DNA of 64,000 nt, taken from contig CALAJQ010000009.1 of the NCBI GenBank assembly GCA_937922785.1, positions 10,958 through 74,957 of the forward strand, given 5' to 3'. Below the pieces are notes generated by a model. It saw nothing but the letters and a program-made list of their open reading frames with translations. It ran no database searches and was not told where the DNA came from. How positions within the stretch are numbered: position 1 is the stretch's first letter; each line of letters begins with the position of its first letter. Shown piece by piece: positions 1 through 64,000 of this stretch. The translations under genes were made by a program, and so were the position numbers. This DNA comes from an uncultured Acidimicrobiales bacterium. Its GTDB lineage: Bacteria > Actinomycetota > Acidimicrobiia > Acidimicrobiales > SZUA-35.

Positions 1-263
1 GAACTAACGGAACCGCCTTGGATGGCGTAGAGCATTGGCGATCTAGCAGCGAAGTAGAAGGGAACGTAGTCAGACACATGCCCACCCGGATCTACGGGTA
101 CTACCTTTGAACGCCGCCGCTCCTTGATGTGGGAATGGCCAATGTCGGTGTATCGGTCCGTGTCGTTCATCCTTGAGTCAGGCTGCAGCCCCTCCGCAAC
201 GATTGCGACCAGATTGCTTACATGTGTGAGATGAAATAGGAGACCGAACCAAGGTGTCACCAT
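1..263 (-). CDS. darT: DarT-like ssDNA ADP-ribosyltransferase (DUF4433). Only the N-terminal 87 codons are present because the gene runs off the left edge.
   Basis: Absent from the ORF track because it is open at the window edge. The minus-strand ATG is at 263..261, preceded by an in-frame TGA at 266..264. Translation: MVTPWFGLLFHLTHVSNLVAIVAEGLQPDSRMNDTDRYTDIGHSHIKERRRSKVVPVDPGGHVSDYVPFYFAARSPMLYAIQGGSVS. From memory this matches DarT hallmarks: HxTH..NL near the N-terminus, then H.I.ERR...VP..PGG...DYVPFYF..RSPMLYAI. Confidence 0.8.
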   Translation of the reverse strand, partial: MVTPWFGLLFHLTHVSNLVAIVAEGLQPDSRMNDTDRYTDIGHSHIKERRRSKVVPVDPGGHVSDYVPFYFAARSPMLYAIQGGSVS

Positions 264-664
264 TCAATACACCTTGCAGCCGTAGCGGCGCGACCAATTT
301 CGTTGGTCGCTGCGTGTAAGGATTGAAGCCAATGAGTGCCAAAGATAGCAAACGAGGTCTTCGTCACCAGTCATTTTGCAGCCTAGAACAGTCGGAGTCT
401 GTGTCTGGAGCTGCACGCACATAAGAGCGTTGAGGCCAATTCGCAGACCACGTGTCTTTCGACTGGGATCGGCTGTCGTGTCTTCCACGCAGATCAGTCG
501 GTCATGCAGTTTAGGAATTTGCGCGTTATGCATCTCCTTGAGAGCACCTGAACCCAGTTGAGACCGAAGCAAGTGAACCGCCGCCATAATTCCAGGTAAC
601 GATTGTTGCCCCCAGCACCTGCACATCGGAGGCCCAATCAGCAAGTCGACGCATTGCCACCGGT

Positions 665-1437
665 GTGAACGCACTCAGCGCCAAAACAGTTCTCCGCGTC
701 CATCGAGTGATTCGCAAGGCATTGGGTGATGCTGAACGCAAAGGGCTCATCGCTGGCAACCCAGCGCGCCTATGCGACAAACCCAGCACAGCTCAAGACG
801 ATGACGAACGTCCCGCTTGGATTGTCGAAGAACTTCGCACCTTCCTTGTCATAGCCAAGAAGGAAGATTTGTTCGCTATGTATCGGCTGGTTGCTTTGAC
901 TGGAATGCGTAGAGGCGAACTCTGCGGGCTGCAATGGGTGGACATCGACCTGCTGCCAAGACCGTACGAGTTAGGCAAACGCTGGCGATGATCAACGGGA
1001 CTCCGAAAGTAACCAGCCCAAAGTCACGGCGATCAAGGAGAGTTATCGACTTAGACGGCGAGACAACTGAGGTTCTCCGAATCCACCGTGGCGATCAACG
1101 AAAGGCCGCTGAGTTCGTGGGCGAGCGCTGGACCGAAACCGGGTACGTGTTCACGACTCCAATCGGAACTCCGCAACATCCTGACAACGCCGGGCGAGCT
1201 TTCACCCAACTGGTGCGAAAGCTGGATACCACCTACTTCGGACTACAGGGGCTTGGCCACACCCACGCCACCCACTTGCTAGCGGCAGGCGTAAATCCAA
1301 GGTTTGTGAGCGAACGGCTTGGTCACTCCAACGTCGAATTTAGCCTCTAGGTATACGGACATGTCCTGCCAGGACAACAACGAGCGGCTGTGGATGCAGT
1401 GGCTCAGCTGATCGCTTGGATCAATTTCCGCCGCTAG
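665..1437 (+). pseudogene. Tyrosine recombinase/phage integrase, inactivated (copy 1)
   Basis: ORFs 665..991 and 934..1350 are two frames of one integrase (LSAKTVLRVHRVIRKALGDAERKGLIAGNPA ... GELCGLQWVDIDL // VRVRQTL...SRRSRRVIDLD...GHTHATHLLAAGVNPRFVSERLGHSNVEF). The frameshift lies near 950..960. An in-frame TAG at 1348..1350 sits where the paralogue at 3151..3366 has CAG (FSL*VYGH versus FTLQVYGH), and homology continues to the stop at 1435..1437. The conserved LRHT box reads LGHT (Arg to Gly). Degenerate N-terminal remnants may extend upstream to about 332. Confidence 0.8.
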
Positions 1438-1442
1438 CACTG

Positions 1443-2183
1443 CTAGGGCTTGTCGTGCCTGCAGCTGAACATTTCTTGGTCATCCCAATTGTCGTCGCCA
1501 TGTTGACATGAGATTTGCTTCTGCAGCCACTCCCGATACGGCGAAAGTTGAAGCCCCCATCCGTACGTGGAATTTGAGCCGGTTGCGAGACCGATCAGCT
1601 CATCGCCGTTCCATGTGTCGTAGATCGCAGAGCCGCTCATGCCGTGATCAATCACATCGCTGAGCAGCATCCCGTGATATGTGAACGTTGAATTCAAAGG
1701 CTGGGCGCTCGCTGACAACTGTTTGACCGTCGACGAGTAAGCGCTGCTGACGATCGCAGATGAGTCACCGCCGTGCATTGCGTCCCAGCTGTAGCCGACG
1801 GCGCTGACTAGCTGCTGGATTCTTGCCTCTCCAACCTTGCAAAATACTTTGCTCTTGGGCCATGAGATCGCCATTGGGGTGCCGAGTGACAGAACTGCGA
1901 GATCTGCCTGAGGGTGTAAAACAATCTTTCCTATGCCATTGCTCATGACAGTGTTGTACGGCGGGCGGCCAGACTTGATCCCCAACGTGATGCGCTCAGG
2001 TTCAAGTTCGTATTTCTCAACCACATGTCTGCACGTGAGGTAGTGGAAGGATGATCGGAACCGAACTGCGGTGCCGAGGAAGTCTCCGTCGTCGTCAAAT
2101 TGGCCATCTCGTTTGTCAGCAGTCACAAACAAAGTTGCGGCGTAGGGTTGAAATCGGTCTGGACGCGCGGGTCTTTCCTTCAT
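1443..2183 (-). CDS. Trypsin-like (S1/Trypsin_2-type) serine peptidase with no signal peptide
   Basis: 246-aa ORF with a candidate catalytic triad in the canonical order: His in YLTCRHVV, Asp in QADLAVLSL, Ser in DHGMSGSAIY (GxSGS). Confidence 0.6.
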   Translation of the reverse strand: MKERPARPDRFQPYAATLFVTADKRDGQFDDDGDFLGTAVRFRSSFHYLTCRHVVEKYELEPERITLGIKSGRPPYNTVMSNGIGKIVLHPQADLAVLSLGTPMAISWPKSKVFCKVGEARIQQLVSAVGYSWDAMHGGDSSAIVSSAYSSTVKQLSASAQPLNSTFTYHGMLLSDVIDHGMSGSAIYDTWNGDELIGLATGSNSTYGWGLQLSPYREWLQKQISCQHGDDNWDDQEMFSCRHDKP

Positions 2184-2323
2184 GGCTCACTCAAACTAAC
2201 GGAACTCTAGGTTCGGCCCTAATCGCTTGCGAAGGTCGGTTCAGCGGCCGAATAGCTACATGCTGAAGCCTTGGTTCTTTTCAAGCTGGCCGCTAGAGGC
2301 CCCTCGCTGACATCGCGATCTGG

Positions 2324-3150
2324 GGGCACTGTTGCATTAGGCGATCGTTGGGCGCGCTGATCGTGATCGCAGCCGACCTCTCGGTTAGATGGTTTCGGTG
2401 AGTTCGTCGAATGCGGCGGCAACTCGCAAGTGTTGGTGTCTGGTTTCGGTGCCGAGTTGGTAGTGGCCGCGGCGTAGGTTCTGGATGAAGGCGTGACCGC
2501 GAATCACGACTGAGGCTGTCCGATCGGTCTTGAGACCGCGCATTGGTTTGAGCCTCGATTTGAGTCGGCCATGGTCGCACTCGACACGATTATTGGCCCA
2601 CTGTCTGGGTGTTGTGGAACGCGTCGGGGATGAGTTCCTCAATGACGGTTTCGAGGGCTTGAGCGAGATCAGTGATGACTTCGTCCGGCTCACTGTGAGC
2701 ATCGAGTGCTCGGTGGAAGAACGTTCGGGCCGCTTCAAGGTTGCGGCGAGGGGAGACGAATACGTCTATGACCTGGCCGTGTTCATCAACGGCTCGGTAG
2801 ACGTAGCGCCTGACACCGGTGACTTTGACGTAGGTTTCGTCGACGAACCAGCGTCCACCAACATGGTGTCGACATGGTCGGGCAGCGCCGATGAGTAGGG
2901 GAGTGAATCGTTGGACCCATCGGTGGATGGTGACGTGTCCACTTCGATGCCACGTTCGGTGAGGAGTTCTTCAACGTCTCGGTAGGAGAGTCCGTAGCGG
3001 AGGTACCAGCGGACTGCGAGCATGATCACTTCGGGTGGGAACCTGTAGCCAGTGAACGCCGACGGTTCATCGGCAGTGGGTGATTGCGGTGCTGGCTCAT
3101 CGACACACTCTCGCCGGGGGTCGAGCCAATCCCTCAATGCAACAGTGCCC
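2324..3150. mobile_element. IS6-family insertion sequence (827 bp), decayed
   Basis: Terminal inverted repeats: GGGCACTGTTGCATT at 2324..2338 and its exact reverse complement at 3136..3150 (15/15 bp, partial identity beyond). The interior encodes an IS6-type transposase. Flanking 8-mers differ (cgatctgg versus actcaact), so there is no target-site duplication. Confidence 0.8.
2385..3070 (-). pseudogene. IS6-family transposase with at least two frameshifts
   Basis: Pieces occur in three frames. The first is FTGYRFPPEVIMLAVRWYLRYGLSYRDVEELLTERGIEVD. After a shift near 2938 comes HVTIHRWVQRFTPLLIGAA...RWFVDETYVKV... After a shift near 2600 comes QWANNRVECDHGRLKSRLKPMRGLKTDRTASVVIRGHAFIQNLRRGHY. 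The likely original ATG at 3070..3068 is itself out of frame with the first block. Confidence 0.8.
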
Positions 3151-3366
3151 ACTCAACTAGTCCGGACACTTGATGTCACATACTTCGGCCTACACGGCTT
3201 GAGGCACACTCACGCAACTCACCTGCTGGCCTCAGGCATTAACCCGAGGACCGTTAGCAAACGACTAGGCCACGCCTACGTTGCGTTCACACTCCAGGTC
3301 TACGGGCATGTGTTACCGGGCCAACAGCGAGACGCCGTCAACGCGGTCGCTCAGCTCATCGCTTGA
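3151..3366 (+). pseudogene. Tyrosine integrase, C-terminal 71-codon fragment (copy 2), truncated by the IS6 element
   Basis: Homology to copy 1 begins exactly at the IS6 right end: TQLVRTLDVTYFGLHGLRHTHATHLLASGINPRTVSKRLGHAYVAFTLQVYGHVLPGQQRDAVNAVAQLIA*. The upstream part of track ORF 3052..3366 is IS sequence read in-frame. Confidence 0.8.
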
Positions 3367-3425
3367 CCACCCTTGACGTCCGTAAATCAAAACTGGTACC
3401 GATTCCTGCAACCTAGGATCGGGTC

Positions 3426-4070
3426 ATGGCACCGTTGTTCGGCAATCAAATACGGACTGACATGACTATTGCCCGTCCTGACGAAAGCCCTTATGAGTTC
3501 TACGACCGGGTCGATGATGCGTACTTTGCCGAGTTGCGATCTGTGCTGAATCGTTGGTTCAAGCACTATCCAGCAGATGGGAAAGAGGCTCTGCGGAGTC
3601 GGATTGTCGTGGAAGAACATCACAACTCTGCTCTGTGGGAGCTGTATCTTCACGAACGTCTTTTTCAGGCCGGTTTCACAGTAGAAGTCGAAGAACAGGT
3701 CCGAAGCGGTGGTAGGCCGGATTTCAGGGTGACTCGTGACCGGCGTCTGGTGGGCTACGTCGAGGCCACTGTGGACCGGGGCACGACAGAATTGCGCAGG
3801 CAGGGTCGGGCGCGCGAACACTTTGTGTACACGCTGGAGAAGAGAATTCGGGGTCGCAGTCATGTTCTCTATTGCAACTTTGAAGCGGTCGGATTAGCGA
3901 CTCCATCGTTGAGTAAGTTCACTGCCGATCTAGAGATCATGATGAAGGCCAGTATTGGTGAACGCGTTGCCACGCGTTTCCTTAACGATGGGTGGTCCGT
4001 CACGGTTGATTTGGAACCGCTGGACTCTCCGTCACCGCAACTTCTTGTCGCTTCGAGTTGGTTCGGTTAA
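3426..4070 (+). CDS. Hypothetical protein, possibly PD-(D/E)xK-like
   Basis: 214-aa ORF with balanced composition. The segment RPDFRVTRDRRLVGYVEATV resembles a D...E.x nuclease core, but no family was recognised. Confidence 0.45.
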   Translation: MAPLFGNQIRTDMTIARPDESPYEFYDRVDDAYFAELRSVLNRWFKHYPADGKEALRSRIVVEEHHNSALWELYLHERLFQAGFTVEVEEQVRSGGRPDFRVTRDRRLVGYVEATVDRGTTELRRQGRAREHFVYTLEKRIRGRSHVLYCNFEAVGLATPSLSKFTADLEIMMKASIGERVATRFLNDGWSVTVDLEPLDSPSPQLLVASSWFG

Positions 4071-4227
4071 GCGAGCTACAGCGCAACCCGGATTCACCCG
4101 GTTCGCGACCCGTTCTTTTGGGATTGTGTCTTGTCAGACCCAGGCACCTTGGGCCGTCGGCTCCTTTGGCCCCCGCAACTAACGCCGGTCGCTTATCTCG
4201 AGCGGCACTTCGTTTCGGTCGGATCTC

Positions 4228-4593
4228 GTGCGCAGGATTGCAATATGGAGTGGGCAACTTCTTAGATTCGTGCTGGGCAAATGGCCAAAGTATGTTCTTG
4301 GTGTGACTGACATCATTGGCGAAGCAGGCGCTCAGGGCAGATTGGAGCTAGCCGGCTTAGTGGCATTGGGGCTGGTGTTGCTTGTGTTGGCCTGGGTAGT
4401 GCTCGTGAAAGGTCTCAATCTGCTTGAGAGGGTGCTCGAAGCGATTGGCCTTATCTACTGGGGGGCTCCTGTTGCGTTCCTTGGAGCGCTTGTTGGTTGG
4501 ATCATTTACGGATGGACTGAGGCTTCGGATATCTACATCGGGTCAGCAATCGGCGTTGGCGTGCTCTTCTTGATTGCTTTCATAAATGAGTAA
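4228..4593 (+). CDS. Hypothetical small membrane protein
   Basis: 121-aa ORF with 3 hydrophobic helices (LAGLVALGLVLLVLAWVVLV, APVAFLGALVGWIIYGW, IGSAIGVGVLFLIAF). The start is uncertain; GTG at 4303 is an alternative. Confidence 0.45.
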   Translation: MRRIAIWSGQLLRFVLGKWPKYVLGVTDIIGEAGAQGRLELAGLVALGLVLLVLAWVVLVKGLNLLERVLEAIGLIYWGAPVAFLGALVGWIIYGWTEASDIYIGSAIGVGVLFLIAFINE

Positions 4594-4987
4594 TTCTTCG
4601 CGATGGGAGAAGCCCGTCTTCGGAGGCTGTTCTGGGATCCGGGCGCGGCTATGTTCCGCCTTGCCACGTGATCGATCTAGTTAGCTGAATTGCTCGAGGG
4701 CCGCCAGTGGCGCCACTAATGACTGGCCAAAAACTAGTGACCACGCTGGCTCGACCATCGGTTTGGGCGCGTGACCGCCCAAACTGCGAGGTTGACGGGG
4801 CTTGCTAGAAACAGCGGCGTTCAGTCGGCACCAAGACGCACAAATCCACGGACAAGGTAGACAGCTTGTCGCAATGACTTGGCTGTATATCCGTTGAGAA
4901 CGGAACTGTTGTGACCACCATGTGACCATGAGCCTCGGCTCGGCTCCACCGTCCGCCGCTTGTAAGCCGCTGAACTGGAGTTATGTA

Positions 4988-5030
4988 GTACACCCCCCGG
5001 GACTTGAACCCGGAACCTGCGGATTAAGAG
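4988..5030. repeat. Distal att repeat: a 43-bp copy of the tRNA-Lys 3' half
   Basis: gtacaccccccgggacttgaacccggaacctgcggattaagag is identical to 36076..36118. It covers the tRNA from the anticodon loop to the first C of CCA. Flanks diverge immediately on both sides. Confidence 0.9.
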
Positions 5031-5449
5031 GCCGACGTTTTCTGTCCGAGTGGTCCGGTGCAATCCGACAAGCAGCGGTTTTGTCCAGCGGTGTGCCCAG
5101 CCAGTCCGGCTGGGTCTGGTGGAGTCCGGTGAGTTTGGCACCCACTTAGGCACCCGTTTGTCAGTTCGGATTGTTGCTTTCGGGGCAAAGAATGAGTTGT
5201 AGTTGCCCTTGGCTGGTGGTCTCGACGGCGTCGTCAATGTCGGGTTGATTTTGGAGGTGCGTGATTTGGTCTGCCGCGTTAGTCGAGATCTTATTGAAGG
5301 TGGTGGTGGGAGCGGACGGTGCTCGTTGCCGGCGCTCTGGACGATGTTGTACATGGGCCTAACTAAATGGCTCGACATCCACCAACGGGTTTTTTTGCTC
5401 ATCTAGGTTGCTGGATGTCATTCCAAGATCCCGATCCTTTTGGAGATTC

Positions 5450-8400
5450 ATGTCAGCGCCTGCTCATCTTTTGAAGCGCCTGTTCTTTCTGCCGTTTTTG
5501 GCTATCGCTCTGTTGGTTTCGGTGGTTGCTTCGGCTCCGCCAGCGTTGGCTCAGGCTGATCCGTTGGATGGTTTTGTTGAGGGTGATGACGTGGCCTTCA
5601 CCGAGGTTGATGAGGTTGTTGATGTTGATGTGATGGACAACGATTTCGATGATGATGACGACTTGGACATGCCGGCCGCGACGATGGAGATCATCGACCC
5701 GTCTGTTGATGGTGAAGCGGAGATGGTGTTCACCGATGATGAGCCGACTGCGCGGTTTGTTCCGAACGCGGGTTTTGAGGGTTTGACGAAGTTCCGTTAT
5801 CGGGTTTGTTTTGGTGGTAACTGTTTCACTTTCTGGGTTTGGATCTTCGTTGGGAACTCTCGTTGCACGATTACCGGAACTAACGGTGACGATGTGCTTG
5901 TTGGCACTGCTGGCAGGGACGTCATTTGTGGTCGTGGGGGAGCGGACACCATTGACGGCAAGGGCGGCAACGACATCATCCTCGGTGGTAAAGGAGCCGA
6001 TGTCATTAGTGGTGGTGGCGGTAACGACCGGGTCTGGGGCGGTAAGGGTGCGGACACGATCGAAGGTAACGGCGGAAACGACCGGCTGCGGGGTGGTAGG
6101 GGAGCCGATGTCATCAAGGGTGGAAACGGGAACGACCGCATTTTCGGTGGTCGCGGTGTCGATGATCTCAAAGGTAACTCTGGTGATGATCTGCTTGTGG
6201 GCCGTCAAGGATCCGATGTGCTTCATGGCGGCGATGACAACGACACCATCCGGGGTGGACGCGATGCCGATCAGATCCATGGTGGTAAAGGTGCCGATGA
6301 CATTTCGGGCGGTCGTGGGGCCGATCTGATTGATGCCGGCAACGGGTCTGACACTGTTAGGGCCGGTCGCGGTCAGGACCTGGTTTGGGGTGGTAACGGG
6401 GCCGACGATATTCGGGGTAACCGCGGCGCCGATGTGCTGTTCGGTGGCGCCGGTAACGACACCGTCAGTGGCGGTAACGGGTCCGATAAATGTTCGGGCG
6501 AGACGTTAACTAATTGTGAGGCCGAGCTCGCAGCCGAGGATCCATCGGTCACGATCGCTACTCCGGCTGACGGTGCAACTGTTGATCCGGCTGGTTTCAC
6601 AATCGAACTCGCGGTTGAACCTGCCGGTCCTCCGGTCGAGGTCTTCATTGACGGAGACGCAGTTGGTGTAGCTGAGGCTCCTGATTACACGCTGACTGTG
6701 ATTGGTGCCGGTCTGGCGGCTGGTTCGCATCTGATCACGGTGGAGACATTCTTTGGTTCGGCTGAGTCTGAGATTGTTGTCGGTACGCCTGCGATCGCGA
6801 TCGCGACGCCTGCTGAGGGTGACCCGGTTGATGCGACAGGTTTCGATGTTGCTGTTCTTGGCGGCGACGGAACACCGGTTGATGTCTCGATAGATGGCAC
6901 TCCTGTAGGTCAGGCCGTTGCCCCGGATTACGTTCTTGCGCTCACTGGTCTGACGCTGACCGAGGGAGTCCACGTAATTACCGCTACTGACGGTGTGACC
7001 ACCGCATCCACAAATGTTGTTGTGCCAACGCTCACGCTTGTCTCGCCTGTCGTCGGCGACGAAGTCGGGACAGACGGCTTCGACGTGGCCGTTACTCTCG
7101 ATCCGCCAGCGGGTCCGGTCGCGATCTCGGTTGACGGCGTTCCGATTGATGAAGCGACCGCTCCGGACTACACGGCAACACTCTCGGGTTTGGACCTGGC
7201 AGTTGGTGACCACACTGTTGAAGTCTCAGCGTTCGGCATAACCCGAACCGTCACAGTAACGGTGCCTGCGGATCCTGTGCTCGAAATTATCGCACCCGTG
7301 CCTGGGCCTGTGGCTAACGGCGACAGCCTTGACGTTCAGCTGACTGTGATACCGCAAGGTGACCCGATCGACATAAGTATTGACGGGGTTGTTGTCGGCC
7401 AGGCGCTGGCGCCTGACTACACCGCCACTCTGACTGGTCTTGGCCTTACGGCTGGGGATCACACTCTAAGTGTCGCCGGAAACGGTCTGACGGCTGAGGT
7501 AGTCATCACGGTCCCTGTGGTTTCTAACCTCGCCATTGTTTCTCCTGCTCCTGATGAGGTGGTCAGTGCCGACGAAATTACGATTGTCACCGCTGGTGCA
7601 GCGGGTGATCCAGTTGAGGTCTCGATAGATGGCGTTGTGGTGGGCTCGGCCTCAGCACCCACTTACTCTTTGACGCTCACTGGTTTGGCTCTCGTGGCTG
7701 GTGGGCACACGATTTCTGCCTCTGATCCGGCCGGGGGCGAAGCGACGGTCGATGTGATTGTGCCGACTCTGTCTCTGGTGTCCCCGATCGCTGGCGCTTT
7801 GTTGAATGTGGACTCGGTGGAAGTTGTGGCATCGCTCTCTCCAGCCGCTGGCCCGGTCGACGTGTTGGTGGACGGCGAAATCTTGGGCACGGCAACAGCT
7901 CCGGACTACACGGTCACCTTGACCAACATCGTCACCGGTGGTGGTACCCACACGATCTCGGTTGAAGCCTATGGCCTCACCGATTCAGCTGAAGTTTCGT
8001 TCCCAACCCTTGCCATCATCCAGCCCGCAACTGGGACTCTCGTAGACAAGGCAAACGTTTCGGTCGCTCTCGATGTGGCACCGGCGACGTCGGTAGCCTT
8101 AACAATCGATGGTGTTTCAGTCGGCAGCGCGACTGCCCCAGATTTCACAGTGAATCTGAACACCACACTTAACGCCGGCGAACACTCCCTTACTGCAACG
8201 GCGAACGGCGAGACACGGTCAGTCACGTTCATCGTCGGTGAAGACGGGGACGGATCAGACCCTCCGGCACCGGTCGTAATCACGGATCTGCCGCCGGTCA
8301 TGGAAGAGGTACCTGACGGCTTCTTTGACCCAGATGACATCAACGCAGGACCAGGAGCCGACCTGTCGGACCGGAGCGACGCCACACCCGTGCCCCTCAT

Positions 8401-11400
8401 TCCGCTCGATGACTTCGTGCCCCTGGGTGATGGCGTCGACGTTGCCACAATCAACCCGGACGGCGGTGCAGAACCATTGGCTGCAACGACGGTCACCGAG
8501 GAAGTCACAGCCAACATCGTGGACTTGGCAGGCGTTCCAGCGACCATTGAAGTTCCCGTTGAGGCTGTCGGTGTTGGCGGGCAGCTCACGTTGGTGACTC
8601 TGGACCCGGCGGTCACTCGTAACCTGACCCGTACTGGGTTTGCGTTCGATCTGATTGCGAGCGGGTTCGGAAACGACAACCCTGCGGTCGACGCTGTACC
8701 AGTCGGCTTACCAGCAGCTGGCGAAGAGGTTGACGAAGTCGAACTGGGGCTGGGTACGCCATGGATCATTCGTATCCCTGTGGATGAGGTGCCGACTTCT
8801 ACTGATGATCAGCGTGAACGTCTAGAGATAACACTCCATCTTGGTTGCGACGCTGCAGGCCTTTGCCGCACCAGCGAAGACCTGGACACTACATACGACG
8901 CTGAAGCTGGGGTCATCGAGGCGGCTATCCCGGTTGGTCTTCTTGAGGGAATCGGCGGACCGCTCCAGGCCGCTGACCCTCAGTTAGTTGCTGATGGTTT
9001 GGTCGCGGGTCATGCGACTGCTGGTGGTTCTGGAACGAACATGTCGGTCTCTACCGGAAGCGGGGGAGCAGCCGGCGACTATTCGGCAACCGAGATCGGA
9101 TTGCTAACCGAATGGCAGGTCGGCATCCACACCGGTGAAGCAACCACCTCTTACCCAATCAACGCCCCCGCTGCGCCCGGCCCGGTGCCAAGCGTCAGCC
9201 TTTCCTACTCATCGGGCTCGGTTGATGGAATCACTGACGAGAAGAACTCACAGGTTTCAGAAGTTGGTGCTGGCTGGAACATGCCTAACCCAGCTATTAC
9301 CAGGCTTACCGACCTTTGCAACCGGCGTGATGAACCGTCCTACCGAGACAGTCTCTGCCTGCCCGCGGGACAAGATGACGGGTTCAGCATCTCTATGGCT
9401 GGAGTGTCGGGTCGTCTAGTTCTCAAGGAAGTCGATGCCAACGAAGACCCAATCGTTCGGCCCCACCCGTTTGTCGCCGACGCCACCTACATCGAATACG
9501 AAACTGAGACTAAGAACACTGCCCGCATCTGGAAGGTCACCGCGAATGCTGATCATTCGTTGTATGGGAACGGCGGAGCGGTGTTGGAATGGTGGGAAGT
9601 AACCACAGGCGACGGCACGCTCAATGTGTTTGGACGTAACGCAACCTTCACACCTGATAATCCGGGCGAGACAAGCCACTTCGCACCGCGAACCGCGCCG
9701 GAAAGCGTTCCCCTACAGTCGACGAGGGTTGTTCCTACCTACTTAGCTGACACAAGCAAAGCGGACACAAACCTTTGCGACGCCAACCTATGTGCCACCG
9801 TTATTTCATGGCATCTGGACAACGTGATTGACGCGACCGGGAACCTCCAAATTCGTGCCTACCGGCGCGGCCTCAACCATTACAAGGCTTATGTCGGCGG
9901 ACGCTACGAAATCAAGGAATACACCCGGTCAGTGAGCCCAGCGATCATTGATTACGGGCAACGCTACGGACAGCTACCAAACCCATATGAGCCAACCCCT
10001 GATGTCTTCCGTGTCCGCTTCGACTACGCCTACCGCAACGCTGCGAATAACGGTGACGCTCCAGACGCCGACTTCATCGATACACCAACCGATCTCCTTT
10101 GCACAGCAACCAAATGCTCGGAGAAGACGCCAGCGTTCTTCAACAACATACGGCTGCACGTCATCTCAACTTGGGCTGGAACAGCTAGAGGCACCCAGAC
10201 CGTTCTACGTCACAGTTGGCCAGAGGCACCGGGAACCAGGAAGAACGCCGAGAAGATGTTCCTTGAGAACATCCAGCTTCAAGAAGGCGCAGCAGCAACA
10301 AACGCGATCGACGATGCGCTCCCGATGATCACTTACGTTCCAGAGTTCCTCCAGAACGTAGTGAACGCTCCCGGCTCGATGTCGCCGATGAACATGCCCC
10401 GAATCGGAACGATCGAGACCGAACTCGGCGGCGCCATCAAGTTCACCTACGGCCAACCCAGGACTACCTCGTTGACGACCGTCGGTGGGCAGCTTGAATA
10501 CTGTGGAGGCGCAACGTCGTCTGCTGCCAACCCAGCTAAGCCTGCGGTTCGGGTCGCCTGCTACATGTTCCCTAACGGCGGAGCTCGTTGGTTTAACAAA
10601 TACGTTGTGACCGAAACCGAAACTGACGCCGACGGAGACTTCAATCCCGCAAACACCCCAGCTTGGAACAAGTCAGCAAACGAACTAGTCACATACGACT
10701 ACCTGACCGAGCCAGACTGGGCTTGGGCCTCCAGCTACGAAGACCAAGAAGTCACCGACTGCTCGTTCTGCCCGTGGTCTTCATATCGTGGCCACCGCCA
10801 GGTCAGAGTCACAGATGCTGCCGGCAACATCACCGATCACTACACCTACACCGGTATGGCCGAAGACCCTTGGACTACTACCGGCAGCACCCAAACGCTG
10901 TTTGAACGCCTCGGCCTAGGACATCCCACTGTTGGGATCCCGATGCCAGTAGGCACGCAGGCCCCGCTCTACAACACCGTCGAGTCCCAAGGCCAAACAG
11001 CCGCTGTGCTGAGGTACGCGGCCGAAGGCGATCAGCGGCTACGTGACGCCTCGATCAACCGGTATGACTACGAAATCTTGTCGACAGAGTGGCCGACATC
11101 ATCGAGAATGCTGAGCTCTAGCTCTACGGTCATCGGTTTCGCCCCAGGGTTCGCAACCTCAAAGTGGACAACTGAAAGCCTGACGTCCTACGACACCTTA
11201 GGCCGAAGCATCCAAACCGTCGAAACCGGCGACAACGTCGCGGGCCGCCGCAACCACACCGTCTACACCGATGACGGCGTCGATCCGGTTGATCAGTCAA
11301 CTGATGACGTCCCGTACTTCCGTGACCTGGTTGCCCGGAGTGTTCAATCAGATGCTGGCGCTGTGACAGTTCCAGATAGCGACGACGTCGCAGCGTTGGA

Positions 11401-14400
11401 TGTAACACAGATCTACTACGACAACTTGACGCTCGGGGCACCGCCGACAGTCGGTCTTGCAACAAAGTTTGAGGACCGTCTCAACATCACCAACCTAGAC
11501 GCGGTGTTCAACGAGACGACGTCGTCTTATGACGAACGAGGTCTAGTGCTAGCCGTGGACAACGGCGACAACGGCGTCACCTCCAGCACATATGACCCCT
11601 CCTTCGGATTCTTGACGTCGACAAACGGGCCGATCGTTCCAGAGCCCGGAGACCCAGACGACGAGACCTTCTATCTCCAGGTCAAACCTGAGCTTGGTTT
11701 CGTAGGCCGGATAGACGCACCAAACGGCCAGACAACCCTCCTCACATCAGACGGACTCGGCCGAACTCAAACTGTCAAGTTGCCTGGCGCTCCGAAGGAT
11801 TCATACAAGTTCACCTACGACCTGGCACCGGGATCGGGTCCTCTCAAGGTCCGGACCGACGTTCTACGCGAGCCGGACGCGACCGCTTATGAGTACACGT
11901 CGTCCTGGTCGTTCATGGACGGGTTCGCCCGCACTATTCAGTCACAGTCCCAAACCCAGAAAGGCGGCTTCTTCAAAGCAGTATCGATGAACTATGACAA
12001 CGCCGGCCGCTCCTTCCGCCAAACAGTGCCAACCATTATCACTGGCATCGGCGGACTCTATTCCGACATGAACTTCGCACAACTAGCAGGCAGCCGAACA
12101 ACCTATGACACCGCAGGCACCACAACTTTGGAGTCAATGAACTCTGCCAATGCTGCGGTCAACACCGCTAGGACTCAGGCGAAGGGGCTCTACACAGTTT
12201 CAACGGACCGGCTGAACCGGAACACGACAGAGACTTATGACGTGCGAGGGAACATGGTGTCGGCCGAAGACGCTGAGGGCAACGTTGTCGATTACACCTA
12301 TGACCTGCGGGACCGTTTGCTGACAATCACCGACGCCGTCGTGACGACCGAGGAGGAGAGGAACGTTATTAGGAACGTGTATGACACCGACTCGGTTAAG
12401 CAGTCGGATTCACCCTTGAAGATGATCGATCCTGACTTGGGTGAGATTGTCTACACCTATGACACAGAGAACCGTATGGAATCTAAGACCGATGCGTTGA
12501 ACTCATTGGTCACCACCTATGACGAGGCGTCAAGACCAGTCAACATCAAGTTGAGCACTGGTCAGATGGTTTCTGAGTGGACTTATGACGGGCAAGACCG
12601 GGTTGGTTTGCTGACTTCGAGTACGCATCACAACTTGAGACCAGGACCGGTGTCGGGAGGTGAGGTCATCAAGACCTATTTCTATGACAGTCGCTTACGG
12701 CCGACGTTCACTAATTGGCGTGTTCAACTGGCTGACGGCTCTGTCTTCCAGGAAGGCGTCGAGCGCTCCTATCGGGAATCAGGCCAGCTCAAATCGATTG
12801 CGCATGGAAACGAGGCCAGCACGGCCTTGGCAGCCGATGAGCGGGACGTTGGGCCGTCGAACGTTGGTAGTGACTACATCACAACCTCGTTCTCTTACGG
12901 ACCTGATGAGAAGCCTTTGTCGATTGAGTCTGGAACCCAGTTCACAGCTCCAAGCTCCGTTGCTTCTGGGGCTTCGTATAACGCTCGGGGGCAGTTGACG
13001 TTCTTGAACCGGGTTGGGCAGACGGTTGATGCTGATCCGGCTTCTGGCGGTCTGGCGTCTACCTATAGCTATGAGGATTGGTCTGGCCGGTTGTTGTCGG
13101 CTGACACATTTGCGGGTGTGCTACCTGAGCCTGATCCGGATCCTTTAAACACTGAGTTGGTGCACTTGTATCGAGGTTTGTTGCTGCGTGACGAGGTGCC
13201 TTCAAATGCTGGGTATCAGTTCTGGGAGGGCCAGTTGGCTACCAACACGATTGAGACGATTGCTGGCGAGTTCATGTTGCAGCTTGAGTGGACGAACACT
13301 GAGACTGCGAAGCCTTCGCTGAACCCGGACACGACGGGGACCTTTGATGTGACCAGTAACGCAGGGTTTGTTAATTGGCTAGAAGATTCGGTGTTCTTGG
13401 GTTCCATCCCGGCCGGTGAAACCAAAGCAGCCTGGGTGACCGCACTGAATGCAAACAAGAACCCGTTGGGTGCTGACCCGAACTTTGTCTACCCGAATCA
13501 GAATCGTGCGAGGGGTGCGCTAGCGCAGGATGCGATCGAGTTGGCCGTGGGGAACTCGGCTATTCATTATGTGTCTCCTGAACCTCAAGACCCAGATCGG
13601 GACGCTAACGCCGATCTGATCCGCACTTTGGCTTATGACTGGGACGCGGTGGGGAACTTGGATCAGATTCATGAGTTTGATGGCGACACTTTGTCCCAGT
13701 TCCAGTGTTTCTCCTATGACGTGTTGGATCGTCTAACAGAAGGTTTCACGACCGCCAGTGCTGATTGTGAGACCGCTAGCCCCGATGCGACAGGTCCTGG
13801 TCCGTTTGATGTGGCCTACACCTATGACCCCATTGGTAATATCACTTCCGCTCGGGGTGTCAGCACTGTTGGTACGGCGACAACACCGGCTAGCTACACC
13901 TATGACGTTGACAAAGTCCACGCGGTGATCGGGGCTGGCGGTAACAACTATGGTTATGACGCTGTTGGTAACCAGACGTCTCGTAACACTGGTTCTGGTA
14001 TTGAGACGCTTGGCTACGACGTACAGAACCGGCTAGTCACGATTAGCGGTGCCGGTGCGGATATGGAGGCGTTGTATGACGCCGAAGGCAACCGGGTCTA
14101 TAGGAACCTTGACGGCGTTGAGACGTTCTACTTCGGCAGTGATTATCAGGTCTCTGATGGAGTGTCGGAGGTTACTTACAGTCTTGGTGGTCAGACTGTC
14201 GGTCATCTGATTGGCGCTGTGTTCACGGCTGCTTCTAGTGATCACTTAGGATCAGGGTCTGTGACGTTGACTGCAGATGCGGAACCGGTCGTTCAGCGCT
14301 ACACACCGTTTGGTGTCATCCGTGGCGGCGGTATCAATGGGCTGCCGGTTGATGAAACATTCACCGGACAAACCGATGACCCAGGCACAGGCCTTATCGA

Positions 14401-15208
14401 CTACAACGCACGCCACTACGACCCACAAATCGGCCGGTTCATCATGGCCGACGAGGTGCTGGATGGCTACAACCGGTATTCATATGTTGATAGCAACCCA
14501 TTGAAGTTTGCGGATCCAACCGGCAATGAGTCCTGTTATGTGCCAGGCGCTTCAATGGGGTGTGCCGAGAAGGCAGACATGAAGCCGCCAGGGCCAAGCT
14601 GGTATGAAAGCGTTGCCATCTCTTGGTATGAGACGGTCGAGGATTTCAAAGCCGACAACCCCAACTTCAGTCAAAAGACGGCAGACGGCGCAGCTGGCTT
14701 CTTTGACGGGTTCTTCGCACTGTTGGGAGAAGAAGCTGTGCTGAGCAACCTGAGTTTGACCGAGGGCAAGTACGATCCCGACAGTTGGACTTATCGTGGC
14801 GGCCAGGTCGGTGGAACAGTCGCTATGACCGCCATGACTGGAGGCGTAGGTAACACCCTGTCGGCTTCACGAGCGATCGCTAACGGATCTACCAGGGTAA
14901 GCGCAGCAGCTATTCAAAGCAGCCGGGTCGGAATCGGAAGCGCGAACCTTGGCAATTCGGCCGCAACGCTCTCGTCAAAACCTGGGCTGTGGAACCAGCC
15001 TGGGCGCTTTATCAAAGTCGGCTGGAGCGGCGCCACGACACGATTGCGGGCCGGGGAACAGTGGACTACCGCAATTCGCATTGGAATTGGTCGAAGTAGG
15101 AACCCAAACCAGGCACTGATTCACTTGAACGTTCCCTTTACGCATGTTTCTCAGAAGTCAGGCCAGCTAGCAGATAGACTGATCCGTAGCCTTCAGTCCC
15201 TCCGGTAG
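5450..15208 (+). CDS. Giant secreted RHS-repeat polymorphic toxin (TcB/TcC-like) with N-terminal adhesin-type modules
   Basis: One open frame runs 5408..15208. The likely start is ATG 5450 ([36 protein letters not shown], a signal peptide). Modules in order: a cadherin-like [13 protein letters not shown] segment; about 20 GGxGxD RTX nonapeptides (5878..6492); 7 Ig-like repeats of about 81 aa (6542..8239); an SpvB-like segment ([31 protein letters not shown]...GAGWNM); many YD repeats ([28 protein letters not shown] ...); the RHS core ([43 protein letters not shown]); and a 225-aa unique tail. Confidence 0.95.
   Translation: [3252 protein letters not shown]
5878..6492 (+). repeat. Coding tandem repeat: RTX/haemolysin-type Ca-binding nonapeptides
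   Basis: Runs such as [56 protein letters not shown]. Confidence 0.85.
6542..8239 (+). repeat. Coding tandem repeat: 7 diverged Ig-like units of about 243 nt
   Basis: Each unit follows the pattern P(T/S)L.(L/I)(V/I)(S/Q)P..G.......(F/V).V........P(V/I)(D/E)(V/I)S(I/V)DG..(V/I)G.A.APDYT.TLTGL.L..G.HT(I/L).V. Confidence 0.85.
14531..15205 (+). other. C-terminal toxin tip of the RHS protein (family not recognised)
   Basis: This is the sequence after the DPTGNE junction (Asp codon at 14513). It has a Gly/Ala/Ser-rich middle ([30 protein letters not shown]...) and a basic C-terminus ([47 protein letters not shown]). No nuclease, deaminase or ART motif was seen. Confidence 0.6.
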
Positions 15209-15210
15209 CC

Positions 15211-15678
15211 ATGAAAACTCCCTTCGTTGAAACGGTTTTAGCCAGGATGGATGCAGTGCTCGCTAGCTTGGGTCAACCGCCGGTCCTGAGCAACCCCTTG
15301 TTCCTCCGAGAGGATCGCCTGATTGGGCAATACGTGTTTGAGTTTGTCAAGCCTGGTGCAGTTCCTTTCCGTCTTGAACTGCTCGAGCCTAGCTTGTTAG
15401 TGTCGTTCGGCCCTGCAGGTACTCCACCGATCGAGTACTTCTCTCTAGATGCGGTTGAACATGAGGTTCACGGGTTCCCGCCGCTGTTCGAAAAATTGAT
15501 GACCGCCGACATTACCGTACGGACACTGCTTTTTGGTCGCTTTCGGCGTGTCTATGTCGATAATGAGCTTCTGCTGACAAGCGTTGGAGTGTCGCGATGG
15601 CCTAGCAGGCGAAGTCACATCGCAACGGGTTGGACTAAAGCCGGGTTCAGACCAGCATTTAACGCAAGGATTGAGTGA
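15211..15678 (+). CDS. Putative cognate immunity protein for the RHS tip
   Basis: 155-aa ORF whose ATG lies 3 nt after the RHS stop on the same strand. It is cytoplasmic-looking with no recognisable domain. The call rests on position only. Confidence 0.55.
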   Translation: MKTPFVETVLARMDAVLASLGQPPVLSNPLFLREDRLIGQYVFEFVKPGAVPFRLELLEPSLLVSFGPAGTPPIEYFSLDAVEHEVHGFPPLFEKLMTADITVRTLLFGRFRRVYVDNELLLTSVGVSRWPSRRSHIATGWTKAGFRPAFNARIE

Positions 15679-16000
15679 CCGTGGGAGTGAACAGCCTCCA
15701 ACGATCTGCGATCGCTTCGTCGGCGGTTTGCCAAGTTCCTATGATTCGTCCTTCGCCGTGATCCTCGGTTAGATCGAACGCACCGGACTCGTGGACCGGC
15801 GTCGACGCTGTTGCGAAGACTTCGTGAAGCGAAGCTCTAATAGTTCCTTCTGATGGGTACGCAGAGATCCAGCGAATCAAGACTCTTTGGTCTGGGAGGA
15901 CATGGCGACCGAGTAGCTGTTCCACTGGTCGGCCCCGATTAAGAGCCGCCGCTGCTTGTTCGAACGAGAGGTGTCGCATTGGTTCTTCGAACAGAACCAC
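15659..16000 (-). CDS. Hypothetical protein
   Basis: 113-aa ORF with ordinary composition, convergent with the immunity candidate (20-nt overlap). No motif recognised. Confidence 0.3.
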   Translation of the reverse strand: MVLFEEPMRHLSFEQAAAALNRGRPVEQLLGRHVLPDQRVLIRWISAYPSEGTIRASLHEVFATASTPVHESGAFDLTEDHGEGRIIGTWQTADEAIADRWRLFTPTVTQSLR

Positions 16001-16040
16001 TGCGTGCAGCGCAACCCCTACCGATCCGTACGGTTCAGCG

Positions 16041-17360
16041 GTGATAGCGAACGGCGCCGCCCTCTACATGCCGCTAACTGGTCTGAACGGGGACGGAACC
16101 CCAGCCCGTATCCAAGATGAACTAGCGAACTGCCTGAACGGTTCCGCGACCAGCAGCGCAACCGCATCCGCTGACGGGCCCACCGGCATTGGGGGTGGCA
16201 TAACTTCGGCTTCAGATCAACTTGCAGTGTTGGCAGCATCCGGGAATCTGCCGACCGGTAACGATTCGCGGTCGTTGGAGACTTGGTTTAAACAAGATGG
16301 CGATGACGGTGTCCAGTCGTTGATGCGTTATGGAAACAACTTCGGTATCGCCTATGACGACAACGGTTCTTTCGTTGTCTCAACAGGCCTCAACACAACC
16401 GATTTGCACCGCTTCAACTTGCCTGTGGGTCAGTCAATCACTGACGGTGTTTGGCATCACATCGTCGTAACGTTCGATGGCGCGTCCGTGAGAGTCCATT
16501 TGGATGGTTTCTTAGTTGGCTCCGAGCTGCTTGACGTTTCAGTTGATACGAGTCTTGCTGGTGGGGGCCTCCGAGTCGGGGAGCACGCTGGCAGCTATTC
16601 AGGCTTCGCTGTCTACCCGGCGGTGTTGACTGATTCGGAGATTGCCGAACATTGGACGCTTGGAGCGTCGAGCCGGACCGACGCATGCTCAGACGCACCC
16701 ACCGATCCATACGGAGCGGCGGTCATCGCCGATGGTGCCGATCTCTACATGCCGCTAGCCGGCCTGAACGGGGACGGAACCCCAGCCAGGGTTCAGGATG
16801 ACTTCGCGAACTGCTTGAACGGTTCGGCCACCAGCAACGCAACCGCAGCAACCGACAGCCCGGCAGGTCTCGGAGGAGCCCTCACAGCACCAACGAACGA
16901 GCTCGCTGCTTTGGCTTCGTCAGGTAATCTCCCGATCGGAGACGCAGAACGGTCACTGGAGACATGGTTTAAGACTGACGCTACCGACGGTGATCAGTGG
17001 CTGATGCGCTATGGAAACAACTTCGGTTTCTATCACGATGACAACGGATCGTTGGTTGTTGTGACAGGGCTCAACACCAACGATCGCCACCGATTCTTCC
17101 TACCCGCAGGCCTGTCGGTTACCGACGATGTGTGGCACCATATCGTGTTGACGTTCGATGGAGCCACAGTCAGGATCTACCTGGATGCCCAGCTAGTCGG
17201 CTTTGAGTTGCTTGACGTGTTCGTTGATACCAGTCTGGACCAAGGTGGCCTCCAAATCGGAGACCACGTCGGCAGCTACTCAGGTGTCGCCGTCTATCCA
17301 ACCGCACTAACGCAACAACAAATCACTGATCACCTCACCGTAGGCAACACGATCGGCTAA
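16041..17360 (+). CDS. Tandem LamG/concanavalin-A-like lectin domain protein, probably a 5'-truncated fragment
   Basis: Two repeats of about 220 aa, each with LYMPL.GLNGDGTPAR.QD..ANCLNGSATS...SLETWFK.D..DG.Q.LMRYGNNFG...DDNGS.VV.TGLNT.D.HRF.LP.G.S.TD.VWHHIV.TFDGA.VR..LD..LVG.ELLDV.VDTSL..GGL..G.H.GSYSG.AVYP..LT. There is no signal peptide. Linker homology (ACS.(A)PTDPYG.AVIA.G) continues upstream of the GTG start, to about 15999. Confidence 0.65.
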   Translation: MIANGAALYMPLTGLNGDGTPARIQDELANCLNGSATSSATASADGPTGIGGGITSASDQLAVLAASGNLPTGNDSRSLETWFKQDGDDGVQSLMRYGNNFGIAYDDNGSFVVSTGLNTTDLHRFNLPVGQSITDGVWHHIVVTFDGASVRVHLDGFLVGSELLDVSVDTSLAGGGLRVGEHAGSYSGFAVYPAVLTDSEIAEHWTLGASSRTDACSDAPTDPYGAAVIADGADLYMPLAGLNGDGTPARVQDDFANCLNGSATSNATAATDSPAGLGGALTAPTNELAALASSGNLPIGDAERSLETWFKTDATDGDQWLMRYGNNFGFYHDDNGSLVVVTGLNTNDRHRFFLPAGLSVTDDVWHHIVLTFDGATVRIYLDAQLVGFELLDVFVDTSLDQGGLQIGDHVGSYSGVAVYPTALTQQQITDHLTVGNTIG

Positions 17361-17399
17361 ACAGCGTTGGCTTCGGTAAACGAGTGGAAGCCAAGGCGC

Positions 17400-17950
17400 C
17401 ATTGCAATAAGGATCTGTGGCCTCATTATGAGGTTTGAGAGTACCTTGGCGTCGGTCGCGACAGTTTGGCTCCAGGTGGTTCACCCGACCCTTCACCTCA
17501 AAATTGAAGCTGTCACTCGTCAGCACAGGCTGGCCTACATGTACAGGATATTGCCCCCTACGGTGAGTACTGGCCGAAATTTCCTGGGCGGCCTGAAGTC
17601 TAGGAGGACGTTCCGGGGACACAGCTTTGCGATCCCGGGTCGTTTGGATTATCGCCCCTGCGTAGGCCCACAGATATTGGCTACCTGACTCAGCAGATGC
17701 CGGTTGCCGACGATACCTGGGATGTGTGCTTCGCATGCGCTGGGCTGGTGGTTTCGGGGTTGCCGCCCTTTCTGAGTGGCGACTTGGCAAACCCTGGGTC
17801 ATCAGCGGACTCGGTTCTGAAGTAGTCGGGCGGGGGAGTGCTCGGGTGATAGCAGCGAACACGGTTCGATGCCGTTGTAGTAACTCGGGACGATTGTCTT
17901 GGCGGCGCAGAGCGATGATCTCAAGGTCGATGATGCTTGGCTGGTAGCGC
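17400..17950 (-). pseudogene. Possible degraded IS481/IS3-type integrase-transposase N-terminal remnant
   Basis: Minus-strand reading IIDLEIIALRRQDNRPELLQRHRTVFAAITRALPRP... and later ISASTHRR resemble the ENxxLRxQLxVLRRxxxRPxLxxxDRxxxAALxRxLP ... xSxSTVxRIL pattern of these transposases. Frames are broken and similarity is weak. Confidence 0.3.
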
Positions 17951-18115
17951 CTCAGGGTCGGCTAGGAACGCCCAATCTCATGATTGCTGAGAAAGGAACG
18001 GATGAACTCGACCGTTCGCGTTTCTCAACTTGGGATTGTGCTCGAGTTTCTGATCGCGGACAGTACGCAAAGAACGTTTCCTAAAGCAGATCGACTAACC
18101 CGCCGATGCCCAGGC

Positions 18116-18811
18116 ATGCGTCTGATTGCGGCTGTTTTTATATCCACATGCCTCTCGGTATCGGCGTGCGGTTCGAGTGGAACAGTTGACGTGCGCGTCG
18201 GAGCGGAGTCTGAGCCGGCAACTAGTAGTGGGGTCGAGACAACAACTACAAGCGCTGCGGAGCCGATTCCGACAACGGACCGCAGAGACGCGTGGCTTAG
18301 CCATCCCGCTGCCGTCTACGTGGCGACGCCAGACTTCTTAGCTGAGGCAGGCCTTGATCTCAGGCACGTGATCGTGACTAAGCAGGGTCCGGCCGATCCT
18401 GCTGACGCTTTTGAAGGTTGTGCGTTCGATGTGCCTCCCGAAATGGACGGGCTTTCAGCTCATTACTTGAACGATTCAGGTGTACCCGATGCCAATATCA
18501 CGATTGGTATCAACGAAGCTGAGCTAGCGCAGCAGAGCGTCGATGCAGCTAGGCAGATTGGCGGCTGTGACCCGAAGCTTCTCGGCGGGGAAGCGATCAC
18601 TGTTGTAGCTGCTCCATTTGAGAGCAAAGCCGACGATGTGGTCATCCTCGAAGGAGTCCGTTCCGATGGAAGACGGTCCCTAATATTCGTGGCCCGTTAT
18701 GGCGACATGATGATTCTTGTGAATTTTGGAGTCGATGGGGATAGTACCGCCGACGTGCCTTCAGCAGAGGCGGTTGTACAATGGGCCAACGAGCTGGCTG
18801 GCCACGGCTAG
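18116..18811 (+). CDS. Putative lipoprotein
   Basis: In-frame ATG at 18116 gives MRLIAAVFISTCLSVSACGSSG, a lipobox-type signal with Cys. The rest has no recognisable domain. The upstream part of track ORF 17984.. is unlikely to be translated. Confidence 0.6.
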   Translation: MRLIAAVFISTCLSVSACGSSGTVDVRVGAESEPATSSGVETTTTSAAEPIPTTDRRDAWLSHPAAVYVATPDFLAEAGLDLRHVIVTKQGPADPADAFEGCAFDVPPEMDGLSAHYLNDSGVPDANITIGINEAELAQQSVDAARQIGGCDPKLLGGEAITVVAAPFESKADDVVILEGVRSDGRRSLIFVARYGDMMILVNFGVDGDSTADVPSAEAVVQWANELAGHG

Positions 18812-18868
18812 GCGCTCACTCTCGTCGATGAAGTGTTCCGGAGCGGACTGGCCGCGAGGCGGGCTTAG

Positions 18869-19546
18869 CTATTCATCCAAAAGATCTTCAAGGTTCGGGA
18901 ACTTGTCTACTTCATTGTCAAGCGGTCGCTCGTCAGATCCGTCTAGGCCTATACACCCAGGCCCAGCCCAGATCGAGATTTCTATGCTGCCCCCATTGAC
19001 AAGAATGGTGACACGCCGAAAGTCGCGGAATGCGGCAAAGCCGAAGACCGGGAACTCACCCGGCACGTACTGGTAGAAAATTCTTGCAACTGACCATCCC
19101 TCGCGTTCGTAGTGCTGGGCGGCTGGTTCCATCTTCGGGTAGACACCTCTGGATAGCTCAGCGACCTTTGAGAGGTCTTTGCCACGTTCGAGGTCGCTCA
19201 AGAAAACCGTGCGATCACATATCTCACGCTTTGTCGAGCCAAGAAAAAAGGTGTCGCCAGATGGCCTGACTTCGATCAGTGCGTACGCTTCGTTTCGCAA
19301 GTCAACGACCTCTTGCTCTAGCTCGTCATAACCACAGGCCTTTGTGTACAGAGCGAAGAGACAGACCAAGACCAAGGCCAATCGGACTGCTCGATTGCTA
19401 AGGAGATTTCGCAAACGTATGTCCCCTAACAGTGACGATCCATTGGAACGAGACCATAGGCCATCGATCTTGCAGTTCCCTGGCATTCGGTCTGGCGTGA
19501 TCACGGGCTGCGTCGGCTGATCATTTATCATTTGCTGCTGTGGCAT
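18869..19546 (-). CDS. Hypothetical membrane-anchored protein
   Basis: 225-aa ORF with a single N-terminal hydrophobic segment (VRLALVLVCLFALYTKAC). Start is uncertain. Confidence 0.5.
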   Translation of the reverse strand: MPQQQMINDQPTQPVITPDRMPGNCKIDGLWSRSNGSSLLGDIRLRNLLSNRAVRLALVLVCLFALYTKACGYDELEQEVVDLRNEAYALIEVRPSGDTFFLGSTKREICDRTVFLSDLERGKDLSKVAELSRGVYPKMEPAAQHYEREGWSVARIFYQYVPGEFPVFGFAAFRDFRRVTILVNGGSIEISIWAGPGCIGLDGSDERPLDNEVDKFPNLEDLLDE

Positions 19547-20239
19547 TGGCAGCGGCAGACAGTCCGATTGTGATGCGAACGCTAAGCGGACAACAGAAGC
19601 ACGATGGCAGAGACCATCGGTGGTCGCAATAACTTCTCTCGTCGTCGTGACTGGAACGACTGCGGCGTGGTTTGTAAGGGATTTCGAGAGACGGCAAGCA
19701 ATTGCCCTCCTACACGAAGGCCCAAACCGAGTGTGAGCTCACGAGAATCGTTCAGGCTCAGTGATACTGCGATTGGCTGGACTGGCGGGGGTTCGAAACT
19801 CTCTAGCTCTGCCCACTGGTGCGGATCCTTGAAGCCTCTTGCGCTAGCACTGCTGGCTGTTTATTTGGCTCAGCGATCTTGCTAGTGTCTGCTGGCTTGG
19901 GCACGGCGAGTAGCGGTGCAGCCTGGTTTGTTGTTGCCTGACGTCAGCGTTCATGACGGTGACCGTGGTGCAGGAACGTTCCAACGGCTGGGCTTCAAGG
20001 CGCTTTTGCCGGTTCTCGGGGCGAGGATCTTTGGCGTCACGCTAAATGTGATCGTCACTGGCTTCTTCACCTAGGGGCGTACAACCACCGGGCCACAGGA
20101 TCGGCGGGAGAGCGTCGCAACTTGGTTCCCATCGCGCAGTCTTGATATGATCTGCCAGGAACGCACAGCACGTTGCACTGATTCCATTGAGACCGGCTCA
20201 CACTGCCTTTGCGGGCCCAGCCCGTGCGCCTGTAGGGAC

Positions 20240-21052
20240 TCAGTCACGATCCTCCGCTTTGGCGGTGTGGTTGGCGTCTGGGTTGTTGATGGTGATGTAT
20301 TCGAGGGCGCAGCGGCCTTCGGTGTGGATCCATTTGAGGACTTTCGGGAGATCTGCTGTACCGATGTGCGGCCCGGCGAGGGGGTGGTCTGCGAGGTTGG
20401 CGTTTGACTGGGTAGTCACCTGGTCTTGGTGTTTGTCGCAAGTGCCACCGATGTTCCATTTCATGCGTTCGTTGAGTCCGGGTTGGATTGAGACAATCGA
20501 TGCTGTCGGAGCGCGCTGGCATCGGGGTCTGGCGCATGTGAGGTCGTGGTTGTCGAAGCCGTGGTTATCGTGTTCGCACCCGTCTGATATTGATGAATGG
20601 GCGAATAGCAGGAGTTCGTGGAAGTCCGGGCGTGTAAGGCCAACGGTTCTTTTGGTGCGCACGAGCAGGGTTGGGGTGTTCCGTTGGCTTGCCCATTCGG
20701 TGGCGTCTTCGTAGAGTTCGTCGTCGATCCATGCAGTGGGTCTGTCTGCAACGTAGGAGGCGACGCTCGCGAGTTTGCGTGTGGGTGCTGTTGTCATCTG
20801 GAAGGTGACGTGTCGCATGGCTGACAGTTTTAGGAGGGGGCCGAACACTGTGTTGGCTGTAGGGCCCCAGGTTGTTGCCCATACGAGTTCGAAGAGGTGC
20901 GCTAGCTGAGATAGCCAGTACTGGTGGTTTTTGTGAATGGAGACGACGTATTCGTCTGTTTCGTGCCGCTGGTAGTGCGGTGGTGTTGTGTTGCCGGTGG
21001 GGTTGAGTACTCCGTCTACGTCTAGTAAGAGGAGGGGTTTCTGGTGTGGCAA
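20240..21052 (-). CDS. HAD-superfamily hydrolase-like protein with a Cys/His-rich C-terminal extension
   Basis: The N-terminus LLLLDVDGVLNP is HAD motif I (DxDG). About 160 aa form the HAD-like core, followed by about 110 extra residues (CEHDNHGFDNHDLTCARPRC...GGTCDKHQ...). Confidence 0.6.
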   Translation of the reverse strand: MPHQKPLLLLDVDGVLNPTGNTTPPHYQRHETDEYVVSIHKNHQYWLSQLAHLFELVWATTWGPTANTVFGPLLKLSAMRHVTFQMTTAPTRKLASVASYVADRPTAWIDDELYEDATEWASQRNTPTLLVRTKRTVGLTRPDFHELLLFAHSSISDGCEHDNHGFDNHDLTCARPRCQRAPTASIVSIQPGLNERMKWNIGGTCDKHQDQVTTQSNANLADHPLAGPHIGTADLPKVLKWIHTEGRCALEYITINNPDANHTAKAEDRD

Positions 21053-21462
21053 GGGATCCCCGTAGTTTCAGCTAAGCCGGAGCGGGCATCGGTCATTGAC
21101 CTGGCTCAAAGTGAGGTCGATCTGGGCCGGCGAGCACATGACTTTATTCTAGATGACCTGGTGTTCGCTGAATAAGAGGCGGCCTCGGAGTCGCCATGCA
21201 ATCCGTTCCGAGGAAGCTTCCGGACGTGACGGAGTGACCGATTGTAAACCAGCGAATTCACGGCTTCCACAGGGTCTAACGGCAGTCTAACTACCCGGAG
21301 GTAGGCACCCGGTTAGGCACCAATCCGCCAAGAACTGGTGCCGTTAACGCACATAATCCCTGGTCGACGTGCTGCTGTGTAGTACACCTGATCGAACTGT
21401 TTGGAAACCCAGCATTCGTAGCGAACTTAGAGCGTGCAACGATTCGCCTTTGACCGGCGGAG

Positions 21463-22074
21463 CTACGCTTCGATCACTCCAGTTACTAGCTTTGCATCGA
21501 TCGAGCCAGCTCGGGGTCGACTATTGAAATACCGCCCGGTTAGCGACCCGTTCGCAACCACAACCTGCGCAGCACCACTGTGGTCATTCATGTCGGAGTC
21601 TGCGACCCCGGGACGCACGCGGTTTTGATACATGTAGTCGAGCACTACTGACGAGCCATTCAAGGTCAGCGAGGCTGCCGAAGACCCGGACGTCGACGTT
21701 CCACGTTCGCCCGTCACAGCCATCGAGATGCTGATTCCAGTCCAAGTCTGCACGATTGTGATCTTCACATCTCGCGTTACGCGTTGATTGTTCTCGTCCT
21801 CGAACGTGGAAACGAGGTCTCCTGCGTAGTCACCAGAAACGTCGCTAACGTCTGAGAGGCCGAGGCTCCGGGCAAGCGGGTGTTTCCATAGGAGTCGGTC
21901 GAAGAGAGCGTAGAACGCTGCGTAGGTTACTGTGACCGAGGGGGCTGTCACGAGCCACTGGGGCCAGTTGAGCGTTGATGTCGCTACAGCGATTAACCAT
22001 GCGCTGACAACGGCAGGTATTGCCAGAGCCGCATAGATCTTTAAGCGTGAAGACGACGTTGAGTAGCTGTGCAT
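21463..22074 (-). CDS. cap15: CBASS effector: Cap15-like 2TM plus beta-barrel (S-2TMbeta) protein
   Basis: 203 aa with two N-terminal TM helices (IYAALAIPAVVSAWLIAVA; TAPSVTVTYAAFYALF). The beta-rich C-domain has motifs I associate with this family (ITIVQTWTGISISM; LDYMYQN; DHSGAAQVVV...LTGRYFNSRPRAGSI). Its start overlaps the CD-NTase stop (TGATG). Confidence 0.7.
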   Translation of the reverse strand: MHSYSTSSSRLKIYAALAIPAVVSAWLIAVATSTLNWPQWLVTAPSVTVTYAAFYALFDRLLWKHPLARSLGLSDVSDVSGDYAGDLVSTFEDENNQRVTRDVKITIVQTWTGISISMAVTGERGTSTSGSSAASLTLNGSSVVLDYMYQNRVRPGVADSDMNDHSGAAQVVVANGSLTGRYFNSRPRAGSIDAKLVTGVIEA

Positions 22075-22967
22075 CAGAATGTCTCCCAGAGAGCATCGGC
22101 GATGACCTGGCCGCGGCTCGGCGCAAAGTCACCTGGGTCGTCGATGAACAGTTTGTGGATCTCATCGCAGCTCACAAAGGCAGGCTTGTTCGCAAATTTC
22201 AGCCAAAGCAGGACTTCTTCGAGCCGATCTGTGTCATTGGTTACAAAGCGGTCCGCAGGGGCATTGAACGTCATGCATTCAAGCAAGTAACCCGGTGACA
22301 GGCCCCTGTCTAATCGACCCTCATCGACAGCGCGATTTCGTAGCCGCTTGAGCTGCCTGACCGTCTTCTTGTAGTTGCCGGAGCATGCATTGTTCTTGGT
22401 GTGGCCGTTCGCAATGTGTTGCTTCGGGAAGTTCGTGATGGGCTGCCCGGCAAGAGGCTTGATCGAGATTCCCTCGACGAAGTCATGGTAGATATCCGAG
22501 TCGGAGTACGGGTACCAACGATATTGAATGCAAGGAACCACATCGGCGTCGACGTATCCGTCTCGTTTGTCAACTTTGATGCATTTGTTCTTCGAGTGCA
22601 CGCGAGCCGAACCGTAGTAAGCGGTCAATGCGGCATGCACCTCTGATCTCAAGTCGCTTATCTGGTAACTCGAAGCCGGGAGCGCTTCATACCTGGCCTT
22701 TTGCGTTGGTCCAAGCCTGGTCGTAGAACCTCTGAAAGTCACTTTGGTCATGACCACCACATCTACATCGGAGTCTGCGCGGATGTTTGTGGCGTTGGCG
22801 TAACTGCCTTGGAGAAATATCTCAACGTTCCGTTGAGATTGGAGGTTTTTCAAAGCTGCTTTGATCGATGTATAAGTCTTCTGAGCGCTAGCGTCAGAGC
22901 CAGCTGCCGTCCAATTCGTATGATCTGTTCTCGAAGTCGTCACAAGTTCTGCTTCCCCGGCCGCCAT
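22074..22967 (-). CDS. CD-NTase / SMODS-family cyclic oligonucleotide synthase
   Basis: 297 aa. Pol-beta NTase signature FLQGSYANATNIRADSDVDVVV (GS...DxD), with a third acidic residue in YVDADVVP. The helical C-terminal half is typical of the family. It lies immediately upstream of the 2TM effector. Confidence 0.8.
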   Translation of the reverse strand: MAAGEAELVTTSRTDHTNWTAAGSDASAQKTYTSIKAALKNLQSQRNVEIFLQGSYANATNIRADSDVDVVVMTKVTFRGSTTRLGPTQKARYEALPASSYQISDLRSEVHAALTAYYGSARVHSKNKCIKVDKRDGYVDADVVPCIQYRWYPYSDSDIYHDFVEGISIKPLAGQPITNFPKQHIANGHTKNNACSGNYKKTVRQLKRLRNRAVDEGRLDRGLSPGYLLECMTFNAPADRFVTNDTDRLEEVLLWLKFANKPAFVSCDEIHKLFIDDPGDFAPSRGQVIADALWETF

Positions 22968-23234
22968 GCCTTCAAACTATGTATACCCATTTTACCGAAC
23001 TTACGTTCGAAATGACATGGCTGTAGTGCAAGTTCCCCTCAACATCCTCACAACATAGGCATTGTCCCTCGAAGTACGCTCGAAGCGTTCGCCGTCCGGT
23101 GTTCCGCCATTCTCTCGAAATCTTATGCTGAGGGACCTCGATGGCAAGCTCACTAACTCCGTGTTCAATCTCAACTGATTAGGCCATGCCGAGAGTGTCT
23201 CAAGGTCATGTAGGCAGTTGTCGATCACTCAGGG

Positions 23235-23870
23235 ATGAACAACAACCATAGGTTAGCAACACAAATCCCAAGCGAATTGTTGCACGAGCGTTGGGGGGAT
23301 ATGTCCGACTGGCTCGTCCATTTCACGAAAACACAAGACAACTTACAGTCGATTATCAAGAGCCTTGCTGTTGAGGCGAGCGGACCGTTTGGTCGAGCAA
23401 AAGATTTCGAAAAGGTCAGGGAGAGTCAAAAATCTGCGTGCCTCAGCGAGATTCCGCTCGACCATCTGCAGAGGTTGTACCGGCAGCACGGGCGTTGGGG
23501 TATTGGATTTCGGAAGGACTTTGTTACTGCGGCTGGGGGAGGGCGTGTTTGGCATGTTCAGCGGGACAGCGAGCTCGACCGAGCGTTGTTCGGTGTCTAC
23601 GGTGAGCAGATGTCTGACACCGTGAGCGGATTCTGGCAGTTGACTCCGTTTATGGACACGCTCGGACCGAACTACAATTTCGATTGGGAGCGTGAGTGGA
23701 GAGTCCCTGGCGGTCTGGCGTTTACCGAAGATGAAATTGGGTTTGTGGTTACCCCTGACGAGGCCGACAGTGATCAAGTCACAGTCAAATTGTGGAGGGA
23801 CAGTTCGTTCCGTAAACGCGGGATTTTGAGAAGGTCAGGCCGTCAAGCCCAATCAGGCTCGGCTAACTGA
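23235..23870 (+). CDS. AbiGi-like abortive-infection family protein (orphan)
   Basis: 211 aa. WLVHFTK...L.SII, then ACLSEIPLDHL..LY..HG.WGIGFRKDF and FDWEREWRVPG, match my recollection of the AbiGi (PF10899) pattern (LFHFT ... CFCDIPLS ... YG.YGIgf.K ... E.EWR). No abiGii-like partner follows. Confidence 0.5.
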   Translation: MNNNHRLATQIPSELLHERWGDMSDWLVHFTKTQDNLQSIIKSLAVEASGPFGRAKDFEKVRESQKSACLSEIPLDHLQRLYRQHGRWGIGFRKDFVTAAGGGRVWHVQRDSELDRALFGVYGEQMSDTVSGFWQLTPFMDTLGPNYNFDWEREWRVPGGLAFTEDEIGFVVTPDEADSDQVTVKLWRDSSFRKRGILRRSGRQAQSGSAN

Positions 23871-24299
23871 CCTCCGGTGTGATTACGAGGAACGGAGTTG
23901 CAAAGCCATCGGCAGCATGCGAAGAGCGGAGTCCGCTCGTGGCAGGAACCCTCCAATAGAGAAAATCTCGAGTGCATGGGAAGTGACAACTGAATCCGAG
24001 TCCTTGTACGGGATTTTCCAGGCTGTCCAGTCGAAGCGTCGGAATCGGGTGTGTTCTAATGCCAGTTCCGGGACCAATAAGGGCTGGCGGCAATACTTCC
24101 AACAGAGTGCTGCGTACCGAGCTGACGAAGTCGAACACGATCCGTAGTTTTGGTCATGGACCATATTGTCGATGGACTTGAGGTGCCCTGGCCCTTGAGG
24201 GGGTCATCGGAGCTGCCGGGGCGACGTCAACTCTGAAGCTGCGCTGTTTTCATTGAAGCGATTTCAGGTTTTGACAGAGATCCTGGCCCCGGAGAGCGG

Positions 24300-25607
24300 C
24301 TAGGCATCGGGGTTCTGATCATTATCAAATTGGTAGATCCCCGAAGTCTGAACCAAGAGATTGACAGCGTCAGCTTTGGTGACGTTGCCATTGGCCACTG
24401 CCCTTCGCAGCCTAAGCAGTTCCCTGGTGTCTATAACTAGCCCATTCACCTCAGCGAACAGATCCACGTCCTCTCGATTGGTAGCGAAGGGTACGGGTCG
24501 GTCTACCGGGCTCTTATCTAGGTTCTGGTTGATTATGTACCAGCGCGCTTCTGGCGGACGGCCAGTCTCATTCTCGAATAGCTGGGCCATCCTCTCAAGC
24601 CGGATCAGATCCCCCGTCTTCGCGCCGCCTCGTCCATACCCACGAACCTCAACGATGCACTCCCACGCCTCAAATGAGGGAACATCCAGTCTCAGGTCTT
24701 CGAGCAGCGTTGATCCGCTCCGTTCAGCATCCATATCGCGCACACCGAACCCGAGCTCGTCAAGCGCTTCGATGACATGTTGAACGAGGGTGTCCCCTTG
24801 GGTCGTGAGGAGCCCACGCCATGACGCGCCGGTAGAGGTCCGAATTGCGGCCAGGTCGACCTCAAGCTGTTTCTCCTCCACGCCAAATTTATCAACCAGC
24901 TGTGCATGGTCCGCTCTAAGCTCGGAAAGGCGCGCATCTGCCTGAATTTCTTCGGGGCTCATCCAGTCGGGATCTGCCGACCAATCAAAGATCGGTTTGA
25001 GATCGGGTGATTCTCGAGACCATCTATGAAGGGCAGCTTTAACCCACTTGCCGGGTGCTTCGACTGGCTCGACAAACACAATAAATTCTGGCTCTGCGCT
25101 TGCTCGATCTTCGCTTCCTGCTCTGCGCACAACACCAGCCAAGGGTCCAACAGCGGCAGACAGGAATGGGTCTAGGTGGAAGGCAGTCATGGAGACGTGG
25201 ACAATCGTCTTAATACTTGTCTTTGAGAGCCTCAAAATCTCGGGTTGAGCGAGTTCTCCAAAATCATCTGCCAGAGCGCTATCTGCGGGGAACTCCTCCA
25301 TAGCTCGTCCGACGATTCTTTCGCTGGACAGGAAGTGACCGATGTTGCCGCATTCGAACCAGATGGTCGGCGTAGTAGAACGGGCAGATGCGGGCGGCGT
25401 TCCTCCGATTCCTGTTACGGCATCCCACTCATCCATATTGATGGACCCGAACTCGCTCGGAGCGATTGTCTTTAGGGTCCCGACAATCGGCCTCAGTTCT
25501 GCTTCGAGTGAGTTCAGCACTGCCCGGTTTGGCTCGCCTCTACTGATATTTGCACGGCCCGAGATCACAAGGACCCTCGGTCTAGGAAGTTCGCCAATTA
25601 GAGCCAT
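24300..25607 (-). CDS. Uncharacterised protein: unknown N-terminal domain, coiled-coil, then a C-terminal Mrr/PD-(D/E)xK-like nuclease fold
   Basis: 435-aa ORF. The C-terminal third (GDTLVQHVIEALDELGFGVRDMD...LLEDLRLDV...WECIVEVRGYGRGGAKTGDLIRLERM...WYIINQN...GLVIDTRELLRL) has the spacing of Mrr-cat type restriction endonuclease domains: helix, LGF, D, ExK/R, then LIDxxxL. This is a fold-level guess only. Confidence 0.6.
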   Translation of the reverse strand: MALIGELPRPRVLVISGRANISRGEPNRAVLNSLEAELRPIVGTLKTIAPSEFGSINMDEWDAVTGIGGTPPASARSTTPTIWFECGNIGHFLSSERIVGRAMEEFPADSALADDFGELAQPEILRLSKTSIKTIVHVSMTAFHLDPFLSAAVGPLAGVVRRAGSEDRASAEPEFIVFVEPVEAPGKWVKAALHRWSRESPDLKPIFDWSADPDWMSPEEIQADARLSELRADHAQLVDKFGVEEKQLEVDLAAIRTSTGASWRGLLTTQGDTLVQHVIEALDELGFGVRDMDAERSGSTLLEDLRLDVPSFEAWECIVEVRGYGRGGAKTGDLIRLERMAQLFENETGRPPEARWYIINQNLDKSPVDRPVPFATNREDVDLFAEVNGLVIDTRELLRLRRAVANGNVTKADAVNLLVQTSGIYQFDNDQNPDA

Positions 25608-26040
25608 TTGAAAAGCCTATAGATAGGACTCCTGTGGTGGTCGAAGGATCAGCAACAAATCGTCCTCCTCGACGAGTAGGTCTGGACGAATGCCCGTCCA
25701 CCCCTGTGAATTTGCAACGTTTCTCAAAGTCTCGGGCCACTTCGATCATTTAGTGCTGCCGAAGTTCGCAAAATAAAGGTCAACTGTTAGATCCGTCGTG
25801 AGTTGAGCAGGTTGGCTGGTCGGGGGTGTTTTAGGTTTTGCGACTTGGCTATCGACCATTGAGGTCCGACTTCGACGAGCCATTGAACAAATGGTTCAAC
25901 ATCAATGGTGGTGGGTAGGCTTACCCCTTGATCGATCCGTCGCGCCCCTTACCCTAAGGTCTGTCGGGGCTCAGTCTCCTTTTGGTCGACACGGGGCTAA
26001 TTCTGTGCTGAGTCTCGACGTAGGTCTTGGCCATTAACAG

Positions 26041-26081
26041 GAATGAAGAAACCCCGGCCTCGCTAAGCGAGGGTCCGGGGT
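26041..26081 (-). terminator. Rho-independent terminator after the 76-aa ORF
   Basis: The minus strand reads GACCCCGGACCCTCGC-TTA-GCGAGGCCGGGGTTTCTTCATT, a GC-rich hairpin plus a T-rich tail. It starts 12 nt after the TAA at 26095..26093. Confidence 0.55.
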
Positions 26082-26092
26082 CTTGGGTTTGG

Positions 26093-26323
26093 TTAGTTCT
26101 GGAGTTCGTCGCGGATGTGACCTTTGAACTGCCTGAAACGAACCAATGGTGTGAATGGCACCTGATCTCGGCGGGCACCTCCTGCTGATAGCGGAAGGCC
26201 TGTGACGAGTTGGGGTTGATGCTCACGGACTAGCTGCAGAAGCACAAGATCCTGAGCAAACCTCAGCTGACGACGGCGAAGCCACCAGTCGTAGGGTGCC
26301 ATGAATGAGAAGTATCGAATCAT
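26093..26323 (-). CDS. Small hypothetical protein (76 aa), last gene before the terminator
   Basis: MIRYFSFMAPYDWWLRRRQLRFAQDLVLLQLVREHQ..., with AAAGGA 7 nt upstream of ATG 26323. The track ORF extends to 26437 (a Cys-rich HCCCSPCACG lead), which is an alternative start. Confidence 0.4.
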   Translation of the reverse strand: MIRYFSFMAPYDWWLRRRQLRFAQDLVLLQLVREHQPQLVTGLPLSAGGARRDQVPFTPLVRFRQFKGHIRDELQN

Positions 26324-26469
26324 CTCGGTCCTTTTGGGATTATTCGAACCCAGTGGGTTCAAGCGAGATGGTCGATCCACCTCACTGGCGCCACACGCGC
26401 AAGGCGAGCAGCAGCAGTGAGACTCATTACTATTCATATGATCTCATATATATGCAGCTTGGTCAATAT

Positions 26470-26895
26470 CTAGAAAGCTCCAAGACGTTGAGCGTGGTCC
26501 AGTGTTGCGCAGAGCTGATCAACCGCTTTTCGATATTTCACGTCGAATATGTAGCTGCCCTCGTAGGCGCGAACTTCAACCCATCCAGCTGGGCCGTCAA
26601 TCGGTGCGATCAGCGCGATGTCATTGAAGTCAACCTGGAACTCAACGTTGCGGTGACCCACGAACACAAGTCGGCCAAGCAAGGCGTCCCCGGCCAGAAG
26701 CCCAAACGTGCCCATGCCTTCGTGAGGAAGGGTGTGCATGTATCCAGGGATCAACGAGAAGGCGTTTGATCCGATGATCGAATCCAAACGATCAAGAAGT
26801 GGCGCGCCACCACTAATCAACCCACCAAATGGCCCCTTGATTAGCGCACGTTGGCGTAGCGACAAGTCGCTCTGAAGGTTATGGACACTTAGCAT
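26470..26895 (-). CDS. Hypothetical protein (141 aa)
   Basis: Strong RBS (AGGAGA) 6 nt upstream of the ATG. The start lies 10 nt after the stop of the upstream 410-aa gene. No recognisable motif. Confidence 0.6.
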   Translation of the reverse strand: MLSVHNLQSDLSLRQRALIKGPFGGLISGGAPLLDRLDSIIGSNAFSLIPGYMHTLPHEGMGTFGLLAGDALLGRLVFVGHRNVEFQVDFNDIALIAPIDGPAGWVEVRAYEGSYIFDVKYRKAVDQLCATLDHAQRLGAF

Positions 26896-26905
26896 TTCAT
26901 TTCTC

Positions 26906-28138
26906 CTAGTTGTTGAGTGTTCGGCGGTTGAGTTCGTGTTTGGGCAAGGTGCTATCTCGACTGTTTAGGAGCTGCTCTGCCGTCTCGGAATGGCGCGGTG
27001 GGCGAGGAATCTCGTGGTACCAATCGGCGATTTGATCCCAGGCGTCATCGAGGATCAACATGTAGTCGTTGCATGCGCCGACGAGCGCGTGAAGGTCGCA
27101 TTGCCGCTGGATTCCTGGGTGGTTGGGAGACACTGGGAAAAACTCCTTCCCTTTTTGCTCGCCAAGCTTCCATTCGCAACCGCAGGTCGAGGCCCATTCG
27201 TACCATTCGTCGATCAGAGCCGCAGCTCGTGCATCGCCGCTTGCCCAGCTGAGGAACGGATCCAGCTCGGCTTCGGGCGTTCGGCCCAATTCCGTAATTA
27301 GGAAAGAATCGTCCCTGCCGTTGTTTGGCGAGGCCATGCGAATTCTGTACATCGCATTTGCGAGATCGTCTTCAGAGCTGCGCTCAGGAAGAAGCCAGAG
27401 GCCCCCGAATTTGCTCTTGAACTGATGCTCAGCCCACAAGACCTTTGCGAAATAGTAGAAAGCGTCGGCAAGACACCCAGTAGCTTGCTGTTCCTGTAGA
27501 TAGCCCTCATCGCCAGAACCATCGGGCATTCGGTCCCACGGTCGATCCTTTTCCAGAAGTGTCGACCGAAACGCCGTTAGTTCCCCACCAAGACCGCTGA
27601 CGGGAGTCCAGATGGCATACATGGTCTCGAATCGCGAGAGCCATTCGACCGCAAGACGAGAGCCGATCGGAGTCCGCACGTCATTTTGTAGGTGCGAGAG
27701 TCGACGCTGAAAGACATGAATGTCACCGAGAATCATCTGGGCAATTTGCTCAAATAGTCTTGGCTCCCAGTGCTGGCGGAAGTGACCGTCGCTTACATGC
27801 ATTAACTCAGCCGCGATTTTTCGGGCTTGCCCTGGCCGGTCGGATCTGCCACCTTCATGTAAGCCCAGGCTCGTCAACGCTGCATGTCCGTGATCGCCGC
27901 CGATACGAGTCGCCGCGTCTCTCACGAGAACTTCGATCATGGCCGGTGTGACTGGTTCGCCTTCGTCGACTGCGCCCGTTGCGACCACTGCTCTTTCGAG
28001 GCAGGGCATGTGCGCTTCGGCCAAGCGAAGAATTCCTCTTCGCCGCATGGCGGCCAGCTCTGAAGTTAAGTCCGCAGCGTCTGGTTGAGGTACTCCAGTT
28101 GAGGGGCGTTTCGACACATATCTGATCGTTACCATCAA
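26906..28138 (-). CDS. Hypothetical protein (410 aa), Trp-rich, with a helical N-terminal region
   Basis: Long ORF with ordinary codon and amino-acid usage. The N-terminal ~150 aa (ELAAMRRRGILRLAEAHMPCLERA...IEVLVRDAATRIGGDHGHAALTSLGL...ARKIAAELMHVSDGHFRQHWEPRLFEQIAQMIL) resemble a helical, possibly HTH-like module I have seen at the N-termini of actinobacterial proteins. The rest is unknown. Confidence 0.65.
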   Translation of the reverse strand: MMVTIRYVSKRPSTGVPQPDAADLTSELAAMRRRGILRLAEAHMPCLERAVVATGAVDEGEPVTPAMIEVLVRDAATRIGGDHGHAALTSLGLHEGGRSDRPGQARKIAAELMHVSDGHFRQHWEPRLFEQIAQMILGDIHVFQRRLSHLQNDVRTPIGSRLAVEWLSRFETMYAIWTPVSGLGGELTAFRSTLLEKDRPWDRMPDGSGDEGYLQEQQATGCLADAFYYFAKVLWAEHQFKSKFGGLWLLPERSSEDDLANAMYRIRMASPNNGRDDSFLITELGRTPEAELDPFLSWASGDARAAALIDEWYEWASTCGCEWKLGEQKGKEFFPVSPNHPGIQRQCDLHALVGACNDYMLILDDAWDQIADWYHEIPRPPRHSETAEQLLNSRDSTLPKHELNRRTLNN

Positions 28139-28220
28139 AAAACCATCAAGTCACCCCCAGATGGACCATCACCCAGTTGGTCTCCAATGACGTCATTCAC
28201 TTCAAACAGAGGAATGACTC

Positions 28221-28502
28221 ATGTTCAACACCAACCAAGTAAGTACGAATGCAGCGCTACCTGTGCTCGCAAGGAAGCACCAACGTGAAGCCGAGCAGGC
28301 CTCGCAACAAGCAATTGTCGCAGCACATCAAACAGAGGGTGCTTCGCTCGTCGCGTTTGTCGCTCTGCAGGGAGTCGACTTGCTAGCGAGTCAGGTGATG
28401 GCAATGCACGAGCGTCATGGGGACATCGTTATTCCGATGGTCAAGCCGATCTTGGATGGCTACGGCAAGCGAGTGAGCGGGCTCATCCAAGGGCAGCGTT
28501 GA
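28221..28502 (+). CDS. Hypothetical small protein (93 aa)
   Basis: ATG preceded by AGAGGA. First of a chain of closely packed plus-strand ORFs leading to the TraD-like gene. Confidence 0.5.
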   Translation: MFNTNQVSTNAALPVLARKHQREAEQASQQAIVAAHQTEGASLVAFVALQGVDLLASQVMAMHERHGDIVIPMVKPILDGYGKRVSGLIQGQR

Positions 28503-28503
28503 G

Positions 28504-28650
28504 ATGCAGTCATTCACTCCAAAGGAAGTTGCGATCTATCTCCTGACCGCCCCGGACGCCAGGGCTCGCACAAGACTCGCGCTGCTTCGAGCGAGTCTGG
28601 AACTGGCTGTCGCGGACTACCGCCTGTCAGTGAGAGCGCAGAGACGATGA
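28504..28650 (+). CDS. Hypothetical small protein (48 aa; below the track cutoff)
   Basis: MQSFTPKEVAIYLLTAPDARARTRLALLRASLELAVADYRLSVRAQRR. It starts 2 nt after the previous stop, and its stop overlaps the next start (ATGA at 28647..28650). Confidence 0.35.
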   Translation: MQSFTPKEVAIYLLTAPDARARTRLALLRASLELAVADYRLSVRAQRR

Positions 28651-28856
28651 GGTTCGGCCTAGTTGCATCTGCTCCGGACAGCATCGTCAGGTCAGACAAC
28701 GGTGACTTTGATGAGACCGCCTACCTCCGTGACTACTTTCGAAACTGGTATCGCACTCGATCTAAAGAAGGCCCCATTCCCGTTCGTGAGGTTGAGGAGA
28801 TGCAGTCCTTCTTGGCAGAGATGAACGACGACTCGTGGTCGGATGGAGACCGGTAG
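28647..28856 (+). CDS. Hypothetical small protein (69 aa)
   Basis: ATGA-coupled to the previous ORF. Acidic C-terminus. Confidence 0.4.
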   Translation: MRFGLVASAPDSIVRSDNGDFDETAYLRDYFRNWYRTRSKEGPIPVREVEEMQSFLAEMNDDSWSDGDR

Positions 28857-29044
28857 TGCTTGACCCAAGGTTTCGACGATCGTGGAGCGAGCGAATAGCT
28901 CTCGGTCTAGTCGCTCTAACTGCTGTCGCTTTTCTGAGCGAGCTTGTCGCTGAGACGCTGTTTCCGGTCCGACCGATTCTTGTAACGGCGACCATTATGG
29001 CGATTGGGTGGACGTGGTTTTCAGCTCGAAATCGGTACTTCTGA
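28835..29044 (+). CDS. Hypothetical small membrane protein
   Basis: Two hydrophobic helices (IALGLVALTAVAFLSELVA; ILVTATIMAIGWTWF). The start is more likely GTG 28856, overlapping the previous TAG. Confidence 0.4.
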   Translation: MVGWRPVVLDPRFRRSWSERIALGLVALTAVAFLSELVAETLFPVRPILVTATIMAIGWTWFSARNRYF

Positions 29045-29088
29045 TGACGCACCCAGCAGACGGTTCCGTTGTGGATTCCACCATAGAC

Positions 29089-29185
29089 CGCTCAGTTTTA
29101 TGAGCGTATTCTTGAAGAGTTTTTCACTCGATGTGGTGTGGCATCTAACACATTCATCAAATCAAAAAACTCACAATTATGAGTT
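29089..29185. promoter_or_regulatory. AT-rich control region with two CTCA-N6-TGAG palindromes (candidate operator, promoter or oriT)
   Basis: cgCTCAgttttaTGAGcg at 29089..29106 and aaCTCAcaattaTGAGtt at 29168..29185. Both sit in the 173-bp AT-rich gap upstream of the small ORF and traD-like gene. The same core recurs at 33203..33216. Confidence 0.35.
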
Positions 29186-29217
29186 CGGAACATTAACAAC
29201 AAAGGAGGGTAGGAAAC

Positions 29218-29370
29218 GTGGCGCATCGAGATATTGAGGTTGAATTCGAATGGAACGGAGAACTGAACCTAGAGGCCTTAGCCCGTGCCCTCCTTGAGCA
29301 TGTTCGACTGAGCCCCGAGAGATCAGCCCCCACCATGAGTGAGGCAAAACAGGAACGAGGGGCCGCATGA
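29218..29370 (+). CDS. Hypothetical small protein (50 aa; below the track cutoff)
   Basis: GTG start 7 nt after AAGGAGGG. Translation: VAHRDIEVEFEWNGELNLEALARALLEHVRLSPERSAPTMSEAKQERGAA. Its stop overlaps the next ATG (ATGA at 29367..29370). Confidence 0.4.
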   Translation: MAHRDIEVEFEWNGELNLEALARALLEHVRLSPERSAPTMSEAKQERGAA

Positions 29371-31583
29371 AAGTCTTCCGTCTAACATTCCCGCCCGACC
29401 TAAAGGAGTCAGCCATAAATGCTGCACTTGGAGGGCTTGCTCACGATCTCTATCGGAATCGACAGCCCCGACCCGTGATCTCACTCCGGTTGATTGCGAC
29501 GCAGAATAGAATTGAGCATCACCTGGAAGTTCCGGAGCTTATGTCAGGGACCGTGCTTGGTCGACTTCGCTCAGTATTGCCAAGCGTAAGAATCGAACCG
29601 ATTGAGAATCGAATGGGTGCCCAACCTCGGCTTGTTGTGGAACTCCGGATCACAGCCCGACAACGGCCGCTTCGGATCGATCGGAGCGCCTCAACGTCAT
29701 CGGGAATTCTCAGTGCGGCCTCGTCGTTGCGCAAGAACGAACGGCTGGAAATGTGTTGGACTCTTGCTGGTGCTCCGCCGGCCAGACCGCCACGACAACA
29801 GAGCGGTTTGAGTCAGGGGGCTCTCATGTCATCGCTCAGCTTCCTAATTCCGAACGAAGCCGGTGTATTCGAAATGGATGCACTCCGGCAGCACCGAGCC
29901 AAGCAAGCCGAGCCATTGCTCTTTGGAGTGGTCCGAATCGCTGCCTGGGCTCCAAACATTGGGAGAGCCAGGGGCGTTGCGACGCCTTTGGTTTCTGCTC
30001 TGCGCACGACCTCTGCTCCGGGGGTTGCCTTGATTCCACGTCGGCTTCCTCAGGTTTGGCTACGTCGCCAGTATTCGGTCAATGGGCTGCCTCTCGCGCT
30101 ATGGCCTATCGTGCTCAACTCAGCCGAGGCCACTCCACTCGTCGCTTGGCCTATCGATGGCCCTCAGGTTCCCGGCTTATCGCTCAACGGCTCTCGACAA
30201 TTAGCCCCGACTCGCAACCTTTCGCAACGGCCCTGTGATGGTGTCGTCATCGCTGACTCCACATTTCCGGGTGTGAATCGACCCTTAGTTTTGAAGGATC
30301 AAGATCGCCTGCTTCATACCCACGTGATAGGCCCCACAGGTGTGGGCAAGTCCACGCTGCTAGGCAACATGATCGTCTCAGACGCCGAGCATGGTCACGG
30401 CGTCATCGTGCTCGATCCGGGACGTGATCTAGTCAACGATGTTCTTGACAGGCTTCCAAGTCATCGCCATGGAGACGTGATCTTGCTTGACCCGAACGAC
30501 ACTCAGTTTCCGGTCGGTCTTAACCCATTGCAAGGTGCCGGTCGGTCACCTGACCTTGTCGCCGAACAACTGGTCGGCGTTATCCGTTCGATCTTCTCGA
30601 ACTATTGGGGGCCAAGGAGCGATGACATTCTTCGCACTGCGGTTCTGACCCTTTGCTACGCACGTGCAGATGCATCTTTCACAATGCTGGATATCCCAAA
30701 GATTCTGACTAACCCGACATTTCGGAGGCAAGTCGTTGGCAAGGTCAAAGACCCGACACTTCTTTCGTCTTGGTCCTCATTCGAGACACTTAGCGACGCG
30801 GCGCGCGCCCAGGCAATTGGACCGGTCCTCAACAAGCTTCGTGCATTCCTTCTGCGGCCGGGACTACGAAACATATTGGGCCAAGCCGAACCGGGGTGGT
30901 CGATCGACAGCGTACTGAGCGACCGCAAGATTCTGCTCGTCCCGTTGTCCGGCGGCGAGATCGGAGAAGACGCAGCCTCGCTGCTCGGTGCGCTGCTGTT
31001 CGCCAGAGTCTGGCAAGCAGCCCAGCGACGCTCGTCACTTGCCGCATCCGATCGTACTTCCGTGATGGTGTATTTGGATGAGTTCCAGACACTGCTGAAA
31101 CTCCCGGCCAAGACGGGAGACGTACTAGCGCGAGCCCGCAAGCTTGGTCTCGGTCTGACATTGGCCCACCAGCACTTTGGTCAGCTAACTCCGGAGGTTC
31201 GGACTGACGTATTGGCGAACGCACGGTCACGGATTGTCTTTCAATTGGGGTTAGACGACAGTCGCCTCGTTGCTAAACAGATGCCCGAGATGTCTCAGAC
31301 CGACCTCCTGAATCTTCCGCGCTACGAAGTCGTAGCCCGGTTGGCGGTCGATGGTGGGACAGCACCTGCGGTGACTGGTACAACCCGTCCTTTGGGTCGG
31401 CCTCACGGGCGCCGAGCTGCATTAGTTAAGCAGTCTCGTGGGCGATTCGGGAGGCCAATATCGGAGGTTGAGGAGGAGCTTCATCGGGGTTCTGAATCTC
31501 TGAAACATGGCTGGGATGTTGCTGACGTGATCGTGGGGTCGAAGCCCGTCCGAGACGACGACGAACCCGAGGTTCAGCTATGA
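29367..31583 (+). CDS. TraD/VirD4-like type IV coupling / HerA-FtsK-superfamily DNA-translocation ATPase
   Basis: 738 aa. Walker A HVIGPTGVGKSTLLGNM and Walker B SVMVYLDEFQTLL, followed by RKLGLGLTLAHQHFGQL and ANARSRIVFQL, as in TraD/TraG C-terminal regions. Confidence 0.8.
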   Translation: MKVFRLTFPPDLKESAINAALGGLAHDLYRNRQPRPVISLRLIATQNRIEHHLEVPELMSGTVLGRLRSVLPSVRIEPIENRMGAQPRLVVELRITARQRPLRIDRSASTSSGILSAASSLRKNERLEMCWTLAGAPPARPPRQQSGLSQGALMSSLSFLIPNEAGVFEMDALRQHRAKQAEPLLFGVVRIAAWAPNIGRARGVATPLVSALRTTSAPGVALIPRRLPQVWLRRQYSVNGLPLALWPIVLNSAEATPLVAWPIDGPQVPGLSLNGSRQLAPTRNLSQRPCDGVVIADSTFPGVNRPLVLKDQDRLLHTHVIGPTGVGKSTLLGNMIVSDAEHGHGVIVLDPGRDLVNDVLDRLPSHRHGDVILLDPNDTQFPVGLNPLQGAGRSPDLVAEQLVGVIRSIFSNYWGPRSDDILRTAVLTLCYARADASFTMLDIPKILTNPTFRRQVVGKVKDPTLLSSWSSFETLSDAARAQAIGPVLNKLRAFLLRPGLRNILGQAEPGWSIDSVLSDRKILLVPLSGGEIGEDAASLLGALLFARVWQAAQRRSSLAASDRTSVMVYLDEFQTLLKLPAKTGDVLARARKLGLGLTLAHQHFGQLTPEVRTDVLANARSRIVFQLGLDDSRLVAKQMPEMSQTDLLNLPRYEVVARLAVDGGTAPAVTGTTRPLGRPHGRRAALVKQSRGRFGRPISEVEEELHRGSESLKHGWDVADVIVGSKPVRDDDEPEVQL

Positions 31584-31707
31584 GTTGGGTAAATGAAGTC
31601 TCTCCGTTCGAGTCGCCGCTCGGTGTCCTAGTCGTTCCGGTTTGGGCCCTTGAGCTGCAGCCGATTCAGCATAATCTGTTCACGAAACATGACTCACGGA
31701 GTGCGTC

Positions 31708-32535
31708 ATGAGCTCGACCCTTAGTAAGCGGGCTGAGCGCGTCATTGACCAGCTCGATGAGATCGATCGCGAGTTGATTAAGACCGTTGGACGGTTTCGG
31801 CTTGTGTGTGCTCGGCAACTGAGGCGACTTTACTTTCCGTCTGTCGATGGGGCTGAGTCAGCGCCAGCGCGTCGAGCACGGCACCGTATGGCCCGATTGG
31901 TAAAGCTCGACGTACTCGCTCGATTACCGAGGCGCGTTGGAGGCTTTCAATCAGGAAGTGCAGGCTACGTCTACAGACTCGGCCCCGTCGGACTGCAGCT
32001 CACGCAATATAGAGGCACCCGAAACCGGGAATGGTCTCCGAGTCACTCTTGGGTTCGTCACAACCTGGCAATCACCGAGTGTTTCGTTCTGCTGCGGGAG
32101 ATTGAAAGGGACGGCCTTAGCAAGCTTCGCCTATTCGATCCAGAGCCCCATAGCTGGCGGCCGTTCTTCGGGCCCTCTGGGGGACCGGAAACACTCAAAC
32201 CCGATGCGTACGTCGTCCTTCAGGCCCATGGATTCGAGGAGCATTGGTTTCTCGAAGTTGACCGCGGCACCGAGTCCAAGAGTGTTCTGCGGCGCAAGCT
32301 AGATCGATACCTGGCCTACTTTCAAACAGGCCAAGAACAAGAACGTTTAGGTCTGTTCCCGCAAGTCAGGTTCATCGTGTCTCTTGCTGGGTCCCCCTCA
32401 CTTCAGACGGAAGCGGACCGGGTATCCGAAATCGAACGCGTCATATCCCAGCTCCCAGAATCAGCTCAACGGATCTTCAGCGCCAGCACCTTGAGCAGTT
32501 TGAGTGACCAGGTCCGAGCTGGGCCAGTCTCGTAG
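31708..32535 (+). CDS. Replication-relaxation family protein
   Basis: 275 aa. An N-terminal winged-helix-like region (LIKTVGRFRLVCARQLRRLYF) and LKPDAYVVL...WFLEVDRGTES..VLRRKLDRY match my recollection of PF13814. Confidence 0.7.
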   Translation: MSSTLSKRAERVIDQLDEIDRELIKTVGRFRLVCARQLRRLYFPSVDGAESAPARRARHRMARLVKLDVLARLPRRVGGFQSGSAGYVYRLGPVGLQLTQYRGTRNREWSPSHSWVRHNLAITECFVLLREIERDGLSKLRLFDPEPHSWRPFFGPSGGPETLKPDAYVVLQAHGFEEHWFLEVDRGTESKSVLRRKLDRYLAYFQTGQEQERLGLFPQVRFIVSLAGSPSLQTEADRVSEIERVISQLPESAQRIFSASTLSSLSDQVRAGPVS

Positions 32536-32572
32536 CTCATATCGAAATCAGCAATAACCAAAGGAGAACAAT

Positions 32573-33175
32573 ATGAATGGAGTAACCCCAGAAGGCACTC
32601 ACGGAGATCGCCCACCTGTCGAACAGGAGCGCTTGCCAGGGCCTGAGCCGCCTCGAATCTACGTCGCCTCACTATCGGATTACAACGCCGGGAGTCTGCA
32701 CGGTGAATGGATCGACGCAACACAAGAAGCCGAGACGATCTGGAATGAGATCCAGGACATGCTCGCTCGGAGCCCAGAGCTGATCGCAGAGGAGTACGCA
32801 ATCCATGACTACGAAGGTTTTGCAGGATGGTCACCCGATGAGTACGAGTCAATAGTTTCTGTCGCTGCTGTAGCGCAAGCACTCAGTGAACACGGACCAG
32901 CGGTCACAGCATGGATTAGTTACACGGACGAATCGCCAGAATCCGCCATCGAATCATTCGAGGAGGCCTATCTCGGGGAATGGCCTTCTATCTCAAACTA
33001 TGTCGAGCACCTCGTCGAGGACCTGGGCGTCACAATCGCAGTCGAACCAGAGGGCTGGAGTCGCTACGTAAAATTCGACACGGAAGCACTTGGACGAGAT
33101 CTTGCCATCGAGTTGAGCACGGCTGTGAGTCCTGACGGAGGCATCTATGTGTTTGACAGCAACGCATTGTGCTGA
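32573..33175 (+). CDS. ardA: ArdA-type antirestriction protein
   Basis: RIYVASLSDYNAGSLHGEWIDA...EEYAIHDYEGF...FEEAYLGEWPS..NYVEHLVEDLG...YVKFDTEALGRDL follows the ArdA pattern. Strong RBS (AAAGGAGAA). Confidence 0.8.
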   Translation: MNGVTPEGTHGDRPPVEQERLPGPEPPRIYVASLSDYNAGSLHGEWIDATQEAETIWNEIQDMLARSPELIAEEYAIHDYEGFAGWSPDEYESIVSVAAVAQALSEHGPAVTAWISYTDESPESAIESFEEAYLGEWPSISNYVEHLVEDLGVTIAVEPEGWSRYVKFDTEALGRDLAIELSTAVSPDGGIYVFDSNALC

Positions 33176-33202
33176 TCATTCCATTGTGTTGTAAAAACCA
33201 CG

Positions 33203-33216
33203 CTCAGAAATATGAG
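33203..33216. promoter_or_regulatory. Third CTCA-N6-TGAG palindrome, upstream of the XRE regulator gene
   Basis: cgCTCAgaaataTGAGtg lies 42 nt upstream of ATG 33258 in an AT-rich gap. Confidence 0.35.
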
Positions 33217-33257
33217 TGCTCCATGTTAAAATTCTGACACGTAAGCGGAACTTTCCA

Positions 33258-33650
33258 ATGAAAAGAGAAAAAGACGTCAACAAACTCGGAGAGCTGTTGC
33301 GAAGTGGGCGACTCGCAAAGGAGTTGCCACTCAGCAAGCTGAGCAGCCTCACCGGAATTTCCGAAGGAAGCCTCGTCGGCCTTGAAAAAGGGCAGTGGCA
33401 GAAGGTTGATCCCGAGAAGCTAAGGCTTCTCGCTCAAGCGCTCGGCTTGAACGGCCGCGATCTCTTCGTGATTGCGGGGCTCATGCCCGATGAAGAGCTG
33501 CCAACCGTCACGGGGTTGCTGCACGCTCGATACCGAAGCCTGCCGACAAGCGCTGTCAAAGAAATCGATGCGTTCGTTGAGTTCCAACTCGGTAAACATG
33601 GAATCCGACCTGACCAGGCGGGCCATGAACAACAAGACAAAGCGAGCTGA
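33258..33650 (+). CDS. XRE-family helix-turn-helix regulator (ImmR-like position)
   Basis: LGELLRSGRLAKELPLSKLSSLTGISEGSLVGLEKGQ is a classic HTH_3 segment. The start is ambiguous (ATG 33258 or GTG 33216). Confidence 0.75.
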   Translation: MKREKDVNKLGELLRSGRLAKELPLSKLSSLTGISEGSLVGLEKGQWQKVDPEKLRLLAQALGLNGRDLFVIAGLMPDEELPTVTGLLHARYRSLPTSAVKEIDAFVEFQLGKHGIRPDQAGHEQQDKAS

Positions 33651-33684
33651 TTCGCTCGCACCCACGACTAGAAGGAGGGACCAC

Positions 33685-34419
33685 ATGAATCAAGAGATCC
33701 GACAACTTAGAGGCAAGATTGAGTCGATTAGTGGCGCCACCCGGGGCAGGAGCTTGCTCGCTGATCTTCGAGCCTCTGTCCCTCATCAGATCCTCGGGGA
33801 GAAGCAAGCCAAACTGATAGCAGAGAAGCTCGCGCAGAAGATGCGAGCACGACTTGAACTTGAGGACGACTTTCCCTTTCCAAGCGTTGCGATTGAAATC
33901 CAGCCTCGGATCGAGGTGTCGACCCACCAAGATCTTCAAGACCCCTCGGGGCATCCACAGTCAGGTCTGAGCGGCTGGCATCCTAAGAAAAGAAAATGGA
34001 TCATCGCCATCAACGGGACTGATCACCCTCTCCGTCAACGGTTCACTTTGATGCATGAGTACGCACACGTAGTTCTGGGATCCGTTACTCGTACACCGAG
34101 TGAGCTAGAGCACTTTCTCCCATCTGTCGGAACCTACACCTCGACGGAGCGACTTGAGAACTTATGCGACCAGTTTGCGGCCTGCCTCTTAATGCCAAGA
34201 CCATTAATGAAACGGGCATGGACCGCTGGGCACCAAGACGTCAGGACCCTTGCCAGATTGTTCGGCACCTCTCGTATGGCGACCCGATACCGTCTACATG
34301 ACATTGGTCTGGTTGAGCCGGTCAGGCGCAGCAGGCCCTACTTTGGCGGAACGATGCACTTTCGGGACCAGTTGCCCGAACTCATAACTAGTCCCGCTGT
34401 GAGCCTAGGAGTTAAGTAA
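33685..34419 (+). CDS. ImmA/IrrE-family zinc metallopeptidase
   Basis: ATG 33685 follows GAAGGAGGG. HEXXH motif in FTLMHEYAHVVLG, and a downstream FAACLLMPRPLM segment typical of the family. The upstream part of track ORF 33472.. overlaps the XRE gene and is discounted. Confidence 0.8.
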   Translation: MNQEIRQLRGKIESISGATRGRSLLADLRASVPHQILGEKQAKLIAEKLAQKMRARLELEDDFPFPSVAIEIQPRIEVSTHQDLQDPSGHPQSGLSGWHPKKRKWIIAINGTDHPLRQRFTLMHEYAHVVLGSVTRTPSELEHFLPSVGTYTSTERLENLCDQFAACLLMPRPLMKRAWTAGHQDVRTLARLFGTSRMATRYRLHDIGLVEPVRRSRPYFGGTMHFRDQLPELITSPAVSLGVK

Positions 34420-36138
34420 ATGAGCAGTCGAAATCGCGCAGTTATCTATCTCCGAGTTTCGACTAAGCAGCAGGTGATGACCGGCATGAGTGATGATGGT
34501 CTGTCGATTAGCGCTCAAGAAGATATCTGTCGAGCGAAAGCCGAACAGCTGGGTGCCGATGTCGTAGGGATCTATAAAGACAAAGGTGAGACTGCAAGGA
34601 AGCGAGCAGGTCGAGACGAGCTTGCCCGCATGTTCGCCGATATCGAGACTGACAACGTTGACTTCGTGATCGTGTACAAGCTCGACCGATTTGCTCGCAA
34701 CACACAAGACGACTCCAAGATGTCGGACGAGATTGCAGCAACGGGCGCACGCCTCATATCGGTCAGCGAGGACTTCGACGATTCAACACCACAAGGCTGG
34801 TTCACACACCGGATGTTCGCTGTCTTCGCTGAGTTCGAATCCAAACAAAGCGGCCAACGAATCTCTATGGGGATGGCGCAGAAAGCCAAACTTGGAGGCA
34901 CGACACACATTCCTCCCGCTGGCTACCTCAATGCACGAGATCGTCCGAGCGGCAGCGGTGCACGAGGAATAGCCAAAATTATTGTCGATGAGGAGCGGGC
35001 ACCGCACGTTCGTTGGGCGTTCGATGCGTATGCAACAGGCGAGTGGTCGATCCGTAGCCTTACCGAAGAGTTGGAGCAGCGAGGGCTTCGATCCCGACCG
35101 AGTCGCAAGTCGTTGCCGACACCGCTGCGAATCGGGCAAGTTCAGAAGATGCTCCGGGACCGGTACTACATCGGGTACGTCAAGTTCAAGGACGAAGAAT
35201 ATCCCGGCACGCACCCGAAGCTGATCGATGTCAACGTCTTCATGCAAGTTCAAGACTTACTTACAGCTCGGCGTAAGTCGAGTACGAGGTACCGGACTCA
35301 CGATCCGTATCTCAAGGGATCAATCTTCTGCAAAAAATGTGAAGGCCGCTTCTACTTTCGACGCACAACCAATCGACACGGCACGGCCTACGAATACTTC
35401 ATTTGCAGAGGCCGCAACAACGACAGGTCGTGTGCTACTCCTCACCTCTCAGTTGAAGAGGTTGAAGCAAAGGTCGAAGATGAGTACCGCACGGTTTGGC
35501 TAGATGCTGAGAAAACTGCTCGCCTTCGCTCTGTACTTCGAGCGGCCGTAGAGAAACATGACGGAGAACGAGAAGCTGTCGGTGCAGCGCAAGAGCTGCG
35601 CCTCAAGAGGTTACTCAACGAAGAGAAGAAGAACGCTGCCGCATACCACGCCGATGCGATGAGTTTGGAAGTGCTGCGAGAAGAGAAGAATCGAATATCA
35701 GGTGAACGCTTAGATGCAAAGGCTGTGATCGAGCGATCAGCAATTCGATACGCCGAAATCGAAGATGTTGTGTTGCAAGCGCTCGACCTGGCTGACAACT
35801 GGCAGCGGACCTACCTAAGCGCTACTCCCAAGGTTAGACGGGCGCTGAACCAGGTGTTCTTCAAGCGAATCCTTCTCGATGAGAGTGGCGATGCGGAGCG
35901 CGAACTAACTGATCAATATAAAGCACTCATTGATCTTGACGATGCTGTCGATCAAGCCGAACGGGCAAGCATGGCGTCGACTAAGTCATTCAATCGCACG
36001 CCTATCGACGTGGTCTGGAACGAAAAGAACCCCGAGTCTGCTATTGCAGCACGGGGTTCTCATAAGATTTCTCTGGTACACCCCCCGGGACTTGAACCCG
36101 GAACCTGCGGATTAAGAGTCCGTTGCTCTGCCAATTGA
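34420..36138 (+). CDS. Large serine recombinase
   Basis: Resolvase catalytic domain (RAVIYLRVSTKQQ...YKLDRFARN), a recombinase domain, a Zn-ribbon (CKKCEGRFYF...YEYFICRGRNNDRSC) and a coiled-coil. The ATG immediately follows the ImmA stop. The last 20 codons (VHPPGLEPGTCGLRVRCSAN) are antisense tRNA-Lys/att sequence. Confidence 0.9.
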   Translation: MSSRNRAVIYLRVSTKQQVMTGMSDDGLSISAQEDICRAKAEQLGADVVGIYKDKGETARKRAGRDELARMFADIETDNVDFVIVYKLDRFARNTQDDSKMSDEIAATGARLISVSEDFDDSTPQGWFTHRMFAVFAEFESKQSGQRISMGMAQKAKLGGTTHIPPAGYLNARDRPSGSGARGIAKIIVDEERAPHVRWAFDAYATGEWSIRSLTEELEQRGLRSRPSRKSLPTPLRIGQVQKMLRDRYYIGYVKFKDEEYPGTHPKLIDVNVFMQVQDLLTARRKSSTRYRTHDPYLKGSIFCKKCEGRFYFRRTTNRHGTAYEYFICRGRNNDRSCATPHLSVEEVEAKVEDEYRTVWLDAEKTARLRSVLRAAVEKHDGEREAVGAAQELRLKRLLNEEKKNAAAYHADAMSLEVLREEKNRISGERLDAKAVIERSAIRYAEIEDVVLQALDLADNWQRTYLSATPKVRRALNQVFFKRILLDESGDAERELTDQYKALIDLDDAVDQAERASMASTKSFNRTPIDVVWNEKNPESAIAARGSHKISLVHPPGLEPGTCGLRVRCSAN

Positions 36139-36149
36139 GCTAGAGGTGC
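36074..36149 (-). tRNA. tRNA-Lys (anticodon CTT), CCA encoded
   Basis: Minus strand: GCACCTC-TA-GCTC-AATTGGCA-GAGC-A-ACGGA-CTCTTAA-TCCGC-AGGTT-CCGGG-TTCAAGT-CCCGG-GGGGTGT-A-CCA. The cloverleaf folds with G:U pairs in the acceptor stem and one A:C at 27:43. Confidence 0.9.
36076..36118. repeat. Proximal att repeat (within tRNA-Lys)
   Basis: 43/43 identical to 4988..5030. Confidence 0.9.
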
Positions 36150-36223
36150 TTGTATTAACCATTTGAGGCTAGCGGCACCAACCACCTAACCCATCCGGTC
36201 AAGAATATTCAGTTACTGAGATT

Positions 36224-36302
36224 TGGGGTGACCGAGGGGATTCGAACCCCCGGCATCCAGGATCACAACCTGGCGCTCTAACCTAACTGAGCTACGGCCA
36301 CC
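36224..36302 (-). tRNA. tRNA-His (anticodon GTG) with encoded G-1 and CCA
   Basis: Minus strand: G-GTGGCCG-TA-GCTC-AGTTAGGTTA-GAGC-G-CCAGG-TTGTGAT-CCTGG-ATGC(C)-GGGGG-TTCGAAT-CCCCT-CGGTCAC-C-CCA. Confidence 0.9.
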
Positions 36303-36497
36303 ATGTGCTCCACGATCGTATCGTCACCGCCGCCCAAAGGCGAGACAATTTCACCTCAGATATCTCGGCGTTCGCAACGTCTGATGCTCGTCCAACCCTT
36401 GCTGGTACCAGTCCCAGATCGAAGGATCTAGAGACCATCAACAAGCTTTTTGGTGCATATGTCCCGACACCGACCAGGGTGTGGCTAATATTTTTAT

Positions 36498-37178
36498 GTG
36501 TCCTCTGTATTAGTCATTCATGAGGAGCCCGGATTCGCCGCCAGGGTCACACAATTACTTGAGTCTGAAAGTTTGAAAGTAACCGTGTGTTCTTTGGGGC
36601 GAGATGGTCTCGCTCAGTTTTGTATCGAAAAAGTTGATCTAGTCATTGCAGGCGCGTGCCTCGATGACATGGCTGGCCTCGAGCTCTGCCGACAGATCCG
36701 TTCATGCGCCGATACGCCGATACTGCTGGTCTCGCGGCTTCACGACGAAGAGCTAGTCATCAACGGGTTGGACCTTGGGGTTAATGACTTTGCTGCCGAA
36801 ACCGTTAGCGATCGCGAACTCGTAGCCAGAGTCAAGGCCCTGGGTCGGCGGCAGCAGGAATCGCAAAGCAAGGGCCCGCTACCAACAATCGAAGGGTTCA
36901 AGATTGACCGGCGCGCCCGAACAGTCAAGGATCCCGAGGGCTGCCTGGTTGAGCTGACCAACCTCGAGTTTGATCTGCTGGTCCTCTTTGTGGCCAATCC
37001 CGGTGTCGCACTTGAACGAGAGTTCATCTTCAACCGGGTCTGGGGTCAACGTGGCCTGGGTTCAAGCAGAACCATCGATACTCACGTGGTCACCTTGCGG
37101 AACAAGATCGTGGGCCTCAAGGTGAAAAGCGTTCACGGGATTGGCTACCGCCTGGATCCCATCCAGCTGGCCGCCTAA
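36498..37178 (+). CDS. OmpR/PhoB-family response regulator with a degenerate receiver (atypical, orphan)
   Basis: The winged-helix C-terminus is intact (LTNLEFDLLVLFVANPGVALEREFIFNRVWG...RTIDTHVVTLRNKI...GIGYRL). In the receiver, VLVIHEE replaces the DD pocket, DLVIAGACL has Gly at the phospho-acceptor position, and FAAETV lacks the conserved Lys. No kinase gene is adjacent. Confidence 0.8.
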   Translation: MSSVLVIHEEPGFAARVTQLLESESLKVTVCSLGRDGLAQFCIEKVDLVIAGACLDDMAGLELCRQIRSCADTPILLVSRLHDEELVINGLDLGVNDFAAETVSDRELVARVKALGRRQQESQSKGPLPTIEGFKIDRRARTVKDPEGCLVELTNLEFDLLVLFVANPGVALEREFIFNRVWGQRGLGSSRTIDTHVVTLRNKIVGLKVKSVHGIGYRLDPIQLAA

Positions 37179-37284
37179 ATCGCGCAACGAAAACAGATCG
37201 TGTCCCGAAATAGACCAACGGCCCCCAAACTGGGGCCTAAGCTCTTACACAGACATGGCCGTTGTTAGCAACGTTCATCGAGCA

Positions 37285-37358
<74 letters not shown>

Positions 37359-37432
37359 CTGCAGCTCAGCGCCGAATAGGCAGACCTCCTCTGCGCCCGG
37401 ACTGCTTCGGTGCTGCTCATTAGGGTCGGGCC

Positions 37433-38323
37433 ATGGCGGAATTACCTTGGTATCAGCGCAAGAAGTGGGTCGTTAGCGCAGGGTTGGTCTGCGGAGTCGG
37501 ACTCGGTCTTTTCATGCTTGAACCCATCGTTGATGACTTCGTGCCCATCTTGCAAAGCGAAAGTGCTTCCGAATCAGAACCTGAAGATCCCCAGCCGGCA
37601 GAGCCCGGGGCCACTAGCGCTGACGAAGCGGATGCCTCTGACGCCACCGAACCAGAAGAAGCAGGGACCGACCCAGACTCGACCGATGAAGACGCTAACG
37701 GCGACGGGCCAGAACCGGGGCCCGAGTCTGGCGATGCCTATGAATTGGTAATACTTGGCACCGAAGACGTGTCCGAGGACGGCACTGCGCTAACGGCCAT
37801 AAGCGCAGAGCTGAACATTTACCCGGTGGACAAAGCCAAACTGCGCAACGCGCTGGATGGGGAATTGGAACAGTTCCGCGGCGAAGCAAACGCGGTTTCC
37901 ATCAAGGTTTTTTATGACCGTCGAGAGGGTGGCCCCGCTGCGTTCGGAGTGTGGACCTGGGCCCCAGAAGGTGACTGGACAAAGGCCGAAGACGGTGACC
38001 CTGAAACTTGGGACGGGTACCAATGGGGCGAGCCCGAAATTCAAAAGCTTGATTCCCCAGAATCCTGCACGCCTCCAACCGAAGCCGAACTCGACCTGGC
38101 CGGCGCATACTACGGGCGCCAAATCTCAGAGCCTCCAGGCCCCGAGCCCGAGCCGGAACCTGAGGCAGGCGATGCAGAACCCGATGCCGAGCCAGAAGGC
38201 GGCGAGCCCGAAGCCGGCGAAGGTGAGGCTGATCTGATGGACGAGGTGGCCGAGGAAGCTGGCACCACTGTGGAGCAATTGACCGAAGCCCTAGATGCGA
38301 CTTCGAGATGGACGAGCTGCTGA
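37433..38323 (+). CDS. Membrane-anchored, highly acidic hypothetical protein
   Basis: One N-terminal TM helix (WVVSAGLVCGVGLGLFML), followed by D/E/P-rich low-complexity tracts (PEPEPEPEAGDAEPDAEPEGGEPEAGEGE). Confidence 0.55.
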   Translation: MAELPWYQRKKWVVSAGLVCGVGLGLFMLEPIVDDFVPILQSESASESEPEDPQPAEPGATSADEADASDATEPEEAGTDPDSTDEDANGDGPEPGPESGDAYELVILGTEDVSEDGTALTAISAELNIYPVDKAKLRNALDGELEQFRGEANAVSIKVFYDRREGGPAAFGVWTWAPEGDWTKAEDGDPETWDGYQWGEPEIQKLDSPESCTPPTEAELDLAGAYYGRQISEPPGPEPEPEPEAGDAEPDAEPEGGEPEAGEGEADLMDEVAEEAGTTVEQLTEALDATSRWTSC

Positions 38324-38590
38324 TTCTCAAGTGCTAGGGGCGGGCTCAACTTGGCTGGTCTGTATGTCAGTCGTCGTCATATTTCACTTGCGTTGCGGTC
38401 CAAAGCGAGTGCTGACTCATTTGTGCCACCGATGGTTCTGACAAAATGAATATTCCGCTTTAACAGTGGCATCGGACACAGTGCACTCGGCTGACCAGGC
38501 CCAACGCTGTCGGTGAGAATTTGTTTCGTCACGCTGGGTGAAATCGCCCAGGGTTAACGGAAATGCAACATAGCTAGGGTCCGGCCCGTT

Positions 38591-39427
38591 ATGAAACGAA
38601 AAACCGCTACCCGGGTGCTTGCTTTTGCAGCAACAACGGCAACACTTGCCGGACTTGGCTCACCACTGTCAGTGGCCGCCGAGAGTTCTGACACGAGCTA
38701 TGAGGTCGCAGCCGAAGTGGCTGTACCCGAACTGGAACTTGCTGATGTTGTGGTGCCAGCGCCTGCTGCCACCGCAACTGACCAAGTTACCCAGAACCAC
38801 CTCGACCAGATCACTCGCCTCTACCTCACAACCCTGGGCCGAACCCCTGATGCTGCAGGCCAGCAATACTGGGCCGAGCTCTTAGTTAACGGTCACACTC
38901 GAATCGCCGTGATCCGCTACATGCTTGAGACCACCGAAGCCCAAGAAGCCTCCAGCGGAGATCTTGTGGTTGACGCCTACCGCAACGCATTAGGCCGAAC
39001 CCCAGACGACGCCGGTTACGCCTTCTGGGAGCAGTACGACACAGTGGCTGCAGTAGCCGCCATCTCAGACTCCGCCGAACACATCGCAGCAACACGAACG
39101 CTGCCTCCACCAAAACCTCAGATCCGTTCCTTCGCTGGCAAGGCCGGCTGGGTTGACGCCGGGCATGGGGTGTTTGTTCCACCAATCATGTTGGAAGTTC
39201 GCCGTTGTGAATCAACTCACAACTACACCGCGGCAAACAAGCGCAGCTCGGCTCGGGGCGCCTACCAGTTCCTAACAGGATCTTGGGAGTGGTACGGCCA
39301 CGCTGCTCGCTATGACGCCCCCCAAGCCCACCTCGCAACTCCTGCTCAACAGGACGAGGCGGCCGCTCTCACTTGGCTGGCCGACGGCACAAGGCCTTGG
39401 AACGCATCACGCCACTGTTGGGGCTAA
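38591..39427 (+). CDS. Secreted protein with two DUF4214-like repeats and a C-terminal transglycosylase-like (Rpf-type) domain
   Basis: Signal peptide (KTATRVLAFAATTATLAGLGSPLSVAAES). DUF4214-like ITRLYLTTLGRTPDAAGQQYWAELL and VVDAYRNALGRTPDDAGYAFWEQ. C-terminus RRCESTHNYTAANKRSSARGAYQFLTGSWEWYGH...ATPAQQDEAA. Confidence 0.7.
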   Translation: MKRKTATRVLAFAATTATLAGLGSPLSVAAESSDTSYEVAAEVAVPELELADVVVPAPAATATDQVTQNHLDQITRLYLTTLGRTPDAAGQQYWAELLVNGHTRIAVIRYMLETTEAQEASSGDLVVDAYRNALGRTPDDAGYAFWEQYDTVAAVAAISDSAEHIAATRTLPPPKPQIRSFAGKAGWVDAGHGVFVPPIMLEVRRCESTHNYTAANKRSSARGAYQFLTGSWEWYGHAARYDAPQAHLATPAQQDEAAALTWLADGTRPWNASRHCWG

Positions 39428-40560
39428 GTCTTTGCCGGTGGGGGTTCCCTCGGAAGCCCTAACAGTCGTTCAGCAATGAGGTTCTTCTGGATCTCACTGG
39501 TTCCACCGGCCACCCTCATGCCCGGTGCATAAAGAAACGACTCGATTGTTTCGGGGTTCCCGCCGGCGACTGCCGCTGCGCCCATCAGATCCAGCTCGGT
39601 GTTAGTTCGCATGGCTGCAAACTCGGTGACACTCAGTTTGGCAAGCGGCCCAAGCGTTGGGTCACCGGCGCTTCGGTCAAGCAGGTGACGGGTTGCCGAC
39701 GCACTTGTTCGCGCCTGTAAAACGCGTGCCCGTTCTGTTGGCGAAGTGCGGGCGTTAACTTTGTCAACCAGCCTTTGTGTGCGCTTCTCTAAACCGATCC
39801 CGGCTGCTCCAACTTCAGCTCGCTCGTCAGCAAGAACCGAAACAGCCACCGACCATCCGCCGTGCAGCGGGCCAAGCAGATCAGCTTGGGCAACGTGGGC
39901 GCCATCGAAGAACACCTCGCAAAATTCGTGATCGCCAGTCATTTGTTTTAACGGGCGCACATCAACACCACGCCCGCTCATGTCAAACAAGAAGAATGAG
40001 ATACCCCGGTGCTTGGACTCGGTCGGGCTGGTTCGGGCCAGCAAAATTCCGTAGTCGGCCATTTGGGCGTTGGAAGACCAGATCTTCTGGCCCGTGATCG
40101 TCCAGCCGTCAGTGGTTTGGGTGGCTTGAGTTCGAAGGCTGGCAAGGTCAGAACCGCTCTCGGGCTCGCTGAACAACTGGCACCAGAGTTTGGTGCCTGC
40201 CGCAATCGCAGGTAGGTAGCGACGCTTCTGCTCGTCAGTTCCGAAGCGCAGCAGTGCACCGCCAGTCAGCGCCGAACCCTGAAAGTTGAAATAGGGGGCA
40301 ATCTCGCGCCGGGCACACTCTTCAATCCAAGCCCGCCGGAATTCGGGCCCGAGACCCTGGCCGCCGAATTCGGTTGGCCATGACACTTGAGCGAAGCCGT
40401 TCGCAAACATGTGTTGGTGCCATGCCTTTGCCCGGTCATGCAGGCGAGGCGGCATGATCGAACCGAAACCCGGGCAGGCCACACCTGCCTCGCTTGAACG
40501 GTTCAGGAACTGGATTGCGTTGGCGCGGAACTCTTCAAGTGATATCCCTCCAGAAACCAT
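39424..40560 (-). CDS. Acyl-CoA dehydrogenase family protein
   Basis: 378 aa. Contains WCQLFSEPESGSDLASL, GQKIWSSNAQMADYGILLART, and a C-terminal VAGGTSEIQKNLIAERLLGLPRE typical of ACADs. Confidence 0.85.
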   Translation of the reverse strand: MVSGGISLEEFRANAIQFLNRSSEAGVACPGFGSIMPPRLHDRAKAWHQHMFANGFAQVSWPTEFGGQGLGPEFRRAWIEECARREIAPYFNFQGSALTGGALLRFGTDEQKRRYLPAIAAGTKLWCQLFSEPESGSDLASLRTQATQTTDGWTITGQKIWSSNAQMADYGILLARTSPTESKHRGISFFLFDMSGRGVDVRPLKQMTGDHEFCEVFFDGAHVAQADLLGPLHGGWSVAVSVLADERAEVGAAGIGLEKRTQRLVDKVNARTSPTERARVLQARTSASATRHLLDRSAGDPTLGPLAKLSVTEFAAMRTNTELDLMGAAAVAGGNPETIESFLYAPGMRVAGGTSEIQKNLIAERLLGLPREPPPAKT

Positions 40561-40639
40561 TGATTGACTCTAGCTCTGGCCTCGCTGCCAACGCCAAGCT
40601 CTGGTGAATGGCTTCAGATGCCAATAGGATCGTCCTGTT

Positions 40640-41305
40640 ATGTCCCGATCGGTGTTGGTCTTTTGTGGTGGCGACGCGCCAAGTAGAAGCACGATGGCCA
40701 AGCTGGGAACACACGACCTTGTAGTCGCCGCCGATTCGGGAATCGATCACGCGTTGGCTGCTGAGATATCTGTAGACATCGCCGTCGGCGACTTTGACTC
40801 AGTGTCACAAGCCGGCCTCAACAAGGTCACCAACGGCGGCGCGAAAATAGTTAAGCACCGACCCGACAAAGACGAGACCGACTTCGAGCTTGCGCTAGAC
40901 CAAGCGATCGAAGCGGGCGCCACTTCCATAACGGTTGTTGGCAGCGAAGGTGGCCGGCTAGATCATCAGTACGCCAACTTGTTGGCAATGGCTCACTCGC
41001 GTCTAAGCGGCTGCACGGTGCGTTCGGTTACTGACCAACACAACGTCACCGTCATTCACAACTCAGTAACGCTTGAGGCCGAGCCAGGCTCACTTCTTAG
41101 TTTGTTGCCAGTCGGCGGCGCAGTAACTGGAGTAGTCACTGAAGGACTCAGCTACCCGCTTGAGGGCGAAACCCTGCCCGCTGCCAGCTGTCGGGGAATC
41201 TCCAATACCTTTAGTGACCCTGTGGCCACCATCACGATCACTTCCGGAGTTCTGCTTGCGTTCGCAGTAAACGAAGCGCCCGAGATAACCGAGACCGGGC
41301 GATGA
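40640..41305 (+). CDS. Thiamine pyrophosphokinase
   Basis: VLVFCGGD...VVAADSGIDHAL...DIAVGDFDSV...KDETDFELAL...ITVVGSEGGRLDHQYANLL, followed by a beta-rich thiamine-binding C-domain. Confidence 0.75.
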   Translation: MSRSVLVFCGGDAPSRSTMAKLGTHDLVVAADSGIDHALAAEISVDIAVGDFDSVSQAGLNKVTNGGAKIVKHRPDKDETDFELALDQAIEAGATSITVVGSEGGRLDHQYANLLAMAHSRLSGCTVRSVTDQHNVTVIHNSVTLEAEPGSLLSLLPVGGAVTGVVTEGLSYPLEGETLPAASCRGISNTFSDPVATITITSGVLLAFAVNEAPEITETGR

Positions 41306-42807
41306 CGGAGGTGACTACAGAGGCGGCTACAGAGGTTCAAGAACCGAAGCAACGAAAACCGCGCAGGTCTTGGTTTCAGCGCTCGGTTCTGTTTGTCAAT
41401 GTTGTAGTGATCATCGCTGCGCTCGCTGCGGCATGGCTGCTGAACGAAAGCTATGGCAAGGTCTCGGAGATCACTCGAGTTCAGCTTGAGGGCGCCCTCA
41501 GCCCGATACCCGAACCCTCAGCACCGGGCCAACGCATCGTTAACGTCTTGCTTGTTGGCTCTGACTCGTCCGAAGGGCTTGACCCCAATGACCCCATCCA
41601 AACTGGTCGCCTCGGCGAGCGAAACGGCGACGTCATAATCATCGCCCACCTGAACGAAGGGGAAGGAACCGCGGCGCTGTTGTCGCTGCCCCGAGACCTA
41701 TGGGTGCCAATCGCAGGCACCGAACGTGAGGCCCGAATCAACGCGGCCTTTGCCGTGGGCGGAGCGGCAACTCTGATTGAGACGATCGAGATGAACTTCG
41801 GCATCCCAATCAACCACTACGTCAACGTCGACTTCGCCGGGTTCCAGGGCGTGGTGGAAGCGGTCGGGTCGGTTGAAGTCTTCTTTCCCGAACCTGCTCG
41901 TGACTGGAACGCCACCTACAACCGCTCCCAAACCGGGTTTCTTATGGAAACTCCGGGCTGTCAGGCGCTTGAACCCGCAGAGGCCCTTGCCTACGTCCGG
42001 TCCCGCTACTACCAAACTCAGGCGGCTGATGGCACTTGGGTTGTGGACAATCAGGGTGACCTCGGCCGGATTCGTCGTCAGCAGGACTTCCTTCAGCGAC
42101 TAGGTCAAACTGCGGTCGATGACGGAGCCCGAAACCCCTTCGTCCTGAACTCGCTAGTGAACTCCATGGTCTCCAACGTTGCCTTAGACCAAGAACTCAC
42201 TCCGCAGTTTCTGTTGGACTTGGCTCAGCGGTTCCGCAACTTTGAACCGGGGGAGTTGCAGACCTACAGCTATCCGGCAGATCTGGGTTGGGCCGGAACC
42301 AATTCGGTTCTGTTCGGAAGGCCCGATGACGCTGCCCCCTTGGTCGCATTGTTTAACGGCGCCTCAATGATGGACCCGTCGACTATTGGCGTTTCGGTGG
42401 TGTTTGCTCCTGGCGCCGAGGACCAAGCTAATGAGATTGCCGAAGCGTTGGCCTCGGCCGACTTCGAGCCCGGCATCCCATCTCCTGTTCCACTTGAACC
42501 TCGTGTGGTGTTGCGTCACGGCCCAGATGGGGCCCAGGCGGCATCTGTTGTGGCACAAGTCATAGGCGACGGCGTGGGCATAGAACAGGTAGCCGGTTTG
42601 CAGGGCCGAGACGTAGTAATAGCAGTAGGAAACCCGCTTGAAACCGTCATCGGAGACAAGGCCGAAGTTGCCGATCCTCCCAGCTCAACACCTACCACTG
42701 GGCCAAATGACTCATCCACCCCGACCACTTCTCCGTCAGTAATTGTTGAAGAATCCGTTGGCGGCGCCGATGGAAACGGTGACCAAATAGTTAAGAGCAG
42801 CTGTTAG
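41302..42807 (+). CDS. LytR-CpsA-Psr (LCP) family cell-wall glycopolymer ligase
   Basis: N-terminal TM helix. LCP core NVLLVGSDS...GDVIIIAHLN...LLSLPRDLWVPIAG...RINAAFAVGG...TIEMNFGIPINHYVNVDFAGFQGVVEAVG. LytR_C-like tail. Confidence 0.85.
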   Translation: MTEVTTEAATEVQEPKQRKPRRSWFQRSVLFVNVVVIIAALAAAWLLNESYGKVSEITRVQLEGALSPIPEPSAPGQRIVNVLLVGSDSSEGLDPNDPIQTGRLGERNGDVIIIAHLNEGEGTAALLSLPRDLWVPIAGTEREARINAAFAVGGAATLIETIEMNFGIPINHYVNVDFAGFQGVVEAVGSVEVFFPEPARDWNATYNRSQTGFLMETPGCQALEPAEALAYVRSRYYQTQAADGTWVVDNQGDLGRIRRQQDFLQRLGQTAVDDGARNPFVLNSLVNSMVSNVALDQELTPQFLLDLAQRFRNFEPGELQTYSYPADLGWAGTNSVLFGRPDDAAPLVALFNGASMMDPSTIGVSVVFAPGAEDQANEIAEALASADFEPGIPSPVPLEPRVVLRHGPDGAQAASVVAQVIGDGVGIEQVAGLQGRDVVIAVGNPLETVIGDKAEVADPPSSTPTTGPNDSSTPTTSPSVIVEESVGGADGNGDQIVKSSC

Positions 42808-42912
42808 TAGGTCTATCGGTACCAAGTGAGAGCCATTTGGCCCTCACTTCCGATTGATCCAACCGTTTACTCTTTTACTGAACAGAAATTCGAATTTGAG
42901 GCGAGGATTCCA

Positions 42913-44190
42913 GTGGCAACAATTGCAGTAATCGGTACCGGCTACGTCGGGCTTACAACGGGTGCGTGTTTTGCACACTTGGGCCATGACGTGATCTGCG
43001 CTGACATCGATGAGCACAAGATCGCACGGCTTAACAAGGGCGAGATCCCAATCGTTGAGCAGGGCCTAGACAAGATCGTCGAAGAAGGCATGCGGTCGGG
43101 CAAGCTGAAGTTTGTTGTTGGTGCGATTAACGCGTCAAAGCACGCCGAATTTCACTACCTGTGCGTGCCCACACCTCAGGGTGGAGACGGCGCCGCTGAC
43201 CTTAGCTACCTAGAGATTGCTGCCGCTGAAATCGGCCCGCATCTTCCCGCTAACTCAATTGTTATCAACAAGTCCACCGTGCCCGTGGGTTCAACTCGCG
43301 TAGTAGCCAAGAAGCTGAACCGCTCGGACGTTTCGGTTGTTTCCAACCCAGAGTTCCTGCGTGAAGGAACAGCAGTATCTGACTTCTTGAACCCGGACCG
43401 TGTTGTAATCGGCTCTGAAGACCAGGAAGCGTCAATTCGTGTTGGCACCCTGTACGCAAAGGTCGCTGCTCCAGTCATGGTCACTGACCCTGTTTCGGCT
43501 GAAACCATCAAGTACGCATCGAACGCGTTCTTGGCAACAAAGCTCTCGTTTGTTAACGCCATCGCCACCTTGTGTGAGCGTGTTGGCGCTGACGTAAACG
43601 ACGTCGTACTCGGAATGGGTTATGACACTCGTATCGGCAAGCAGTTCCTGCGTCCTGGCCCAGGCTGGGGTGGTAGCTGCTTCCCGAAGGACACCATTGC
43701 GCTTCACAAGATCGCTGAGGACGCAGGTTATGACTTCTCAATCCTCACTGAGGTTTTGAACGTCAACACTCAGCAGTTCGACCGAACTGCTGCGAAGGTG
43801 CTAACAGCTCTCGGCGGTAGCGGAGCTGGAAAGCGTCTTGCAGTTTGGGGTCTGACTTTCAAAGCAGGCACCGACGATTTGCGTGACTCGCCATCCATCG
43901 AGGTGCTAACTCGCCTTCAGGACAGCGGCGTGGAGATTGTTGCCTATGACCCAGCGATTGACGCACCTCCTAGAGAGTTGCCAGACATCAAGATCGTGGC
44001 CGACCCTTACAGCGCAGTTGAAGGTGCAGACGCACTGGCAATCATGACCGAGTGGGACGAGTTCCGCTGGCTTGACTTTGACCAGGTCGCTGAAGCCATG
44101 AACAACCGTGCAATCGTTGACGGTCGTAACCTGCTTGACCGCTCAGTCGTGATGCGCCGAGGCTTCACCTACGTTGGAGTGGGCCGCTAA
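42913..44190 (+). CDS. ugd: UDP-glucose 6-dehydrogenase
   Basis: GTG 42913 gives [27 protein letters not shown] (Rossmann). Contains GGSCFPKD with the catalytic Cys, and [16 protein letters not shown]. The 29 codons upstream in the track ORF were judged non-coding. Confidence 0.9.
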
Positions 44191-44192
44191 CA

Positions 44193-45131
44193 ATGGCTCG
44201 AATTCTGGTAACTGGCGGCGCAGGATTCTTAGGATCCAACCTGTGCGTCCGTCTCCTTGAACGCGGCGATGAAGTTGTCTGTATGGACAACTTGGTTACC
44301 GGCAGCGAAAAGAACATCGAATCGCTGTTCGGCAATCCGAACTTCCAGTTCGTCAAGCATGACGTTTCTGAATATGTCTGGGTGCCGGGTGATGTTGACT
44401 CGATCATGCACTTGGCTTCACCAGCAAGCCCGGTCGATTTCGACAAGATTCCAATTCAGATCATGAAGGTGGGCGCAGTAGCGACCCACAACCTCCTCGG
44501 CTTGGCGCGAGCCAAGGGTGCGAAGTTCCACTTGAACTCAACCTCTGAGGTTTATGGCGATCCACTGGTTCACCCTCAGCCTGAGACCTACTGGGGCAAC
44601 GTGAACCCCATTGGTCCACGTGGCGTCTACGACGAGGCCAAGCGCTTCGCTGAGGCTCTTACGATGGCTTACCACCGCATGCACGACATTCAAGTTCGGA
44701 TCGTTCGAACCTTCAATACATACGGTCCAAACATGCGTCCTGACGATGGTCGTGTGGTTTCGAACTTCATCACCCAGGCTCTGCGAGATATGGACATCAC
44801 CATTTATGGCGATGGCATGCAGTCTCGAAGCTTCTGCTATGTGGATGACCAGATCGACGGCCAGTTGGCATTGCTAGATTCTGGCTACAACGGGCCTGTC
44901 AACATCGGAAACCCGAACGAGTTCACGATGCTCGAACTTGCCGAGCAAGTAATCGACGTGACGAACTCGAACTCGAAGATCACCTTCCATCCTCTTCCTC
45001 AGGATGATCCAACTCAGCGCAAGCCCGATATGACTCGGGTAACCAAAGAGTTGGGATGGGCGCCGAAGGTGCAGCTGCGAGAAGGTCTAGAGAAGACGGC
45101 GCCTTTCTTTGCGAAAGAGCTGGGTCTCTAA
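44193..45131 (+). CDS. uxs: UDP-glucuronate decarboxylase (UDP-xylose synthase)
   Basis: Near-colinear with my recollection of UXS1: [14 protein letters not shown]..., [76 protein letters not shown]. Confidence 0.88.
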
Positions 45132-45152
45132 CTCGGCCTAGACTCGGGTGGA

Positions 45153-46244
45153 GTGACTCGAGTTGCAGTAACAGTTGAGCAGTTCTGGCACAAGGTGCCA
45201 GGAGGCACTGGTTGGGCAACCGCCCAAACCCTCAAGGCGTTAGCCGTCGACTCTGACTTTTCCTATGTAGGGCTTGCGGCTCGTCATCGCTCGCCCAGCT
45301 CGTCGATGATTCCAGAGGCAGTGCCTGTCAGCTTCGCTGGGTTGCCACGCCCTGCGTTATATGAAGCCTGGCTGCGTTCTGGAATGGGGTCGGTGGAGTC
45401 CATCGTCGGCGATCCAGTTGATGTTGTTTGGGCATCGGCGATGGTCGTTCCGCCAACAAATGCGCCCGTTGTGGTTACCGTTCACGATCTTGACTTCTTG
45501 GACCATCCCGAGTGGCTCTCAAAACGCGGAAAGGGTTTCTTTCCCCGAGCGTGGCGCGCCGCTACTGAGCGCGCAGCGCTGATGGTTTGCCCTTCGGAGA
45601 CTGTGGCCCAAGCGTGTGAGGCGCGTGGCGTCGAGGCGGGCCAAGTCCGAGTTGTTCCCTGGGGCGTAGACGCCCAGCGGGTCGATGAACAGTCAGCAAA
45701 TATGACCAGGGCATCCTTTGGCCTTCCGGACCGCTTTGCCATCTGGGTTGGAACATTGGAGCCCAGGAAAAATCTCGAACGCGTCGTACAGGCAGTTTCA
45801 CAGGTTGATGGGCTCCACCTCGCAATTGTCGGCCCCGACGGTTGGAGCGTCGACCATGAAAGTGTGATCGCGCCACTTGGCGATCGGGCTCACAAGCTAG
45901 GCCGTGTCAGCCAGGACGAACTCGCAGCCCTTTACGCCGCCGCCACCGTTTTTGTGTTCCCGTCTTTGGCCGAGGGTTTCGGTCTACCAGTGCTTGAAGC
46001 AATGGCCCAGGGCACTCCCGTAGTGACTTCGGTGGGGACCGGTACCGAGGACGCCTCCCAAGGCGCAGCTCTGCTGGTTAACCCCAAGAACGTGTCTGAG
46101 ATCGCCGACGCTATTCGGTCAGTCATCTCCAACGATCAGACCGCAAGCTCTCTCAGGACCGCCGGATTGGCAGTGGCAAAGAACAGCTCTTGGGCAAAGA
46201 CCGCTGCTGGTTATCGAAAAATCTTTGGCGAGGTAGCCCGATGA
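45153..46244 (+). CDS. Glycosyltransferase, GT4/GT-B family
   Basis: C-terminal EGFGLPVLEAMAQGTPVVTS motif. GTG start. Confidence 0.8.
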   Translation: MTRVAVTVEQFWHKVPGGTGWATAQTLKALAVDSDFSYVGLAARHRSPSSSMIPEAVPVSFAGLPRPALYEAWLRSGMGSVESIVGDPVDVVWASAMVVPPTNAPVVVTVHDLDFLDHPEWLSKRGKGFFPRAWRAATERAALMVCPSETVAQACEARGVEAGQVRVVPWGVDAQRVDEQSANMTRASFGLPDRFAIWVGTLEPRKNLERVVQAVSQVDGLHLAIVGPDGWSVDHESVIAPLGDRAHKLGRVSQDELAALYAAATVFVFPSLAEGFGLPVLEAMAQGTPVVTSVGTGTEDASQGAALLVNPKNVSEIADAIRSVISNDQTASSLRTAGLAVAKNSSWAKTAAGYRKIFGEVAR

Positions 46245-47386
46245 CTCCACGTATGTCAGTAGTGGGCGTGAACCTGATGTGGTTGGTGCCTGGAGTTGTC
46301 GGCGGAACCGAGGAATACACCGTTCGGCTGTTGCATGCCATCAACGTTATCGATCCAGATGATTTGTGGATCAAGATCTACTGCCAGCCTGAACTCCTCG
46401 AGGCCTACCCGGACTTAGAAAGCCGTTTCGAAGTTCGGACTGGACCCCCTCTGAACAGCAAAGCGATGCGCATAGCCGCAGAGAACTCGTGGCTACTTGC
46501 CGCAAGCAGTGAAGATGACTTGTTGCACCACGCTGGATCTATGGCTCCGCTGATGAAGGGTCGTCCTTACGTCTTGACTTTGCACGACGTTCAGCCGTTG
46601 GACATGCCGCAGAACTTCAGCCCGGCAAAGCAGCGGTGGCACCAGAAGATGTTGCCTCGGGCGGTAGCGGGTGCAGAATTGGTGCTTTGCCCTAGTCAGT
46701 TCTCGGCCGACCGAGCCACCGAGCTGTTGAAGCTCCGCTCTGGCAAGACCGTGGTTGTACCTCACGGCCACGCCGAGATCCCGGTCGGTCCTCCTGAGAC
46801 ACATGTCAGTAACGAATTGGCGGCGAAGTACGGGCGCTACGTGTTGTATCCAGCCATCAGTTACCCCCATAAGCGTCACATTGATTTGGTGGACGCCCTA
46901 TACGTCCTCCGGGACCGGTTCGAAGATCTGAACATAGTGTTCACCGGCCGGGCCGGACCTGAGGAAGAGGCTCTAGTGGCCCACGCACAAACACTAGGTT
47001 TGGGCAGCCGGGTGCATCATCTAGGGCGGGTCAGCGCCGAACGGCTAGACGACCTTTATAGGGGAGCGGCTGCGATGGCATTCCCCAGTGAGTACGAAGG
47101 GTTTGGCAATCCGGCGCTTGAGGCAATGGCCCGAGGTTGTCCGGTAGTGGCCACAACAGCGGGCTCGCTGCCAGAGGTTGTGGGCGATGCCGGGCTGCTG
47201 GTTGAACCGCGCAGGCCACGGGCTTTGGCCGCCGCCATAGCTCGCGTTCTGGACGAGCCGGACCTAAATTCTGACCTAAGAGCTGCCGGGCCAATTCGGG
47301 CAAAAGAATTCGGGTGGAAGGCTGCAGGAGACGCGCTGCTTGGGGCCTATCGTGTTGCGCTGCGAGGCATGAGTAAATGGTCATGA
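46241..47386 (+). CDS. Glycosyltransferase, GT4/GT-B family
   Basis: ATG 46241 overlaps the previous stop (ATGA). Contains [20 protein letters not shown]. Confidence 0.8.
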
Positions 47387-48618
47387 GAATTCAACTGCAG
47401 TGTCCCCATTTCGAGCCGGACCTTCACGCCGCAACTGGCGAGGTCATGACCAAACTGGTCAACTCAATGGTTGAACGTGGCCATCAGGTCGACGTTGTCA
47501 CCAGCCTGCCTTGGTACAAGGATCACGATGTTGAAGCCGAATGGCGCGGCCGTCCGGTCAGAAGAGAAAAGACTCAGTGGGGATCAATAAGCCGAGCGTG
47601 GCCGTTCCCCACAGACAAATCCAAGATCACTTCTAGGGCAGTCGGCTTTGCTGGATTCACCGGTTTAGTAACAGCGTGTGCGTTAGCACTACCCAAGCCC
47701 GACGTAGTGATGGGAATGTCGCCGCCAATATTCCTTGGTGACTCGGCGTGGGCGGTGGCCAAGCGGCACCGGATCCCCTTTGTGTTCAACGTCCAAGACA
47801 TCTTTCCCGACGTCGCTGTTGATCTGGGTGCGCTAACAAACGAACGCGTAATTGATTACGCCTCAAGACACGAGGCCAGTCTCTACCGGCGGGCCAGCGC
47901 AGTGACGGTTCTAAGCGACGACCAGCAGGCAAACGTGCGGGGCAAATTACCCGACGATCAGGCCGAGAAGGTTCGGATCATTCACAACTTTGCCGACACA
48001 GAACGCGTACGTCCGGTGAAACGAGAAAACCCTTATCGAGATCGCCATGGCCTGAATGGCAAGACAGTGATCATGTACTCAGGCAACGTTGGTTTAAGCC
48101 AGAGCTTTGACCTCGTCCAAAAAGCGGCCACTCACTTTGCCAGCCGAGACGACATCCAGTTTGTTATCAACGGTGAAGGCGCAGCCCGGCCAGCCGTGGA
48201 TGCTTGGGCCAAGCACCACGGCAACGTGACCGTCTCTAACTTTGCCCCTCGGGAAAAGGTCAGCGAAGTCCTAGGTGCCGCTGACCTTCACTTGGTGCTG
48301 TTGAAAAAGGGCCTTGCCAAATCGAGCACGCCATCGAAGCTCTATGGCATTCTGGCCGCCGGACGTGCGGTGCTTGCCTCGATAGACAACGGATCTGAAG
48401 TAGCAACAACGATTTCTAAAGCCGACTCTGGCATGGCAGTGTCTCCCGACAGCCCTTCAGAGTTCATCGAAGCTCTCGAACGGATGCTGGAAACACCGGA
48501 AGAACTGGTCGACATGGGTGTACGGGGCCGCCACTTCATAGAGACCTGGTACTCGCCAGCGGCTCAAGCCGAAGCCTATGAGCAGCTGTTTTTGGAGCTT
48601 ACCGGGATGAGCAACTAG
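47383..48618 (+). CDS. Glycosyltransferase, GT4 (WcaI-like)
   Basis: The start overlaps the previous stop (ATG 47377 or 47383). The N-domain FNVQDIFPD and the C-domain SKLYGILAAGRAVLAS are typical of WcaI-type GT4 enzymes. Confidence 0.78.
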   Translation: MRIQLQCPHFEPDLHAATGEVMTKLVNSMVERGHQVDVVTSLPWYKDHDVEAEWRGRPVRREKTQWGSISRAWPFPTDKSKITSRAVGFAGFTGLVTACALALPKPDVVMGMSPPIFLGDSAWAVAKRHRIPFVFNVQDIFPDVAVDLGALTNERVIDYASRHEASLYRRASAVTVLSDDQQANVRGKLPDDQAEKVRIIHNFADTERVRPVKRENPYRDRHGLNGKTVIMYSGNVGLSQSFDLVQKAATHFASRDDIQFVINGEGAARPAVDAWAKHHGNVTVSNFAPREKVSEVLGAADLHLVLLKKGLAKSSTPSKLYGILAAGRAVLASIDNGSEVATTISKADSGMAVSPDSPSEFIEALERMLETPEELVDMGVRGRHFIETWYSPAAQAEAYEQLFLELTGMSN

Positions 48619-48665
48619 GCCTAGCGACCCTTATCTAGCTGGGTGTTGTCAGTTAGTATTTCCAT

Positions 48666-49136
48666 ATGACAACCGGAGTAATTCTCAGCGGATATTTCAG
48701 CCCCCTTCACGTCGGGCATCTCAACATGCTCGAAGCGGCGGCAGAGTACGGCGACAAGGTCATAGTCATCGTCAACAACAACGCTCAGCAAGTAATCAAA
48801 AAGGGCAAGGTCATCATCGATGAGGCGGACCGCCTTCGAGTTGTCAAAGCGCTTCGAATGGTCGACGAAGCAATGATCGCAGTTGACACCGACCGCACTG
48901 TTGTTGCCTCAATCGAAGCCATCGCCAAGGCCCACCCGGGCTACAAGTTGGTGTTCGCCAACGGTGGCGACCGTGAATCTGGAGCGCTTGTTCCTGAAAC
49001 CCCGGTGTGTGAAGAGTACGGAATTGAGATGATCTTCGACATGGGCGGCAGCGAAAAGTCAGACTCATCAAGTCGGATCAACGTTGAGCTAGGGCTTGAG
49101 GACGCCCCGAGCGCCCCGCCCTCAGCAACGACCTAG
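48666..49136 (+). CDS. Cytidylyl/adenylyl-transferase-like nucleotidyltransferase (HxGH class)
   Basis: SGYFSPLHVGHLNML (HxGH) and FANGGDR. 156 aa, similar in size and motifs to TagD/RfaE-II type enzymes. Confidence 0.7.
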   Translation: MTTGVILSGYFSPLHVGHLNMLEAAAEYGDKVIVIVNNNAQQVIKKGKVIIDEADRLRVVKALRMVDEAMIAVDTDRTVVASIEAIAKAHPGYKLVFANGGDRESGALVPETPVCEEYGIEMIFDMGGSEKSDSSSRINVELGLEDAPSAPPSATT

Positions 49137-51625
49137 ACCGCCCGACCTAGCGAATCTATTACCAACACTGCTTTGCCTTCAGCTTTGCTGGCTTCAAGGT
49201 CGACGTGGGCTTCGAATCGCCATTCGTTGTGACCATCAGGGTCACAGATGATCTGTGTGACCCGTTGAGTTTGAGTGTCATAGATGAAGTTGTCTCTGCT
49301 CCGAGCGTCTGCGTCAATTAGCACGGCGTCGTACTCCTCGAAATATTGGCGCACTGTTTCGATGATGCCATCTAGCTCGAGGCTGCCGTAGCGATTCTGC
49401 GCCATTGACATGACCCAGGCGAACGTCTGGTTGTGAACCATGACCCGGAACGCCCGTTCATTAGTAGTGATGTCTTCGGGAGCGTGCTGTTGAGCCTTGT
49501 CAGACTCCGCCGCTGAGGTTGGGGTTCCCGCTTGAAGCAGCTCCCACTCGTCGATGAGGCTTGAATCAACACCGCGAACAAGCGCCCCAATCCACTCGGT
49601 GAGGTCAATAACCTCATCCGTTTGGTCATCTGCTGGGATGTTCTGGACAAGACCCTTGTAGACGTCAGACAGATACCGCAGAACCGTTCCTTCAGAACGT
49701 TTCAGGCCATGGTGGTTGATGTATTCACCAAAGGTGAACGCGCCTTCAAGCATTTCTCGAACCACAGATTTTGGGAAAACCGTCTCTTCACCAGCCCAAG
49801 GGTGTTTGGCCCGGAAAGCGTTGAAGCTGTCGTAAATCCATTCACGATCAGGGGCAGGCGGCTTCACCTCGTCGAGGCGTTCCATTCGCTCGTCGTACTC
49901 AACTCCCTTTGCCTTCAGCTCGGTTATCAGTTCACGTTTCGCCCGGTCTAGTTGAGCCCCGATAATCACGCCCGGGTTTTCCTGCACAGCCTCAACGATG
50001 CTGAGCATTTTCAAATGATGACCTTCGGCTCCAGAATCAAGTTCGTCGAACGCTTGCACCGCCCAGAGGCTTAGCGGCTGATGCAAAGCAAACTCATCCT
50101 GCAAATCGAAGTTGACCCTAACCAGTCGGCCCAAGTTGTCAGGTTCGGCCGGGAACTCCAGAACTTCGGCTTCTTTAAGTGATCTGTAGATGGCGATGGC
50201 TCTACGAATGTGACCTCGTTTGCGCTTCTCGGTCTCGTGGTTGTCAGTAACGAAGTTGCGTACTGCCGCGCAGCCATCTCCAGGCCGGTCCAACAGAAAT
50301 AACAACATTTGGTGAGTCACATCAAAGCTTGATGACATCGGCTCTGGGTCACCGGCCACAAGGCGCTCGAAGGTGGCTTCGGTCCAGGCGGCGTAACCAC
50401 GCTCGGGCGGCTTCTTCTTGACAACCTTGGACTTCTTGCCGCTCTTTGCCAGCTTGGCACCGGCCTTCTCGGCCAGCTTGATGTTCTCAACTTCATGGGC
50501 TGGCGCCTGCACCCACACAGTGCCGATGTCGTCGAAACCTTTTCGGCCGGCGCGTCCCGCAATCTGCTTGAACTCTCTTACCGAAAGCACACGGGTCTTA
50601 ACGCCGTCGTACTTACAGAGTTGGGTGAACAGGACCGATCGGATGGGAACGTTGACGCCCACGCCAAGGGAGTCGGTGCCGCAGATCAACTTAAGCAGGC
50701 CTTCCTGGGCCAACCGTTCCACCAAGCGCCGATACTTTGGAAGCAGACCACCGTGGTGCACACCGATGCCGGCCATCACATAACGGCGTAGGTCCTTGCC
50801 CACAGGTGTGTCGAAACCGAACGCTCCAACAGCTTCCTTGATCCGCTCCTTCTCATCCTTAGTTAGAGGGTCGATGCTCAGATAGCTTTGGGCGGCTTCG
50901 GTGGCCTCGCGCTGGGTGAAGTGGACCACATAAATGGGCGCCTTCCCATCGGCCAGCAGAGCCTCCAGCGAGTTGTGCAACGTGGTGAACCGGTACTCAA
51001 ACTCCAACGGCACCGGACGTTGAGCGCTTTGAACCAAAGCGGTTGGCCGGCCTGTTCGAGTCTCGAGATCTTGTTCGAACATGCGAGTGTTGCCCAGCGT
51101 CGCGCTCATCAACAAGAACTGCACGTGTGGAAGATGCAAAATCGGAACCTGCCACGCCCAGCCTCGTTGGGGGTCTGCGTAGTAGTGGAACTCATCCATG
51201 ATGACTACGTCTACGTCGGCACCGGCTCCATCACGCAACGTCCAGTTCGCCAAGATTTCAGCAGTGCAACAAATGATCGGCGCGTCCGGGTTGACCTTGG
51301 CGTCGCCGGTAATCATGCCCACGTTTGCAGTGCCGAACTCTTCACAAAGCGAGAAGAACTTCTCAGAAACCAGCGCCTTGATCGGAGCTGTGTAAACGCT
51401 GCGCTGGTTGTTGGCGAAGGCGGCAAAGTGAGCTGCTGCGGCAACCAAAGACTTTCCCGACCCGGTCGGAGTATTGAGAATTACGTTGTTGCCTTCCAAC
51501 AGCTCAAGGATCGCCTCTTCCTGGGCTTCGTAAAGCTCTATGCCGTTGTCCAATGAATAGGTGACAAACGAATCAAGCAAAGCGCCCGGCGTCGGTTCAC
51601 CTGGGGCGTGATCTAACAGGCTCAC
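49133..51625 (-). CDS. Ski2-like DEAD/DEAH-box helicase with a long C-terminal (DUF3516-like) region
   Basis: Motif I NTPTGSGKSLVA, motif II VIMDEFHYY, motif III MSATLGN, motif VI QIAGRAGRKGFD. 830 aa. Confidence 0.85.
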   Translation of the reverse strand: MSLLDHAPGEPTPGALLDSFVTYSLDNGIELYEAQEEAILELLEGNNVILNTPTGSGKSLVAAAAHFAAFANNQRSVYTAPIKALVSEKFFSLCEEFGTANVGMITGDAKVNPDAPIICCTAEILANWTLRDGAGADVDVVIMDEFHYYADPQRGWAWQVPILHLPHVQFLLMSATLGNTRMFEQDLETRTGRPTALVQSAQRPVPLEFEYRFTTLHNSLEALLADGKAPIYVVHFTQREATEAAQSYLSIDPLTKDEKERIKEAVGAFGFDTPVGKDLRRYVMAGIGVHHGGLLPKYRRLVERLAQEGLLKLICGTDSLGVGVNVPIRSVLFTQLCKYDGVKTRVLSVREFKQIAGRAGRKGFDDIGTVWVQAPAHEVENIKLAEKAGAKLAKSGKKSKVVKKKPPERGYAAWTEATFERLVAGDPEPMSSSFDVTHQMLLFLLDRPGDGCAAVRNFVTDNHETEKRKRGHIRRAIAIYRSLKEAEVLEFPAEPDNLGRLVRVNFDLQDEFALHQPLSLWAVQAFDELDSGAEGHHLKMLSIVEAVQENPGVIIGAQLDRAKRELITELKAKGVEYDERMERLDEVKPPAPDREWIYDSFNAFRAKHPWAGEETVFPKSVVREMLEGAFTFGEYINHHGLKRSEGTVLRYLSDVYKGLVQNIPADDQTDEVIDLTEWIGALVRGVDSSLIDEWELLQAGTPTSAAESDKAQQHAPEDITTNERAFRVMVHNQTFAWVMSMAQNRYGSLELDGIIETVRQYFEEYDAVLIDADARSRDNFIYDTQTQRVTQIICDPDGHNEWRFEAHVDLEASKAEGKAVLVIDSLGRAV

Positions 51626-52335
51626 CGGAACAGGTCGTCGGCCGGGTCACGAACGATGTCTTCAACCACCGATCCGGGGCCAAACCATTCCGGGTCGACT
51701 CCCCGAATCAGTGCCACCGCATGCCCGGTACTTTTTCCCCTGACCAGCTCGGCGGCACCCGCAAGCTCGTCAACAATACACACCTCGGTTACGTGAAGGA
51801 CTCGACCCGTGGCGTCGGGGGTGCCCCGCAGGTCCAATATGGGCAAGATGCCTGCGCAGCCCAGTGCAATATCGGTCACACCTCGACGCCAAGGCCTGCC
51901 AAATGTGTCGGCCACGATGATGGCCACATCTACGCCAAGTCGGTGTCTTATCGCATCACGGATGCGCCGGGCCGAGCGGTCAGGGTCAACCGGCAATAGG
52001 CAAGCAACATCGGAGGCCACGTTCGAGCGATCGATACCCGAATTGGCGCATACGAAACCGTGCTGGGTTTCGGTGATAATCAGCTCGCCACGGCGCCTGA
52101 GCACCCGCTTTGCTTCAGAGACCACCAGTGGTTTGTGCGATAGCGGATCGTCAGGATCTACCTTTACTTGGCGGTCCTCAGCCTTGGACACCACCTTCTG
52201 GCTTACAACCAAAACGTCGTGATCTACAAGTGGGTGTTCGGCCTGACACGCATCGATAATTTGGCCGGCCAGGTCGTCACCGGCTCGGATTTCGCCCATT
52301 CCGCCGATGGCCACGATTTCCAAGCTGTTTCCCAT
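51622..52335 (-). CDS. cofE: Coenzyme F420-0:L-glutamate ligase
   Basis: VLVVSQKVVSKAEDR, HGFVCANSGIDRSNV, IIVADTFGRPWRRGVTDIALG, DELAGAAELVRGK. Single-domain form with no nitroreductase-like C-domain. Confidence 0.85.
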   Translation of the reverse strand: MGNSLEIVAIGGMGEIRAGDDLAGQIIDACQAEHPLVDHDVLVVSQKVVSKAEDRQVKVDPDDPLSHKPLVVSEAKRVLRRRGELIITETQHGFVCANSGIDRSNVASDVACLLPVDPDRSARRIRDAIRHRLGVDVAIIVADTFGRPWRRGVTDIALGCAGILPILDLRGTPDATGRVLHVTEVCIVDELAGAAELVRGKSTGHAVALIRGVDPEWFGPGSVVEDIVRDPADDLFR

Positions 52336-52386
52336 CTCGCTGACCCTACCGCGAAGTGGCCTCGCGAGGCTCTAGGCTTTCCCGCC

Positions 52387-53178
52387 GTGGCACGTAAATC
52401 TTCTTCTGACCTTCCTAAGCCGATAAATCCCGATCAGGGAGCTGGCTGGTTCCTACCCGTAATCTTCCTGGTCTGTGTTGTTGGCATTGGCTCGGTGCTT
52501 TTCCTTGCAAACAATCGCGAGTCAAACCGGGCAGTAGCTCCGCTAGTTGCGGTGCCGTCTCTTGGGGTCCAGGGCGATCACTGGCATCAGGCGTTTGCGA
52601 TCTATGCGTGTGACAGCTTCTTCCCAGATATCCCGCAGGAGGTTCCGTCACAAGAAGGAATCCACACCCACGGCGACGGTCTAATCCACATCCACCCGTT
52701 CTCGGTCAGTGCATCCGGACGAAACGCCACACTAGGCGCCTACTTCCGGACCACTCAAGCCGAACTAAACGACACCACCTACACGCCTGGTCCGTTTGAG
52801 ATTGGCGGCCGTGTCCTTGATGAGGCTGCCGGTTGTAACGGTGAGCCTGCTGAACTTCAGCTAGCTGTTTGGGACAACGCGTTCTCAACCGATGCACCCG
52901 ATGAGATCATCACTGAAAACTTGGCCGACTTCCGCTTCACCCAAGACGCCGCTTCGCTAGTTCTTGCGTTTGTGCCTGCAGGGGCAGAAATTCCACCTCC
53001 ACCTTCAGCTCAGGCAATCGGTGGTGTCAGCCCGACCTCGCCGCTGATTGAAGATCCAGCCCAGACCATCCCGGCGCCCGAAGGCATTGATCCCGAAGGC
53101 ACCGATTCTGAAGGCACCGATACCGGCGGCGACGACACCACGCCAACAAGCGAAGAACTGCCAGACGACGAAGGCTAA
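52387..53178 (+). CDS. Membrane-anchored hypothetical protein with a His-rich motif and acidic tail
   Basis: GTG 52387 avoids overlap with cofE. One TM helix (WFLPVIFLVCVVGIGSVLFL). His cluster DHWHQAFAIYACD...GIHTHGDGLIHIHP. Confidence 0.55.
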   Translation: MARKSSSDLPKPINPDQGAGWFLPVIFLVCVVGIGSVLFLANNRESNRAVAPLVAVPSLGVQGDHWHQAFAIYACDSFFPDIPQEVPSQEGIHTHGDGLIHIHPFSVSASGRNATLGAYFRTTQAELNDTTYTPGPFEIGGRVLDEAAGCNGEPAELQLAVWDNAFSTDAPDEIITENLADFRFTQDAASLVLAFVPAGAEIPPPPSAQAIGGVSPTSPLIEDPAQTIPAPEGIDPEGTDSEGTDTGGDDTTPTSEELPDDEG

Positions 53179-53188
53179 GCCCGGGCGC

Positions 53189-54109
53189 TTAGCTCAGGCA
53201 GACTCGGGCCAGCGCAGCAGCGTCGGCTTTGTCTTTCATAATTGTTGGAACAACTACTGCTTTCACGCCTTCGGCCTCAATGGCTGGGGCAAGGTCAGCA
53301 TCGATCTCGTCGATGATCAGAGTTCCAACGACCTCGGCATACCACCGGGCGACCCCCACAGCGGTGGCTTCGCGGCCTAGCTCTTTAAGCAGTCGATCGG
53401 CTGGCCCCTTAAGTGCTTTGCCGCCAATGATGGGCGACACGGCAACGGTGTCGGCTCGGCGCGCAATCAGAGCGTCCCGCACTCCGGGAATGGCCAACAC
53501 CGGATCGATCGACACGGCCGGATTCGACGGGGCCACCACGATTCGCTCGGCACTGTTGATGGTCTCCAACACGCCAGGAGCAGGTTGGCAGTGGTCGGCT
53601 CCGGCGAAGCGAACCGAGGTAACGGCCACGTCGTGCTGACGTCTGACGAAATAGTCCTGGAAGCTAATCTCGCCTTCATCGGCGGTGGTAACCATCGTGC
53701 GGACAACATCGTTAGTCACTGGCAACAAGGTGAAGTTGAGGTCCCACGCTTTGGCAATCTCGCCTGTGACTTCAGCCAGTGTGGCGCCCTCGCCAAGACG
53801 GTGAGTGCGATAAAGGTGGGTTCCGATGTCTTTGTCACCAAGTGAAAACCAATTGGTGTCCCCATATCGTCCCAAAGCCTCCATGGCCTGCCAGGTTTCA
53901 CCTTCAAGGCCCCAGCCCCTCTCGGCGCTGACTGCTTCGGAGACCGTATAAACAATAGTGTCGAGGTCGGGGGAGATGTTAAGTCCGTGAAGCACAATGT
54001 CATCACCAACGTTGGCAATTGCGGTGAGTTCAGAATCGGGGACGATCTGAATCATCCCGCGCAACAAGCGGGCCGCCCCTACGCCCCCGCAGACCACAGC
54101 TACTGTCAC
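53189..54109 (-). CDS. cofD: 2-phospho-L-lactate transferase (LPPG:FO transferase)
   Basis: MTVAVVCGGVGAARLLRGM..., GDD..LHGL.ISPDLDT..Y, NPAVSIDPVLAIPG. 306 aa. Confidence 0.85.
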   Translation of the reverse strand: MTVAVVCGGVGAARLLRGMIQIVPDSELTAIANVGDDIVLHGLNISPDLDTIVYTVSEAVSAERGWGLEGETWQAMEALGRYGDTNWFSLGDKDIGTHLYRTHRLGEGATLAEVTGEIAKAWDLNFTLLPVTNDVVRTMVTTADEGEISFQDYFVRRQHDVAVTSVRFAGADHCQPAPGVLETINSAERIVVAPSNPAVSIDPVLAIPGVRDALIARRADTVAVSPIIGGKALKGPADRLLKELGREATAVGVARWYAEVVGTLIIDEIDADLAPAIEAEGVKAVVVPTIMKDKADAAALARVCLS

Positions 54110-54113
54110 GGAG

Positions 54114-56017
<1,904 letters not shown>

Positions 56018-56136
56018 AGTGGCAGGATAGACCGGGCGGCCACCAGATTTGCCGTTTCTTGGTGACGAGGCGCCGCCTAACTGTGGCTAGCGCGCTACCA
56101 CCAAATCCGGTCGTTCCCAGCTAGCCTCTAGCCGAC

Positions 56137-59100
56137 GTGAATGACGCTTCTGCTCCATGGCTAACAGAACCGCGCCCGGCCCCCTCAGCTGATGAGGAGG
56201 CGCCGGCTGTAGTTGCTGTCGTTGTTGTATCCGAACCTCAGGATCACTTCGAGGACCTTCTTCAGTCGCTGGCGTCCCAGGACTACCCCAACCTGTCAGT
56301 ACTGGTGGTTTACGGAGGCGAATCTCGCCCTGTTGTGGATCTGGTGTCTGACATTCTTCCCGATGCCTTCATTCACCAAGCCCCGAACCAGGGCAACTTC
56401 TCGAAGGCAGCAAACCAATCGTTGGAACTGGTCACCGGCGCTTCCTTTTACCTGTTCTGTCAAGACGACGTAGCGCTTGACGCTCGGTGCGTGACTGTTC
56501 TTGTTGAAGAGTTGTACCGATCCAACGCCGGAATCGTTGGCCCGAAACTTGTCAACTGGAAAGACCCTCGTCGTCTTGCCTCCATTGGCATGGGTTCGGA
56601 CCGCTTCGGCGCGCCTATCGACCTTGTCGAACCCGGTGAGTTTGATCAGGAACAATACGACGCCGTCAAGGACGTCTTCTTTGTTCCATCCGGAGTTCAG
56701 CTTGTCAGAGCCGACTTGTTCCGAATTCTTAACGGCTTTGACCCCGCAATTGTCCACTACGGCGAAGCCCTAGATCTGTGCTGGCGAGCCCACCTGTTAG
56801 GGGCACGAGTGGTAGCGGTGCCGGCGGCGCGAGTTCGGCACATGGATCATGCCGCCGAGTTGAATGACGCCGATGATCGACGAGCTCTACTTTCTCGCCA
56901 CCGGCTTAGAACAATCCTCACGACCTCCTCGCGGTTGAACTTCTTCAAGACCGTGCCACTAGCAATCATGTTGTTGCTGATGGAGACCCTTTATGCAGTG
57001 GTCACGGGTAAACGGCGAAGAGCAGCAGACTCGGTTAGGGCGATCACTTGGAACCTCCGTCGCTTAGGCTCGCTTCGCAAACGTCGAAAGATGCTGCGAA
57101 AGGTCCGCCAAGTTAGTGACCATGAAGTCCGCGAGATGCAGGCCCCGGGCTCGGCCCGGGTCGCTGGGTTCGTTCGGGAGCGTTTCGGGCGGGGCCGAGT
57201 GCGTTCCCCTGTGGGTTCTTTGCGGCGAGTATTTGGCGGGCGCAATGGCGAAATCTCAGCCGACGCGGTTGCGATGGTAGTCGGGCTCGCTCTGGTGATT
57301 CTGTTCTCCAGCCGAGGTTTGATTGCTGACGGTGTTGCCCCCGTCGGGCGCATTCCGATAATCGGTGACGGTTCAGGCCTTTTGGGTGAGTGGCTTGGTG
57401 GCTGGCGTAGCATCGGCGTTGGTGGTCCCGGCAACGCTCCCACAGCTTTCTTGGTGTTCGGAGTCCTGGAGCTCCTGTTCGGCTGGTCCAAGCCGCTACT
57501 GAATCTGTTGGTCGTTGTTGTGCCTCTGTTCGTAGGAATTCTGGGCGCATCCCGCCTGGCGCGACCATTTAGCAGTCCGAGAGCGGCGGGTCTTTCGGCA
57601 ATCGCCTATGCCGCAAACCCTCTGGTTCTGTCGATGATGTCCTCAGGAAACTGGGATGCGCTTATCTTGTGGGCTGCAGTGCCGTTCTTCTTGGGGTCTC
57701 TGTTCAGAGTTGCTGGCGTTTCCCCGTTTGGCTCTTCACAAGGTCCTTTGGGCGAAGGGGTGCACTCTCGGCTGTCGCCGACGCGTCTGATCCGATGGGG
57801 TTTGCTAGTAGCGGCTGCCGCAACTTTTACTCCCGCAGCAATACCCGTTGCAGTCATCTGCGCTTTGGGCATGGTTGTTGGCAGCGTGATCCGCTTCCAG
57901 CGTGAAGCTGTTCTGCCTTTGCTTGCAGCGGCAGCTGTAGCGGTAGCTGCGCCAGCAACCCTTCACCTGCCGTTCACCTTCGATGTGCTCCAGCGGTTCC
58001 GGTGGGAATGGCTGGTCGGGCCGGGATCTCCTGAAGCCTCAACCTCAGTCTTGTCTGACTTCGTGCTTTTTGCCCCTGGAGCGGTTACGCCCCGTCTCAT
58101 CACCATTGCTTTGTTGGTGGCCGCCGCAGTCGGGCTAAGTTTCTCCAAGGGGCGCCGCTTCGACGTTGCCGTCGTGGCGTGGTCGGTTGCTCTTGTTTCG
58201 TGGTTCCTGGCTTGGGCCGGAGCTCGGGGCTGGATCGGCTTTGATCTCCCGGCCGCAGAGATGCTGCTAACGCCCGCAGCTGCAGCAATAGCGCTGGCCG
58301 TGGCCGCCGGAGCCCGATCGGTAGAAGTTGACCTCGGCGGCTACCGCTTTGGCCTCCGCCAGCTGCTTGCGGTTGCCGGGGCTTTGGCCATGGTGGTGGT
58401 GGCCTTCGGTGGGTTGGTGTCGTCATTCGACGGCCGTTGGGAGCTGCCGATCCAAAGTTATGCAAACACTACGGATCGTCTAGTTGCGGCTGAGACCGGC
58501 GAGCAGCGGATCCTATGGATCGGCGACCCTCGCATTCTGGCCAGCGAACCGCTCCAGTCAGAAGCTGGCATTTCTTACTCATTGACCAACTCGAACGTGC
58601 CAGACGTGCGTAACCGCTTCGTGCCCGGTACTTACGGGCTGAATGACCAAGTTGGCGTTCGGCTTGACCTTGCGGTGCAAGGGGAGACCGTTCGGCTTGG
58701 CCGCCTACTGGCAATCTATGGCATCGACTTTGTAGTTATCGTGCCCCAGCTTGCGCCGGCACCTTACGAGCGGCCAGTGAACGGACCCGTCCTAAGCAGC
58801 GGTGCAGACATCTACGGCGCTTTGGGCAATCAGCTTGATCTACGCCTTGTCAACGGCACTCCAGACCTCACGGTATATCGCAACGAGGCCTCGCTTGGCC
58901 CGGCGGTGGCTCTGCTGAACAGCGAGCAAGCCGACGCTGACACTGTGGCTCAACAGCTGGATACAGACCTAACTTCTGGCACGCGACTAGATCTAGCCGC
59001 TAGCGCTGTAAACAAGTGGAGTGGATTGTCTTTGGCCGCTGATGGGTCCGAGGTGTTGGTCGCAGTCACAGCAGACGGGTGGCAAGGCGGTCGAGACGGT

Positions 59101-59271
59101 TTGGAAGTATCTGAAGGATTTGGTGGCATGGTGATCGCTTCAGCTTCTGAAGGTGGACCGCTGGTTCTTACTCGCCAAACGCCTGGTCTTCGTTGGCTAG
59201 CGCTTATCGCCCAAATGGTCATTGTTGGTGTGGGCCTAGCGCTTGCCCGTCCGAAGGTGTCCAACCCATGA
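56137..59271 (+). CDS. GT2-family glycosyltransferase fused to a large polytopic membrane domain
   Basis: The N-terminal ~300 aa are a GT-A fold (VAVVVVSEPQ..., QDD, RADLFRILNGFD). More than 10 hydrophobic helices and a periplasmic-type C-region follow. 1,044 aa. Confidence 0.8.
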   Translation: MNDASAPWLTEPRPAPSADEEAPAVVAVVVVSEPQDHFEDLLQSLASQDYPNLSVLVVYGGESRPVVDLVSDILPDAFIHQAPNQGNFSKAANQSLELVTGASFYLFCQDDVALDARCVTVLVEELYRSNAGIVGPKLVNWKDPRRLASIGMGSDRFGAPIDLVEPGEFDQEQYDAVKDVFFVPSGVQLVRADLFRILNGFDPAIVHYGEALDLCWRAHLLGARVVAVPAARVRHMDHAAELNDADDRRALLSRHRLRTILTTSSRLNFFKTVPLAIMLLLMETLYAVVTGKRRRAADSVRAITWNLRRLGSLRKRRKMLRKVRQVSDHEVREMQAPGSARVAGFVRERFGRGRVRSPVGSLRRVFGGRNGEISADAVAMVVGLALVILFSSRGLIADGVAPVGRIPIIGDGSGLLGEWLGGWRSIGVGGPGNAPTAFLVFGVLELLFGWSKPLLNLLVVVVPLFVGILGASRLARPFSSPRAAGLSAIAYAANPLVLSMMSSGNWDALILWAAVPFFLGSLFRVAGVSPFGSSQGPLGEGVHSRLSPTRLIRWGLLVAAAATFTPAAIPVAVICALGMVVGSVIRFQREAVLPLLAAAAVAVAAPATLHLPFTFDVLQRFRWEWLVGPGSPEASTSVLSDFVLFAPGAVTPRLITIALLVAAAVGLSFSKGRRFDVAVVAWSVALVSWFLAWAGARGWIGFDLPAAEMLLTPAAAAIALAVAAGARSVEVDLGGYRFGLRQLLAVAGALAMVVVAFGGLVSSFDGRWELPIQSYANTTDRLVAAETGEQRILWIGDPRILASEPLQSEAGISYSLTNSNVPDVRNRFVPGTYGLNDQVGVRLDLAVQGETVRLGRLLAIYGIDFVVIVPQLAPAPYERPVNGPVLSSGADIYGALGNQLDLRLVNGTPDLTVYRNEASLGPAVALLNSEQADADTVAQQLDTDLTSGTRLDLAASAVNKWSGLSLAADGSEVLVAVTADGWQGGRDGLEVSEGFGGMVIASASEGGPLVLTRQTPGLRWLALIAQMVIVGVGLALARPKVSNP

Positions 59272-60965
59272 TCCGTTGGGCAACAATCTCCTTACTTGCA
59301 GGCCTGCTTGCCATTGGCGTGTTGTACGACCGTTCGTCTCCGCAGGTCATCGACCAAGTGGTCCCGGTTCAAGAGGTCGTTTTGACTCCAACGATCTCAC
59401 GCCCTGGGGGTCTAACTTCAGTTTGGTACTGCCCCGTTGGCTCCAGCAGCTCCAATGGATACGCAGATCACCAAATCTCCATCACCAACACCGGCGACGA
59501 GTCCGCTGTCGCCAACCTGACGGTCATAACCGACGATGGGCAAGGTATTACCCAGCGTCAAGTAGTGCAGTCGAACTCAACCGCCGTAGTAGATGTGCCG
59601 TCACTTTCAGCCGATGACGTCGCTAGCGCCTTAGTTGAGGTCGTCGGCGGCGAAGGTCTGGTTGGCCACACGGTCATGACCGATCAAGGCCCCGCAACAG
59701 GACCATGTGCCACAGATGCTTCAGACCAATGGTTGTTCGCTGGTGGCGCCACTTCTAGAGATGCACGCTTCTACCTCGTCCTGATGAACCCATTCGGCGA
59801 AGACGCAGTGTTTGACGCCGAGTTCCGAACCGAAAGCCGGACCAGGCGACCGATCGCACTGCAAAGTGATGTGGTCAAAGGCCGTTCGACCAAGGTGATC
59901 GACATCACCGAACATGTATCCCGAGCCGACATGGTCTCCACAGTGGTCAACGTGACCGTTGGACGCTTGGTTGTAGAGCGGCTCCAGACCTTCGACGGAG
60001 TGCTCGGACCAAAGGGAGCGGCTCTTACGCTAGGCATTGCCAGCCCGCAGACCGATTGGTTCTTCCCAGCAGGGCGAGTCATAGCCGGAAGCGATCACCG
60101 GCTGGTTGTGTTTAATCCCGGTGAGACTGGGGCGGAGGTGGACGTGTCGTTCATGTTCGAGAATCCAGACGAACCTACCGCAGTTGGCCTCGTTCCTATA
60201 GAACTAACGATTGCTCCCGGTCGGTTTGAGATGATCGACGTTGGCGACCTCGCGATCGGACTTGGACTTGACCTCCCTCTCGAGGTGGGAATGGTGGTTC
60301 AGGCCGCCGACGAGTCAGCAGTGATTGCCGAACGCTGGCAGCTGAGTCCTGAGATCACATCTGACCCGCTGGGCACCGTTCCAATCGACGAGCCGGATTC
60401 GGAATCGACGCTAGATCCCGAGACCGGCACAGAGCCCGACGCCACTCAAGACCCAGACGCTGTCGACGAGCCAGTCGTCGAGCCATCGAATCAAACCGGT
60501 GAAGACGGCGCAGAGCCAGACGAAGTTGACCCTGATCAATCCGATGGCCAAGAAGATGAAGAACACGAGGACGTTCCAGAAGAAGAGATAGAGGACCCAC
60601 TACCTGAGGGCTTCTCTCAGCCGAGTGCCACGGTTGGCCTCGCCATCAGCCGGGGCGTGTCCCAGCTCTCCACAGAGTGGCTTGTACCTCGAACTGAGAT
60701 GCTGGCGGGTAATGGCACGGCCGTGGTTGTTTCAAGTCTTGAAGGAGCCAGCGTTGAAGTCCGGCTCATGGTTGGCGGCGAGCTGCAGCCTCCGATAAGA
60801 GCAACCGTTCCGGCGTTCGGCCGAATTGTAGTTTCGATGGGCAGCTCCACAACTTCGGCGCCAATGGTGATCACTGCAACTGCCCCAGTGGCAGTAGAAG
60901 TGCAGCTGGTTGACCCCGGTAGCCAGATTGATGTCTCGTCAGCGGTTCCAGTTACGATTCGCTAG
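59268..60965 (+). CDS. Membrane-anchored hypothetical protein (DUF5719-like by position and architecture)
   Basis: ATG 59268 overlaps the previous stop (ATGA). N-terminal TM helix, beta-rich repeats, and an internal D/E/P-rich linker. The family name comes from memory of this conserved actinobacterial gene neighbourhood and is not verified. Confidence 0.55.
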   Translation: MIRWATISLLAGLLAIGVLYDRSSPQVIDQVVPVQEVVLTPTISRPGGLTSVWYCPVGSSSSNGYADHQISITNTGDESAVANLTVITDDGQGITQRQVVQSNSTAVVDVPSLSADDVASALVEVVGGEGLVGHTVMTDQGPATGPCATDASDQWLFAGGATSRDARFYLVLMNPFGEDAVFDAEFRTESRTRRPIALQSDVVKGRSTKVIDITEHVSRADMVSTVVNVTVGRLVVERLQTFDGVLGPKGAALTLGIASPQTDWFFPAGRVIAGSDHRLVVFNPGETGAEVDVSFMFENPDEPTAVGLVPIELTIAPGRFEMIDVGDLAIGLGLDLPLEVGMVVQAADESAVIAERWQLSPEITSDPLGTVPIDEPDSESTLDPETGTEPDATQDPDAVDEPVVEPSNQTGEDGAEPDEVDPDQSDGQEDEEHEDVPEEEIEDPLPEGFSQPSATVGLAISRGVSQLSTEWLVPRTEMLAGNGTAVVVSSLEGASVEVRLMVGGELQPPIRATVPAFGRIVVSMGSSTTSAPMVITATAPVAVEVQLVDPGSQIDVSSAVPVTIR

Positions 60966-61372
60966 TGGATCGTCTGATCATTCTTCTGGTGCTTTCGGCT
61001 GCGGCCGCGGGTGTTGCTTTGCTTCTCCAGAAGCGTCGTCCTGAACCGCCGTCGGCTCCGTCCTACCGGGCGCCAACCCAGCTAGACCGCAACGACTTTG
61101 TCAGCCCCGAGACCCCGATCCTCATTGTCAGTTTCACGTCTCGAACTTGTAAGTCTTGTGCGGCTACGTGGCAGTCAGTTAATCACGGTGTGGGGGAGCG
61201 GCCTCAAGTGGTTACTCAGAACGTCGAACTCCAGAACGACCCTGCCGGACTACACGAGCGCTACAAAATCGACGGCGTCCCCACAACGGTAATTGCGGGC
61301 GCCGAAGGAATTGTTCACGCCAGCTACTTCGGCGAGATGACACCAGAAGCAATCTCAAAAGCTCTCGGCTAA
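60965..61372 (+). CDS. Membrane-anchored thioredoxin-fold protein
   Basis: GTG overlaps the previous TAG. N-terminal TM helix, CxxC in SRTCKSCAATW, and DGVPTTVI (a cis-Pro loop-like segment). Confidence 0.6.
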   Translation: MDRLIILLVLSAAAAGVALLLQKRRPEPPSAPSYRAPTQLDRNDFVSPETPILIVSFTSRTCKSCAATWQSVNHGVGERPQVVTQNVELQNDPAGLHERYKIDGVPTTVIAGAEGIVHASYFGEMTPEAISKALG

Positions 61373-61411
61373 AACGCTCCGGCGCCTAACGCGCCAAAAA
61401 ACCCTGGCGTC

Positions 61412-61531
61412 TGGCGGTCCCTGGGCCCGAATGCGGGCCTGAGCACAGCCAGAACCGAGGTAGTTACGGTCGTCGTCCGCTTTTGGCGGTCCCTGGGCCC
61501 GTATGCGGGCCTGAGCACAGCCAGAACCGAA
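61412..61531. repeat. Two 47-bp direct repeats (period 72 bp), each with a GC hairpin
   Basis: tggcggtccctgggcccg(a/t)atgcgggcctgagcacagccagaaccga at 61412..61458 and 61484..61530, with 1 mismatch. Each copy contains GGCCCG-(a/t)at-gCGGGCC. They lie in the convergent gap between the thioredoxin-like gene and ftsH. Confidence 0.75.
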
Positions 61532-61554
61532 GAGGAGGTATGGGTTTTTGGTGG

Positions 61555-63510
61555 CTATACGCCTTGAGGAGACGGCTCCACTGGATCGCCGGCGTCGCTT
61601 GAGCTGAGAGGTGGTTCGTCAGCCTTAGCTATCAGGCGCAGGATTTCTTCTCCGTTGACCGTCTCATGTTCGAGCAGCTGCCTAGCGATGAAGTCAAGAG
61701 CGGTGCGCTTCTCATCGAGAAGGTTCGCACAACGGACTTCCATCTCAATAAGGATCCGGCGAGTTTCCTCGTCGATCAGCTTTGCGGTCTCTGCCGAGTA
61801 GTCCTTGGAGTTGCTGCCATCGCCCAGGAAGACCGGGCCATTGTCGCTAAGGCTCATCGGGCCAATTCGCTCACTCATGCCCCACTCGGTAACCATCCGG
61901 CGAGCCATGTTTGTGGCTTGACGGAGGTCATCAGCGGCTCCAGAAGAAACTTCACCGAAGATTAGTTTCTCGGCCATCCGGCCACCAAGAGCCATGGTGA
62001 TGCGGTCTTCGGCCTCAGCCTGTTCGAGGCTGTAGCGCTCGCCTTCGGGCAAGGTCATCGTGACACCAAGGGCCATGCCGGTGGGAATGATCGTGACTTT
62101 GTGAACCGGATCGTGGGTTGGAAGAACAGCAGCAGCTAGCGCGTGGCCAGCTTCGTGGTACGCGGTGCGCTCGAGGTCTTCTTGGCTTCGAACCATGTTC
62201 TCGCGCTCGATACCAAGCAGTACTCGGTCACGGGCCTGCTCGAAGTGAGTTGCTGCCACTCGGGTCTCGCCTTGGCGAACAGCAAACAGCGCAGCCTCGT
62301 TAACGAGGTTGGCCAAGTCCGCACCGCTCATGCCGGGAGCGCCACGGGCAATGACGTCTACGTCAACATCTGGGCCCATCTTCTTGTGCTTCATGTGAAC
62401 TGCGAGGATTTCCTTGCGGTCATCAAGTTCAGGAAGCGGCACAACTACCTGACGGTCAAAGCGACCAGGACGCAGAAGAGCAGGGTCAAGAATGTCAGGT
62501 CGGTTGGTTGCGGCCATCATCACGATGCCTTCGTGAGCCTCAAAGCCGTCCATTTCTGAAAGCATTTGGTTCAAGGTCTGCTCACGCTCGTCGTGGCCGC
62601 CACCCATGCCGGCGCCACGCTTGCGACCAATTGAATCGATCTCGTCAATAAAGATAATCGCTCGGCCCATCTTTCGGGCCTCGCTGAACAGGTCGCGGAC
62701 TCGGCTTGCGCCAACGCCTACAAACATTTCCATGAAGTCAGAACCAGTAACTGAAAGGAACGGCACGCCGGCCTCACCGGCGACAGCCCGGGCAATCAGA
62801 GTCTTACCTGTTCCTGGAGGACCCACCAGAAGGACACCCTTGGGGATGCGGGCTCCGATCTCGGCAAAGCGAGCGGGCTCTTTCAAGAAGTTGACGACCT
62901 CGGTTATTTCACGCTTAACACCGGCGTAACCGGCCACGTCTTCGAAAGTGCTGCCAGGGCGTTCAGATGAGTAGGTCTTGGCCTTGGAGCGGCCAATGCT
63001 CATGATTCCACCCATCTGGGACTGTTGGCGCTTGGCCATCCAGTAGAAGAATCCCAAGATGAAGATGAAAGGCAGGAACGGAACGAGGTTCCATAGGGCG
63101 CTTTGGGTTGGTGTTACCGCTTCAAAGCTCACTCCGGCTTCACGAAGCATCGCCTCGCCATCGGAGAAATCGGCCAGGCCAGTTGTGCTGAACCGCTCTA
63201 CGAACTCGCCTTCGATTTCGCCTTCAACCTGAGCGTCGGAGGTGAATACGCCGTCGATGTTGCCAGATCCGTTCTCGTACTTAACCGACTCAACCTTGCC
63301 GTCATCAACGAACTGCCACATCTCCGACAGCGTGATCTCTTTGATCTCAGGGTTAGAGCCGTTTGTGCCCGTGAGAATCGCAAGGATGATGAGAATGCCC
63401 ATCGCCACGAATAAGGCCATGCGCGGCCATCCGCCGTCTGCTTTACCGGGCATTTTTGGGTTGCGGCCTTCAGGAGGAGGGGGCGGAGGTAATTTGCCGT
63501 CGTGTGCCAT
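61555..63510 (-). CDS. ftsH: ATP-dependent zinc metalloprotease FtsH
   Basis: Two TM helices, AAA module ([36 protein letters not shown] region [20 protein letters not shown]), and protease HEAGHA. Confidence 0.95.
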
Positions 63511-63596
63511 GGTTACAGCCTAATGGAATGGTGTAGCAGTGATGGAGTCGCGCTGGCGCGAGTTACGTGAGTGTTCACACAGATACCGTCGGTCTA

Positions 63597-64000
63597 ATGA
63601 CGCCAGCATCAAGGATTCTGGAAAAGCCGCCTTGGGGCATGGCTGAAATACTGCGCTGGTTTTTTGTTGCCCAGTTGGGGCCCATTGTTGTTGCAATCAT
63701 CCTTTTGAGCTTCGTTTTTGGTGAGGAGGGGTGGCCTACGCCAACGCCAATATGGCTCTTAGTGGTCAGCAGCTTCATGATCTGGGTTGGATACGGCCTG
63801 GGCACCGTTCTTCAGACCAAGCGAACCGGTGCCGGACCAGAGTTTGAACTAGGCCTTAAGGCCCCGATTGCCCACTATTTGGCAGCAGGCCTGCTGGGGG
63901 TCTTCACCCAGGTTGTGCTGGTGCCTGCCTTGTACTGGCCAATCCTGAAGATGAACCCCGATTTAGACGTTGGGGCAGCGGCAGAAGAACTGACCGAGAG
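63597..64000 (+). CDS. Hypothetical polytopic membrane protein (5' part; runs off the right edge)
   Basis: Open frame from ATG 63597 (or 63639) to the window end. Hydrophobic helices: FFVAQLGPIVVAIILLSFVF; IWLLVVSSFMIWVGYGLG; YLAAGLLGVFTQVVLVPALYW. Not in the track because no stop lies within the window. Confidence 0.5.
   Translation, partial: MTPASRILEKPPWGMAEILRWFFVAQLGPIVVAIILLSFVFGEEGWPTPTPIWLLVVSSFMIWVGYGLGTVLQTKRTGAGPEFELGLKAPIAHYLAAGLLGVFTQVVLVPALYWPILKMNPDLDVGAAAEELTE

Follow-up and report, generated by a model that had tools for sequence, protein, structure and literature searches.

An intact single-chain polymorphic Rhs toxin gene with a predicted adhesin-type stalk at the edge of a tRNA-Lys mobilisable element

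A 64-kb window, the whole stretch of DNA under study, was found to contain an intact gene whose product is a polymorphic Rhs toxin made as one chain and belonging to the TcdB/TcaC-type class ('signal peptide, SpvB, RHS'). The new features are an N-terminal stalk of about 1,000 aa, a helical segment inserted into the shell and an orphan C-terminal tip; the polymorphic Rhs toxin class and the occurrence of RTX blocks behind Sec signals in other Actinomycetota were already known. The gene extends this well-established class and does not overturn it. Taken as a whole, the explanation of the gene as encoding a Sec-exported, stalked Rhs toxin with an anti-bacterial role, accompanied by an immunity ORF and carried as mobile cargo, is considered probable. 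The features are listed in Table 1.

Table 1. Features of the Rhs toxin gene, its product and its surroundings (positions are those of the window; aa, residues of the toxin)
Feature	Position	Strand	Basis
Left attachment repeat (copy of the 3' part of tRNA-Lys)	4978..5034	.	57-nt direct repeat
Rhs toxin gene	5450-15208	+	3,252 codons, uninterrupted
Predicted Sec-type signal peptide, aa 1-35	5450..5554	+	Sequence reading; predicted cleavage between ALA and QA
Acidic Big_9 bacterial Ig / cadherin-like module VDVDVMDNDFDDDDD, 26% Asp+Glu	5555..5869	+	Pfam Big_9
RTX beta-roll block, then Cys-x7-Cys cap	5870..6496	+	HemolysinCabind, 153 bits
Seven tandem Big_7 Ig-like domains, aa ~360-930	6527..8239	+	Big_7, 115.5 bits, seven stretches
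Acidic proline-rich linker, aa 931-1010	8240..8479	+	25% Asp+Glu
Beta-rich domain with conserved Cys pair, aa 1011-1195	8480..9034	+	Alignment with relatives; model pLDDT ~86
SpvB / TcB-like cocoon half, aa 1196-2140	9035..11869	+	SpvB match and AF2 model
TcC-like RHS/YD shell ending in Rhs core	11870..14527	+	RHS_repeat, YD_repeat_2x, Rhs_assc_core
Helical insertion in shell, ~160 aa, aa 2558-2720, DUF4214-like	13121..13609	+	Alignment gaps and model
Variable C-terminal tip, aa 3027-3252 plus stop codon, presumed toxin	14528..15208	+	Divergence from paralogue after DPxGN
155-aa ORF, candidate immunity protein	15211..15678	+	ATG 2 nt past toxin stop (ORF list)
Right attachment repeat 36066-36122, in tRNA-Lys 36074-36149	36066..36149	-	57-nt direct repeat

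The ORF list contained a single forward-strand frame open from 5408 to 15208, which was free of stop codons on translation, and this confirmed the one uninterrupted gene of the preliminary description. The ATG start codon is preceded by GGAG at a distance of 5 nt. An open frame of 3,252 codons in DNA of 56% G+C cannot have arisen by chance. The HMM parsing and AlphaFold modelling of sub-regions that had been suggested as a check were carried out, and all of the architectural claims could be verified.

Assessment of the N-terminal region by sequence reading bore out the expected Sec signal peptide, in which KR is followed by a 17-residue hydrophobic core and the predicted cleavage site; neither a lipobox nor a twin arginine could be read within aa 1-35. 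The acidic domain that had been described as cadherin-like is present, but another label suits it better: Big_9 scored 30.1 bits (Pfam cut-off 23.6) while Cadherin_5 remained sub-threshold at this module (15.5 bits against a cut-off of 26.5), and the domain is better called a bacterial Ig module. The RTX block, put at about 20 repeats earlier, spans aa 141-347 and consists of 23 nonapeptides that keep a 9-aa register without a break; 19 of them follow the strict pattern xxGxxGxDx, and identity among the DNA copies is 61-73%; a partial match to NCBIfam RTX_toxin was also obtained. The seven Ig-like repeats reported previously correspond to the seven Big_7 stretches, which have a period of 79-83 aa and pairwise identities of 28-46%. 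No family was found for the linker, and Pfam scans together with sequence reading revealed no LPXTG, SLH or LysM wall anchor in the toxin protein.

The RTX block does lie behind a Sec signal in an apparent monoderm, as had been pointed out, but the view that this is remarkable in itself was overstated, as other Actinomycetota do likewise: in Nocardioides speluncae and one Actinomycetota MAG a signal peptide is followed directly by long GGxGxD arrays. A contig search with aa 1-1240 as the query returned generic RTX proteins only. Tandem GGxGxD nonapeptides are also common to the type I-secreted RTX proteins such as HlyA and the serralysins. Unlike in those proteins, the block is N-terminal within the 3,252 residues, with a Sec signal before it and 2,900 residues after it; moreover, the C-terminus is the Rhs tip, so that a C-terminal secretion signal is absent. 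No ABC transporter or membrane-fusion (MFP) gene was found among the scanned ORFs of the window.

Downstream of the stalk, the beta-rich domain with the Cys pair (aa 1011-1195) aligned with the N-terminal regions of relatives P0001-P0005 and of representative matches, in which it is placed shortly after the signal peptide. One of the two cysteines is at least 90% conserved in alignment A2, and both occur in the consensus lines of alignments A1, A2 and A3. No Pfam family matched this region. A ZU5 autopeptidase, a domain linked to SpvB-RHS toxins (PMC3482391), was also considered for it; this assignment was unsupported, as there was no Pfam match and conservation is seen for a Cys pair instead of the CxH motif.

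The cocoon follows in two halves. The N-terminal half contains a match to SpvB (PF03534) at aa 1228-1399, with 25.1 bits against a cut-off of 22. The AF2 model of aa 1000-2140 had a pLDDT of 80.6 and a pTM of 0.80, with loops of low confidence at aa ~1617-1821, and its best PDB fold matches were YenB (5kis_A; E 1.2e-28) and TcdB2-TccC3 (4o9x; E 5.7e-25). This model reached a TMq of 0.45 against YenB/TcdB2, and the SpvB N-domain 6p0x_A gave a TMt of 0.61. The families TcdB_toxin_midN and midC, which represent the mid-region propeller by which TcB docks TcA, did not match within aa 1230-2140 up to E 1.

The C-terminal half could be recognised by RHS_repeat (44 bits) and YD_repeat_2x (34.8 bits), and it ends in an Rhs_assc_core domain (TIGR03696; 63.7 bits against a cut-off of 32.5) at aa 2951-3025 (14300-14524), the final sequence of which is NPLKFADPTGN with the DPTGN boundary. 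The SpvB-like segment, the YD shell and the RHS core of the preliminary description were each verified in this way by an HMM match. In the model of aa 2100-3252 the shell had a pLDDT above 90 and matched Rhs, TcC and teneurin shells. The closest superpositions of the model were with TccC3 and with YenC2 and TccC2, which are free-standing TcC subunits (TMq 0.51 for TccC3, TMt 0.69 for YenC2, rmsd 6-7 Å), and PDB sequence matches of the shell were RhsP, SGS1 and RhsA. The fold comparison of the AlphaFold models places both halves closest to TcB and TcC, in line with the cocoon type proposed earlier, and shows a TcB-like and a TcC-like half naturally fused into one cocoon. Both aspartates of the predicted autoprotease are kept in the Rhs core, Asp3001 and Asp3022 (D902 and D923 of alignment A3), the columns of which are at least 90% conserved in 45 aligned relatives.

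The shell carries an insertion for which six helices were predicted with a pLDDT of 38-69. Over most of its length only 3-11% of the 44 other aligned relatives have residues in this region (25% in one 20-residue block), and the whole insertion is common to P0011 and P0013 only among these 44. DUF4214 was tried for the insertion and rejected, with a score below the cut-off (E 0.019, 15.5 bits).

The tip of 226 aa had no match in Pfam, NCBIfam or the PDB, and none in a word-indexed search of 5.8 billion proteins; its AF2 model had a pLDDT below 35. A Gly/Ala-rich, mildly hydrophobic stretch could be recognised in it. The ORF that follows is called as a gene in two assemblies, with lengths of 155 aa and 140 aa. 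It had no family in Pfam, NCBIfam or PADLOC, and is regarded, from its position alone, as a candidate immunity gene. A pore-forming tip was also considered from the Gly-rich stretch; the putative immunity protein has neither a hydrophobic window nor a predicted membrane segment.

A paralogue of 3,241 aa (P0011), with the same Pfam architecture and 64% identity overall, is apparently present on the same 301-kb contig as the toxin gene, which is P0161 on the 301,248-bp NCBI/ENA contig. Its N-terminus is the same in the region of the signal peptide. Identity between the two proteins is 98% at aa 1-100, 92-98% over the first 400 residues and 60-80% through most of the cocoon. It is still 69% at aa 2901-3000, but at aa 3101-3200, where 44 positions are gapped, it has fallen to 20%, and at the end 9 of 52 residues are identical. 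The claim of a variable tip was upheld by this comparison, in which the paralogue is unrelated past DP(T/S)GN; its own tip had no family either. The sequence after DPTGN is a swappable tip, because P0011 keeps the core yet is unrelated beyond this boundary.

The wider family is made up of SpvB/RHS proteins from actinobacteria, about 1,900-2,300 aa long and each with a signal peptide, and their homology covers aa 1010-3025 at 25-39% identity. The stalk (Big_9, RTX and Big_7) is shared by the paralogue only, among the best 150 of 1,017 relatives. The nearest relatives, P0012 and P0013, have no stalk at all, and a metagenome search yielded three short relatives, all without it. Near-identity over the first 400 residues, with diverged cocoons behind them, would fit a recent recombination or gene conversion of the stalk onto two cocoon genes. 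Since identity falls from 92-98% to 60-80% and P0012 and P0013 lack the stalk, it is possible, though doubtful, that the stalk is a second exchangeable cassette and that these toxins are polymorphic at both ends, with N-terminal targeting or tethering and a C-terminal toxin. In a stronger form of this proposal the stalk would perform the receptor binding that TcA performs in Tc toxins, and the protein, if so, would serve a monoderm as a delivery particle that is exported by Sec, consists of one chain and needs no partner.

The combination of signal peptide, SpvB, RHS and a C-terminal toxin is that of the published TcdB/TcaC-type polymorphic toxin class (Zhang et al. 2012, PMC3482391). With members of this class, such as the ~1,900-aa 'SpvB/TcaC N-terminal domain-containing' RHS proteins of Cellulomonas, Streptomyces and Actinokineospora, the present protein has the base plan in common: signal peptide, Cys-pair N-domain, SpvB, RHS shell, Rhs core and variable tip. 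It differs from them in the extra ~1,000 aa (Big_9, 23 RTX units and seven Big_7 domains) between the signal peptide and the N-domain, in the 160-aa helical shell insertion and in the orphan tip.

The best structural match of both halves is the Tc BC subcomplex (YenB-YenC2, 4igl/5kis; TcdB2-TccC3, 4o9x), which likewise has an SpvB domain, an RHS cocoon, an aspartyl autoprotease and a C-terminal toxin enclosed within. Unlike the Tc BC subcomplex, the protein is a single chain with a Sec signal and an added adhesin stalk in a monoderm, its cocoon is about 500 aa shorter (our own estimate from published subunit sizes), and the propeller families were not detected. Besides the toxin gene, the window contains no ORF above 1,044 aa and the element none above 738 aa, so that no candidate for a TcA partner was found in either. 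The delivery step has no known template, because the TcB propeller families are unmatched and no TcA-sized gene lies in the window.

Teneurins have EGF, NHL propeller and lectin domains and a membrane anchor. Together with the bacterial teneurin-like protein 9ifo and mosquito SGS1 (8fjp), they gave significant fold matches and likewise combine a YD/Rhs shell with added extracellular binding modules. Pfam revealed no type II membrane anchor, EGF repeats or NHL propeller before the YD shell of the present protein, and its N-terminus is a predicted cleavable signal peptide. Its decorating modules differ from those of teneurins, it has no membrane anchor, and the putative autoprotease and swappable tip that it keeps argue for a toxin. 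WapA of Bacillus subtilis is also a Sec-exported Rhs toxin of a monoderm in which an RHS shell is combined with a polymorphic C-terminal toxin, and its immunity gene lies next to it, as does the candidate here; WapA has wall-binding repeats and is not known to have an SpvB/TcB-like half, an RTX block or a Big_7 array.

The most likely role of the protein is antagonism against neighbouring bacteria. In the proposed mechanism, Sec would export the protein unfolded across the single membrane of the Acidimicrobiia host, and extracellular calcium would then cause the RTX block to fold. The RTX and Ig domains may together make a rigid stalk, by which the capsule would be tethered to the surface of the producer itself or of its target. 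The aspartyl protease would cut off the tip, which would be held in the cocoon until delivery, and the producer would be shielded by the product of the ORF that begins 2 nt downstream, a small cytosolic protein. A toxin directed against a eukaryotic host or grazer appears unlikely. Such a toxin would be a Tc-like or teneurin/SGS1-like capsule, its stalk would bind a eukaryotic surface, and the downstream ORF would not encode immunity. Insecticidal Tc BC subunits do head the structural matches, with teneurins and mosquito SGS1 next, host adhesins typically contain Ig and RTX modules, and the Gly/Ala-rich stretch of the tip could act on membranes. However, TcA-sized genes in the window and TcB propeller families are both missing from this picture, and a small abutting ORF together with a tip-swapped paralogue is the signature of inter-bacterial polymorphic toxins (PMC3482391). 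A non-toxic function at the surface or in the matrix, with a structural or adhesive Rhs shell, as in teneurins, and a C-terminal segment devoid of toxicity, is quite improbable. Half of the first 1,000 residues consists of adhesin-type domains and no recognisable toxin family occurs in the tip, as would suit such a function; nevertheless, the protein retains the DPxGN boundary together with the two aspartates of the autoprotease, and a structural tail would hardly be expected to be replaced wholesale between paralogues that keep the core.

An assembly artefact, in which two or more genes were joined through collapsed repeats or mis-joined paralogues, is barely credible as the origin of the long frame. 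Short-read (Logan) contigs end at ~5015 and ~10840 and neither spans the stalk-cocoon junction, and the same assembly holds the paralogue with a near-identical 5' end, so that part of the 5' sequence could have been swapped. The break at ~5015 is nevertheless accounted for by the att repeat at that position, window positions 10840-25678 are 100% identical to an independent contig, and an exchange between the two paralogues would leave the architecture unchanged. The stalk-to-cocoon junction is found in both diverged copies, with 59-67% identity over aa 901-1200. A chimeric or collapsed assembly had been named as the case that would undo the earlier account, and it was unsupported on inspection: judged from the sequence, a false fusion is very unlikely, because the repeats within the gene are only 60-73% identical at the DNA level, never above 73%, and the paralogue keeps the same architecture.

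Rhs and Tc capsules have been studied and engineered as protein-delivery containers. To our knowledge, targeting by capsules without a TcA syringe or a type VI system is poorly understood, especially in Gram-positives. In the present gene, nature has fused a stalk of calcium-binding and Ig modules directly to a TcB/TcC-type capsule within one chain, and its two diverged copies can be used for comparison. Neither of two very large protein collections contains a relative of the tip, which may therefore represent a new fold or activity.

The two attachment repeats, of 57 nt and 91% identical, equal the 3' part of tRNA-Lys and enclose 31.1 kb. The left repeat lies 416 nt upstream of the toxin gene, which is the first gene inside the element and, with 9.76 kb, makes up 31% of it, in agreement with the earlier figure of about a third. 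The mobility genes in this context are a serine recombinase, a type IV coupling protein, a relaxase and ArdA. The 31-kb element is an integrative mobilisable element at tRNA-Lys with the toxin gene as cargo at its edge, a position that points to transfer of such weapons among uncultured Acidimicrobiia. The actinobacterial host presumed earlier is supported by FtsH and by an LCP wall-glycopolymer transferase in the flank. All organism-named matches of FtsH (64-72% identity) were MAGs of Acidimicrobiales, Acidimicrobiia, Actinomycetia or Actinomycetota, which supports a probable Acidimicrobiia-like host.

The ORF list contained one frame on the plus strand that was open from 5408 to 15208, and translation of the toxin gene from the ATG at 5450, with GGAG located 5 nt upstream, was free of internal stops and gave a product of 3,252 residues. 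The single uninterrupted gene of the preliminary description was thus confirmed, with exactly the claimed length. Domain analysis revealed a stalk (Big_9, RTX and seven Big_7 domains) joined to a cocoon with an SpvB/TcB-like half and a TcC-like RHS half. The Sec signal peptide, the approximately 20 RTX repeats, the seven Ig-like repeats, the SpvB-like segment and the RHS shell and core described earlier could all be recovered. The module termed cadherin-like was an acidic Ig-type domain, for which Big_9 is the better name, the sole cadherin match (Cadherin_5) being sub-threshold.

Features of the toxin, its gene, the integrated element and the flanks (aa, toxin residues; other positions in nt of the window)
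Feature	Position	Strand	Remarks
Sec signal	aa 1-35		KR, 17-residue hydrophobic core, ALA|QA; no lipobox, no twin arginine
Acidic Big_9 bacterial Ig domain	aa 36-140		30.1 bits (cut-off 23.6)
RTX block	aa 141-347		23 nonapeptides in unbroken register, 19/23 strict; HemolysinCabind 153 bits
Seven Big_7 domains	aa ~360-930		pairwise identity 28-46%
Acidic proline-rich linker	aa 931-1010
Beta-rich domain with conserved Cys pair	aa 1011-1195		shortly after the signal peptide in relatives
SpvB/TcB-like region	aa 1196-2140		SpvB 25.1 bits
RHS shell, ending in Rhs-associated core	aa 2141-3026		TIGR03696 63.7 bits (cut-off 32.5)
Shell insertion	aa 2558-2720		~160 aa, helical
Tip	aa 3027-3252
Phage-integrase fragment	934-1350
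Trypsin_2 protein	1446-2183	-
IS240-type DDE transposase fragment	2388-2738	-
PD-T7-5-like protein	3426-4070
Direct repeats (57 nt)	4978-5034; 36066-36122		91% identical
Tandem duplication (42 nt)	11201-11282		2 copies, 75% identical, in frame
Immunity-like ORF (155 aa)	15211-15678	+
LamG protein gene	16041-17360	+	two LamG (Laminin_G_3) domains
Lipoprotein-type protein gene	17984-18811	+	signal …LSVSAC…
CBASS / AbiGi-like / HAD_SAK_2 region	21466-22967; 23235-23870; 20240-21052	-; +; -
Type IV coupling protein	29367-31583
Replic_Relax relaxase	31708-32535
ArdA anti-restriction	32573-33175
IrrE/M78 regulator	33472-34419
Large serine recombinase	34420-36138		element right end
tRNA-Lys	36074-36149	-
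Three-tRNA cluster	36074-37359		Lys-CTT and His-GTG minus, Arg-TCT plus

The helical insertion interrupting the RHS shell was common, among the aligned relatives, only to P0011 (a second giant protein of 3,241 aa) and P0013, and its likeness to DUF4214 was sub-threshold (E 0.019). The tip was rich in Gly, Ala and Ser and basic compared with the remaining protein; Pfam, NCBIfam, PDB and large protein database searches revealed no relatives of it. The 42-nt tandem duplication lies inside the TcB-like region and was assigned no significance.

Each cocoon half was modelled with AlphaFold from an alignment of 45 relatives. The aa 1000-2140 model (mean pLDDT 80.6, pTM 0.80) best matched Tc B subunits in the PDB, namely YenB 5kis_A (E 1.2e-28), 4igl_A and TcdB2-TccC3 4o9x (E 5.7e-25), with a query-normalized TM-score of ~0.45, followed by type VI Rhs proteins and teneurins. 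In the aa 2100-3252 model, pLDDT of the shell was mostly >90, and the best superpositions were obtained with the TccC3 part of 4o9x/6suq (query-normalized TM-score 0.51, rmsd ~6 A) and with YenC2 and TccC2, which are C subunits that stand alone (target-normalized TM-score 0.69). The autoprotease aspartates were D3001 and D3022, both columns being conserved in at least 90% of aligned relatives. The TcB/TcC-like cocoon proposed earlier is therefore supported by the fold comparison of both halves.

A word-indexed search with aa 1010-2140 revealed five relatives only, among them proteins of ~1,900 aa from actinobacteria that are named 'SpvB/TcaC N-terminal domain-containing' or RHS, whereas HMMER, run exhaustively against 1.84 billion representatives, revealed 1,017. 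The top HMMER match was P0011, aligned from its residue 1005 on, with the same Pfam architecture as the toxin (HemolysinCabind 163 bits, Big_7, SpvB, DUF6443, RHS). Among the best 150 of the 1,017 relatives, P0011 aside, the homologous region started far closer to the N-terminus than ~1,000 residues, mostly within 100-400. RTX and Big_7 were absent from P0012, P0015, P0016 and P0036 in a Pfam scan at default threshold and from P0024 and P0025 in a Pfam scan; one metagenomic relative likewise lacked the stalk, its signal peptide leading through a low-complexity stretch to the N-domain. The same sample contained a third relative, P0001 (1,278 aa; 318-kb contig, L002 10001-15489), which carried a signal peptide of its own and lacked the stalk. 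Since it ended early and its RHS part continued in another frame, it is either a pseudogene with a frameshift or the product of a sequencing error. P0001 also lacked most of the shell insertion. In the distant relative P0024/P0160 (Actinomycetes MAG), LamG and PKD domains were fused after the RHS region.

An exact look-up placed the window protein in public collections (P0161) on a 301,248-bp NCBI/ENA contig. The contig that carries P0011 is of identical length, with the P0011 sequence outside the window, and the simplest reading is that the two are paralogues on one contig. In 100-residue windows, their identity was 98% over aa 1-100, 92% over aa 301-400, about 60-80% over aa 700-1900, 26-70% over the remaining cocoon (aa 1901-2900) and 69% over aa 2901-3000, with none past DP(T/S)GN; the tips thus differ within the same architecture. 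The gradient from 98% to 60% suggests that the stalk itself may be an exchangeable cassette.

A false fusion by assembly error was weighed as the origin of this architecture. Retrieved short-read Logan contigs covered 10840-25678 at 100% identity and the left flank to ~5015, leaving 5015-10840 uncovered; the break at ~5015 is the position of the att repeat, and for the break at 10840, k-mers common to the toxin gene and its paralogue are a plausible cause. Compared as DNA, the RTX units shared 61-73% mutual identity, marking them as old repeats, and no long DNA repeat family could be found in the Ig array. Because the internal DNA repeats are old, repeat collapse or chimerism is an unrealistic origin of the open frame, and retention of the same junction in two diverged giant copies argues strongly against false fusion.

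Polymorphic toxins of the TcdB/TcaC type (signal peptide, SpvB, RHS) are a published class reported in actinobacteria (PMC3482391), and their base plan is the same as that of the toxin. Tc BC components are the closest structural relatives of the cocoon, but unlike canonical Tc BC the toxin had no Pfam match to the TcB propeller families TcdB_toxin_midN/midC even at E up to 1, and no TcA-sized gene was present in the 64-kb window. For the decorated YD shell, the closest analogues were teneurins, the bacterial teneurin-like protein and mosquito SGS1. With an N-terminal RTX block and no C-terminal secretion signal, the toxin does not belong to the type I RTX toxins. Component parts and class are already known; the novelty lies in the joining of this stalk to a cocoon, in the insertion within the shell and in the orphan tip, of which no description could be found in the literature searched.

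The observation was thus confirmed and its interpretation supported, except for the overstated surprise at an RTX block preceded by a Sec signal in a monoderm host. Several proteins at RTX loci drawn from reference genomes had a clear signal peptide directly followed by long GGxGxD arrays, including two adjacent proteins of Nocardioides speluncae and, in an Actinomycetota MAG, one of 1,297 aa. The unusual feature is the RTX block plus seven Ig domains ahead of an SpvB/Rhs cocoon.

The export signal, calcium-binding and Ig modules, two-part cocoon fold, conserved protease residues, swappable tip and abutting small ORF, which has no membrane segment, were established. The chain would be exported unfolded via Sec, and the RTX beta-roll would fold outside the cell, driven by calcium, as is established for RTX blocks generally. 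The stalk may be rod-like and tether the capsule to a surface, the tip would be freed autoproteolytically inside the capsule, and the downstream candidate immunity protein would protect the producer; tip exit from the capsule and target entry have no template here. Inter-bacterial antagonism is favoured as the probable role, since a swapped tip together with an immunity-like ORF is the hallmark of polymorphic toxin systems (PMC3482391); a toxin directed at eukaryotes is less probable.

The direct repeats, which correspond to the 3' part of tRNA-Lys, bound a 31.1-kb element. The toxin gene is the first gene inside its left end and accounts for 31% of it, in agreement with the one-third previously estimated. 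At the right end, 29367-36138 forms the transfer and integration module, and the 3' end of the recombinase ORF overlaps the tRNA-Lys gene by ~65 nt. No full mating-pore gene set was seen, and the element therefore looks mobilisable rather than self-transmissible. Its middle carries a CBASS pair (oligonucleotide cyclase, E 8e-83; 2TM effector, E 2.5e-35) near AbiGi-like and HAD_SAK_2 genes. The LamG protein gene begins 360 nt past the immunity-like ORF, contains an internal DNA repeat of 300 nt (72% identical) and as read encodes no signal peptide; the small lipoprotein-type protein faintly matched the corynebacterial WKL lipoprotein family (E 0.004).

Genes for an LCP glycopolymer transferase and for FtsH lie in the chromosomal flanks. 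All FtsH matches carrying an organism name (64-72% identity) were Acidimicrobiales, Acidimicrobiia, Actinomycetia or Actinomycetota MAGs, consistent with the actinobacterial host assumed earlier, which is Acidimicrobiia-like, uncultured and presumably monoderm. The tRNA-Lys locus may act as a hotspot of tandem insertion. The three-tRNA cluster borders the element on its outer side. On the left side of the att repeat (1-4978), the four features mapped between 934 and 4070 are remnants of older mobile DNA, and further left, outside the window, locus L062 carries DarT accompanied by a Macro-domain protein, together with an ApeA-HEPN gene.
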